A DNA stretch of 64,000 nucleotides from Rhizodiscina lignyota (lineage: Eukaryota). Below, piece by piece: positions 1-64,000 of the stretch; within the stretch, counting starts at the first letter, position 1; each line of letters begins with the position of its first letter. The stretch lies in the NCBI GenBank assembly GCA_010015805.1, contig ML978121.1, positions 1,674,001 to 1,738,000 of the forward strand, given 5' to 3'. The notes under the pieces were generated by a model. The model had not been told where the DNA came from. It was given only the letters and a program-made list of their open reading frames with translations, and ran no database searches. The translations under genes and the position numbers were made by a program.

Positions 1-2
1 TG

Positions 3-70
3 CTACCCGCCATTGATTAACTTTTCTGGCTCGCTCCTACCCGCCATTGATTAACTTCTCTGGCTTGGCC
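3..70. repeat. Two-copy 34-bp tandem repeat
   Basis: ctacccgccattgattaacttYtctggct occurs at 3 and 37; may continue beyond the window edge. Confidence 0.8.
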
Positions 71-503
71 TCGGCTGGTAAGCTGGATAGGTACTATATA
101 GACATCGAAGAACTATTCTTGAATTGAACTCCTAGCCTTAGATGTGTGCTATATACATGTGCAGGCCTCCCGTGAGGCGCCAGATGATGAGGCGATTGAA
201 CCACAAAACGTACTTGCCTAAATGATATCGGTGCTAGCCTAAGACTCCATGCCCTTCCTTACTATCAAATAAGCTCAGGGCAATCGTAGAATAAACTATC
301 TCAAGATCATTAATGCAAGTTTTTAATTATGCAACACGCTTCGACGGCTATTGGGTTAAGCGTCTGTGGGATGAACAAATGCAACACATTTCTATTTCTA
401 GTCACTTCCTCAGCGTAACTATTCACTCGGTAAGAGGACAGGGACGAAGAATGTATTGCATCGTGGCAGGGTCTCGATATTTGCGTTCCTACCTCGCCGG
501 AAA

Positions 504-989
504 TTAAGCCTCCTCTTTAGTATCACCCTCTGGAAAACCCACACTCAAATTGCCCCTTCCCCAAACAAAAAACAACAACACACAGCTGACACTTAGCGCG
601 TAGCTGAAGGGATAGGGGGGATAGTTACTCAAAAAGCCAAATATTCCCACTAAGACGCATGACAAAGTATCTGGAGTCCACCAAATATCGACCACATCCA
701 TCACTCTGCATAGCGGCAGCATTCTATATGCCAGCAAGAAGCAGGCCACCAGTCCCAGAGGACATATTACCCAGTTGAACTCGAGGATGCGAAAGAGTTT
801 TTCCGACCTCTTCACAAGGAACTCGTCCACCCCCTCTGGACGTGGGTTGGGAATATCTTGAATCTTCCTCGGAATAGCATTGTCATCGCCTGCGACCTGG
901 AATCTTTGCAGTATGATCCCGTTCGGATCCTCGATCTGATTTGTCGTAATCTGATAATCGGCCATAGCCTGAGGCTCAGGTTTATTCAT
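504..989 (-). CDS. Hypothetical small membrane protein (161 aa)
   Basis: ATG-initiated ORF with 2-3 hydrophobic segments in the C-terminal half; no family recognised. Confidence 0.5.
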   Translation of the reverse strand: MNKPEPQAMADYQITTNQIEDPNGIILQRFQVAGDDNAIPRKIQDIPNPRPEGVDEFLVKRSEKLFRILEFNWVICPLGLVACFLLAYRMLPLCRVMDVVDIWWTPDTLSCVLVGIFGFLSNYPPYPFSYALSVSCVLLFFVWGRGNLSVGFPEGDTKEEA

Positions 990-1345
990 GTTGGTCGTGT
1001 TTCTCGTGATATCTGAATATAAACTTCTTAAAATGGCAACTCTTTCTTGGCTCTGACACTACGGTATATTTGAAAAGGAAGTTGACACCGCGGCTTGAAG
1101 CGAAGAAGAGGAATCGGCAGCGATTTTATAATTGCTAAGGTAACTATTCCTCCGCCATGACGTCGGCACTGTTGGTAACCTGACCGTTGTACAGCGCTTA
1201 GGATCGCAGATCAACTGGCCAGAGAATGAAACATCGACGTATGTTTAGAAGCGAAACTAAGATTGATGATTCCTTATCGACGTGCCAATTTTTCTCTACG
1301 TGAGGCGGCGGGACTCTGTTACACCACAAACACCGAGACCTTCAT

Positions 1346-2470
1346 TCACGACATATCAATCACAAGTTTTCCGCCAGCGCCTTTATGGTAGTCTTCCACC
1401 AGTTCATTGAGCTTTGCCAGCGGATAGGTTCTCTTCACAGCTTTGACCTGGTGCTCCGCGGCGAATTTCAGCATTTCTCGCAAAAGCCTGTTGCTTCCAA
1501 CCAAACTGCCTTCAAAAGAGATTTGCCGAAACACGATGTCTCTTGAGGATATGTTGAAACCCTTCTCTGGGAATGAAACAACGATACACTTTCCACGATT
1601 GCGAAGTAGCTTGACAGCGTAGTCGAAAGCTTGCTGACTTTCGGGCAAGATGATGACAGCATCGAGACCCATTTCACTCCTTTCGGTCTTTCCCATTTCA
1701 CGACCAAGCTCTTGCACCACGCTCTCTGGATCTTCAGTTCTGGCGTCTATCAGCTTCGAGCCAGTGTTTAGAGACATTGCCAGTTCGAGTGGCTTGTCAG
1801 CAGCATCGATGCCGAAGACTTTGAGGCCCATCTTCGTCGCAAATTGCAGGCCTAGATGACCCAAACCGCCACCACAGCCCGATATTCCCACACTCTGTCC
1901 TGGCTTGAGGTTACACTTTATTAGTGCCGAATATATTGTGACGCCAGCGCACATAAGCGGAGCGACATCGACACAGTCCAAGCCCTGGGGTATTGGCGCC
2001 ACCTGCCTTGCATCGACGACCGCGTACTCTCGAAAACCGCCGGGTCCGCTCACTCCATTGTTAGCTGACTTTGGACAATAGACGGAATAGCCTGCTGCAT
2101 CACTATATGGGGTGCTCTCGTCAAGGCACTCAGCACAGGCCCCACAGGGGTGAAAGGCCCGGCCGGGGACTCCCAATCTCGTGCCTGGAGGGAACTGTTT
2201 CGCGGTTTCCGAAGCATTGGAAGGCAGATACACCACGCGGCCTGCGAATTCGTGACATCCCACGTGCGGGAATGATGCTGGGTTTGGAGGCATAAGCCCG
2301 GCGGCAAGAACGGCGTCTGTGTGACAGTAGCTCGCAGCGTCTACTTTGATAAGAATGTCGTACGGCGATGAACATGTTGGCACTTCTGTTTCCCTGAAAT
2401 TGTATGGTTGGTTGAATGCGTCAAGGAATTGCGCCTTCATGATGCGCGGTGGTTCTTCTGTAGCCGCCAT
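1346..2470 (-). CDS. Zinc-binding alcohol dehydrogenase (MDR/GroES-like)
   Basis: YCHTD, GCHEFAG (variant of GHE), structural Zn motif CGACAEC...C, PLMCAGVT, GCGGGLG; intronless; start taken at MAATEE (2470). Confidence 0.93.
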   Translation of the reverse strand: MAATEEPPRIMKAQFLDAFNQPYNFRETEVPTCSSPYDILIKVDAASYCHTDAVLAAGLMPPNPASFPHVGCHEFAGRVVYLPSNASETAKQFPPGTRLGVPGRAFHPCGACAECLDESTPYSDAAGYSVYCPKSANNGVSGPGGFREYAVVDARQVAPIPQGLDCVDVAPLMCAGVTIYSALIKCNLKPGQSVGISGCGGGLGHLGLQFATKMGLKVFGIDAADKPLELAMSLNTGSKLIDARTEDPESVVQELGREMGKTERSEMGLDAVIILPESQQAFDYAVKLLRNRGKCIVVSFPEKGFNISSRDIVFRQISFEGSLVGSNRLLREMLKFAAEHQVKAVKRTYPLAKLNELVEDYHKGAGGKLVIDMS

Positions 2471-2859
2471 TGCCTGAGTGGTGTTACGAATCGTGAAGGA
2501 GATAATGCACAGATGTCGGGCCAAATACTCGCGGTGCAAAATTGACGGAGTAGGAGTTTTACGTCGCTAACCGCGCTGCGCCGAACGTTAAAAAGCGATC
2601 ATGTTGATTTTGATAGCAACGTTCTGATTTGGGAGGTGTGTCTTCCCGGCGGCGGGAGTATTCCCATGGCTTGCAAGCATCCGATGTCGGACGGTGAGTC
2701 GCGAGAATGTTGTTCTTTTCGTATCGCGACTTAGATTTTAAAGATCACACAGATTTCATAATGCCCTCTACAGGCTCTATCAGAGGTATTCATTCAGCCT
2801 TTTTGCAACCCCTTTGTGCTGACGATGCCGCTAGCGTCATAGCCCACGGTGTATATCAG

Positions 2860-2914
2860 GATTTTCTCTTCTTTCACAGATTTTCCCTTCTTTCATAGAT
2901 TTTCTCTCTTTCAA
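2860..2914. repeat. Three-copy ~19-bp pyrimidine-rich tandem repeat
   Basis: gattttctcttctttcaca / gattttcccttctttcata / gattttctctctttcaa, between the two dehydrogenase genes. Confidence 0.75.
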
Positions 2915-3133
2915 TTAATTTGTTCAGGGCACTCCTGGGTCTTCGTTTGTTGGGTGCTTGAGCCTTGACAGGTGGGAGAGTGAATGTGGAGATGGACAGG
3001 ACACGGAGGTGAAGAGACGGGATATTACAGCTCCTCTACCTTCAGCTGCTGGAATTTCACCACTCACGAACGGTTACAGACTCTAGGGACCCTTCGAACA
3101 AGGACCGATGATTTGGGAATACATTATTTGAGC

Positions 3134-4304
3134 TTACTGCCACCCTCCACCAGGTTTCTTCACACTTTCGTTCAGCCATTTATATACGACTCTAGCGTCC
3201 TTCCCAGCGTATCTCGGATCAGCTGACGCCTCCTCGAACGCCTCCATCGTCGGTTTATCCAGAATGTGCCTTGCACCAACCATCTCGGCCAGATCAGTCC
3301 CCATCTGAAGCACCTTCTTGCACAGTTCTATCCGAAACCCACCCTCATAGTTACGACTAGCTGGCGCATTCGGGTGGATCCCAGGGACCGGATTCGAGTT
3401 GGATGTTATCCAGGTTTGGCCGCCGGACGAATTAATCACATCGGTTAGGAGCTTAAGATCCAGGCCCATCTTGTCTCCGATATTCAATGCCTCAGAGGAA
3501 GCAAGACTGACGACTGCGGAGATGTAGTTATTTATCACCTTGAAAGCAGTGCCAGCACCGACGTCTCCGCAGAGAAAGATATTGTCCGAACGTCCCATGT
3601 GAGACAAGACTGCCTTGATTTCGGGAAAAACCTCCTTCCTCGTCGACCCAACCATCAGACAGAGACTACCAGCCTCTGCTCCCATTGGGCCTCCAGACAC
3701 GGGGGAGTCAATGAAGGTCAGGCGCATTCCTGTCGGTAGTTTGAATTCCGCTTCTTCGACAGCTTTACTGACTTCCAAAATTGTGGCGACTTCAATCGTC
3801 CCGCATTCCATCAGGATCTTTTTCTTGGAGCCAGAACTCATCGCTTTCACTGCACCAGCAATAATACCAGTCTTCGGATCTAGGTATACTGCTTTGACGG
3901 CTGGGCTGTCAGGAAGCATAGTGATGACCATATCCTAAAGTGAGCGTAAGCAGATGCCCCATCTCAACAGCGTTGAGGTGAATATACCGCGGCTTGAGCG
4001 GCCTCAAATCCATTCTCAACGACGTCGATTTCGCCTTTGCCTTTCATTTGTGACTGATATTTTGAGATTGCATCTTTTGATATGTCGCAAATGACGATCT
4101 TGTACGAAGAATCAATCTTGGAGCGGAGATTCACTGCCATGCGGTATCCCATGACACCAAGGCCTACGAAACACCATGTTAATCGGATATTCTCAAGCGC
4201 AGGTGTACAACAACTTCTAAATGACCGTGATCCAACACTGAACTTTCTCGGAGGGCCAAATGGTTCTTACCAATGAAGGCAATGGTTTTAGCCGGGGTAG
4301 CCAT
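3134..4304 (-). CDS. 3-hydroxyisobutyrate/beta-hydroxyacid dehydrogenase family protein
   Basis: Spliced N-terminus MATPAKTIAFIG|LGVMGYRMA (intron 4164-4270), second intron ~3935-3987; DSPVSGG and FKVINN (catalytic Lys) motifs. Confidence 0.92.
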
Positions 4305-4720
4305 CTTGAGTAAGGCGATCTGTGATCAGTCTATACGTCTTCAAGATTCACACACTCCTTTGGGAATGAGGATTGAAGTGTCGTCTGCATCTTGCATGTC
4401 TGCTCTGGGGTACTCCACTCCAAGGGAAGCGAAGTTGCCGTCCATGTCACGGGAATGGCAAACAACAACCCCGCACTCACAATGACCCATTATGAGAGCC
4501 GAGTATTGACACCGAGGAATCGCCCAATTTTACAGACTCACGAACTGGTTACATTCCGGTACAAGATTCCCGGAAGGTGCTGTTATATGCTTTCTGAACG
4601 CGGTGATCATCCGATTGGGCAGGATGAAGCTGATATTGATTGATGAGATACGTGCAGGACAATTGGATGGAGGCTGGAGTTTCTCAAATGTATTCAATTC
4701 ATATTTTATTTCCATACGCT

Positions 4721-5692
4721 TCATATTGTCCCTGGGAAGAACTTATCCTTATTTTTCTCCCTCCACCCAATGTCATGAGCTACAATGACTTGAACTTGAG
4801 CGTTCTTCCCCAGGAAAGACTTGATCTGGTCGAGCGTCTTCGTTGCAGCTTGGGTGTCCATGTGCACAGTTCGTTGCCCACCGTGACCGTCATCATATGT
4901 GGCAATTCCCTTCTCTCCTTTCAGAATCCGCACATCATGACAGCAGTCGCCTCCCAAATACACCCAGCGGTCCTTGCCAATTCTGGCGAGCAGATTGACG
5001 TGGCCAATGATGTGGCCAGGGGCGTCAATGACCCAGACTGAACCGTCGCCGAAGAGGTCCAAAGCGTTCGGGAACCCTGCGAAAGACTGCCAGGTGTGGC
5101 CAGTCCGCCTCCCAGAAGCGATACTCTGGTCTCCCGAGCTCGTCGGTGGAAACTCAAACGTAGCCACCGTCGGAAGCAAGTCCTTATTGAATATCTCCGC
5201 TGGGTAGTGAGACCCTGCTCCGTTTTGGAGAACATGCAAAGTCCCACTGCCGACGAAGAATTTTGCGGTTTTATAGTCGCTTGGTGTACCGACATGATCC
5301 CAATGAACGTGGCTTAGAATGACAATGTCGATGTCAACATCCGGCTCCAGACCACCTGCTTGAAGACTTCCAGCACAATCGGGTTCCGTGATCACCGGTT
5401 GTCGGTTTGCAATGTGACTCGCCATTGCTGGCGTGTACTGTGTCAAGTCGCGCTTGAGGCCAAGGTCGAAAATTAGATTCATAGTGTCGCGGCCATTGTT
5501 CCCAAGGCTCGGATGCTGGATCAAGAAGCAAAGGGAAGGCACTGTAGCCCTCCTCTCTGGGTCCGCATCCGTGATGAAGAGATACTCCGGAAGAGTCAAA
5601 TGGCCGCCATCGAGCGCTGAGATGGTGACATATTTCTCATCTTCTTTCGCTGAAGGCAGCGAGTCGCCAGACTGAGATCCATTACCTGCCAT
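4721..5692 (-). CDS. Metallo-beta-lactamase-fold hydrolase, AHL-lactonase/lactamase-like
   Basis: SHVHWDHVG (HxHxDH), DLFGDGS, DAPGH, GGDCCH, VIVAHD; start at 5692 (alternative 5731). Confidence 0.92.
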   Translation of the reverse strand: MAGNGSQSGDSLPSAKEDEKYVTISALDGGHLTLPEYLFITDADPERRATVPSLCFLIQHPSLGNNGRDTMNLIFDLGLKRDLTQYTPAMASHIANRQPVITEPDCAGSLQAGGLEPDVDIDIVILSHVHWDHVGTPSDYKTAKFFVGSGTLHVLQNGAGSHYPAEIFNKDLLPTVATFEFPPTSSGDQSIASGRRTGHTWQSFAGFPNALDLFGDGSVWVIDAPGHIIGHVNLLARIGKDRWVYLGGDCCHDVRILKGEKGIATYDDGHGGQRTVHMDTQAATKTLDQIKSFLGKNAQVQVIVAHDIGWREKNKDKFFPGTI

Positions 5693-6152
5693 GTTGACCC
5701 TTGGGTCCGCAGCTCCGGCGTTGTTGAGCATTATTGACTCCGCGTGCGGAGCTATGTATATATTAGATAAACGGCCCGAAGGTACCTTTGTGACTTTTGA
5801 TGCAACTTTATGTGCCGTTGTAAGAAACAAGACGCGCCCGTATCGTGATTCGCTGTTAAGTCCGCTAAGTACAAAAGTGGCTAAAGAAGTGCAGCCCGCT
5901 AGCCTTGAGTCACGTGATGGTCCGTGCACGTTAGATGCGCCTCACCACATCCTGCCATGAAGTCTGTTCCTTGCAGAATGGGCCCGACTGCGGAGCCAAA
6001 GCCGACAAGGGGATGGCTCGCGGGGAAGCCGTCAGCTTAAAGGGATCGATACAACCGACACGTACCGAAGTGATTTATGAGTCTAAGGACGCTTGTGAGA
6101 GACGGGACACGCCAATTCAGAAACCCGCGTATTCGCCCCGTTCAAAATAAGA

Positions 6153-7001
6153 ATGGCATCATCAAGCGAGCTGAAGCAGCAATTTGAGGCCGAGCTCGGC
6201 AAAGAAGCTTGGAATGAAGGTTGGGAAGCAATGCTGAGATTCAGTCCGGAGGCATTCAAGACCAGTCTCGAACTGCATGCCGTTCCGAAGCGAAAGCAGC
6301 ATCTATCTCGAAAGATACAAGCTCTCCTAGCTTTGTCCGTAGATGCTTCGGCGACACATCTCTACGTTCCCGGGATCCAGGAGAAGGTCAAAGCAGCTCT
6401 CAGAGCCGGGGCAAGCGTCGCCGAAATCACTGAGGTAATTGAGTGCACATCAACATTGGGTGTTCATGCTTGCAACATAGGCGTTCCTTTACTTGTGGAA
6501 GTCATGAGAGAGGAGGGAGTTTACGATATCCATCCAGCTGCAGGACAGATGGACGAGAAAAAGGAGAAACTCAAGGAAGAATTTACGAGAAACAGAGGCT
6601 ACTGGCATACCTTTTGGGAGGACTTCTTGAAGCTGGATCCGGAATTTTTTGAAGCGTATATGAACTTTTCAAGCGTGCCTTGGGTAAAGGATGTCAATGG
6701 CGATGGAAAGGGCGGAGGAGTATTAGAGCCGAAGGTGAGAATCGCTTGTACAATGCCTCAGTTTGCCTCTAACGACGTGGTACAGGTCAAAGAGCTTATA
6801 TATTGCGCGTTCGATGTTGCTGCTACTCACCTGTATCAGCCGGGACTCAAGCTTCACATGCGAAACGCTCTTCGATACGGAGCTTCACCAGAGGAGATCA
6901 TGGAGGTCCTCGAAATTGCTACGGCGCTCAGTTTGCACACCGAAGAAACGGCATTTCCGATTCTTGCTCAGTGTGTAGATGACAATGCAGGCAAGCAATG
7001 A
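6153..7001 (+). CDS. Carboxymuconolactone decarboxylase / AhpD-like protein with two CMD repeats
   Basis: Duplicated ATHLY.PG...A..GAS..EI.EV motif; 51-nt in-frame intron 6735-6785 (gtgaga..ctaac..cag). Confidence 0.9.
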   Translation: MASSSELKQQFEAELGKEAWNEGWEAMLRFSPEAFKTSLELHAVPKRKQHLSRKIQALLALSVDASATHLYVPGIQEKVKAALRAGASVAEITEVIECTSTLGVHACNIGVPLLVEVMREEGVYDIHPAAGQMDEKKEKLKEEFTRNRGYWHTFWEDFLKLDPEFFEAYMNFSSVPWVKDVNGDGKGGGVLEPKVRIACTMPQFASNDVVQVKELIYCAFDVAATHLYQPGLKLHMRNALRYGASPEEIMEVLEIATALSLHTEETAFPILAQCVDDNAGKQ

Positions 7002-7044
7002 TTAACTAGATACCTTTCAATGCTATTCCTTGGATGGCCTCATT

Positions 7045-8042
7045 CTACTCCTCTTTGGTGAAGCCGAATGACTTATCCTCGCCCCATGTTGGATTCTCAA
7101 TTGGCTTATTCACCCACCACTTCCTCAAGAAGTCCTCGATCGACACAGGCCTGACTTCCGGGCACAACTGGTTCAATGTCGGCTTCATCTCGAAGCCACC
7201 TTTTGCGATGCAAATCCTGGCCTGGTTATAGAACCTCTTCTGTGGGACCTCGGCCATCTTTTCCATGTCCTCAATTGTGTTCGTTCTGACGAGCATCTTC
7301 TCACCGCCCCTGACCTTCTCGATCATCTTCACTACGTCGATGTAGCTCGCGTCGTCCCCACTCATCATACTCTCAGCTGGCCATTTCTCGAGATCAAGGC
7401 TCGCCACGACGAAGCGACAAATATCATTGATCTCCGTGTACGTGACCTTGGTTGTTCCGTCTCCTGGCAAGTCTGCTGTGCCGGCTGTCATGTTGATCAC
7501 AAAGTTCCACGGACGAAGACCAGCCAATGCCTCATCGTTGTGAGGCGCCAGCAGGTTCATGAACAGGCCACAAGAGTAACGTGTGTATTCCGTACCACTA
7601 CGTTGAACAGCCTCCCAAGCAGGGATCTTAAAGCGGTACTAAAATGCAGAACAAGTTAGCACAACTCTAGACTTCATCTTTACACCACAAGATAACCGAC
7701 CAGATCAACGCCTTCATAGGAGCCATGTGCAAATTCAGAGGGCGCAAACCGCTTGACCCCCGCAACACGAGCAGCTTCGATCACTGCGAGTTGGGGATCA
7801 GATTCAGTGAGAACAGCGCCGGCGCCCATACAGCTGATAACAGTATGAACACCAGTGAGGACTTGAACAAGCTCTCCCTGGTTGCTGTAGTCTACAACGC
7901 AGACATTGACACCAAGCGCAGAGAGCTCCGGCTTTGCTGACCGTGAGAGAAGTGTGATGGTATGCTTCTTTGACTTTACGAGATGATGGAGAAGGGTAAG
8001 GCCAAACCCGGAGCTTGCACCAGCAAGTGCTACGTGTACCAT
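7045..8042 (-). CDS. NmrA-like / isoflavone-reductase-family NAD(P)-binding protein
   Basis: VALAGASSGFG, VDY, AGVKRFAPSEF; intron ~7639-7700; downstream GLFMN..., DICRFV. Confidence 0.9.
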
Positions 8043-9017
8043 GTTGGTCTGGCTGGAACGTAAAGCAAATCGAGAGTGCTGGAAAAGCTGAAAAAACTCA
8101 AACAGATGAGAATTTGCGATAACATAGTGCAATGAATGAAACAAGCCCCTTTGTCCATTTATACTTCCCCTTCTCGGAGATACTCCAAGCTGTCGCCGTC
8201 CTTGAGTAACACTACATGAGCCTCCAATTGATAATCTTAACAGCGACGGAGTTAGAGAGAGCTTATGATTCGCCAAAGCCCTCCAAACGAAGATATTTTT
8301 GCGATAGCTCTGTAGTCAAAGCAGATGTTGTCTGTTGATTGCAATGTCAGGGAGGAGGTTGGGTGGCGGCACCAGCCAATCAGGGCCAGGTCGGTACGAC
8401 AAACGACCCGAAAACCTGCTCACCCGGGGGCTCCTTCGGCCCATCGTGAGGGGTTTTCGAGAGGAGACAGCGCTGGTGTATTATCTTTCCTGTACTCTCT
8501 CTACATTTGCTCTTTTTCCAAGGCCAAAATCTTTCGCTCCAAGGTTATCTCCTCGTCCTGCTGCTTTGGACTCCAAACTCTGTTTGTAACGTCGTGCGTC
8601 CTTAGGACATTGAAAGTCCAGTCCGCTGTGGGGTTATCGTACGGGGTACTCCGCAGATTACCGACGGACGGGGTGTAAGAGCTGCTTGCGATCATTAGGC
8701 GTTCCTTATCGTGCAACTTGCCCGGTGACCAAACATTCTGTCCTCCTCAGGCTTGCTTTAGGAATTTCATATCGAAATTATGTCTTGCAAATGCTCCAAC
8801 AGTCTCATGATTGGCCTGTTTCATCTGGAAGCTCTCTCTCCAAATTGACGATAATTCCTACTCTTCTTCGATTGACTTTCTTGTCGAGCAGTTCTGTGAA
8901 CAACGAATCTAATCTGCTTGAAAGAATCTGTTTTGATGTCATCTAGCATCGAGTCCAGTCCAATCACTTGAGCTTACTAAAATCCATCTGCTTCAAGGTC
9001 ATATTCATTACACGCGG

Positions 9018-9047
9018 CCGCGGACGCTGAGGCCCGCGGACGCTGAG
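9018..9047. repeat. Direct repeat ccgcggacgctgag x2
   Basis: 14-mer at 9018 and 9034 (16-bp period). Confidence 0.75.
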
Positions 9048-10038
9048 AGCCGCTAGGTCACAGAGCAATGCTTACGCCGGTTTATATGTGAAGGCTACAT
9101 TTTTGCCAATTCGATAAGGCCCCAGCAAGCGTCCGGAGCGAGAAGCAACAAATTCTGGGAGTACGTATGATGGATGTGGCTGTGCTCGAATTAAAATTCT
9201 CCGTCGCAACATACATAACAGAAGGACTGATGAGTACGTTCCATATCATCCCCTCAACGTACAATTACTTCGAATCTCTTCAACTAAATAAATATCCCCT
9301 TAGATTCATCCCATGTTGAGCTTGGAGCCGCTTGCTCTCCGACTGTGCTGGATCCCACGTGGCCCTCCAAGGACCGAATTCCGGGTTGATGAGTTATTGT
9401 CGCCCAAGTCCGTCTCCACGTTTTCAGTCCGCGTGAGCCCCATGGGCGAAATTGCATCGAATCGAACGGCAACTTGAACGGCTTCAAGAACCCGCTTCTT
9501 TACTGATTTCGGAAATAAAGCGGGTTTGTGAACCCATACCCACTGCGGGTTGTGGAGAAGGTGGAGCGGAGAGGACCATTCTTGGGCATGCCTAGCAAGG
9601 TCTTTCCCCTGATCTTATCGTTCCTCACATCCTCCAAGCCTTTTCTCACCTCTTGGCCCACCTTGACGGTTTCGGGAGAGGTCACACGGGGAGAAAACGG
9701 AACAAAATCGCCACGGAAGTATACATCCGCACGGTGAAGTTCGGCACTTATGCTGTCACCACGGTACCTTAGTCCTGTCTCTTCGAGAGTGGAACCATGG
9801 TTGCAGCCATGCAATGGAATCCAAATATCAAGTCCAACCCCAACTGCTCTGAACGTTTCAAAATGCGGTCAACTTTCCGAACGGCGAACGCTTTGTCCTC
9901 CTAACTTACCCCAGTCAATGATATTCTTTTAGGAAATCTAGTATAATCTTATCATTCTTCCAGATTCTATTTCGACTCCAAAGGATGCTCTAAGCCAAAC
10001 TTTTCTCAATTTTCATCCCCACATCCTGCTCTTCAACC

Positions 10039-12110
10039 ATGGAGGACGAAACGAAAGACGAGAAACACTTCGAGGAATTCACGGTCGAAGATGAATCGCC
10101 GGAAGCTATTGAGTTCAAGAAGAAGGAGCGAAAGCTCGTCAGAAAATTGGACACCTTTGTAGCTCCGGTGGTAATGATGCTCATGCTCATTTCCTACCTT
10201 GACCGCGGTAATATAGGATTTGCAGCAACCCAAGGCATGAATGAAGACCTTAATTTGAAAGGATCTGAATACAACGTATGTCATCTCTCACTTTCAACTG
10301 TTCAGTCTAGACTAATACTGGCACAGATTGCGGTATCATTATTTTACATCACGTATATTCTTGCTGAGGTGTGTATTCCGACAACATTCTTGCGCGAAAG
10401 TACTGAACCTAGGCAGTTTCCGGCTTCACTTCTTGTGAAGAGGCTTAGCTTCAAGCGCGTTATGCCCGCAATCGCCTTCGGCTGGGGCCTCATTTGCATG
10501 GTAAGCAAATCGAGCTCCTTTCTCCAAACTAGGACAAATGCTCACTCGTATTTAGTGCGTCGGCTTCGTTAAGGGCTTCGCGTCCCTAGTTGTACTCCGA
10601 TTACTACTTGGTTTCTTCGAGGGTTGTCTTTTCCCAGCTCTGACTTTGTTCCTCGCCAATTGGTATAAGCGTGAAGAACTCGGTGAGCGTGGGCCACAGT
10701 AAACAGAAACTCAAATATACTAACACTAGAAAGGTCTAAGAGTATCATATCTCTTCATTGCATCAGCCTTATCCGGAGCTTTCGGAGGTCTCATCGCACT
10801 CGGTATCTTGTTCATGAACGGGACGGCTGGCTATGCAGGTTGGCGATGGTATGGCTAATTGCAACTACCGAAGGAGCTAGTTTCCAGCGAGCGAACAGTC
10901 TGCGCATCCACCTTGTTAAAGTTACCCCTGGTACTTCCAAGAAGCTTCCTCGTATTGGTGAAGTTGCATTCGAGGTTGTTAGGGCGTAGCTTGCATAGCG
11001 TACCTTGGACGATTTGCTTCTCCTTATTACGTAAAAGAGACGCTGTTGCAGGTCTTGTTCGCTCGCCGGAATCTAGCTCCTTCATCTTATCATATCGAAG
11101 AAACTAACAGTGAACAGGCTCTATATCATCGAGGGCATCATCACCATTGCCTTCTCGTTTATTTGCTACTTTCTTGTGCCGGAAAATTACTCCACGGCGT
11201 ATTTCCTTAACGCAGAAGAGAAGGCTATCATGAAGCACCGCTCAGAGCTGATGGAGTCGTATAGTGGTGGCGACGGCAAATATACGAAGAAGGATATCAA
11301 GCTGGCGTTGACGGATATCAAGACTTGGCTCCACGGTATCCTGCAGGTGGCCGTTGTCACAATCCTGTACGGGTTTGGCACATTTTTGCCTGTGATCCTG
11401 AAATTCGGCTTCCATTACTCCACTTTACAGTCTCAGTATCTTGTCATTCCAGGTGAGTCTATTAAACTCCTAAAAGCTTTGCTATACACTCACAATTCGA
11501 CAGTTAACCTTTGGGGCGCACTATCATACCTCGTCGGCGCAATCGTACGTATCTCTTTAGGACTTTCGCTGTTTCATTCCACCCCCCCAAAACCAACCAA
11601 CCCCCTTTCTCCCCGGGAATAATCCTGCTGATTCCTTCATAGCTGGCCGATAGATACAATGCAAGATGGATAACTCAAATGATCTGCGCGCCCATCGGAA
11701 TAGCGGGTTATGCGATTCTGCTCAATCTGGACAAGGTCTCTCCCGGAGTCCAATATTTCGCCACTTATTTAATCTCTACGGCCTGCTACCTCTGCACGGG
11801 GACGAATATTGCGTGGCACTCGATGAATACCGCTCCGGATGGAAAACGCGCTGCTGCACTCGGTGTCCAACTGACGCTCACAAACATCGGAGGTGTCATC
11901 AGCGGACAGATATATCGCGACCCTCCAAATTACACTCTTGGACATGCCTGGTCTTTAGGATCTCTCGGCTTTGCCTGGTGCGGGTGGTGGATCTTATTGT
12001 TCATCTACAAGAGGCGTGACGCTTGGAAGGCAAAGGCGCGGGCGGAGGGAGTTGTTATCCCATCCGAAGACTTTTCAGACCGTTCTCCAGAGTTCAAGTA
12101 TCAGTACTAG
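10039..12110 (+). CDS. MFS transporter, anion:cation symporter (allantoate/nicotinate permease-like) family
   Basis: LVRKLD, SYLDRGNIG, LRLLLGFFEG, WYKREE, GWRW|LYIIEG, GKRAAALG; about 7 introns. Confidence 0.92.
10870..11083. mobile_element. MITE-like foldback element inside an MFS intron
   Basis: 28-bp inverted repeats with 2 mismatches (10870-10897 gaaggagctagtttccagcgagcgaaca; 11056-11083 tgttcgctcgccggaatctagctccttc) in an unusually long ~270-nt intron; no clean TSD. Confidence 0.6.
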
Positions 12111-12268
12111 CGAGAGGGGATCTTTGTACACTGTCTGCTGATACATTGGCGAGGAAGGACGTTCAATTTGCAGGTACCAAGCTTGGTGTCAAAAGCGAGG
12201 CCTGCCTGTGCAAATCTGAACATACGCGGTGTGTCAAATAACTTGTACAACGCTGAAGTAGTCCAAAA

Positions 12269-14141
12269 TCAGAGATCATCGTCTTCGCTATCAATACCGC
12301 TCTCCCAACCTTCCGTATACTCTTCTGCCATTCCCCTCAATGCTTCGCCGATCCCATTCCGATCATCGACATTCACGCCCGGCGAGCGCAGGACGATCTG
12401 CTCCAGATTCTGAAGCCTCTTTGAAACGGCGGAACTGGTAGAAAGTGCCGCTCGCATCGCTAGAGTGTCCATACCTGCAGTATCGACGTCGAAAATTCGG
12501 GGAAAGCTAGACAACAGCGGGAAGAGTAGAGAGCTTTGGTGCCTAATGTAGTGTCAGTTGGGAATAATGTAGAGTGGATGTGATATACGAAACATACCTG
12601 ATGATGGTAGTGCCCCCTCCACTAGCGAAGCGATCTCTCGAGGCAATATTTCCTTCCTCGATTTCAATGGTAGGCTTCCACGTCCCTCGAAGGCTCTCCG
12701 CTCTCCCAAATATATGATCTTCAGTGCCACCATGCCCATTAAGATGTGTTCGAGCTTGCTGTTGATCAGCAGAGAATAGACGAATTTCGAATCGATCAAT
12801 CTTCGATGGCGCATCTTGATCATCGTTTACAGCTCCGTTCATCATGCGATGATCTCCGTCTCCGTTCGCGGCCGAAGCTCCTGACAGGGCAGACGCGCTT
12901 GCAGCACCGTACTCGAGCTCAGAGACTTTTCTTACTCCGTCTCGATTTAGTGCCAATTCCAAGTCTCCGAGCAACACCATCCGGCCATCCACTGGACGAA
13001 GCCGTGCAGGAAGTGTACAGCTCTCGACCGCGGCGGCTTGGAGAGCGCCAATCTGCCACATGGATTTGTCGACGTGCAGATATGATGGCGGGTGCTGCGT
13101 CTCACTGGAGACCGGAACGTAGATTGAAGCGTTTGGCACTATCGCCGAAAGTGACCGAGATGCATCCAATGCATGCTTTAATCTTCTCTCCTACGTTTGT
13201 AAGAGCTTTGACAGACAACCGTGCAGATTTGACTCACCCTTGTGTCTCCAATGGGTCCCTCAAGTCCCCAAGTCCATATCCCAGTTTTGCCGTACTCATC
13301 TCTCAGTCGTTCTAACCAACTTGCGGTCCAGCCGCCCCAAGCGTCTCCAACATCAGCGAAGATCTGAAAAGCTTGTAGCTGATCGCATTCTTCCGCAAAA
13401 TGCCTTACATCTCTGTCCAAGAGGTCATGCTCCCGGTCGAGGACAGCGAATAATTCTTCTCCAGTCTGCCAGTCGCCAAAGGAAGAAAGCTGAGATGAAG
13501 ATGGTATGTCATTTAGTGACACAGGGACTAGCGAGCGCGGATGGTAATAGACGCGATTGAAGTCTGACCAGTATCGTACTGTTGATGAGCTCAACGGCGG
13601 AGGAGCTGTACCTTGTTCCAGATGTACTTGGTACGGATGCGGCTGAATCGGAGGTTGTCGGTGAATGGTTGGAGAATTGTTCCTGCATCACATTCAGCCA
13701 TATAAGGCAAATGCTTTGACTATTTAACCCTACCAGAGATTTGAATTATTTCCCTGATCACTCGCTTCGTAGAGTGCATTGAGCTTGCGAAGCGATCCAA
13801 AGTTGCTCTTCAAATCGTAAACGAGGGCCCTCGGCATGAACGTGTCGGAGCCATCAGATCCAACTCCAGGCTGAAAGAAAAGTCTGCGTCAACCGACTGC
13901 TTTTGACCAAGAACACCGCAGTAAAGAGTTTAACGGAATCAGAAGGTTTCATGCTTACTCGAAAATGAATGTCATGATCTACGGGAGATTCATCTTCAGC
14001 GGAATACGTGAAATACGACTCCTATGCGATATCAGCACTGGGGCAGGCTATGAATTCCGAACTCAATACCTGAGTGTTCCAGAAATGTGTTCCAAGGTAA
14101 TTTCCTTGTTCGCCGAACTGAAGAGTCACGATCTCATGCAT
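12269..14141 (-). CDS. DML1: Misato/Dml1 tubulin-related protein (mitochondrial inheritance)
   Basis: [61 protein letters not shown]; multi-exon. Confidence 0.93.
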
Positions 14142-14490
14142 ATCTTCCAAAGTCGTTTATGAATCTTCGAATTCACACTTGAAAGAATGCAATGACAAGC
14201 TGTTTACGCTGTACTCGGCATCTTTCTTCAAGAGCTAGCTCAAAACAGAGTTGCTGCTATGTAAAGAGTCGTCCTCAAGAGGTCGCAAGGTTTCTCCAAA
14301 ACCTTCTTGTTGAATAAGTTTGATTACATAATCTATCTCTCTCGATGACATGGAATGATTTCTCTGCGAACGCGCTCCACAATTTTGTCCGTTCAGTTTT
14401 GCTGCGATTCCGCGCAAATGATTCAGTATTTTGTTATACATATATCATAAAATATATATTCAAGAACTCAAGGTTTGAGTTGCTTCTCGA

Positions 14491-14526
14491 ACGCGTCCAC
14501 ACGCGTCCACACGCGTCCGGACGCGT
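14491..14526. promoter_or_regulatory. Four MluI cell-cycle boxes (ACGCGT) at 10-bp period, ~350 bp upstream of DML1
   Basis: acgcgtccac acgcgtccac acgcgtccgg acgcgt. Confidence 0.6.
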
Positions 14527-14637
14527 CTGTGGTTTCAGCTGCGGCCGCCCTGGCTCCGTCTCTTTCATCCTTATAAGCTAAGATCGTGTCTCTCGTCAGC
14601 TGAAAATCAAGTTCTCTACATTCATCTGTATGCTCTG

Positions 14638-16268
14638 TTACAGTTTGACGTCCGCAGCAACTCCCACAGGCGCAGGGAGATTTCCACTCTCTCTTTGCAC
14701 CTTCCGATCCCCCAAAGTGACACCAATTTTGGATACCACCAGCCATGCAGGCAAAAGGGAAACCGCCCACAGGCCGAAATTGAAGTAAACGCCTCCAACC
14801 GAAGCCATGATGGCGACGCTGTTAACTCCGTACTACGCATGGTGAGTTTCCATCTGCCCAGGAGAGATCTTCACTACTTACGCTGATGGCTTGCCATGCT
14901 GATTCTGTCCCTCGCAACAAGCCTGCGATGCGAATAACTTCCGCTAATGAATTTGCCAAGTTGCTGACCACGAAGTAGAGATACATGTAATTCAACTGGA
15001 ATCCTGCAACCCACAGCAAGGAGAGCGCGAATGCCTTGCCAAAGCCGTGGTCAACCCAGTCGTACGATGGATTCGTTCGGTGGAAGTCAGTCACCAGTAT
15101 TGTCGCCCAGATCCACCATGCGCCTTGCAGTCCGAGGATCGTAAAAATTGCTGCTCTGGCACGTGTTTTGAGCGCAATCTTGTTTCGATCCAGGAAAGCT
15201 CCCAATAGATTGCCTGCGATTATGGCAGTGATGCCGGAAAGGAAAGATCCAAGAGCTCTCGCTCGGACTGAAAACCACAATGATTCAAATGTGAACATGA
15301 CTGCCTCGGAGTAGACTCCTTGCCCGATTAGTGGAACGATCAACAGGAAATCCCTGCTGAAGAAGAGCTTTGTTGTGAGCTTCATTTCCTTCCAGTTGCT
15401 GTTGGTGATGCTCATGTCCACGGTCTTTCCGTCCTTGCGCTGAACTTTGGAAGGCTTGTTCAAAAGCAGCCCTGCAAATGGTCCCAAAGCTTGCAGCGCA
15501 ATGAATGCCTCATAGACGTGGTAAGAGACCTTGCCTGCCACATTGTTCTTTGCGTTTATTCCAAGATTAATGGCCTATTCAACCGTAGACTAATTAGCAT
15601 GGTCTTCAGGAGTCAGGGAAAGCGTTTTCTTGAGACTGCTTACGCCGCCAATGACCTGTCCACCAACTCGGAAAGAAAGCCAGAAACCTAAGAAGCGTCC
15701 TTGATTGTACGGCTCTGGGTAAGAAAGGGCGATTGCGGCCTCCGCCATCCAAAACACGCCGGCTGAGATGCCACAGAGGGCCGCTCCGAAGAGGACAAAC
15801 CATTGCGTTCCATACCTATTGTTTGTGTATAGGCCAGCTGCATAAGGAGCATATCCTATTGTGCCGATTATGAGCGCCCACTTGATGCCGATGTACCGAA
15901 CGATGATGCTGCTAAAAGCACATGAGACGACCATAAGGCAGAATGTAAGTGCGTTTGCACCATTGACCAGATATGGTTTCTCTTCGCCGCCGGCGCCCAA
16001 TGAATTCATCGCTGCTTTTCTTAGTCACCATCTCGATCTTGCAGAAGAAATTGCTTACCGCCCCATATACCAGGCGCGAGTAGATTACATATTCCGAGCA
16101 CCAAAGCATTATAAGATGTCGAACGATACCATTTGACTGCGCATACTTCAGCAACGACGACTATTTTGGGCAGCACTTTCAATCACCCTTCACTCTCCTC
16201 TCGCCGCCTACAGCTCCGTCATTCTCCAAAGATATCTCCGCATCGGATTTAATATTCTCTTCAGCCAT
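14638..16268 (-). CDS. UNC-93-like MFS membrane transporter
   Basis: MNSLGAGG, GISAGVFWMAEAAIALSYPE, FSVRARALGS, LLRGTESAWQA; last exon ends ADVKL* at 14638; about 3-4 introns. Confidence 0.9.
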
Positions 16269-17401
16269 TGCGGCGATGTGAGATTATCCAAAGTTAAAAG
16301 CGCTCAATTGGATGGGTTAGCAGCTGACATGAATGATCTAGATATTTAAAATTCTATAACGGCCTCGTGTTGGCACAGGACAAATTTTATACTCTCGCAT
16401 TAATTAACCACAAGCATTTTCAACATCTTCTACCCCACAAATTGACCGACGCCATATGAGGAGACGTTCCTCAGTGGGTACAAGCAGTACCTATCTCGGC
16501 AAGCACGCCGTTGGTGGCGTGCTCGCACGAAATCGCATCCTTGTCATTGCATGCTTCTTCTCATCACAACGTCCAAACAACTCACGAAAAGCTCTGCGCA
16601 TGCAAGGCATTTGCTGCCATGCTGGTGAATTCTCTCTCTGGGGTCTCGCCAACAGTGTAATGTGTCGGCACTGAAATCGGTTTCCAATCGGCGAATCGGA
16701 TCAGCCCACGAGCGGAGACAAGCATCTCATCGTCTTTTCCGGCTTGAAGAAGTCTTGCCATCGCAGCGGCTCATCGTTGATGCAATGAAAATTGATGTAG
16801 TGATGAGGTGCGGAACGAGTCGCCTGCTTCGACGCGTTGTTATGAAATTGCGCGAGTCAACCGCCTCATGTCGCCATTCTAAATCAAGGTTTGCCGGTAT
16901 TCAACACGAGTGGGTCTGCTCCAGTTTGTTCTTATCTGTCGAGCCATTATCGTGTGGACGTTATAGAGCTTGCCGCCTTAATACGAAAAGCCATAGTATC
17001 CTAAATGAGAAAAGTGCTTCTCTGACGGCTCCAACGCTCTCCACTCCCTGTTTCAAAAGACGACCGTGTTGACTATCCTGCTAGCAGATAGAGTCTGCTC
17101 CGTTAAATGAAACACGACCATAACAAGCTCCTGGTCGCCAACATCAAATTGGTTGAAATTCTTTGAAAATAACCTTAAGCGAACGAATGTGATTGTGTGA
17201 AGAGGTTAGCAATAGTGTTAAGCTAGCGCTAAACTAATCTCGGGAAGGGGTGTATTCCCTTCGGATGACGCTATGCCGTTTATAAGTTGCGTGAGGGAAT
17301 AACAGCTACCCAGTTAGCTGCAACCTTCGCAGAAACTCTCTAAATTAAAAGTGCCGCTCCCATCGCTACTTCCAAACCTGGCATTACAACAGACACTCAA
17401 A

Positions 17402-19345
17402 ATGTCACCGCATCTGTTAGACACGCTGACAGACTCCGCTTCGAACCCAAATATCCAGAATGGCTTTCCGTCGAATATCGGCTCCGGGGTCAACAGCGAA
17501 ACTGTACACATCAGCAAAGTACAGCCGGTAGCTCCCGTGCATAGCGAAGCAAAGTTTGAGCTTGAAGATCACCCAATCGATGAACCCCGAAGCTTAAACG
17601 TACGTCCAATCCTAAACAACTGTTTAAGCGATTCTTCTAAGATTCAATAGGTTGCAGTAATAGGCGCAGGGATAGCTGGGATTACAGCGGGAGTGCTGTT
17701 ACCAGTTAAGGTACCGGGTCTTCGATTGACCATATTCGAGAAAAACCCAGACGTTGTAAGACCACCAATATGACCCATTCTACTTCAAGTTGCTCATGGA
17801 TTACAGTCAGGAACGTGGTTAGAGAATTCATACCCAGGTGTAAGGTGTGATATTCCGGCACATGTTTATCAATCGACATTTTCGCCAAACACGCAGTGGA
17901 CAGAAGAGTACGCCCAAGGCCATGAAATCCGAGACTACTGGCAAGGCGTTGCGCGCAAGTACGACGTATACAAATATCTGCGGTTGAACTCGCATGTCAC
18001 ACTCGCCGAATGGGACCCCGAGAGCGCTCAGTGGTTGCTCAGTGTTAAAGATTTGAAAAAAGACTCCACCGACACGACATCCGTGGAAAGGTTCGATGTC
18101 GTCATTACAGCCATTGGACGTTTCAATGCGTGGAAGCTCCCAGATATCCCCGGTATAGAGACTTACGAAGGCCATCTCCGCCATTCAAGCAACTGGGATA
18201 AATCATTCGATCCAAATGGCAAGAGAGTTGCTGTCATAGGCAATGGAGCTAGCGGTATCCAAGTTGTTCCGAGCCTGCAGCCGATCGTAAAGCATCTTGA
18301 CCACTACGCCCGGAGTCCAACCTGGATCGCAGGCTCCTTTGCCGGAGAGGGAGAGGGGCGCACATTGGAGCCAAAGCTGTACCCCGTCGAAAAACTGCAA
18401 TCTTTCGAGGATCCAGAGGCATATTATAAGTTCCGAAAGGAGTTTGAAGCCAAGTTTTACCGCCGTTTTGAAACCATCTTCAAAAACACAGAGGGGAATG
18501 AGAAACTGCGAACAGATTTCAAAACTGCAATGACGGAACGTCTGAAGGAGAAGCCTGAGCTTCTTGAGCAGATCCTCCCGGATTTCTCACCCAACTGCAG
18601 GAGGCTGACGCCTGGTCCGGGATATTTAGAGGCACTGACGAAGGATAATGTGAGCTTCATCCGTACTCCAATCGCCAGGTTCACCAAGGAAGGCATCGTG
18701 ACGAACGATGACACAGAGCGAAAAGTCGACGCCGTCATCTGTTCGACTGGAGCAAATAGGGATATGCTGCCGCCTTTCCCTATACGAGTACCGGGCGTGG
18801 GAAGCATCCAGGATGCATGGAGTCCGTCACCGTACACCTACTTGGGCGTTGCAACACCCTCATTTCCAAATCTCCTCTCCGTCCAAGGGCCTAACGCCAC
18901 CGGACACAGTGGGACTGTGCCGAACCAGCTCGAAACTCAGGTGACATACATCGCACAGCTCCTGCGAAAAGTGACGCAACAGGGCATCAAGACTTTCTCC
19001 CCCTCCAAAGCTGCTACAGATGATTTCGTCGCGTACTGCGACGCGTTCTTTGCACGCACCGTCTGGTCTGAGTACTGCAGTTCGTGGGCAAACGGCGGAA
19101 AACCTGGAGGAAGGGTGCAAGGTCATTGGCCGGGAAGCGCATCGCATCTGAACATCGTGCGAAGGAGCCCTCGGTGGGAGGACTGGGAATGGACGTACCG
19201 CACCCCCTCAGGCAATCGCTTTGCGTACTTTGGCAATGGTTGGACGGCGAAAGAGTTACAGGAGGATTCGGACCTGACACCATATTTGAAGAAGCCAGAT
19301 GAGATTGACTTGCGGATTTATCATGAGGAGTGGTTCACTGTTTAA
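17402..19345 (+). CDS. Flavin-containing monooxygenase, Baeyer-Villiger type
   Basis: VIGAGIAG, GTWLENSYPGVRCD, YEGHLRHSSNW (FxGxxxHxxxW-like), VIGNGASG, CRRLTPGPGYLEAL; introns ~17600-17650 and ~17756-17809. Confidence 0.93.
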
Positions 19346-20011
19346 GCAGGAAAGTCTTGAGAACGAAAGGGAGAGATGCCATTGTCAATGTCAACTACAT
19401 ACGGCGACGGACATCGTATTCATTAGGGCCGATCTAGGGAATCCCTGCAAAAGGCTCGGCTATAGCTCTTCCCAAAATTTCTTCGATCCAAATTGAAGGC
19501 TATTTACTGACTTATTAAGTTGTGAAGAACAAGAAGAAGAAAGTACAACCGGGCAGAGGCTCCATTGTTGACATTGCTGGGTGTGACTACAGATGTTGTG
19601 TCATATTTTGGCCATCCCTAACCCCTTCGCAGGTAGGTAAGCCCCCAAAGAGGCCAACAATGAAGTCAGGATATGTTCATTTCCGTTGCTCGTTAGTCGG
19701 AGATACAGGGTTGCGCGGTATCTTTGAATGACGCCTGTCGTGGTTGATATCCCACCGTTTCCACGGCGTGTCCGACTCAGCCGGTATCTCTCAGTGGGTG
19801 GTCGTGTGCTCTTGATCTTTTGCGGCAAGGAAGCGACCTGATCGTATTCAGGGCCCCCCTGGTGGTTCATGCGAAGCCTAAACAGAGTAAGGTTAAAAGT
19901 CCTGCCTATCCCGTTGCTTGTTGACTCGGCCCCCAGTGTCGGGTCGCGTTGTGGGGTTTAGCAGAATCTCAACTCGCGATCAAAAGCCGTACATCTGACA
20001 CGGGTGCTGTA

Positions 20012-22163
20012 GGAGATCCGACGGTCACGTGCAACAGATCACCAAATGTAACACCATCCTAAAATTTAACCACGAATTTCAAAGTACGATTTCTTAATAA
20101 CTATAAGAGATAATTACTTTAAATTAAAACTAGTGATAGATTATATTATTACGTATAAGTTTTATTAAGAAAACCTTTTTAGAAAGTACTTTATTAGCTT
20201 TATTTTACGCTCTAATCGTGTTTAGGTCGCTTTAAGTACTAGAATAGTATTTACCTTATAAAAAATCTTAACCTCTTCTAGAATCTGCTAATACTTATTC
20301 TTCTACTTCTTTAACTTCTTATTAGCTGCTTTAGCTTTAGATTAAAGCTATTTATTAGCCTATTTTTCTATATAAGCCTCCTAAAGTTATATTTTTTTCT
20401 AAGCCGTCTCCTCTACCTTTTATAACCTCGCTACCGCTAGCTATTCTCGCCTTTAATTAGCTAAGCGCTCTTTTTCTTATTTAGCTTCTTATTTACGCTT
20501 CTTTTCCTTCTATTTCTATACTTCCTATTATTATTAATCTTTCTCTTCCTATATAATTTACTCTTATACTAGCTAAACCTTTAAAGGTAAGTATATAATC
20601 GCTTTATAGTTAGATTTATTACGAAGTCGATTAAATAGTAGCTTACCTTAGTAGCCTTTAAGCTTTTCTACGCCTAGTACCTATTTTAAACTATCTCTTT
20701 TAATTCTAAGCTAGTAGTTTTTAAAGACTAAATACTTAATATAGTTAGTAATCTTTATAATATTCTCTTAAATTAATTTATTAATAGTCTCTTTTAGAAC
20801 TATATAAACCTTCCTTTAATTAGATACTAAGAGTACTAAACTATTTAAAGTACTTAAGGCTAGCTAGGATATAGGTCTAACTTATAAGAGTACTATTTTA
20901 GGATTAAAGGGCTAGATACTAGCCTATTAGAACCTTAATTTAATAATATTTTTAGTAAATACTAATTAAAAAGCCGGCTAAAAGAGTAAGAAGAACTACT
21001 ACTTACTAAGGGAGGTTAGTCCTTAAGTCTTTATCTACTAGGTATCTAGATTTATACTATAATAATACCTAATACTTAGAAAGTAGGTAAGATCTAGTAG
21101 CTAGAGTCTATAGGTTAAATAAGGTAGAAATACTACTATAAATACTTTATACTTATTATACTAATCTAGAAAGCGTATATTAATATAGCTATTATAGCTA
21201 TTAACGATTAGAAGCTAATAATTACGACCGTTATATACTTTCTTCTTACTAGCTAGGTCGAAAACTATTATTAGCTACTATATTATAAGGTCCTTATTAG
21301 TCTAGCCGCTTAGCGTTACTATAAAGTAGTAGTTATACTCTTTAAGATCGAAATTATAAAGCTAGCTATCTAGAATATTACCTAGAGCGCCTAGGTAGAT
21401 TAGAGTTAGTTATAATATAGTACTATCTATATAGTAGCTAGTAATAAGAGTAATCTAGTTATAAGAGCTATCTTAGCTTATACTAATAAGTCGACGTTTC
21501 TAAGCTTCTTTTTAGGTGAATATACGCTTTATCTTATATAAGATACCTAGTAGAAAGCCCTTTTTATCTATATTATAATAGTTTTCAGCTCTAATATTAT
21601 ATTACTAGATTTTCGATTATAGCTATTAAGTTAGTAACGAAGTAAGGTAGTATAGTAATACTTACTAGGTTAAAATATAGCTTATACTTATATATATTAT
21701 CTACCTTCTTTTAGCTTTAATCTATACCTACTAGGTAGCTTAATAGTAACTCTTTTTTATACTATTAAATAAAGCGAGAAGCCTACTTTTTTCCTAGCTC
21801 TTTCTTAGCTAAATTACTAGTAAAGCGCTAGATTATTAGCTATATAGGAGGTATACCTTACTTAGTAAGTATATCGATATAGTTTATAAGGTCTTTTTCT
21901 TATTAATACGAGAGTAATGACTAGTATTCTTGTAAACGGCCTTTTAGCTTCGATATGCCTTTATAGCAGCGTAGAAGTATACTAGGTATAACCCTATACT
22001 TTTTAGCTATTACCCTATAAAGAGGAGGATCTTAGCTTTTCAAATCTTTAAGCGCGAGCTCAATTACGCTCATATTAGTAGAGTTATTAAATTTTGAAAT
22101 TCATTGATTTCCGGTGCGTGGTGTTGCATTAGGTGATCTGTTGCACGTGACCGTCGGATCTCC
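20012..22163 (-). mobile_element. pogo/Fot1-type (Tc1/mariner superfamily) DNA transposon, RIP-inactivated
   Basis: 45-bp TIRs (20012-20056 and 22119-22163, 2 mismatches), TA on both sides, very AT- and TpA-rich interior. Confidence 0.95.
20110..22073 (-). pseudogene. RIP-destroyed DDE transposase
   Basis: Relics: MSVIELALKDL (HTH region), YNIDKKGFLLG (NxDExGF), LLIVNSYNSY (DGHxSH), TYRL*LLDL (QPLD); many stop codons; 3' end approximate. Confidence 0.88.
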
Positions 22164-22743
22164 TAGGCCAATCAACTTATGGTTTCAGCCCACGAGCGTG
22201 TACTTTAGACAGCGCCACCCCCGGTCTACGCACGTTGAAGCTTAGACTCCCGTCATTCGGGAGAAGCCATCAACGTCAACACTTTGTTGAAGGAATCATC
22301 CACCAGCTGCACCAAACCCGCGCGATGCCGCGTTCCACGCGCCCTGCCCGCCAAGGCTGCTTAGAGCTTCGACTGCAGGTCTCCCGGCCACCAAAATTTT
22401 GGATGCCGCTATATCGTTCGCTTTACCGTACACGGCAGCTCCATTGTACCTCTGCGAGGCCCGTACTCTTCGACATGCCTAATTGCGAATGTGTCATTGG
22501 CGGGTCCCTGACCCCAAGCCATGTACATTGTGCATCATGACGCAGCATATCGACGTGGGTAGCAGGGTAGCTACAGCATTTTTCGCTCGAAGCTCTGTGG
22601 TCCTGCTTCTCGGCGTGCAGGCTTCGAAGAAAACGCCTCGAAGCTTCAAAAGCTTGCTTGTCCCCTCTTCCTAGCGGGGAAGTCGCTCTCCTACCGGTAG
22701 GTTGCAATTGTTGCCAATTGCTATCTTCTGATTGCTTGTCAAT

Positions 22744-25266
22744 ATGTTTTTTGCTCTGGTTGGGCTGCTTTACGCGGCTGTTGTTTACGCCAGCTATGGC
22801 AACAACTTGAACTACCGTTCTCCCTCAAATCACCATGCTTCAATGGGCATTTCGATTCGCAAGATCGTGAAGAGAGGTGACATTGAAGCGCGTGTGAATC
22901 CATCGGACCTCAAGTTCACTCATGGCATTGCCTCTGGCGGTATGTACACTGGCCGTTGAAGCCATCTTTACAGTTACTCACAGCTCGCTAGATCCATATG
23001 CCAACTCTGTCATCCTTTGGACGCGAATTGCACCGGAGGAGGACGATGACAAGTCGAACGTGACGGTGTCGGGCTTTGTGCCCCTGTACAACCACGAAAC
23101 CGAATCATACGTAAAGGCTTCTACCGCGCCCATCTGTGTCAACTGGAAGGTTGGCACGGAAAAGAGCATGGCCGATAGCTGCATTGTCTCTAAGGGTACC
23201 GCCTATACTACCTCCGACATTGACTACACCGTCAAGGTGAGACTTATCGATGTGAATCGAAGCTGGTTGGGAACAACTAACGGCTCTCAATAGGTTGAGG
23301 CTGGCGGACTCAAGCCATTCAGCACGTACTACTATCAATTCGAGGTCTGCAACTCAAACAATAAGTCTCCCGTCGGCAGAACGAAGACTATTCCGTCAAA
23401 GCATGACAAGGCCGCAAATGTCCGCCTGGCCATTTACTCGTGCTCAAATTACCGTAAGGCCATTCTTCAAAGAGAAAATGGTGGAAACTAATAGCTGTAG
23501 CCTTTGGGTTCTTTAATAGCTACGGAAATGTCGCTCGGAAAGTGAGTGCCCTTGTTCGGGGGCGGTACACGGTCAAATGGACCATCGTGCTGCCCCCCAA
23601 CCAAAAAAAAACAATCGTAGTAGCTGACAGGTTTTTGCTCCAGGACTCGGTTGATTATATTGTCCATCTGGGAGATTTCATCTACGAGGTGAGATATCCC
23701 CGTTAGCGCTAAACCTGGCATTCCCGGTACCTTTTTGGGGGTTTCCCGCGCGGACACCCCCCCCCCCCCCAAAGTGGACTTCTGATACCCAAATTCGCCC
23801 CAGAGACCAATTGCTCATTGATTATCAGTACCAAGAGGGGGTGTATGGATGGGGCTGGAGTATTGACCGTATACCGCTCCCGGACAAGGCAATCTACTCG
23901 CTTTACGATTACCGCAAGCGCTATGCCACCTACAAGACTGATCTGGACCTGCTCGAAGTCTCCGCTGCTTTCCCTTGGATTGCGGTGCGTATATCCCAGC
24001 TAATAAAGATGAAATGTGCTGAACGAAGCTAATATATCTCTTGTGTTACAGGTTTGGGACGACCACGAAGTTGCGGATAACACATGGAGGGACGGCGAAG
24101 CAGATCTGAACAACACCGAGCAGTCATTTGTCTTCGATGGCGGTGTAAGCGTGGACCAGCGGAAGATGAACGCGTGAGTTATGAAGTAATCGAAAGCTGG
24201 ATTGCGGAACGCTGACAGTGAAAAGTGTGCGCGCATACTTTGAATGGATGCCCATTCGCCAAGTCGATATGGACGACAACCTCCGAATCTGGCGAACATT
24301 TTCCATCGGCGATCTGTTCGATCTGATCATGCTTGATACTCGTCACTACGATCGGTCTGAATTCCAATTCTCTGAGTCTATGAGGTGACCGGCTGACTGA
24401 GACCCGCAGCTCGATCACTGACTTGTACTGGAACACCGAGTATATCTGGGATATCCATAACGATGCTGGCCGTTCGATGATGGGTAGCCGTCAAGAAAAC
24501 TGGTTTTACGATCAGCTTACTGAGAGTAACAAGCGTGGCGCTCAATGGCGACTCATCGGCTCGCAGATCGTCTTCTCCCGCATGAATGAGAGTTTCTCAT
24601 TCGGCAACGAAGTGCCATTGAACATGGACAGCTGTATGTCCTGTGCAAATTATATTCTCTGATACTCAGAAATCGCTAATATTTATGTTGCAAATAGGGG
24701 ATGGATATATGGCAAACAAGAATAGAACCTTCGACCACCTCTACAAGAACAAAATCGGCAACAACATCCTGCTTTCCGGCGACAGCCATCTCTCGTGGGT
24801 CACTGATCTCGTCTGGAGCGGCGAGAAACCCTACGATTCTGAGACTGGCGAGGGCGCCATCGGTGTGGAGTTCGGCGGCACGGCTATAACATCGCCCTGC
24901 CCATACGGCCAGAACATCACCATCAAGCAAGCGAACAACTTCAGCCACATCTTGACCTCGTCGAACGAGGAGCTGCAGTGGCAAGAGACATATTATCGCG
25001 GCTACTACGAGCTCGATATAAGCTATGAGGAAGTGAAGGCGGAGTACTTCGGCACACCGACTGTCATCACACGCAACCCATACGAGATCAGTCTCGCAAA
25101 TTTCACCGTCAAGAGCGGCGCGAACAAGCTGCAGAGACCAGTTGCAGGCGGCGTGGCGGAGAGCGGCAGCTTGAGATATGGAAAGATTAAACAGACCAAC
25201 ATCACGCATGACACGAGTAAGAACACTTATTTCATCAGCCATGAGAAGCTCGCGGAAGATCTGTAA
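22744..25266 (+). CDS. Secreted alkaline phosphatase D (PhoD-like)
   Basis: Signal peptide, FTHGIASG|DP, ILWTR, DYTVKV, SCSNY, HLGDFIYE, WDDHEVADN, MLDTR, LSGDSH; about 10 introns. Confidence 0.94.
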
Positions 25267-25691
25267 GAACACGCAGCTCCACGAGAAACGGTTACGCTCG
25301 CTATGACAAATTCAAGGGGGAGTTAAGATGCTATGAGGTCATTCAGTGGCGTGCCTGAAAATAGCTGTAAGTTTGTAAATAATTATAATGAGATCATTGC
25401 GGATCCATGCATTTACATAGCATTTTGGTTGCCCCAATTTAAACCTCTACATAGTGATTGCGGCACCGAAATACTAGACAGCCGCACATGCTTCGTTTCC
25501 TTCTTCTCCGTGAGTCATACCGGTCTCACTGCAACTTGGTTGATCGACGATAGTGAATTGCTTATTCGTGCATTATGAGAAACCTGGTATTCTGCACTGG
25601 TCCCGATCAAGGTAAACATAGTGGGCTATTTCTTATAGGCTACGAGCAAAAGGTACATTTGACGAGACCCCCATGAGAACGCTACTATTCG

Positions 25692-27362
25692 CTACACCTC
25701 AGAAAAGTCAATCTCTTCCGTCCGATAGTGCTGATTCATAGCCTCCAGCTCCACCAACTCACGTTCTGCTATCGATTCCGGCCAAACAATCCTCAGCTGT
25801 GGTCGGTCGACACCCATGTTCTCCCAGATGTCGAGAGTCAAGTTGACCAGCTTCACCAATAACAGCCTGAACGTCTGAATCTGATGATCCGGAACAGCAA
25901 AATCCTCTAGTTCGAAGTGCGCCTGAGAACGAACGGTCATTTCCCTGTGCGATCGCAAGCCAGTATCGTCCCATAATGGATCGACTGTCAGATGAGTGAA
26001 TCGCATCATGTGCGCTCTCTCAAATACTTTGTCATTTTCCTCCCACCTTTCTTCCAAATATCTCTTCAGTCGAAAATGGAGCAGACGCTCTCCGTGGGTA
26101 ATCCTCCGTTTCTTGAATAGTCGATAGACCGCGGCGGCCTCATCAAATGAAAGACATTTCCGTGCCAGACTGAAAAGGATCAGTGTATCTACCACGGGCA
26201 TCCTCACGTTGACCTTTCGAAGCGATTCGAGACTGTCATTCCTCAGGCCAGATATGAATTCGTGCAGACAGGATACGCTAGAGAAGCGAAATTCGGGCTG
26301 AACATATATCACTTTAATTGCTTCCTCTCTAACTTGTCGATTGGATGTCAGAAGCGCTGGTATCAGCACTGACCTGCGGTCGTCCTCGATGCCCTCCTCA
26401 TGATCACTCGGAAGCTGCTCGAATGAATCAGGCCTCATCAATGAAGACAGAAGTGAAGGAAATATGCCTCGCACTCTCTTCGGTAAGATCAATCCGGTAA
26501 GTTGGACTATGAACCGACCACAATCTCGCTGTCCCTCAATATGATTGCGGAACGACTCGTCATATGGCAAGATTCGCTGCGGTCGGAGCTGTCCCCAGGC
26601 TCCGCACGCGATTTCGTACACCCTGCTTCGAAGCTCGAGAGGCAGTTTCCAGAAATCGGAAAGTGGCTCGATAGCGTCCACTCGTGCTTTCAAGATTTTC
26701 TTGTCAATGGCAGCGTCAACAAGCAGCTCTGCGTGTGCGGTACCAGCTGGCGTAACCCAAGTAAGCTTCTTTGCGATCTGCTTCGTCCGTCCTTCTTGCG
26801 CCATTTCAAGAGTGGCAAGGAAGTCTTTGAGGGGCTCACGACTAGTTGTGCTTCTGACGAAAATCGTAGCGGGCGCCATATTGTGCCCAAAAGCAGACTC
26901 GAGAGTTACCGGAGCAGGAGTTCGCGGGAGGGGAGACATAAGCTCCAGACGCGCAGTCATTGATTTCGCGGGCTGCGGCTTATACTTGTCCAGAGGTTGA
27001 AAAGTCCAATCTTGAGCGAAGTCGTTGCACTCTGGCTTGACTGGGCCGACTGTAACACGGAAGAAGGATGGATGCACTGGCTGCGGCATCAAATATCGAC
27101 GAATCTCAAAGTAAAATTTCTGATTGACATCGCTCATATGTTCCTCAGGACAGGAGAGGTTCAACGTTTCATCATAGCAACCAGGAGCGTGAAAGAAGTC
27201 GGTGAATTCTCTACGCGCCTTGGCAGTTTCATAGGAGACGTTATGGGAGATGCGATGATTGTTGAGGACATTGCAGTCTCTTGGAATCTGATAACGTGGG
27301 TCCCCTGGTGAAGTCTTCTCAAGGGCGCGGCCAGCTCGTTTATGTCGCCACCTGTCGGACAT
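25692..27362 (-). CDS. Hypothetical protein (556 aa) with F-box-like FWKLPLELRSRVYE segment
   Basis: Long intronless ORF; LPLELR..VY and ALLTSNRQVREEA..VIY motifs typical of a large uncharacterised fungal family. Confidence 0.75.
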   Translation of the reverse strand: MSDRWRHKRAGRALEKTSPGDPRYQIPRDCNVLNNHRISHNVSYETAKARREFTDFFHAPGCYDETLNLSCPEEHMSDVNQKFYFEIRRYLMPQPVHPSFFRVTVGPVKPECNDFAQDWTFQPLDKYKPQPAKSMTARLELMSPLPRTPAPVTLESAFGHNMAPATIFVRSTTSREPLKDFLATLEMAQEGRTKQIAKKLTWVTPAGTAHAELLVDAAIDKKILKARVDAIEPLSDFWKLPLELRSRVYEIACGAWGQLRPQRILPYDESFRNHIEGQRDCGRFIVQLTGLILPKRVRGIFPSLLSSLMRPDSFEQLPSDHEEGIEDDRRSVLIPALLTSNRQVREEAIKVIYVQPEFRFSSVSCLHEFISGLRNDSLESLRKVNVRMPVVDTLILFSLARKCLSFDEAAAVYRLFKKRRITHGERLLHFRLKRYLEERWEENDKVFERAHMMRFTHLTVDPLWDDTGLRSHREMTVRSQAHFELEDFAVPDHQIQTFRLLLVKLVNLTLDIWENMGVDRPQLRIVWPESIAERELVELEAMNQHYRTEEIDFSEV

Positions 27363-27526
27363 GGTGGTTTGCCCAATTGGCGTTGAGCTCCAGTCGCGTG
27401 AACTGAACTGGACGCAGAGGGAAAAGTATAATCGAGAGACTCAGAGAAATTGGAACAACTTAGAGTGCCGATCAAGGCTCCTTGCAAAATTCAAGTTGTT
27501 GAACAAGTTTATGGCGAGGCTGGGCT

Positions 27527-27611
27527 GCACGTGAAGGAGGCAGCAGCTGGAGCGGAGTGGAGTAAGGGAGCAATGCATCCCTGGCATCCCTTAATCCTTA
27601 GCACGTGAAGG
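27527..27611. promoter_or_regulatory. Two identical GCACGTGAAGG E-box sites in a divergent promoter
   Basis: 11-mer at 27527 and 27601, between head-to-head genes starting at 27362(-) and 27877(+). Confidence 0.4.
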
Positions 27612-27876
27612 TGGAGCTGACAGCCGAGGATATTCCAGAAAGTGGGTTAGACTCCCGACTGCTTGGCTCTCCGCGCCCATGCCGAATCGGAAACTCTGGA
27701 TCACAGCCTCATCCACGCTGCGAGTCTCAAATGCATCACCCGCCACCGACCCATTCATATTCATCTCCTGTTCTCCAAAGCCAGTCTTTGTATTAGTAGG
27801 CTCCGCTACCTTACTTTCTTTTCCCTCGTGCTTCTCGATCAATTTTCCGGTCTACTCAGCTTTAGCGTCGGTGGCG

Positions 27877-29884
27877 ATGGACAATGATGTATTTGCGCTG
27901 CCAACCTACGAAGCAGCAAGAAGGCCTGATGCTTGGCCATACATCCTGCCATATCTGCCTCGAAAAGAGCTTGTTGTACTAACGAGAGTCTCGCGCCATC
28001 TACAAGGAAGAGCAGAGGGCTTTCTGTGGAGTGAGCCTCGCCGATTCTGGCCAAGTGATGAAGCGACTCCGTTAGGTACGTCATGCCTTTTTCCAGAGAG
28101 CTTCTTATTTGCCTCGAAACTTATACCGGTCGTAATATTATCATGACTGACATTACGATGAAGAGCATTTTCAGCGATTCTCAAAGGCCGTACACTTTGC
28201 AACTTCATCCTTGAGCATGCCGAATATGTATACGCAGACCTTGGATCTGTCCAACATAGGATCTGAAATATACTACACCGCGCCCCCTCGGGGATGGTTG
28301 TCAACTCTAATGTCTCGTCTTCCAAATCTCCGATCGTTGATTATATCGAATACCGACATCCTCAATCACGAAGCTGTTGGTCATACTGTTGAGGAACATG
28401 AATCTCTTCGACTTCTGACTATCAGAGGCTGCTCAAACCTAACTTCAAGAGCATTAGTCAAGATATTAGGCGCTACGACAAATTTGTATTACTTGGATGT
28501 CTCGAATACCACAGGACTCGGCATTTCCGGCGTTTTCGAGGCAATTTCAGAGCTTCGAAAGCTTGGAATTCTTAGACTCTCTCAACTTGGGCTTAAAGAT
28601 GACGACATCCTTAACTTGACTCGTTTCATACTTGATCTTCGTGCAACATCCACGGCCGTCAGCCCCCAGTGTCTGCAATGTCTGGATCTCAGAGACAATC
28701 GCATAACCGATCGAATCGTTAACAATTTGATACGGCTAGGCGAAGCTCTACCGTCGGTGGAAGAACCTCCTCCCTACAATGCAGATGCTCTTGGTGAAGT
28801 GGAAAGCGGTAAATATGTGCAAGCGCCGGATGGCGGCTGGTCGGCTTTCTTCGAACCAAGGATAATGTCCCGCTCGTCAAACACTGAATTAGTTGACCGT
28901 CAAGAAGACGTAGTCAAACACGTTCGCGATCCTGAATTCAAAAGCCCCGTGGAGTCTGGTGTGCTAGGGCAAGGACTCACGCACGTATATCTATCCGGAA
29001 ACAAGTTCACTGCCTCCGGGATATCAGGCTTGATGAAAAGTCTGCCTTTGCAAGTGCTGGATTGTGGGGATGTCCAAGTCGGAAACAAGACTTCCACGTC
29101 ACTTCAGCAAGATGCGGACCAAGCATTCGCTGTACGCGAAATTTTGGATGCTCTCCCTGTTTGCCCAAGTCTCCGAAGTCTGAGGATAGGCCACCAGATA
29201 GTCACCGGATTTGCAGGCCATGTCAACAAGTCAATCAATGCTGTTGTTAACGGAGCAGATTCCAAGGAGCGCCCTTACCCTTATTCTTGGCTCAGGAATC
29301 AAGGGACACAGTGGGATCCTACAGTCTTACGAAGCCAGCCAGTGAAGATATTCCAATTCAGTCCCGCACTTCTTTCGATTAGCTCGCTTATCCTAACCTC
29401 CGTACCCAACAAGACATCAAACGAGGATATGACGAATTGCCTTCTGGCGTTCCTGGAAGCTAGTGCGGACATGCGACATGTATCTACAGAATACCAACGG
29501 CGCCGAGGGCAGACAAACCGCGATGCGACTGAGACAGAGAAGGTTCCAATCGTTGAGTGCTACTTGCAAGAGCTGCGACTTGAGATGCAATCCCAGAAGA
29601 GTCACAAAGATCAATACGACGAAGACACGCAAGTCTACGATGACGCTAGCCGCAATGATTTCTCCTTCTTCCAGGACGAGAATGACGCATACGTCAGCAC
29701 ACACAAGCACCGTGGGAGTGTTGTTAAGGAGAACGGACACCTCCAGAACATTGACGTGATAGCCACGCTTAGCGGCATTCGACGCAAACAGCGGGAACAG
29801 CTAGCATCGCCTAAGGCGCCTTCATCGGATCAGAACGGCTTCTGGTATGGCAAATTGGTCGTCATTCGGAACGCTACAACATGA
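27877..29884 (+). CDS. Leucine-rich-repeat (RNI-like) protein with F-box-like N-terminus
   Basis: MDNDVFALPTYEAA; LxxLxL repeats (LPNLRSLII, LYYLDVS, LQCLDLRDNRI); intron ~28076-28173; DFSFF motif. Confidence 0.85.
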
Positions 29885-30023
29885 AGTGTCTACCATTGGG
29901 CGGGAGGTTCGTGCTAGGACTATATATTACACTCTTAGAAGAGGCAATGAAACCCGCTTAACGCCTTAACCTTTGGGCGTGAGAATTTCAAGCCCCAGCG
30001 TACCTGTCAATTCGAGAGGAGAT

Positions 30024-31754
30024 TTAGACGGTCACCGATTCAAAGCTCAGGATACCGCCATGCATCGAAGTGGCCGCGGATGATACCGCAGCCGGCGTTG
30101 ATCCTGTCGAGATATCCATCTCAATCGGTTGCGTGTCAGAGGAAGTGTCCGACGAGCTCGCTGTGGTATTGCGCGAGAATAATCGTCGCATTTGGTGTGC
30201 CCAGCTGCGCAAGACCGGCCTTTGCAATGATTGCTGAATATCCTCAAGACTCCTGCCTCGTGTCTCCGGCATCGAAATCCATAGCACAATGACCGTAAAC
30301 AATGAGAGTGCGCCATACAGGAAGTATGCACCGGATGAAGAGTTTGCGAGGAAGATTGGCGTTGCAAATGCAACGAGCCAGTTGGAGAACTAACCAAACA
30401 GTATCAGCATTTTTGAGATTGAATTATTCACCAGGAACTTCGGGGAACCACTTACGAAGTTCAGTCCTTGTGCTGTGCAAATTGCTGCGGCTCTTGTGTT
30501 TGCCGGCTGGATCTCGCAGGCTACAAGCTTGGCTGTAACGTTCCACGTAAAGCAATATGCAAGCGCAAAGGCAAAGATGGAAACAACAACAACCCATCTC
30601 CCAGAGCCATATGCATGCACACTGTCTGAAGCGTACAGCGAGCCAATGAGGAGCATGCTTCCTGACAACATCAGTCCGCCCGAGATGATGGCCGTTCGAC
30701 GGCCCCACCGATCAGCAAAGAGGGTCCCGGGTATCGAGATTGCTAACATCAATATTGCGGATACGCCAGATGCGAGGAATGTGGCTTCTTGCCCAGGAAG
30801 GCCTGCTTGCTTGAAGAGCGTCGGGGCGTAGTAAAGCACGCCGTCAATTCCGCAGAGCTGCACCATGCCGAGCACGAAGAGTGCCATACCAGTCATTCTG
30901 CGATACGGCCTCCGGAAGATGAGTGCAAGGCTTCCCCATAACGACAAGCTCGGTGCGGCTTGCACTTGGGACAATATGTCCTTTTCTGCTTCTGCGCGCG
31001 AGACGCCCAGCTTTTGTAATTCTCGTTCAGCTTCTTCACGCCTGCCCCGTGCCATGAGCCAACGCGGCGATTGCGGCAAGATGTAGCAGACTATGACGAG
31101 AAGCATGGCTGCAGATGCCATGATGATGAACGGCAGACGCCATGCCATGGATCCGTGGATCTTGACGCTACCATAGCATGTGAAGTAACCAAAGCAGATT
31201 GCACTCGAAGTAACCAGTTGCGGGAGTGACACCATGACGCCGCGTGTCTTTGCTGGCGCAATCTCAGAGATGTATCTGACGAACATCAATGCCTGGTCCG
31301 AATTCACAGTACAGGATACTTACACCACTATATTCGAGACCCACATGCCCTGACCGAAGCCGCAAAGCGCCCGCCCAACAAGTAACATCGCCAAGTGGGA
31401 CGCACCAGCTTGCAGCGCAGCGCCGATCGCGAATATGGTGGCTCCCATACTCACCACCTGAAGCCGGCCTAGCTTGTCTGCCATTTGCCCTGCAAAGAAA
31501 GACGGTATAACGCCTGTAAGCATAATCAAGGAGACGGTGAATCCGCGAAGTTGAGGAGAAAGCACGCCAAAGGTCTCAGCGAACTGCTCCATATCCGTTA
31601 CGGCACCAATGGAACCGGTATCGAAGCCATTGAGGAAGCCGCCGAGAGATACTGCGAGCGATGCAAGGAGATAACCAGGTGTATGAGGGAGCCGAACATT
31701 GATACGATGTTGACGAGGAGGCTGAATGGATTGAAGGGCGGTTGGGAGATCCAT
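30024..31754 (-). CDS. MFS sugar porter family transporter
   Basis: GFDTGSIG, DKLGR, YISEIAP..RG, SPRWL, QLCGIDGVLYY, DRWGRR, PETRGRSLE; two introns. Confidence 0.94.
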
Positions 31755-33231
31755 TTTAATCGGATGCCTTTTTGGCGGGTATCAAGTCAACGACGATAAA
31801 TTGTGAGATATTTGCACGACCTCGGCCACAGAGGTAGAGCAGATCGAGAGTGCGAGGAGTTTCAGAGGACGGCCGGCGGTCTTGTCTATATACCACACTT
31901 CACCTATCGTTTCGTCATGCCAAGAAAGTCACGATATAAAAATTCATACGATAGTGCTTCGCATGACTATGCTCCACTCGGAAATTGCATTATGCTCAGA
32001 TGATCTCCCGCTCTGGCGTTTTTTTCCCGCATGAATCTTGATGAGCTCTCAACAACCTGCTTTGAAATGCTCCCAGCTGCGACACAGCCAAGCAGTTCGA
32101 CTGCAGGCTTGTGACTCCGAGCACCGTGGAGGGTGCTTGTCTGGGTTAGTTGGAGGGGCTATCGTGCATTTTGTGGGGATCGGACGACACCCACCCGATG
32201 GTGTGGAGAAGATGATAAAGCAGCTTGCACAAGACTGGAACCCAGCAATTGAGGCTCGGTTTATCGGCAATGTACTAGGGCAAACCAGAATAATATAATT
32301 GGATGTCGGCCGTGCCATATGCTACAGTGCTGCTGTATTTCAGGGCACTTGAATATGATACTCTATACCCTAACCCTAAATTGTCATCCATTATCGCATT
32401 CAACTCCAGATTTACGGAGTTGAGAGATCCTGAAAGTCTAACATGGTGACCTCATTTTCTTTATATTCTGTATCAAGTACGGCATCCCATACTATCTCTC
32501 GTATTGTGCTTAGAAGAGCCATCTAACATGTAGAATGACACCTAAATTTGGAGTTCTACACTGCTGGACAATATTCTTCTATGCCGCTTTTTTGTCAACC
32601 GTTTAGAGACAGTTGCAGATATTATCCTTTGATACATTTCCTATCTGCCTAAGACAACAGGGGTGTGAGAATCATCGTGGAATTCTTTGTTCTATTCCGA
32701 CTCCATCCTGCAAGATAAACACAGCTGCACAGATTGCTCCTGTTTCGATGACACAGGACGAGCTGGGCTCGGGCGCATATGTATATTCCCATACTTTACA
32801 AGACCAAATACAGCCCATCGCCATGATGGACCTCTCCTCTTCCGCTCCAACTCCATACGTCATTTCGTATATCTCAGAGCATTTACCTGTGAAAACCCAA
32901 AGTCTATGTAACAAAGAAATTGTCACCACCTCACAAATCGTCTCTCTTTGTCTCCCTGAACAAGGCCATTGTCCACACCGCACGAAAGACATGTCGAACG
33001 CCACAATCACCATGCTCCCACAACTTTCACGAATGAGAGTGAGATTTAATTCCCTATATGGCACATCTCTCTTTCGTCGTATCATCCAATCTTTCTGGAA
33101 CCGGTTTACAACAGTATCTGTTTGCCTAGACGGTTGCTTTTCAGCAGCTTCAAACGAAAATCATAAACAGCAGCACTACAAAGACACCCATACCGGTAGT
33201 ACCATTTTATCCAATACCATCGTCGATAAAC

Positions 33232-35040
33232 ATGCCTACCCGACGTGCCCCATACAGCTCAAAGCACGCAGAGCACATCCACGAACTATCGACAAATGAA
33301 ATCGGCATACTCTGCCGTCTACTTACCAACGCCCCCTCTCCTCACCTTCCGCCCGACTCCCAACGGCGCACGACATACAACAAGTTTGTAAAAGATGCGA
33401 TCATCGGCCTGCCCGAGCGGCTCATTAGCAACCCGGCCTGGCTTACGCGCAAGATGATCGAGCATGCCTCCGACAATGAACGGGCGAACGCTGGCGAGAT
33501 GTGTCCAGTGCACCTGCGTCTGCGCCCTGAGCTGATCCACAGCATTCTCTACTTCATCGTGAGGGAATGCGATATCAAGATCGAGGCGACGCTGTACCAG
33601 CTCCTTGAGCTTGGCATCGGTCTCAGTAGCGACGAAGACTTTCGTCGCTTGTTACCGTTTGCGGCGCTGGGTTTCGCGTCATCGATGTGGACACCACAAA
33701 AAAGGTGGACAGAGCGCTTTATGGGATGTGTTGTCGATGCGCGATTCCCGCGGCAGCATGATTTCTGCCCCGGTTGTATCCTTGCGAGGATGGGGGCTGA
33801 GACCGACGTGCTAGTTGCGTTAAGAGCTAGCATATTGGTATGGATCAGTAAGAAGCATGCCCCGGAGTCCAGGCGAGTCAAATGGATTGAAATGTGGATG
33901 GCAGGATTTGACAATAAGAAGTACGATGAGATGATGAGAGAGAGTGCAACTCTTGCGAGGTGGATCCGACAGAAAGTGGAGGAAGGCGATGAGAGAGATG
34001 AGAAGAGGAGGATCCATGAGTATGAACCACGCTATCTGATGGCGAACTTGATGCGGACGGTTCAGGGGGAGAAACTCGAGATGAAAATGGCGGCTGAGAG
34101 GAGATTTATCAGCCGTCTCCCTCCAGGGGAGGCGCCTGTGCCCAATGGTCCGGAATACATTGAGGTACGTCGCACCCTTTCCAAGCACACTCCTCGGACT
34201 AACGTGACAGCAGCGGCAGCCAACTCGCTTCCAAGACCGGTACCAAATGGGGGTAGTACACCTAGCCAGAGTCGTTCAACTGTTTTCCTTGATCACGACT
34301 CAGGCCGAGGAGACTTCCACATCCGTCGCCGTGGCGACTCCAACATCACAGTACCCAATGGGAGGAGTACACCCAGCCAGAGTCGTTCGACAGTCTTCCT
34401 TGACCAGGACTCAGGCAGCAGCAACTTCCACGTCCGCCATCGCGGCCACTCCAACATCGCAGATGTCGGGGAAGTCCCAATCATTCCTACCGAAATGGTT
34501 GGGGAGAGCTCTCGCGCATCTCAAATGAGTAACGGCACTGACTACGTTCCTCCGCGAGCTGGTTGGTCTACGATTGACAAGCCGTCGGACTTCGATATGC
34601 CTGCTGTGGAGCACATATCGGACTACGAGCAACCTGCCGCGCGGAACGAGTCAGCAGCAAGCCGAACGACACCTGCCCTTTGGTCGAGCCCGGCTGTGGC
34701 GCCGTCCTCAAGGACGACAACGAGTACGCGGCGGTCACCATCCATGGTGTCATCATGGTCATCCGGGTCTTCTAATGCCACGGTAACGCCCTCTGAAATG
34801 CTTGACCCACACGGATATGATCCGAAGGGAAAGGCCAAAGCGAGGGCGAGAGCGCGCAAGGCACGCTCCATGGCAAAGTCCTACCAGGACCTCATTGGCA
34901 TGACAGAGATGATTTCATCTCAAGAAGCTCTCGGTCCACCGTCAGCGGAGTCGTTTATGGGAGAGAGTAGTTCCACTCCTCGTCGGTCAGCCACGACTAG
35001 TGAACGTCGGAATACGGTTTGGCCCCCTGCTTGGATTTGA
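33232..35040 (+). CDS. Hypothetical protein (602 aa), structured N-terminal half and disordered C-terminal half
   Basis: Long intronless ORF; CPGCILARMG and SRRVKW motifs; Ser/Pro-rich tail. Confidence 0.8.
   Translation: MPTRRAPYSSKHAEHIHELSTNEIGILCRLLTNAPSPHLPPDSQRRTTYNKFVKDAIIGLPERLISNPAWLTRKMIEHASDNERANAGEMCPVHLRLRPELIHSILYFIVRECDIKIEATLYQLLELGIGLSSDEDFRRLLPFAALGFASSMWTPQKRWTERFMGCVVDARFPRQHDFCPGCILARMGAETDVLVALRASILVWISKKHAPESRRVKWIEMWMAGFDNKKYDEMMRESATLARWIRQKVEEGDERDEKRRIHEYEPRYLMANLMRTVQGEKLEMKMAAERRFISRLPPGEAPVPNGPEYIEVRRTLSKHTPRTNVTAAAANSLPRPVPNGGSTPSQSRSTVFLDHDSGRGDFHIRRRGDSNITVPNGRSTPSQSRSTVFLDQDSGSSNFHVRHRGHSNIADVGEVPIIPTEMVGESSRASQMSNGTDYVPPRAGWSTIDKPSDFDMPAVEHISDYEQPAARNESAASRTTPALWSSPAVAPSSRTTTSTRRSPSMVSSWSSGSSNATVTPSEMLDPHGYDPKGKAKARARARKARSMAKSYQDLIGMTEMISSQEALGPPSAESFMGESSSTPRRSATTSERRNTVWPPAWI
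34240..34461 (+). repeat. In-frame 111-bp (37-aa) tandem duplication
   Basis: VPNGGSTPSQSRSTVFLDHDSG... and VPNGRSTPSQSRSTVFLDQDSG... starting at 34240 and 34351. Confidence 0.9.
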
Positions 35041-36080
35041 GAAGTAAATGAATGTTCCATTTAATGTCTTGGATTATTTCGAGTTAGTTTCGAGACGTTG
35101 GTCGATATGTGTTCGGTTTCGTTAGATTGTTGTAGAGTCTAAAATATCAACTGTAGAGTTTCGTACTTGAAATAAGTCGTCCGGTGATTTGCAGAATCGA
35201 CAAGTGAAATGTGCAGTGCCACAACATGCTGCATCTTACTAGGGAGGCAGATTTGTCTCTGATGTGGCCCCTCTGCGCTAAAGAGTGATTCCACAGCATT
35301 GCATTGCTCGAGGAGCTGTAGGTTCGCCGTTGATGGCGGAGTCTACTCTTGAAGCTACTAGTGAGAGGATGTCATCTAACAATGTATTAACAACGAAAAC
35401 ACAGAGACGAAATAGATGCACGATCGCCCGCATTACTTATAACAGAGATAATGCGAGTCGCATGCACAGCGCCCGGATGCAGAGAGAGATGGAGAGGCTG
35501 AGGTACGAACTACGAAGCGAAGGCACGACAGGGCAGCGCCGCAGGTACCCACCCTGGAGCAGCGTAAGACGCGATCCTTCGGGGGTTGATACATATTCAT
35601 ATCGTCCTGCGCACCTCCTCCTCTTCTCCGTGCAAAGGTCGAGACGACGCACACACATTTGCGTCGCGAAGACGACAGAGACGCGGCGATCAAACGCGTT
35701 GCCGTCGTAAGCCTGGCTCTCTGGCTTGGCATTGTCCGTTCGCGTGAGAGATCCGGACTTGCAGCGACGCTCCTCCCCAGCAACATACATCACCACCCGT
35801 CCATCTCCGCCTTCGACGCTCTTTTCGACCTCTCACTCCCCCAAACACATCGTGTCCTCTATCCGTATCCCCTTCGTCGAGTCTCTCCACCGATTCCTGC
35901 CGCCTCCGCCTGACTCGTCCTTCCCGCGCCACCAAACGTCACCAGCCCCACCGACCACCAGTTCCCGGATTCCTGGGCAACGGCCATCTGCCTCGCACCG
36001 CCACGGCGGCCGTACCTCTCCTCGATCCTCACTTAAACATCGCAGTCCACGCCTTCACAACGGCGGCATTGTAACGGAGC

Positions 36081-37923
36081 ATGGGCCCCTTGGGCATGGC
36101 GGCTTCGCCTTCATCAACAGATAATACGGGCTCATCAGCAGCCATGTCGCACACGACCACGCAAATCTCTCCTTCCGCCTTCCAAACCATTGTAATATCA
36201 CCACAGAATCCTCTGAGTAGTAGTCCTGATGTCTCTACTGGCCTCGGAGCGGTCAGCGCAGCCGCCACGTCCACCGGCAAGGGAGTGCTGATCGGCATGC
36301 TATCCGCCTTTGGGACTGCGCTGCTGGTCTCTATCGTACTGCTTGTAATATACTTCTTCAACTTCACGCAGAGGGGGCGGATATTATTGGATCGATTGGG
36401 ACGGCCCGGAGAGTACGATGACGAACAACAGTTTGCCAAGGAGGAGGCCGAGGCTTTGGAGGAGATGGATGATATGCAACGGACAGAGTACATGAGGGCG
36501 AAAGGTACGTCGTATGCATGTTTATTGAGTATATACTACATTGGACGGTCTTATTTACACATACCCATCGCACAGCTTTTATCCAGGCCAATCCTCCCGA
36601 ATCCGCGCAAACCGATATATCGCTATCGCAGTTCTTGGCAATACAAGAAAAAGGTGTCTCAGCATGGGAGTTTGAGCCCGAACTCGAGATAGCAAATTGT
36701 TTTGTCGAAGGACGAACCCAGATTGAGTTCTTCGACAGTGAGTGCAGCGTTCAGAGCAATCTGCCTATACCAAAACAGAACGAAGTGTACTACTGGGAAG
36801 CGAAAATTTATGAGAAGCCGGAAAATACATTGATAAGCATTGGCATGACAACAAAACCGTATCCGCTATTCAGATTACCTGGTAAGCGCATTTTCCATCT
36901 TTAGTTTTGCTCCTAACCACCGAGAGCCGGATGCTGACTCGTCAATGTTTAGGATGGCACAAAACCTCCCTTGCCTACCTCTCATCAGGCCACAAACGCC
37001 AATCCTACCCCTTCCTCCACCCCTCAACCTACGGTCCTTCCTTCGTCCAAGGCGACGTCATCGGTGTCGGATATCGACCACGAACCGGCTCCGTCTTCTT
37101 CACACGAAACGGCAAGAAGCTCGACGACGTCGTACACGGCCTCAAGACGCAGAATTTCTTCCCCACAGTCGGCGCGGTGGGACCGTGCCAAGTACACGTC
37201 AATTTTGGACAGTTAGGCTTCGTCTTCATTGAGGCAAATGTCAAGAAATGGGGCTTGGCACCCATGACAGGGAGCCTCGCACCGCCTCCACCATACGGAA
37301 GCGAGCAGGGTAGCATTCTTCTCGAAGGTGGGAGGGAAGGTGTGAGAGAAGGAATGGGACTGAGTGGATATGCGGCAGCTGCAGCAGCGGCAGTATCAGG
37401 TGGCTTTGGCCACGGCCGGTCCAACTCACAGCAAATACGTCTTGTGAGGTCTGGAATGCACCCGACAAGTCCAGGGCCCCAAAGAAGTCCAACGGATATC
37501 AGTCTTGCGCAGTTAAGCCTGGTGGACTCAAATTTAACAGAGTCTGATGCAGGTGAAGGAACGAGCGGCAGTGGTCAGCTTTCAGGACCAATGGATACGA
37601 TATCAGCTGCACAGAGCACTCAAGACCTCCACAGCCCTGGCCACCCTGGACAGTCAGGCCTAGGCCTGGATTCACATATCGCAGCAATGGCAGCGGCAGG
37701 AGATATAGCACCACCCGAATACTCAAGTCCGGAGGCGAGTCCAGATGATGAGAGGCGGGTAGAGCTCGGCAGTGAGAGTGAGGCTGACAGCGAGAGGAGA
37801 CCGCTTGTGGGCAGAGTGCCTAGGAGAGGAGAACGGAGTCCACCGATACCGAGTTACGATGTTGCAGTTGCAGAGAGCCAGCGAGGAACGCCAGTTTCGC
37901 GAGGCAGAACCAACACTCGGTAG
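36081..37923 (+). CDS. SSH4: SPRY-domain membrane protein, Rsp5 adaptor
   Basis: TM helix, GRPGEYDDEQ, QEKGVSAWEF, YYWEAK, KPYPLFRLPG, FFTRNGKK, APPPPY; introns ~36505-36574 and ~36882-36952; start codon uncertain (36081/36096/36144). Confidence 0.9.
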
Positions 37924-38783
37924 AGAGGTTGAGCGGGACTTGGTCGATGTATTATGCGCAGATAGCGCTTCTACTCCTTCGTGTAGAGGGTAGTAAAGAG
38001 TTTTGATGAGCGCTTTTGATACGGGCGCGGAACAGGTGGAGTGAGCCGGCAGTACTGCTGTGTTCCTCACTACTGTCGTGCATCACGACTTTACACTACC
38101 ATGCGGCATGGCGTTGACATTTTCCTTGTCTTGTCTATATCTTGGGATGGTTGGTTGGTTGGCTGGCTGGGTTGCACTTTCTTCTTGGCGGTCGAGGCTT
38201 CGCTCATTTTCCCATGATTCCTATCTGATACCACATGATATCTCTTGTGTTTTTGCCAGCGTTGGACTATGTCAGAGTAGCTCAAGTTACCATCAGCGAA
38301 CCCCTGTGGAACCGAAATCGAAACGATATCTTGACGATTGCTGTGTATGGTTTCCTTGATTGAAGTGTGACTACAGTGTTCCTGCGCCTCGTGAACGCCT
38401 AGCTCCATCCATCGAACGCGTTTACCAGCCACTAGGGAAGCAGAACGTCGAATTATTTAAGTCGCCCTCGAAACGACAACGTAAACGTTATGCAGCCGAC
38501 GTAGTTTAGACATAGAGAAGTGAGCCCGATATGCACAAAACGCCTCCCGCTGATATGCCTTCGTTTACTCCCATCCATGTACATGAACGGTACAACAGAT
38601 ATGCAAAGAAGCCAGAACCATCCTCCCAGAGCAAGAAGAGCCAGAGAACTCGAAGGGAATTTGCACGAAATCACAAATGTAGTGTACATCATTACGTGCC
38701 ATGTACGGCGCGAGGATCTAAATATGTGCAAGCGATGAAATAGTCCAAGTCGGACCGGAAAGCGGAAAGCGAGGCTCAGTGAG

Positions 38784-41700
38784 TTAGTATCGTAGTTTCC
38801 CCAGCAGCGAAAACGCATATGCGCACTCCCTTTCACTTCGAGTCTGTCAAAAAAGTCATCGTTAGCGATTTCCGATCATACTTTGACTCGTCACTTTCGG
38901 AATTTCTCAGTCATCCGCGACTCCCCTACAATCTCGTAACATCTCGTTCCCACCAAGAAACGAACAACAAAATCAAACACATTACGTACCTGGAGCATAT
39001 ACGTCTTCACTACGCCGGGCGCAACTCCTCCTCTTGCCGCCACTGGCGCCTCGATGCGTTCCCATACGCTCACTGCGACGCCAGTGCGGCCAACCCGCTC
39101 GAAACAGCTCTCCCCCAGCGTGACATCGAGCAGTATCTCGCCCTTCGTCTTGCCCTGTACCAGGATGCGCTTCTGCGGGCCTGTCTGCAATCCTCTGGGG
39201 CTATTAGAATTCTGTGTGATCATAACCGGCGGCGCGGAGTTAGCCGAATGCGCCGCGCTCGAGTTTGTAGATGAGGATGGCGCGGTTGATGCTGCGCCCG
39301 CGCCGGAGGCATTGCGATACTGTGGTGTGGGCGGAGTAGGTGGAGGCGCGGGCTGCATGATATTGAGCTTCGTCTGGCCGAGATCGCGCCATCTATTGTT
39401 CGTCTCGCGGATATAGAGCCTCGCTTTGACGCTCGCAATCGTTCCGGGTGGCAAGTTTTCAGCCTCTGCCGCAAAAGCCGCGCCCAAGGACGCGCGCTTT
39501 CTGGCATCCGTACCGACAGGAGGAGTGCTGGCACCGGAGCCAGATAGAGAATCACTGTTGCCCGTACTGCCGCCTGAGCTGCGCTTCCAACTCACGCTGC
39601 TGCGCGCGACGTTGAAGAGTTTGCCTCCGCCGCTGAAGCGCTTCATTGCACTGAACATGGATGCGGAGGAGCGAATACTGCTCTCGCTCATCGCGTTGGT
39701 ACTTGCAGCACGTGTGCTGTTGGCGCGATAGCTCTTGCTCTTGTTGCTGCCGCCAAACTGCCACCAGCTGCTATTACCCGTAGCGCTACTCGCCCTTGCA
39801 GCATTTTGCCGATCCATCGCCTCGGCCCAAGACATTTGCGCCTGCGAGCCTCGTGCATTCTGCAGTGCAATGTAGGTTGGATTGTTGATGCGGGCATAGT
39901 TGATGAGGTTGTACAAGGCCTCGCATTCCTCCGGCGAGCGAGAGCGGAGCATGATATTGTTTCCTGCCTTGGCAAGAAGAGAGTTTTCCGTTGGTGGAGA
40001 GCGGATAGAGATGTCGACAGCAGTACCACGGCGAAGAGGAACTAAAGGCGTGAGTTCAAGCCCGACGAGCGGCCGGCCGGTAGGGACGGATGAATCACTC
40101 GGAGCTTGTGAGGCAGCTCCTGCCTCTTTCTTCTCCAAGGAGTGAGCAGCACTCATCTCAAAGGCTTGGATAAGACCCGGTGTGATGACAATGCTGCATT
40201 CGTCTGGGTGGAGTGATTCCCAGTGTCCCTTGTCTGACCACGCAAATATAGACGCAATCGTCTTTGAGGCCTTTGTGGCTTGCTCTGGAACTGTACGATA
40301 AGGAGCCTGCGATGCAGACTGTGACGGAGCCACAGTACCGCCTGGAGGAGAGTACAATGTCTCAGGTGGCGTTGGCGGCTTCTCGGGTTTCTTAAGGAGC
40401 CCAAGTGGGACATCATCGTCATCAAGCTCACTCTCAGACGATATGGAATCGTCATCGGACGCCGATTCTTCTGTTTCTGAAGCTGACTCGCTTGCTGTGG
40501 AAGGTTGATATTCGTGCTTGAGGGGTGAGGACGTCCGACGGTGAGTCTTCTTTCCAGGCGGCGTGGGTGTAAGCTGCGTTGCAGGTGAGCCTCGAAGAGG
40601 AAGGGTGACAGAAGCGCGATGAGGAGGTGGCGCCGGTGGACTCGACGGTGGGCTTGTTGGTGGGTTTCCCGATAGCTTTTCCCGCTCAGGACTCCTTGAT
40701 GCCCGCTTATACCGCGCCGGAAGTTCTTTCTGAAGCTTAGACGGCGCGGAAGCCGGTGGCTCCTTGGCTTTTACTGCTGCTTGCGATTCAGTTGATGGAC
40801 CCTCCTTGATCGGTGTTTGAGGAACGCTGTTCTGGCTAGCTTTGCGCAGCTTTGGGATCGTAGGCAGATCAAGCGTTGGGACGGAGGAGGCGCGACGGTG
40901 GAGATCAGGACGTGGTTTTTGTAGTTTCTTGGGAAGGATCTTGACCTCATCTTCGCTTTCTGACTCGGAAGATTCCTCATTGCCAGATGGAGGATACCAC
41001 ACGCTATAACCCTTGCTCTCCTGAGATTTGGCACCGGGTGTAGCTGGTGCTGAAGATGCTGCATCCCCCCTCCTCGAAGCTTGGCGATGCTTCGGCGCGC
41101 CATCTTGATAAGAATTGCGCCGGCCTTCCGAAGGACGAGTGGGCTCTTCGTCAGCGGGAGATGAGGAGTAATGGCGTGACAGCCTCTTCGCCTTGCTCCT
41201 CTTCAGGGTTGGAGAACCATTTCCGGTAAGATTGAGGAATGCTTCTTTTATGCTTTTGAACGGTGAGTCGGACTCGTAGCCATCACGGTCATCTGATCTC
41301 TTTTGCGCTATATCCTTATCGCCAGACCGTCGGCGGGTTGGTGTTGCATCGATTGAATTGTCGGACTTTGTGGACCTTGGCTCCCGGTAATGCTCCTCGG
41401 ATGGAGGTGTGATGGGAGACACTGGAGAAGGTGACCTCTTAGTTGACTCTGGTGCCATCTTCGACCACCGTTTTGATGTGGCACCCGCCTTTTCGCCAAT
41501 AGGAATTTCAATCTCCCTTGGGCTCGGTGTCCGACTCTTCTGCAGTGGCGTCGATGCTGTATCCACAGTTAAGTAGGACGATGAAATAGTGCTGCTTGGT
41601 GCAGTGCTGCTTGGTGCATGGCTGCTTATAGGGCGCTCCGACTTAGTCATAAAGCTCTTCGCTCTTGTAAGGTGCGGAGGCACAGGTGTGACTCCAAGCA

Positions 41701-44700
41701 TCTCTATCCACTCCAGCACCGCTTGTTCATCGTTCATGGTCAGTGACAATAGCTCGCGCCATTCCTGCGCGGTCGAGTCGACGCCGCGCACCATTAGGAT
41801 GATCTGATCTGGCGCGTCTCCTCTCCTGGCGGATACACGAGAGCGCTGAATGGGTGGGAAAAACAACCAGCGGCCCTTGCCATCGATTTCACAGATCAGT
41901 AAATCCCCAGCGTGGTTTTCTGCCTTCTGGCCAGACGTCTCATCCCGCATCAAAATCTCTATTCTGCAGTCGATCTCTTGCCCGCTCGAATGCAATAGAT
42001 GCATGTCGAAATAATCACGTGCTTTGACGAATTGCTTCGGATCGATGGAAACTCCAGCTAGCGGAGCTAATGATTTCAGATCTCGTGCTCTTGTAGGATC
42101 GATATTTGCAGCAGCTTCGTCTTCTAGTCTTGCACGTTCTTCGTTCGTCCGATTGCGTGCCAGGATGACGATATTCTGATAGGCGTCCGCGAGTTTTGCC
42201 GCCTGGTCGGATGGCTTGAGGATGTTAATGCCTTTCAAAGTCTTTGAGAGATATTTGACTCTCACGAGTGGCCTCTTAAGCAGAAATGCCACGTCCACTC
42301 TCTCCCCGTCCGCGTTCACAATATCTCCATCTTCATTTTGCGGAAGGCGATCTTCCCATGCAGTGTCATCACCGCCCTTGCCGGCAGCGTCTTTGTCGGC
42401 CGGCGCAAGGTTGACAACAACATCTTGAAAACCCAGTCGCCAGGCTTTGACATAATCGGTATACACCTTCTGTGCGTTTTGTGCCCAAGTCAACAGAGCA
42501 TCTGAATCACCTTGCGGGATGCGCCTGTGCACACTCTTGAGTCTCTCTAGTGCGACACCCATCTCCACAATTGGCTGGGTGACATTCGCGTCCTTGCCGT
42601 TCGTAGAACGGCTGAATAAGCCAGCAGCAACGGCAGAATCGGCCTTTGAAAGTACACAGCTAAGAAGCACGGGGATGACTCCGTCCACAAGTGTACGAAG
42701 CTCACGCATGTACTTCGCCTCGTCAGAGCCAAGCTCGTCCATTAGATCCGCCATGGTTGCTGTAGCCAGTCTGCTCCGGTTCGTTCGTATGCTGCGTGCA
42801 GACACAATGCTTTTGCCCGTACGAGGTAGTGACAAGACAGACATGAGGTCAGCGTGTTTCGTCAGTCTTCGTTTGAGGCTGGTTTGGTTCCCTTTGAGAG
42901 TAGGTGCGGAGCTTTCAGCGTTAGACCCGCCCGCCTCAGATTCCGCGGCTTTATTGTGATTCTCATCTTGCGTAATAGTTGGAGCGGCCTCTGAGCCTTC
43001 TGCAATTGACGGTGCCGCATTCTGGGCCTTTGTGGTGAATGTTTCCACTGAGGCAATAGTTGATAGTCGCTTCCCTGTGGTTGGGAACGCACGTTTCAGT
43101 GGAAATGAGCCACGTCGCGGACCAACTTCATTTCCTGCAGGCTGGAAACTCGGAGGATCAATTGAGGATGATGTGACCGAAGAAGCAACATCGTCGACGG
43201 CGGAAGTTGAATGTTGAGGAGGTGGGGGCGCAGATGACGCTGTAGATGCTGTGTAATCAGAAGGTTCTTGAGGTGACGATTCTCTCAGTGGTGAGGCGAT
43301 GTGTTCCTTAACTGGGGAATGAGAATGATTTCGACGAGCTCTGCTCCGCTTTAATGTCGACGCGGATGCGCTTGAGGAGTATTCGGTCTGGATCTCCGGG
43401 TCCGCATCGCGTGCCTCACTTGGTGTTTTTGGCGTTTCCGGCGTCTTCGGTGAGCTCGATGCCTCGGGGATATATTTGGACTTTGGCCGGGTATCATATG
43501 TCCGGAGACGAGCTCTGCGTCTTTCTCGCTCTGCCCGATTTTGTGCGTTTGAGATAGCATCTGAGGGAGCCACAGTATCCGTGAACGAACTACTGGTAAA
43601 GTATGAAGAAGCGAGGTATGAAGAAGAGACATCAGAGCGCGCAGCGGGCTTAGACGGTGCAGAAGAGGAGCGGCCATCTTCAACAAATGGATCTTGAGTG
43701 CCTGTAAGCCACGCCTCGACCCGATTGCCAAACACCTTTGGAGCCGGTGCTGTAGCTGGAGCGGGAGCGGGAACTGGAGCAGGAACCGTCTGTGGAGATG
43801 GTGCAGGCAGAGGATCTGACTGAACCTCCGATGCTTGTTGCTTGATGGATGGACTGTGACTAGACTTTGGCCGCTCGCTTCGTTTCTTCTTGGATGATCT
43901 GATCCGGTCTGGTGTCTCTGTGGGAGCAGCGGGAGCATTGCGTGGAGATTCTGAGACTTCGTCTGATGGTATGGTCGGGGTATAGCTGAAATTGCGTTGC
44001 TTAAGGGACCTCTGAAGGCGACGACGCTCGACACCACCTTCATCATCTTCGTCTGCTGGGGATTTATCTGGTACATTCCGCTCACGAAGTGATCTCTTCA
44101 GCCTTCGGAGCTCAACGTCGGCACCCTCATCATCTGCAGGCGATGCTGAGTCTGCCAATGGCTCACTCTTTCCTCGACTGAATGCTCTGTCGCGTCTTGA
44201 CGATCGTCTTGGGGTGTGTTTTTCCGGAGGAGGTGAGGTTGATCGCACTCGTTCTTTGCGACTTGATCTCTCGGGTGTGTGTTTTTCCAGCGATGGAATC
44301 ACAGCGGGAGGTGAAAGAGATCTTGGACGTTCCCTGCGGCTCTTCCGTTTTGGTTTGAGAGGCTCGATTGGTGCAATCAGTGGTAGAGGAGGTGCTGCTG
44401 GTGAAACAGATCGTGTACGGCGATTTGCTCCATGATCGCTGTCGTGTCGTTTTGCAACTAGCTCCGCTGCTCTCTCTCGTGGATCTCTTGTGTCCATCGG
44501 ACTACTTGCCCGCTTTCTGGTTGGTTTGGGGATATCTAGACTCTCGTCTCCAGCCTTCCATGACATATCGCTGACTTGGCGTCTACCACGTCGCGACGCT
44601 GTACGAGGATCAGATGCACGTTCCTCTTCATCAGCAGATTTTGAAGGTCGTGATTTCTTCCTCGAATGCCACGTTGAATTATCGCCAATCTCGTCACCAG

Positions 44701-45565
44701 ACTTGGAATATCGAGAGTTCTTCGCTGACCCTGGCGCTGAACTCCCATCAACTTCATCCCAGGACTTTGATGTTCGGGATTTTCTCGAGGACTGCGAATG
44801 TGGAATTGGAGTTTCCTCGACCTCGTTGATCCAAGCTGCAATGCCCGTAGGCTTTCGTGCAGGTGTCTCTGGTGTCTTGTCTTGCTTCTTAGGACGCGTT
44901 GTTTTCTTTACTGGCGAAAGTGGAGCAAGCGGCACAATCTCTCGCTCCTCGTCTGACTTTGGCTTTACGGGCTTTCGCACCCAACCAAGTTCTGGTCCAG
45001 CCGGAGAGTCTTCTTGCGGCTCATCCTGCGGAATCTCGTCCTTCAGCTTTTTCCGCACCCAAACAGCTTCCAATTCAGGTCCTGATTCCTCCTCCTGTAC
45101 CTGTACCTGTACCTCTTCCTTTGCCTTTTTGCGAACCCACACCCCTTCGGGCTTTTCTGGAGGCGGCGGTGGCGGCGGATCGGGCTTCGGCACTTTCTTT
45201 ACCCAGTGTGCATCGCTAACGATGCGCTTCTTCGGTGCCACGGCTCTTTTCACGTCTTCATCGACCACCGGGCGCGCAGGGCTGCCTTTGGCACCGGCGA
45301 TCTTCTTCTTCGGTGACGTCTGCCTCTCGGCAGACAGTGCAGGCTTGTCATCGCTCTCAGACTCAATCGCGAGCTCATCTATAATCGCGGCAACTCCACC
45401 ACCCTCCGTCTGCCATTTTCTAATCTTGTCTTGAGTGCTCGTTTCTCCATGTGGACCAATTGGACTCCCCAGATTGAGCTTCTTTGGTGATCCATCTTTT
45501 TCGGGGCTGTTTTCTCTCGGGTTTGCGGTCGATTTGCGCCGGACTTGGACAACTGGAGCTGGCAT
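38784..45565 (-). CDS. Very large (~2210 aa) low-complexity protein with conserved central (DH/PH-like) and C-terminal folded regions
   Basis: ELGSDEAKYMRELRTLVDGVIPVLL, VDVAFLLKRPLVR, LELTPLVPLRRGTAVDISIRS; intron 38844-38989 and last exon TRSERECAYAFSLLGKLRY*; domain names are inference. Confidence 0.85.
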
Positions 45566-46322
45566 CGGTATCCTGTTGCTTAAGAATCACTTGTTAGCCT
45601 CCCAAAGTGTCTCAGTATTGTCCGATAGCAGCGCGTTCGAATGTTTATTTACCTCTTCACCAGGCCGCAACAGCCTCTGCTCTCCAGACAATAGGAAATC
45701 CGCTGTGGCGCAACCTCCTCAAGCGTGCCAATTGCTTATCTGAAGTCATGGAAGCTTCATTAGTCGTGTCGTGAAGTGGTTGTTGTCGCGGCGCAGTCCC
45801 GGTGTTGTCTTGGACACTCCGCCGCGGGTGGTGGGTAGGCCGGCGACTTTCCCAGGCGACGACGGCAGCCAAACTAACTTGAGACGTGAATCCGGAAAGA
45901 CGTCTGGGCGCCGCGTTTGCGCTCGATGGAAAGCTGCAGGTGAAGTGTCGCTTTAGAGGATATGTAGTGCGAAGGAAGTCGGTGAATTGCATTGTAAACA
46001 AAGCTGGCTGAGCCTGCGTAAGTCGTGCCCGTGCCACCCCTGCACTATCGTAGCTCAGGATAGCTGCCGCGCCGATCTTTGGAGATAGAGTTGGCCAATC
46101 TCAAGCGACCAAACAACGCGTGCGAAAGCGCGTTTCAGACTCGTCTATCATTTATGCAGGCGTTATCAGTGCCATATAGAATGCATCACAGCCGTGGGCC
46201 TTTACAGGTATGCCATTAAGCGTATAAGCTATATATTTCAGGTATCCTATATACCTTTGCCAGCTTCTAGCCAAAGCGTCTAGCCAAAGTCCTCCCTGAC
46301 ATCTTCCACATCCACCAAAGTC

Positions 46323-47079
46323 CTAATACGACCATACAGGCGGGGTGGGACCCGTGTAGTTGTGAGTTCCCATCCCGACCAACTCCACACAACCTGTACG
46401 ATTGAATTCCGGCGTCACTGCGTAGACGCTCGTCACGTTTGTATTGTACTCGTTCGGGCAAGCCATTACCCCTCCCCGGGTCGCATTTGGCGCCTTGAAG
46501 TCGAAGTATCCGCTGGGAATGTCGCAGTTGTAGAGATCATTATTCCGAGGGCAGCCGGGGAGCTGCTTCGCTGTTTGTCCTGTTGGTTTCAAGAGAGGCG
46601 TCCACGTCCATCCATAGTACTCCGGCCAAGAGCCTGGCGGGAAGGAGTGCGAATGCTGAACGGTGATCGAAATGAGGCCGTCGACGTTGACGTAGAGATC
46701 CTGACCGCCGGGAACTTCGGAGTCCTATGAATTCACGTGAGCTCACATACTGGACAGCAAGTGCCGACAAATGATTGAGCTCACATACTGGATAGAGAGT
46801 GCCGACAAACACTGTGTCCGTCCCGTTCGGGCACAGACTTGACTGGTTGCCAACAAAAGGACAGTAGGTGGATACATTGGCTTGGAACAAATTCAAGGCG
46901 CCACCCCAGTTGATTTTCAGACCGTTGAGCGTCGTGTTATGAGAAGCATATGCAGTAAGAGTGTACTGGTTCGATAGCGTATTATTCTGTGCACGAGAAA
47001 CTAGTCGATATGTGTCCTGCGCGAGTGCAAGAGGCAGGCACATCAATTGCGCAATGATTGAGGAAGAAAGAAGAATCAT
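46323..47079 (-). CDS. Secreted small cell-wall / IgE-binding-like protein
   Basis: Signal peptide, TYCP...CP, DSEVPGGQDLYV, FTVQHS, MACP; intron 46725-46788. Confidence 0.82.
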
Positions 47080-47631
47080 CGTGACAGTTGGGATTGTTGT
47101 TTGCCACTGACCTGGCGGTGCTGCTGGTGAGAGGCACCTTTATATGCGCTGGCTCTAGATACATCAGGAAGGCGTAAGGCATGAAACAATACTTCGCTAT
47201 GCACAGATCGCTCGTATCAAGGACATATTCGCTCATTGTGCGAATAGGGCCATGAATGGTTGGCGAAGAAACCTGTATGGTTAATTAAGATCCCAGGCGC
47301 CTTACTAATTTTAGACTTTGGTTCGCCACTGGTCGATCGTATCGCCTTCAAGAACTTGACGTACGGACATTATTCGCAAGGAGCCTCAGAAGAACATCAA
47401 ACGTGCCGAAGTTTTACGACCTTGTGGAACATGTTAGGTCAAAATTACAGCAAGATCGAATGTGCATTTCAGCTGCTTTAGGCTTTCGGGTATCCGACAT
47501 TACGCAGAATACGACAGAACGCTCAAAATGTCCTGAAATGTAGGTACCACCACGTACACAGCTGCAGGCACCCTGAATCGCGAGGCGGCTGTAGCTGTTC
47601 AAATACTCGGCGAATTCGAATTCTTCGCGTG

Positions 47632-48520
47632 CTACCGTCGTGCAAGACCTCCGCGCCCTCTGCCTCTGCCGAATCTCACACTCGGCGGTACGAATTTGAG
47701 CGACGACATAGACTTCGTGATCTCCTCCATCTCGGCGTCGACTTTGAAACCTTCCACGTTACTTGTACCTGCAGTTGAAGTTTGCTTGTCGTTCTCAGAG
47801 CCAGTGGTGGTCGGTGCTGCCGCCGATTCGGTGTCGATTTCCATGGCTGTTGGAGGCAGCTGCTGTTCTTTTCCAGGCCCAGATTTTCGCGCTCTGGAAA
47901 TTGAGGCACTCCCTCCGGCAGACGCTCTCCTTCGATGGTCGGTCCTTAACATCGTTTTTCGTTTATCGATACCGTCATTGACGATAAAGAAGTCATAGTT
48001 CTTTGGGAATTGGTGTTTGATGATAGCGTGTTGCCTTCTACTGTTCGGCGTTGAACAGACTTTCTCGCAGTCTTCGACAAAACACCTATACTGAACGTAA
48101 CACTTAGTATGTTAATGTGGTCTTGAAGGGCAGACTTACGGTCTTCTCCTCTCTCGCCCTCCGCGCGTCCATTAGTGAGTCATGATTGTCCTCTATGTGA
48201 AGGCCTAGGTAGTGCTCCGATGGAAAATTCTTCCTGCATTCCAGACACCTATTCACATGAAATTTCTGATAGTGAACGTCATAGGCATCGTAGCTATCGA
48301 ATTTGAGAGGTTCGTGGGGTGGGAGAGAGCATTTTATCACAACTTCATATCGATCTTGCACTTCCCCAGAACCCAGATGCGTGTATTTTGCCGTGTGAGA
48401 TTGCTCTTCCACTGTGGATGGAGTCAATGGCCCAGTTGAGCTGCTTTCTCCAGGAGAAAGTGGGCTCTGGCTGCTCAGAGAGGCTGCAGAAGTGGATTCT
48501 GTTCGCTGGCGCTTGACCAT
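47632..48520 (-). CDS. C2H2 zinc-finger protein (ZNF511-like)
   Basis: CSLPPH, HY..FHVNRCLECRKNFPSEHYLGLHI..NHD, second exon CFVEDC..., FVPPSVRFGRG; intron ~48091-48139. Confidence 0.88.
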
Positions 48521-48999
48521 TGGCAAGTTTGATATTGGTGATGCTTTGATGAGCCAGGCGACGAATCTGTTTAAAACTCCAAATGGCTTCGGCGACAAAA
48601 CAAGCCTTGGATGATGAACATGAACGATTCAAAATTGTGTTAGTTTTTGTGAACTGTTAAACGAACATATGGGTGACGTTGATTGGGTGTCTGGATTTCG
48701 CTCCTGTATATAGCTAATGCGCTAGCCTGATTAGGGATAGCCGGTTATCGACCGCAACAACATCAAATAAGCCGCACTGTAATGGTTGATCGTGAACGTC
48801 TTCCATTGCCCCACAGTACCTAAAGTTGCTCTCGAACACTCTTCTAGTTCTTTTCCTCCTTCCTAAGGAGATCCATCGACTGCCATCAATGGATTGCAAC
48901 ACGAAGTCGGACGACGCGAATTACGACTCCCACCTCTGACCTCGCTGCTGACCGAGGGGTCGTCAATGTCCTCTCTCCACACCACCCATCCTCCTAGGA

Positions 49000-51873
49000 A
49001 TGGCAACATCTTTTGAAGATGCGCTCCAGTATGTATTCATAAAATTGCCGGATCTGCTGTTCCTGACACAGCCTTAGGCGCTTCCAAACCATCGACGCAA
49101 GCCTTGCGGAACTATTCGCGACTCCAGAATCTCCCCATGCACATATCGCCACTACACTGAGCGAGTGAGTTCCGGGCCACCCTATTACGGCGCATTCGTT
49201 GACTCGTTTATCAGATACCGCCATGCTGGTCGCTCAGTTACCTACGCGAACTTCCACGAAGCGATTCGATTGAACGTGGAGGAACAAGTATGGCAGGCCC
49301 ACACCAAAGCCAACTCTCGTTACCGGAAGGATTTACAAGAGGTCGGTGGAAACTGAGTTATTGTGTTGAACTCACAGTGCTCACCCATTGCAGTTGAAAA
49401 GGAGGCCCCAGAACAGTGCTGTAGAAATACGCAAACTGTCCAAGGACTACCAAACCTTCCTCAAGTCTGCCCAGCGCTTTTATCGCTCAAACATCTGTGA
49501 GTTAGATATGCAGTACCACGGCGGCATTCCGGAGTTGCGCAAAGCTGCACGTAAAATGGATCCTGATGGTATGTTCTGTTACCGACTGAAGCGAAATCTA
49601 CTAACGTCCCTGGAGAAGCAGGATCAGGCTCAAGCAGTGGCAATCCGCCAGACGCAGATACTTGCAGGAAACTGGTCTTATCATGCTATCACTCTCTGAA
49701 TCACTTGGGTGACCTGTCTCGATATCGAGAAGCAGAAGCCAAGAAGGACCATCCAGACTGGCGTCCTGCGATTGGGTACTACAACCTTGCGATTGAAATT
49801 TACCCCTTTTCCGGCGTCTCTTACCATCAGCGAGCAATCATTGCACTTGCAGACTCCCATCACCTACGGACAGTGTACTATCTTTATCGTTCTCAGACGG
49901 TACATGATCCGTATGCTCTCGGGCCTCAAAATCTTGAGATAGAGTTCAAGAAGATCACGACGGCTTGGGAGAAAGGCGAGCCTATTAAGCAAGGACCATC
50001 GCGAGACGGCAACGCCTCAACTCATACCCTCGTCACGTGGTTTGTACGATTGCATAGCAAATGCCGCCTGGGTGAGGATTTTGCGGGCCACCGTGAACTC
50101 GAGGATGAGGTGCTTGGTCAGCTGGCTCAAGCAATCAAGCAGCAGTCACTCGATGATTTATTTCGACGATTGGTTCTGACCAACATCTCCGCTGAGTGGT
50201 ACACAGTGCAAAGGACGCAAGGTTTGTTTCTTCCTCCAGAATCTGCTCTAACTGTAGATTCCCTAACTGTTAAAATAGGGGATAAAACATCTACTGAGGT
50301 CATCAAGGCTTATCAGTTCTATCTTCGACTTAATATTCGCACTTTCACTACACTCCTCCAAGTCCTGCTAGACGAGCTCGAACTGCCTGTTAATGCTCGT
50401 AGCGATGACAAGCTTCCTGAAGTCAGTGTGATCGCTCGGCGTGCGCTCCCTGCTGTCAGACTGTACAGCTATTGGCTTTCTGAACAGGTTCAGGTGCTCT
50501 CAGCAAAAGTGGCATCACCATCAATTCGACAGCGTCTAGAGGAGATGTGGCGAGTGTACGGCGCGGTTCTCACCAAAGGAGTATCAACCATTCTTGATGG
50601 AGGTCTTCCTAACATCGACTACCTTTTTGAAGAGGACGCAGATATTATTGGTTTCCTTCCACTTGCCTCTGAAAGGACTCATAAGGCTTGGTACTCTAAG
50701 CAAGGAAATCTCAAACCTAGATTCAGCGACGAAGGCGTTGAGCTGCACCATCCGACAACAGAAGCTTTGATCAGACTGAAGGATTTAGTCCTTGGCGGAG
50801 TTGAACTTATATCGAAGGCACCTGGTGATCCCGAGCTGGAGGTGAGCCGTCCGTATCTTTGCATCACATACGTGATTGACCAGTTACAGCGAGTCCCTTT
50901 GGTGTATGATAAATATCGCTTCCACTACAAACCCGACTACGACCTAACCAAGAGCCTCGGGGGAGGCGCTCAGAAAGAGGCAAGTATGAAGAATGCCGAC
51001 ACCACAATGGAGGTTATGGAGAACGTTCCGCAGCCAGCCGAAAAGGTGACTGCCGCTCCTGTTCGTCAATTGAATGACCCGCTTGCTCGGACAACATCGA
51101 GAACTACGTCGGACTCCACGTCAGTCACAAAGGAGGTCTCGATGAATCACATGGTGGATACTCTTGTCAGAGACGACGAGGGTCTCGACCCTGTGCCCGA
51201 AGAAGAGCACAATCTTCCACTAACGCCACCTGCTAATTTCGACAACGTACCTATGGTTCGAAACGCTTCAAATACCATCACTCCTCTGACAGCCAGCGAT
51301 CTTGTGCAGCAAGTCCAAAACTGGGGCCAGTCAAAAAGCTCTCCCAACCCAGTTTATGCCCCTCAAGGCTCGACCATGTCGCCGTTTCTCAAGAACACAC
51401 CTTCGCCGCGACAACATCCCGACCCGTGGACACGTGCTCCTCCCAACTCTGGACCATCATCTCCATATCAGGCTGTTGCGCCATACTCAGTAAGATCTCC
51501 CGTGGCGAATGCCGTGACACCCAGTAACTCCTTGCACATTCGTGGGACTTCTCTGCAGCCTCTTCGGACAGACATGTACAATGAAACCTTGTCTACATCT
51601 CGTCCCTCCACGGCACGAACGATCACGCCTACGCTTCCTCGCTCGAACCAGTTCGAGGAGATTCGCCAGGTATGGGGCGTGACTCCCAACGTACCGACGG
51701 CAGAATGGGTGCGTATGCGACAGCCAAGATATGGAGAGCCGGGAGCGAATGCTATGAACAGCTCGATGCTATTCGGAAATGCTGGTGGCCCGTGGAGTGC
51801 GGGTCCTAGCAGGAGCAGTACCGACCAGGAACATGCGTGGAGTCCAATGAACGGCCAGGGAGGTAAAGGTTGA
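49000..51873 (+). CDS. EST1/SMG7/Ebs1-family TPR-like protein
   Basis: LNHLGDLSRYRE, AIGYYNLA...P..G..YHQRA, YYLYRS, NLEIEFKK; multi-exon reading from ATG 49000; disordered tail, no PIN domain evident. Confidence 0.87.
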
Positions 51874-52323
51874 AGTTCGGCATACGCCTTGACTCCACCA
51901 CTCATGCCCCAGTCATTTGCCTCTCCCACAAGGTCATACGTTGGAACTAGGCGAGTTAGTCACGTCGAATAATAATTCTCGAAGGGAGGTGGAAGCCCCG
52001 TCGTGTTCGACGGTCGGATCGCCCAGAACGCCACACGCTGGCTGGAAGTAGAGCCGCTCGCTATAACACGCATCACCAGAATGGCATATTTGCAAAAGGA
52101 GATTCAGAATGTGAAAGGGGAGACGAACGGAAGTGGAACCAGATTGAAATTCAATAAGTCTTTGTTTATCCTTCTTTCGTCGCTCAGATTGCTACTTGAA
52201 CCAGGGACACAGGGGAGGGTGTAATTCAGGAACTAGTTTAGAAACCACCAAAATTTTCGGAATGAAAGAAGAGTTCGATTTAAATGCGTGAATTCGGAGT
52301 CTAATTAATATTGTAACCTCAAA

Positions 52324-54186
52324 CTAGATAAGACGATCCCTGGGCCTGTCGCTGGGGTTGGAGAGATCTGCTGGCGTAGATACCTCCATCTCACTCACTC
52401 CATGATCTGCAGGCAACTCGTTCATCTCTGTATCAAGTTCCTGCGGAGAAAGTGGGCGATTCAGCACTCCGGAACCCGCCAATTCTGGTTTCTCGTACAT
52501 GGCAGCCTCATCTGGTGGTACACGGTTCCGCCTTCGAAGAAGGTAGCATGCAACACCTGCTATTAAAGCAAGGCCTGCAACTCCTCCTACGACCCCTCCA
52601 GCAATAGCGCCGGCTTGATTGGATGACGAGGGAGATGCTACCGAGGAGGCAGATGAAGAGGGAGATGAAGATGGCGTTGCACTTGAACTCGGTGCTGCCG
52701 CTCGCTTTGAGAAGATTGACTTCAAGTCTGTAGACTTCCAGCCAACTTCTGGCTCCGTAAGAGTCGCTTTTCCGCTACTGTCGCCGCCGATGACATCAGT
52801 GATTATACGAGGCACCGTATACGTTAAAGAAGCATCGATGGAATTTTTCCGAGTATACGTAGTCGTATCCAAGATCCTGAGTGGAGGTGACTTCGTTGCG
52901 CAGGTCACGTCGTCCCCAGACAAGTTATTTCTCGGATCTTTTGGTACCGTTCCTCCGAAAGCAATCATTTGAGAGTTCCTGTAGGTGGCGCATCTCTGAT
53001 TCATTCGCCCGATTCTAGCGTTCGGCGCTGTTTGATTAGCGTTTTGCTCTGCAACTTTAATCCAACGGAATGCAGGCACAGTGAGGACCCAGACATCGTT
53101 GTACCTCATGCTCGAGTTCCACTGGAAGCCGCCGTTAATGGTTATTTGGAAGGAGGAGAGGTCGGGAGCGGCAGACACCGCAGCACAGAGTTGGCGACGA
53201 GTTCCTGGCATGCTTCCAGAGGCGCTTGTCGCTAGTTGAACCTGCCAACTAGATGATGCTATGTCGAAGACCGAGATCTGCGACATCGGCATATCTTGTC
53301 CCTGTGGGAACGAATTTAACTGTATCATGCTGTCAGAACTTGGTTACCGACATCAGGATTGTAAACCCTCACGTCAAAGCCGCCCATGACCAACAACACG
53401 CCTTTTTCGCCTACGGGGACATACACCATCTCTGCTTCAGCAACAGAAGGTCCTGGTATACCCTCTAAGACACCTCCCCCAGATACATTCGTCCAGGTCA
53501 ACTGAGCTGGATTTGAATGGTCAAATATAATCAGTCCAGCCAGGCCAGCTCCAAAGCCGAACGATAGCCCTAGCTCCGGCAGGTTGACAGACATCTCAGC
53601 CCCCTCACCTTCGGGGAAGTGAACACCATTGGCATTTACAGTAGAGGAACTCCAAGTACTGGTGCTTGTATTAAACGTCGACAGTGTGTTGGACGCTGTG
53701 GTTGGGGTGAAGAGAGTATCGTTGGAACTCCAGAGCAGAGGGATGCGATTGAGCGCCGCTCCCTTTACCTCGCTCTCAGTTTGCGAAGGGAGTCCATATT
53801 GCTGAAGAACACTGGCCGGGACGTACGAATTCACTGGTGTACTGCTGTTGAGAACAAGAGACCAAAGATTTGAAACTGTCTATCATCAGTGTTGACGATA
53901 AATGTATATTCGAGCAAGGCTGACATCGAGTGTTCTGGTCGCCGCCTGCGAAAGTGTAAGTTCCGTATGTAAAGTACAGGTGATCGTCAACGAGTGCGAC
54001 TGTGTCTTATGAGCTCATAGCCTTCAAAGATTCTTGCATTTACTTGCTCCTGTGACCGTTCACGAAACAGAGGTCGCCAGTGATGGTGGCTCGATTCGAC
54101 AGTTGCTCGACCGCAGCAAATCTCCCTGGAGAACAATGAACAAGAGAGATGGATGCGAGAATTGAGAGAAAGACGACGAAGTGCAT
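52324..54186 (-). CDS. Kelch-repeat-type single-pass membrane / cell-wall protein
   Basis: Signal peptide, MVYVPVGEKGVLLVMGG, DVWVLTVPAFRWI, Ser-rich stalk, AIAGGVVGGVAGLAL TM, RRR stop-transfer; three introns, first GC-AG. Confidence 0.85.
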
Positions 54187-54806
54187 CTTCCGTTGCACGA
54201 TGGAAACATTTGAGGCGATAATAAGAATCACAATGGGGAGGGTTACAGCCGCAAAGACTGTTTAGTATACATACCTTTATTACCTGAGGCTTGCAGGCTG
54301 TGTCGAAGGAGCGCGCTGCATATTGCTACCTATTGATGGTGCGGATCCCTACCGCATGTGCTTTGCAAAACAGGGCTTAGGTCGATGCTTGCTCAAGACT
54401 CTCACTCTCGACGAAGAGAAATGAGAAATGAACTGCCATGAAGTTCGGCGACATTCAACGCAATTCAGCGCCTCCCCCTAACTCGAGCTGTGGAGAGGTA
54501 CCCACTACCTCTACATTGCGATTGATCTATTGGTCGAGAGGCATCTGTGCACAGCCACCCGTTTTTAGCGCAAAGCGAATGTCGCCGAAAGCGAATTTCC
54601 TGGTAGGTAAAGCGGTCTTTGAGGACTAGCCTCTCATGTTGAATACAGAGTTGCCAACTCTCTAAAAGGTATCCCTACTTTTGTTTCCGTTGAACTCCAA
54701 AGCCATGCATCTCGTGGCGGATGTCGTTGAGGGCATCTTCCCGTTCATTCATCATCATCGTCCTCGGCATCCACGAGTCTACTTAATTTAAGAAACCGTG
54801 ATCTAC

Positions 54807-56011
54807 TTACGCATACGTCTGTTTTGGAAACGGATACGACGGGCCCAGCTCTTGAATACTCAACTTCGCCAGCCACTGGCCCATGCCAACGCAGGTCTCG
54901 AGAGGCTTTCCCATCACGATTCCTGCTACAAATCCGCCCGCAAAAGCATCTCCAGCGCCGTTTGTGTCGTTGATCTTGTCCGTCCCGATCGCAGGCACAG
55001 GGAACTGCTTCACTTCACTTTCACCTTCCACAGCGACGACCGTTGCGTCAGTGCCTTGTGTGATGATAACTGTACGCTTCCTCTTCGTGTTCTTCTTTGG
55101 AATGCTGGCCATCGCTTTGGCAATCTCTGGGATCGACTTTGTGTTGATGTTGTGACCTTCGGCATAGGATAGTGCCTCAGTCTCGTTGCCGATTACGTAG
55201 TCCCAATATGGTGAGGTCTGGTCAAGCTGGTCTTTGAAGAATTGGGGGATGAATGGTGCGGAGAGAGACAGGATGAAGATCTGGAGAAATCAAGTTAGCG
55301 GCCTTCCCATACGCGACGCTGCTGGTATGAACATGCCTTGTCCTTTGCAGCAGCCTCCTCTGCTAGCGCCATTACAGCAGGGACGCAAACGGTCAAATGG
55401 TATCCGCCCACGTAGAATACTTTTGCCTGCTCAACCAAGCTCCATATTTCCGGCTGCTTCAGATGGTCAATCTTGTAGCAGTTCGCTGCCGCCAGATCTG
55501 TGCACATGCTTCTGTCGTGCCCAGTGATTACTACACCACATCGTCCCGTCGGCTGTTCCTCATCGTAGCGATATTCCACACGAAGTCCGGCTTTCGCGCA
55601 GGCTTCCTGGAGGGTTTCGGCATACTTGTCTTTGCCAACACAGCCAATATAGATCACAGAGTCGGGAGGGAGCATATACTGAACAATTGACATCGTCGTT
55701 AGTATTCTGATCTAGCTTTGAGTTTGTGATGTGAATTACCTGTGCGCCTCTCGCAGTATTTTGTGCTGCTCCGCCAGCGATGAGCTTCGCATCGTGGTTC
55801 TGTAGCAAGTCCTCATAGAGTCCCATGTGCTTTTGCTCAGCCAGGATGGCATCGTTGGGCTTCAAGCCATACTTCCCCAGGAGGGAAGCATCACTATTGA
55901 GAGCGTCAGCAGATGGAGAGGGGCTGCTACGAACATCAATTCTTACCCGACACCTTGGATGTCCAACAATGGATTCTCTAGGCAAAGAAGCTCGAAGTTT
56001 CCTTTCGACAT
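54807..56011 (-). CDS. ADO1: Adenosine kinase
   Basis: LLCLENPLLDIQG, AGGAAQNTARG, DTNGAGDAFAGGF; three introns. Confidence 0.96.
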
Positions 56012-56304
56012 GGCGACTGTTGTTGAGATTGGTCAAGCTACAAACGAGCCACCTAGGTGGGCTTTGAAATTAGTGCCCAGTGACGTCGGCAGTTTCGGTA
56101 GAGTACGCCGACTTGCTATGATTGGCCAGGAGTGTTTTATACAAACTTCTGCACGAACTGGCCCAGATGCTCGCGTTCAAAAACTTCATTACAGCAGCCA
56201 CGATCTCAATTGGCCCCCGAAACCGCGCAGTCTACGTTATTCTTTCTCATTGACTCAGAAAACGCAAAAATTCGACGCGTCCGAGACGCACGCTTCCTGC
56301 AAAC

Positions 56305-57131
56305 ATGGCCTACAACGCGACGAGCATGCCGTACCCACCACACCCATACTATCCCCTGGAGGTCCAGATAGCAGGCTATCTTGCTAATGAATGGAGCGTT
56401 CCGACGCTCCTTGCAATATTCTCCGCTGGCTGCGCGTCGATATTCTTCATCACGTACCTCATCGTGTCCCAGGTTAGGCAGAACTTGCCTACCTCGGAAC
56501 TGCTAACTGTCCTGTGGTTCGTCCTGTCCGGATGCATACACTTCTTCTTCGAAGGGTACTACGTCTATAACTTCAAGTCCATGGGCGGATTGCAGGATCT
56601 CTTCGGCCAGTTGTGGAAGGAGTACGCATTATCAGACTCCCGATACCTCACGCTGGATCCGTTCGTACTGTGCATGGAGACCATTACGGCTGTTAGTAAC
56701 ATTATTATGCTACGTTGAGCCTGTGCTAATCCACTATTAGGTATTTTGGGGACCGCTGTCACTCACAGTAGCACACATGATCACAACCGAGCATCCACTC
56801 CGACATCCGTTCCAAATCATCGTCTCCCTTGGCCAGCTCTACGGAGATGTTCTTTACTTCGCGACCAGCATGTTCGACCATTTCATCGCGGACAAGCAAT
56901 ACTCGAGACCGGAAGCTTACTATTTTTGGTGCTACTATGTGCTCATGAATGCTTTCTGGATCGTCTTCCCAATCTGTAAATCTCCGTTGATCCTGTTTTT
57001 GGTACATATTTACTAATTCGATATCAGTACTTATCATTAGTAGCGTCCGCACTTGTGGGAGAGCATTTGCGGCTTTGAACAAGATGGGAAGGGCCTTGAA
57101 CACCAACGGCGCGTTGAAGAAAGAGCTGTAG
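56305..57131 (+). CDS. Emopamil-binding protein / sterol delta8-delta7 isomerase (EXPERA)
   Basis: HPYYP, IHFFFEG, LWKEYALSDSRY, METIT, QLYGD, MNAFWI; two introns. Confidence 0.93.
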
Positions 57132-57653
57132 CGGATAGGGAATCAAGTAGAATCGCATACCGAAGATGCGCGCCGTACAGCTTGTATGATATGGATACGT
57201 GTAGTGATCATCTGCAGTTCTATGAGCGCTTCATCTCTCGCACTCTTGTCCACCTTTCCTCCCCTCGCTCATACCTTCTTTCTGCAATATTTTCTTCTCA
57301 CCTTCGTGTGGAGAATACACACTCCTGTCCACCTTTATATTTTCCAACAAACCCGCTTCAAAGTTCTGTAGCATTCCGACGAGCTGTTGCACGAGCGCAC
57401 TCAGACAATCGGCAACCTCCACCCACTCACCTCACCCTAGCGGCATCAATAATTTCGTCTTACTCTCGATACGGGCAGCATTATCCTGTGTATGTTCGTT
57501 TACGCCACTTGCTCAAGCCTCCTCCTAGTATATTGCCTTTGCTCGGTGCTCTGGGTCCTCGAACTGTTCGACTGGCAAGCAGATGTGAAACCTTGCTTCC
57601 CCTGGAAGAAGTTCAATTCCAGCTCTTCATGGATTTCCTTAGACTGACGAGGG

Positions 57654-59948
57654 TCATAGACTCAACGAATCTTGGACCGAGTCACAGAGAAAGGTCATGT
57701 CGTCCCCTTGGTCTTTTCCGAAGACGCTAGATGGAAGCGTTCCATCGACATGACGTTCCCGGGCTTTCTTTGCCAGATTCAACTTCACTGCCTTGAATTG
57801 ACGGAAGGAGGACTGCTCTGAAGAATGTTGAGAGGGGGCTATCACAACCCTGGTAGCGCCGCTTAATACCCCCGGATCGGTATTATCGTGTCCCCCTGTA
57901 CTCGAGCTTTGCCTCTCCAGCGGAGGTAGATGAGAAGGCTCGTTAGCCACTGCATGATAGCACGCATTGTCGCTATACTCTTGAAAAGACTCAGCTAGCC
58001 GAGTCGGCCCTGATTCTTTTTGTGCCTTGACGAAAATGTCAAGAAACATACGCGCCACCTCCTCGTCGGGAGCTCTCCTCAAAACGGCGGCGCCTTCATC
58101 GACGCAGAGGAAACAAGGTCTCCGCGAAGAGTTGCCATCGACCCAGAAGGGGGGGTCATGCAGGGACGAATGTGACAATACGTTACTGCTTCTGATGCAG
58201 CCTGAAGGCACGTGCGTGTGCGTGGTGAAACCTGACATGGTCTCGTCTCGTCTCGGAGTGTCAAGAAGCTTTGCAGAAAAAATCATTTTCGTGACAGTAT
58301 AGAGCACCTCACATGAGGATATACCCATGAGTTTCTCGGCCTTGGTGGTCCATAGAGGATGATAAGCGGTGCGACCCGTCTTGGATGCTTGCCAATGCCC
58401 CCATAGAAGCTTGAAGACAAGGTCCTCGCTGGTTTTAAGGTCCAAGTCCCCCTTTCCATATGGTATCCAACATTCAGAGTCAAACAAACCCAGTGTCTTG
58501 GGTAGATGGAGGTTTTCCGAGCACCAACTGATACAGGACCGAAGACATGGATTCCTCAGAAGACCAGCATCAATTTCGAATGGGCCAGGCTTTCGGTAAA
58601 GGAGACGGCCTTGAATCGCTTTGAATCGATGTTCAAGTCGATAAGACTCGAAATCTGATGATGTATCTACTGCGCTGTTTTTCTCACAGTCCAGAACGAG
58701 GAAAGCATACGAGCAGAGGTCGAAACACCGGTGCTCCATGGGCAAGAACGCAACGAATGAATATACGGAAGCCTCAGCCTCTGACACGATGTTGGCAGCG
58801 GCAGCCGCAAAAGGCTCTCCTCCGACATACTGTCCCATGCGACGGTACAAGGCACCTAGAAGCTTGTACACGATATATTTTTCCATTGGCACATTGCGGT
58901 CCTGTATGTCTTGGAGCCAGTCCCACAGCAAGGCCTGAACAATCTCGAGCTGAGTCTTCTCGGTAGCGACTCTTGCACATGCCATTGTTATCCAGGTCAG
59001 CATCCAATCCGGGCTCCTTTTTGTGCTTCTCAAATACTTGAGGATCATGGTGTAGACCACAAAAGCTTCGGCCAGCTGAGACGTTGCGTGGAGGAAGTCC
59101 GCCGTCGATTTCATGTTCCGTATATCAGCGATGGTGAAACTGTCATGAGGATGCGAGACATCGCAAGTGGTCACCAACGTATGTGCCACGGCATAATGAG
59201 AGAAGGGGCCTTGCTCTTTTGTCCATGTTTCAAAGTCTTCCACGATATCATCGGCACTGCTAAGGCGCTGCAGACGAGGCAGCTGCAGTTCGTCTCCAAA
59301 GCTCAAGCGAAGAGCCAGTCTTGTCTCATCCGCAACAGCAGAAGGTAACGTTGGCTTCACGATCTTCATAGATTTACCTCCGGGGCAAGCAGATGGTGAG
59401 CTGAATGTGCTGGGCAAGCTGCGCTTAGATTGTACAGCCTCAGAACTTCCCAGGTGTGTCGTATTCTTGCTTTCAAGGCTCCCGTACTCAAGTAATCGTG
59501 TGAGGGTTTCATTCGCTTTAGATGAAGCTTCATCTTTGATGAGAGCGGATTTGCATTCGATGGAGCCAGCTGGGCCCTCTTCACCGTATTTCCGCACATT
59601 CCACTTATTAAATCGCGATACGTATTGTCGCTTACTGTGAAATGTAGAGATTAGCTTTCCAATGTCTCAAATTTCTGTATCAACAGAGTCGGAACGGGAA
59701 TTGGGTTGAGCCTACGAGGCAGTGAACGAGTATTTGGTCTTCATGTACGCCATCACTTCTCGCAACGTCGTGTGCTGGTATCGATCGCAAAGCTCGTCTT
59801 TGTGCTTTTCCCACTCTCCATCCGGGACTGGCTTCGCACGCCATCTGACCTTCTGATCAATCCATTTGAAAGACTCTCCAATTGAATTTGTTCTCCTGCT
59901 TCTCAAAGAACTGTGACAATCATCGGAAGATGTTGGCATTGCTTGCAT
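57654..59948 (-). CDS. Clr5-domain protein
   Basis: EWEKHKDEL..Y...TLREVMAYM..KYSFTAS|KRQY..RF.KWNVRKY across intron 59635-59715; helical C-terminal region of unknown family. Confidence 0.85.
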
Positions 59949-61298
59949 GATGAAGGTACTCGTCCGCGCTGCCGTTAAGCAAAAGGTGAACTAGAGTTGG
60001 AAAGCTGGTTAATACATAACCGTCCCAAGAATCGGAACCACGTCTAGAATATACTTTAGTCACCTCGAAATGGGCTATTTGACTGATATTTGCAAGTCAG
60101 ACGAGAAAGGCCCCTTAAAGTCTGTGGCAGCAATTGCAATTACTCTTTTAGGCCTAGCTAAATCCCTTTTCGTAGCTTTGAAATTTCTCCACTGTCGTTG
60201 TTGCTCTTTCAATGGCTAAGGAGGCCACCAACTTTCGCAACGATACCGGCGTACACTACTCTTGAGACTTACAGTTCTAATGAACTTTGCCGATGTAGTA
60301 AAATATCTCATGACCTTCGAGGCTATCTAGCAGGGCGACAAGATAGCAAGCTACCGAGCGCTGCAGTGCCCAAGGACGAGCAGCTGTCACATTTCATAGT
60401 AAGTCAGACTTTCATTGAACCCATGGTTCTACGTACTTTGAAGTTCGTATAAAGAGAGCACGCCACTAGAGGCCCCTATGCTTTATTGGTTGAAGAGGCT
60501 ATCATCGTAGCCGTGCATGTCTCGGAAGCTCCGAGCCAAACTTTTTGTCACTTTGCGAAGACCCTGCAGGACACGATAGAACTGGAGGAATATGCTGAAT
60601 AATGAAAATGGATGTCGGCAGAGGCGAAATGCTGGAAGTCCCATCCGGCTCCCGTGGGGTAACCATCGACAATCGACTTGAATCAGTGCATTGTTCCTTA
60701 TCCCAATGTGACACCCCGGCTTTTGAGTCGCAGCCAGCAGTGGCAGTCAGCCAATCGTCACGACGGAGGCGCACCCGGGAGGCTATTGTGATTTGTCAAT
60801 AGTTAGCAAGTGGTATACATGGGCTGCCTGACAATGCGGTGAACTTGATTGCGGATTAGAAGTCTTAAAAAGCTGGCTGATAGCGGTCCACGTTCACGAC
60901 GATCCTTGCCTACTTTCCGGAGCCAAACTCCGATCAATCAACGGAGTCGACTCCGCTCCACTTGTTCCCATTTTATTACCTTGGAATGGACAGGGTCTTG
61001 ACATGACGACGGTTACATAAAAGTGGATGTCGGCAAGCCGCCTCTGCTTTTTTAAGGTGCTTTGATATTCCCTTAGTCCGTTTGCTCCCGTTCCGCCTCA
61101 CGCATGCTCTACGCCTTTCCCTCCCTCCCAACACTAGGTTCGCAGATACTGTACATCTCCAGATCGTTTCACAATTGAAATCATCTTCAACCTATTAATG
61201 GTTTCTTCAGCCCTCTAAGCAATCCTATAAAGCCAGAGCTAAATACTTAGTGTCCATTGTAGAATTCCCACGGTCTAGATCCGATCATCGATGAAAAG

Positions 61299-62123
61299 AT
61301 GGCGGTAAGTCGATGGGAGTTTCCCTGATACGTCTCCTTAGTTCTGTACAGAAGCTCAACCTTGGATGTCCGCGTTCAGTGAATAGCGTTGTATAGAGAA
61401 AGTCTAACGGCAAAGCAGCCCGGCCATATACAGCACTGGCTGTCCGGTGCCAATGATGCAGTTCACGAGCACGCAACGATAGACCCAAACCTTTCTATAT
61501 TTCAAGGCCATCCAGAGGCTTCGGTCCAAGGAGAGCCATGGCCAAGCATCGCAGACGACTGCCGCCAAAGACCACCAAATATGGAGGAACTCCGCGAGCC
61601 TCATAAAGCAGCACAACGGAGAACGTCAAGATCCAAGAGAGGGTCAGGAGGACGAAGAGACAGTAAATCTTCAGACACGTCGAGGAAGTCCAGAGCGACA
61701 GTGAAGAAGGAAGGCGATCCGAACGACGGGGGCTTGGACACAAAACAAAAGCGTGAACTTGATTTGTGGAAGAATAGACAAGCTGCAGCAAGATGCAGAC
61801 AAAAGCAGAAGGAAAAGACAGACGAGCTTCAGGCTCACGCACGCCAGCTGGCGGCCGAGAATGCAATGTTGAAGGAGTCCGCAACCACGCTCAAGTCCCA
61901 GCTCTTAGATCTCAAGACTGAAGGCTTGAAGCACACGGATTGTGATTGTGACGGTATCCGCCGATTCCTTATCCAGGGTCTGGACACTCTACCGCCGAGC
62001 TCATTGACGGATGATTTCGAACCGAACATGTTGGTCCCTGTGGGTTTCGATTTGGACCGAGCCTTTCGGCAGCAGAGTTGCCAGCTAGGCAAGGTTGACG
62101 ATGAATATGAAGAAGCTATCTAA
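61299..62123 (+). CDS. bZIP transcription factor (ATF/CREB-like)
   Basis: KNRQAAARCRQKQK basic region, leucine zipper, HTDCDC..I; MA micro-exon then intron 61305-61418 in frame. Confidence 0.88.
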
Positions 62124-62535
62124 CGTAGAAAGATCGAGGAGGAAGATGTGTTCTTTTCTCTTTCTGGCTTTACGTGATATCTTTTGGTTCGGCACAAACG
62201 AGTCATTACTCTGGACTGTTCAATCAGCCCATCAATCGAGCACACAGTCAACGGCCGAAGCTCTGGAGCGTTCTGACTCGAGCATAGAGAGCCGATTACT
62301 GCTCCACCTCTTCAAGGATTTATGGCAGACGGTATATAAAACAGTGGGCTTCTCCTGGTGGAGACTCATGGCCGCCGGCCAAGCTATTGATATAGCATCG
62401 GTGATGGTTTGTTGAATGGACCACACAGGCTGAGCGCGTTCAGCATGCTGGAGGCCGTCGACATGTTGAAAGTTGTTATTATGCAACACTGATCTAGCAA
62501 CATACCTAGCGCTGACAATTGTTTGAGGCTATCTC

Positions 62536-62726
62536 CACGTGCTCTTATGTTATGGATGCGCGTCACGATAGTCATGGCGCATGCGAAATCTCGTACCTGA
62601 GCCAGGTACCTGAATATCGGCAGCGTAGCGGGGCTCGGAACCCGCCAATCCCCCGTCGCGAGAGCCTCACGTTCCACGCGCCGGGGACCTTCCCACCTTC
62701 CTGATTGCAGTCTATCCCACAACGTG
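62536..62726. promoter_or_regulatory. Candidate PHO-regulon (Pho4/NUC-1 type) boxes upstream of acid phosphatase
   Basis: CACGTG 62536, CACGTT 62668, AACGTG 62721. Confidence 0.45.
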
Positions 62727-62883
62727 CATCTGTCGTTCACGATGCATCGTCCACCATCGCGGTACGATTACCCAGAAAGCGGGCACATATAAGCCAGCGA
62801 TGCGCCATGGCTCCGACATCTTCGCCCTCATCCTCTTCGTTGGAGTTGCCTTTGTCCTGTTTACCAGCTTCACGGATCTTCCA

Positions 62884-64000
62884 ATGCTTCTCTCCAGACA
62901 AGCTCCAGCCTTTGTGCTCGCGCTGGGATTGAGCGTGAGTGTTACGGCAAAGAATCTCACGGACGAGATCAATGCGCAATGGCGCAAGCCTGCCAAGTTT
63001 TGGGACACTGACTTGGATGCTACGATCAATGCCAAAGGCACATATAACTTCATCTTCAACTCGTCTACTCTGCCTAAGGGCATCAAGTACGGGTCCTACG
63101 ACTACTGCAATATGCCTCATGTGAGGAAGCCAGAGTACAGGATCCCATCAAAGGAGTATAAACTGGAATACGTTGAGATCATCCACCGACACCACAAGAG
63201 AACCCCTTATGCTTCGAACTTGGTGAGCTGGAGGTCCGTACTTTACCAATCACGGATATCTAACCTCTCGACAGTGGCCTGAGGAGAAGCCTCCATATGA
63301 CTGCAGCAATACCGAGCTTTTCACGTACGGAGAAGGCAAAGGCGTCCCTTCCGTTCCACTGTATTGGACACCTCTCTGGACCAGTGAGAATCCGTTCACC
63401 ACCGTCGGCGAAGGATCGAATTGCCAGTTTCCTCAGCTCACCCAGGGCGGCTTCCAGGACTCGTGGCAGCATGGCAATGATCTTTTTGGCGTCTATCATG
63501 ACTTGCTGCACTTCTTGCCCAACCAGCCAAATGGAAAACAGATGAAGTTCAGAGTTACAAACAACGTCATTACCTCCCAAGTCGCCAGTGCTCTTATTGC
63601 TGGAATGTATCCTGCTCTGGCAAGGAAGGATATCCCATTGAGCGTCTTTATCGAGAACTCGGCCATTGACAGCCTGGAGCCAACATACTCTTGTAACGCA
63701 GCGAATACTCTTTCTTCTGCCTACGGCGTTGGAAGCACTGACCCTGCATGGACACCACATCTTAATGCCAGCCAGGATCTCCGTGAGGCTCTCAACAAGA
63801 TCAGCGGCGTCGATCCAACGGACTCGGGCTGGTCTCAGAGCTGGGACCACTACTTCGACAACCTGTCTTCAAGGCAGTGCCACGGGATCCCGCTGCCGTG
63901 CAACGGGACTTGCGTCACCCAGGACCAAGTGAATGAGGTCTATCGCCTCGGCATGTACGAGTACGCGTACTTGTACCGCGTTGCGCCTGAGTCTCTCCTC
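62884..64000 (+). CDS. Secreted histidine acid phosphatase (partial, runs off window)
   Basis: Signal peptide, YDYCNMPHVR, HRHHKRTPY (RHxxRxP), CQFPQLT; intron ~63223-63274; alternative start 62800. Confidence 0.92.

Follow-up and report, generated by a model that had tools for sequence, protein, structure and literature searches.

On balance, we favor reading positions 1346 to 12110 of the window (the whole 64,000-nucleotide stretch of Rhizodiscina lignyota contig ML978121.1 analyzed here) as a reduced and rearranged copy of an undescribed catabolic cluster conserved in filamentous ascomycetes, with a bacterial counterpart, a lactone-acid or hydroxy-acid route as its likely business, and a nearby BVMO gene as a bystander. 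Comparison of loci revealed that five genes of the window, Zn-ADH, HADa, MBLa, CMD-L, and MFS1, recur jointly in other fungi, and that the full fungal set adds CMD-S (a small, PcaC-like CMD), HADb, MBLb, and a C2H2 regulator gene lying within the cluster. No description of either the fungal or the bacterial gene set was found in the literature. The set would represent a testable orphan pathway, common to ascomycetes of four classes and to bacteria from three phyla associated with plants, litter, and peat, and carried by tractable hosts (Podospora anserina, Paraburkholderia, and Acidiphilium). It places in a genomic context a family of CMD-fold proteins with a structure available since 2007 but no function, and it may be a clean example of clusters assembled convergently around genes gained by horizontal transfer.

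Gene content and conservation of the locus

The original prediction treated 1346 to 19345 as a single unit, and conserved co-occurrence proved to be limited to the five genes named above (Table 1). Its six consecutive enzyme and transporter genes at 1346 to 12110 all gave open gene models, the frames of all five cluster genes being intact, and the 460-bp spacer with divergent MBL and CMD genes was recovered as described, as were DML1, a single-copy gene by genome search, and the divergent MFS/BVMO pair past it. By Pfam, the second MFS is an UNC-93-like protein and not an ACS-family one. In the ORF lists, no PKS, NRPS, or terpene synthase core stands out. Remnants of the missing cluster genes were sought in the gaps of the window, where the best match reached only E 0.04, and in the 20 kb that lie to its left one 34-residue match is the sole link to fungal loci.

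Table 1. Features of the R. lignyota locus, with positions counted from the first letter of the window
Feature	Position	Strand	Description
Zn-dependent MDR alcohol dehydrogenase (Zn-ADH)	1346..2470	-	374 aa, intronless; cluster member; Pfam ADH_N/ADH_zinc_N, Zn motifs
HADa, beta-hydroxyacid (HIBADH-like) dehydrogenase	3134..4304	-	336 aa; exons 4304-4271, 4163-3988, 3934-3134; cluster member; Pfam NAD_binding_2/11
GGGGTA, candidate site of the cluster C2H2 regulator	4407..4412	+	upstream of HADa; others at 8643 and 9907
MBLa, metallo-beta-lactamase-fold hydrolase, lactonase type	4721..5692	-	323 aa; cluster member; HVHWDH, PGHxxGH, GDCCH, AHD
Divergent spacer MBLa/CMD-L	5693..6152	.	460 bp
CMD-L, double-domain carboxymuconolactone-decarboxylase-fold protein	6153..7001	+	265 aa; intron 6735-6785; cluster anchor; Pfam CMD
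NmrA-like Rossmann protein	7045..8042	-	~311 aa; one intron near 7639-7700; local addition; Pfam NmrA
MFS1, MFS transporter, putatively of the anion:cation-symporter type by its motifs	10039..12110	+	482 aa; 8 exons, GT-AG introns, open model; cluster member
DML1/Misato, housekeeping gene	12269..14139	-	outside cluster, right-edge marker; Pfam Tubulin_3, E 2.5e-55
UNC-93-like MFS (MFS2)	14600..16009	-	3' end approximate; outside cluster; Pfam UNC-93/MFS_1
Type I BVMO-like flavin monooxygenase	17402..19345	+	613 aa, 3 exons; outside cluster; both fingerprints

The fungal sample comprised 30 low-GC CMD-L loci, nearly all of them fungal, in 17 distinct groups. An MBL gene adjoins CMD-L in 12 of these groups, and the five groups without one are contigs of at most 4.3 kb; in 11 named fungi, which belong to three classes, CMD-L and MBLa lie 2 to 6 genes apart. 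Zn-ADH orthologs (62 to 65% identity) stand at loci L031, L038, L051, L087, and L091, HADa orthologs at L051 (63%) and L091 (69%), forming one clade in the HAD tree (100/99), and MFS1 orthologs in 6 of the 17 groups (best segments, 48 to 72%). The divergent MBLa/CMD-L pair is also present in L012 (71 to 72% identity), and P. anserina Pa_0_1110-1140 carry the annotations ADH, CMD, (CMD-L), and HIBADH. Neighboring positions in a single genome say little, as the ADH and MBL families are large in R. lignyota (48 and 16 matches, respectively), and it is the conservation of linkage across genomes that lifts the cluster above chance. Co-location of orthologs thus supports, for five genes, the prediction of an uncharacterized cluster for catabolism that combines a lactonase-type enzyme, dehydrogenases, a CMD, and a transporter. 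NmrA, proposed as a further member, was found at none of the 30 loci, nor were DML1 and the UNC-93-like MFS, and membership of all three was rejected on synteny.

Some of the remaining genes of the full set lie elsewhere in the genome. CMD-S and HADb are together on another contig, C9, at 61 to 62% identity, compared with 66 to 89% among cluster copies, and in trees they are sisters of the cluster clades (98/90 for HADb; 93 for CMD-S). MBLb has no clear ortholog in this genome (best matches, 45 to 47%), and neither does the regulator (36 to 44%, versus 45 to 69% among cluster regulators). The candidate regulator site GGGGTA, a motif found post hoc, occurs in 24 of the 32 cluster intergenic regions chosen by hand, versus 4.7 expected, and the density of this post hoc motif is 1.91 per kb compared to 0.22 and 0.52 in controls. 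Neither the spacer between MBLa and CMD-L nor the sequence upstream of ADH contains it.

Protein families and a predicted route

CMD-L matches PDB 2Q0T over its full length in sequence (E 6.5e-76, 45% identity) and fold (TM 0.88 over the whole chain), identifying a 2Q0T-type double-domain CMD/AhpD-like protein; the model was built from an alignment (pLDDT 94.5) and replaced a single-sequence fold (pLDDT 51). This structure, the only close one, is that of Bxe_B0980 from Burkholderia xenovorans, a structural-genomics entry titled putative, and no paper naming this locus was found in the literature. The gene had been called CMD/AhpD: the CMD fold stands, the redox CxxC typical of AhpD alkylhydroperoxidases does not, as the 79 aligned CMD-L sequences share no invariant Cys pair and no conserved CxxC (C107 is present in 65 and C201 in 70, in two different domains). 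Invariant residues are T68, E94, H105, E197, D204, T208, H209, and H218, and position 78, a His in 71 of the 79, is Lys in the window protein as well as in P0010, P0016, and P0050. The window CMD-L scores 23.6 bits against the PcaC (TIGR02425) equivalog cutoff of 155.7, which a bacterial CMD-S (L059) narrowly passes at 156. Likeness to PcaC and the beta-ketoadipate pathway extends to the CMD fold, to this bacterial CMD-S, and to the logic of lactone opening plus decarboxylation, whereas the double-domain CMD-L lies far under the cutoff and the conserved set has no visible ring-cleavage dioxygenase, cycloisomerase, or alpha/beta enol-lactonase. In fungi the step equivalent to PcaC is performed by ChdA; in Aspergillus niger a PcaC-like gene is dispensable, and NRRL3_00837, with an AhpD domain, is required for growth on protocatechuate yet inactive in pathway assays (PMC10406623). 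A CMD fold is thus no proof of decarboxylation.

HADa carries GxGxMG, DxPVSGG, and the catalytic K202, and this beta-hydroxyacid Lys is kept in all aligned HADs. Among solved structures, fungal HADa and bacterial HAD2 come closest to 3-hydroxyisobutyrate and 2-hydroxymethylglutarate dehydrogenases (PDB 2GF2 and 3CKY), which share the catalytic Lys; the HADa clade differs in replacing the family's C-terminal KD by KV, and HADa exon 3 alone (266 of 336 aa) scores 178.6 versus the HIBADH (TIGR01692) cutoff of 291.6. MBLa has the metal ligands of AttM/AiiA-type enzymes (HxHxDH + H + D + H), and the solved structures most similar to it are those of AHL lactonases and 4-pyridoxolactonase (E 1e-7 to 1e-6), but it falls under the AHL-lactonase cutoffs (AttM, 51.5 versus 390 bits; AiiA, 22.5 versus 375 bits). 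Its GDCCH, compared with VDAAY, puts a His where aligned AHL lactonases have Tyr, three residues past the bridging Asp, and this D-x-x-H is found in fungal and bacterial cluster MBLs alike. The best structure match of the bacterial MBL is PDB 8X78 (E 8e-25).

What, then, might the cluster degrade? Judged from its protein families, probably a small ring-containing acid. MFS1 would import a carboxylate of small size, the likeliest candidate being a lactone-acid (or lactam-acid) or the corresponding hydroxy acid, and the MBL would open the ring; the beta-hydroxyacid dehydrogenase could then turn the ring-opened product into a beta-oxo acid or semialdehyde, from which CO2 would be removed by the CMD-fold protein, which conserves His/Asp/Glu/Thr but lacks a redox CxxC. 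The resulting alcohol or aldehyde would be handled by the ADH, or by an SDR or ALDH in bacteria. HAD, CMD, and MBL are each doubled, suggesting that the route is run twice or deals with two stereoisomers, and in R. lignyota the route is probably made complete in trans by CMD-S and HADb on C9.

The bacterial operon and origin of the parts

Bacterial loci were taken as the best 80 of 168 matches to a cluster-type query, a sample biased by that choice. Within these best 80 of 168, CMD-L occurs with CMD-S and two or more beta-hydroxyacid dehydrogenases at 66 loci, an MBL at 63, and an MBL with CMD-S and at least two HADs at 52. The operon usually also has a cupin and GntR, proteobacterial copies add a PrpD-family gene, and an IS-flanked nine-gene unit on Acidiphilium pACRY02 is a compact version of it; distant CMD-L relatives occupy other genomic contexts. 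The cupin, NIPSNAP, ALDH, SDR, and PrpD of the bacterial operon gave no matches in fungal loci (E 1e-6). An unrelated cupin occurs once among the fungal loci (L066).

In trees, fungal CMDs nest among bacterial CMDs, but no such nesting is seen for the dehydrogenases and MBLs of fungi, a pattern suggesting that the partner families were recruited independently in fungi and bacteria. Somewhat less likely than not is a wider scenario: a cross-kingdom pathway, so far undescribed, that degrades a common lactone-acid or branched hydroxy acid of plant or soil origin and in which two CMD genes passed from bacteria to filamentous ascomycetes, native HADs, metallo-lactonases, a transporter, and a C2H2 regulator were re-recruited, and the operon logic was rebuilt with nonorthologous parts, the 2Q0T-type double CMD being a new beta-oxo-acid decarboxylase or C-C lyase.

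Alternative readings of the locus

The catabolic unit could be real while its CMD-fold proteins are isomerases, lyases, or accessory proteins and its substrate holds nitrogen (lactam, cyclic imine, or amide), the HADs possibly acting on C=N. The assay-inactive NRRL3_00837 fits such a role for the CMDs, and further hints come from bacterial L063, where CMD-L adjoins hydantoinase/oxoprolinase subunits, from the operon cupin, which resembles the mandelonitrile-lyase family (125 versus 140 bits), and from the added PrpD-family gene. We nevertheless consider this rather unlikely, given the catalytic Lys common to the HADs and the bacterial CMD-S above the PcaC cutoff; incidentally, neither an amidase nor a nitrilase stood out in the fungal loci. 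Clearly less probable is a view of the window copy as a relic, or as a submodule put to another use, that has stopped running the full pathway, as the divergence and relocation of CMD-S and HADb, the lack of clear MBLb and regulator orthologs, the H78K change in CMD-L, and the local addition of NmrA might suggest. However, the five frames are all intact, L012 retains the divergent MBLa/CMD-L pair, three other CMD-L proteins share Lys78, and the C9 genes are sister to the cluster clades with GGGGTA in their spacer.

The BVMO most likely lies outside the cluster as judged by synteny. This BVMO-like protein keeps the type I motifs intact, with two Rossmann motifs and both fingerprints, YEGHLRHSSNWD and SGTWLENSYPGVRCD (the first positions having Y instead of F and S instead of A/G). 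The original prediction had it convert a cyclic ketone into a lactone feeding the cluster, for which its 5.3-kb distance from MFS1, one GGGGTA in the MFS2/BVMO spacer, and a distant (43%) CMD-L relative of Burkholderia sp. YI23 near a flavin monooxygenase, an esterase, and HIBADH could be cited, full clustering not being obligatory for fungal pathways. This entry step is unsupported because a BVMO occurs at 0 of the 30 low-GC, nearly all fungal CMD-L loci (four groups, L013, L076, L087, and L091, having sufficient flank) and its relatives are unlinked in named genomes: Mollisiaceae EG329_007243 and 007553 are on other contigs than 010653/010659, the Phialocephala BVMO is 502 accessions off, and in Dothideomycetes NU459 the BVMO is g4934 versus g0282. 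Three annotated cluster-type bacterial operons also lack it, single-copy DML1 sits between, and we regard the ketone route as extremely improbable. Only slightly better placed, and still highly unlikely, is the use or quenching of signaling lactones (AHL or gamma-butyrolactone to 4-hydroxybutyrate to succinate) or a lactam detoxification like that of Fusarium FDB1. Agrobacterium blcABC/attKLM joins an MBL-fold lactonase and a semialdehyde dehydrogenase in one unit, and some beta-hydroxyacid dehydrogenases act on 4-hydroxybutyrate; the likeness lies in an MBL-fold lactonase followed by dehydrogenases, together with the dinuclear-metal motifs and AHL-lactonase structural neighbors of MBLa. The predicted blcABC/AHL analogy gives way on the AttM score and the His-for-Tyr replacement, the dehydrogenase families differ, no ALDH match (and no semialdehyde dehydrogenase in the fungal set) was found in the window or the 30 CMD-L loci, and such a route has no use for two CMDs. 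P. anserina Pa_0_1110-1140 are also blank in a table of responses to two Serratia species. FDB1 resembles the fungal cluster in its MBL, MFS, NmrA-like gene, and, elsewhere, regulator, but is built of different enzymes, with an amidase, a dienelactone hydrolase, and a salicylate hydroxylase beside MBL1, an amino-acid transporter, and neither a CMD nor a beta-hydroxyacid dehydrogenase (PMC4726666). By comparison of gene lists, the window cluster has none of the first three, and the cluster regulator here is C2H2, not Zn2Cys6.

Extent of the cluster

The window belongs to contig C1 of a filamentous ascomycete genome, G000 (C1:1,674,001-1,738,000). Six open gene models occupy positions 1346-12110, with MBLa and CMD-L transcribed divergently from either side of a 460-bp spacer, and are followed by DML1 (single copy in G000), an UNC-93-like MFS gene (MFS2), and a BVMO-type monooxygenase of 613 aa. 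Both the ADH and MBL families are large in G000 (48 and 16 matches), and therefore gene adjacency by itself means little.

Open gene models of the six-gene run (window coordinates)
Gene	Position	Length
Zn-ADH	within 1346-12110	374 aa
HADa (beta-hydroxyacid dehydrogenase)	within 1346-12110	336 aa
MBLa (metallo-beta-lactamase-fold hydrolase)	within 1346-12110	323 aa
CMD-L (double-domain CMD-fold protein)	6153-7001	265 aa
NmrA-like gene	within 1346-12110	
MFS1 (anion-transporter-type MFS)	within 1346-12110	482 aa

The original prediction of an uncharacterised catabolic cluster stands as a real unit, since linkage of CMD-L with partner genes recurs across fungal loci, although it is narrower locally and far more widely distributed than proposed. 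A CMD-L scan of metagenome contigs, from which the best 80 of 119 loci were kept, included 30 low-GC loci, nearly all fungal (L082 groups with bacteria in the CMD tree), that form 17 groups at 88% nucleotide identity. Among these 30, MBLb is carried by 20, the small PcaC-like CMD-S by 14, HADb by 13, MFS1 by 8, the regulator and ADH by 6 each, MBLa by 5, and HADa by 2; all nine cluster genes occur together in L091. An MBL adjoins CMD-L in 12 of the 17 groups, the other five being contigs of at most 4.3 kb. In named genomes, counting pairs seen in both match lists with no survey denominator, MBLa lies four genes from CMD-L in eight Chaetothyriales, which are relatives (e.g., HMPREF1120_09220/09224 and G647_03413/03417), two genes away in Glonium, and six in Acephala and a Mollisiaceae isolate. 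The Podospora anserina relative of CMD-L is Pa_0_1130; in the accessible sections of PMC4835503, neighbors 1110, 1120, and 1140 are annotated as ADH, carboxymuconolactone decarboxylase, and HIBADH, and the Serratia-response table has blank entries for 1110-1140.

NmrA and the BVMO, both part of the original candidate (the BVMO with less certainty), find no support as members: neither they nor DML1 or MFS2 occur in any of the 30 low-GC CMD-L loci. A BVMO at the window's distance is absent from all four locus groups with enough flank, and its relatives in Mollisiaceae, Phialocephala, and Dothideomycetes NU459 are either on different contigs or separated by hundreds of genes. In favor of membership, Burkholderia sp. 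YI23 has a distantly related CMD-L with a flavin monooxygenase, an esterase, and a HIBADH in its vicinity.

The window carries a larger cluster in reduced form. CMD-S and HADb lie side by side on C9 of G000 (61-62% identity, sister to the cluster clades in trees), no clear orthologue of MBLb or the regulator was found in G000, and neither remnants of the missing cluster genes in the window gaps nor any gene remnant between NmrA and MFS1 (8043-10038) was found. The divergent MBLa/CMD-L arrangement recurs in L012, so the reduced layout is not confined to G000. Downstream of CMD-L, where the window has NmrA, L012, the lineage closest to the window, carries a DyP-type peroxidase (L012:2081-3298). 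A second CMD-L in G000 (47%, sister clade; L092/L093, C10:294,500-295,300) lies outside any such cluster.

Bacterial counterpart and regulation

Among the best 80 of 168 loci kept from a genome scan with bacterial CMD-L, a sample biased to the query's close relatives, HAD2 and a cupin occur in 70 each, CMD-S and HAD1 in 66 each, GntR and an MBL in 63 each, and an SDR or ALDH in 74; CMD-S with at least two HADs occurs in 66 (41 Pseudomonadota, 24 Actinomycetota, and 1 Chloroflexota). Annotated plasmid copies in Acidiphilium, Sodalis, and Paraburkholderia have consistent gene content, and CMD-L relatives at about 35-43% identity lie in other contexts. In L063 (1698-6821), hydantoinase/oxoprolinase A and B subunits adjoin bacterial CMD-L.

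Quick trees rooted at the midpoint place the fungal CMD-L clade with cluster-type bacterial CMD-L (SH-aLRT 98) and, with weak support, fungal CMD-S among actinobacterial sequences. In a tree of this kind built without canonical bacterial HIBADH, every one of the 18 fungal HAD rows, whether from a cluster or not, splits from all 44 bacterial rows (100/100). Fungal and bacterial cluster MBLs share only 15-25% identity. On the simplest reading, we infer, the two CMD genes were transferred and the other partners recruited independently.

The fungal regulator combines two C2H2 fingers, which we take to resemble those of Adr1/AmdX, with Fungal_trans. GGGGTA, presumably akin to the G-rich sites of Adr1/AmdX and CreA, occurs in 24 of 32 hand-picked cluster intergenic regions versus 4.7 expected, at 1.91 per kb versus 0.22 and 0.52 in non-coding controls not restricted to promoters. 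Two of the window's four cluster regions contain it, as does the MFS2/BVMO spacer (one site), and thus it does not discriminate within the window. The 2-kb NmrA-MFS1 gap abounds in G-rich motifs (11 TTGGAG and 11 SYGGRG).

Putative pathway and known systems

The sole close PDB match of CMD-L is 2Q0T. A peroxidase role is unlikely from its alignment, which has invariant His/Asp/Glu/Thr residues and lacks CxxC; residue 78 in the first CMD domain is changed from His to Lys in the window copy and in the aligned sequences P0010, P0016, and P0050. MBLa has a complete dinuclear site with D-x-x-H, HADa retains the catalytic Lys, and the anion-transporter-type MFS1 suggests a carboxylate substrate. Given these four features, we moderately favor a route in which the predicted carboxylate would be imported, its ring opened, the resulting beta-hydroxyacid oxidized and decarboxylated, and an alcohol/aldehyde finally oxidized. 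Hydroxymethyl-branched or carboxy-lactone acids are speculative candidate substrates, suggested because the nearest structure to bacterial HAD2 is 2-hydroxymethylglutarate dehydrogenase. The accessible sections of PMC10406623 describe an Aspergillus niger AhpD-domain protein that is essential yet inactive in assays and a dispensable PcaC-like gene, which, set beside CMD-L and CMD-S by domain label, may counsel caution on CMD-fold mechanism.

The cluster resembles a lactone-catabolic unit in its workings but belongs neither to PcaC, AhpD, or AttM/blcABC nor to FDB1 as covered in the accessible sections of PMC4726666, PMC10512309, and PMC5610705. No published description of this gene set was found in the literature searched, which left out most subscription journals and is not proof of absence; our verdict is a real, undescribed catabolic unit.

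Other elements nearby and in G000

A second MBL and beta-hydroxyacid dehydrogenase cluster (L094/L095, C18:91,000-105,000) encodes succinyl-CoA ligase beta and alpha, an Ldh_2-family dehydrogenase, a HAD, an MBL (51% to MBLa), an MFS, a Zn2Cys6 regulator, and a SLAC1 acid transporter, and looks like another orphan organic-acid pathway. At L204 (C10:800,000-810,000), a paralogous ADH (52%) and a C2H2 regulator neighbor a P450, a 2-hydroxyacid dehydrogenase, an enoyl-CoA hydratase-like gene, and a molybdopterin oxidoreductase. An AtuA-family (acyclic terpene utilization) gene (L096:6996-8053) lies outside the window, about 2-3 kb to its left, followed farther left by an ABM-domain gene and an MFS; this region is not conserved at fungal CMD-L loci. 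Window positions 20010-22165 hold an element resembling a DNA transposon. It is AT-rich, at about 28% GC, and has terminal inverted repeats of about 47 bp, strong RIP-type indices (TpA/ApT, 1.90; (CpA+TpG)/(ApC+GpT), 0.11), and dispersed copies on C13, C1, and C2 at 76-95%.
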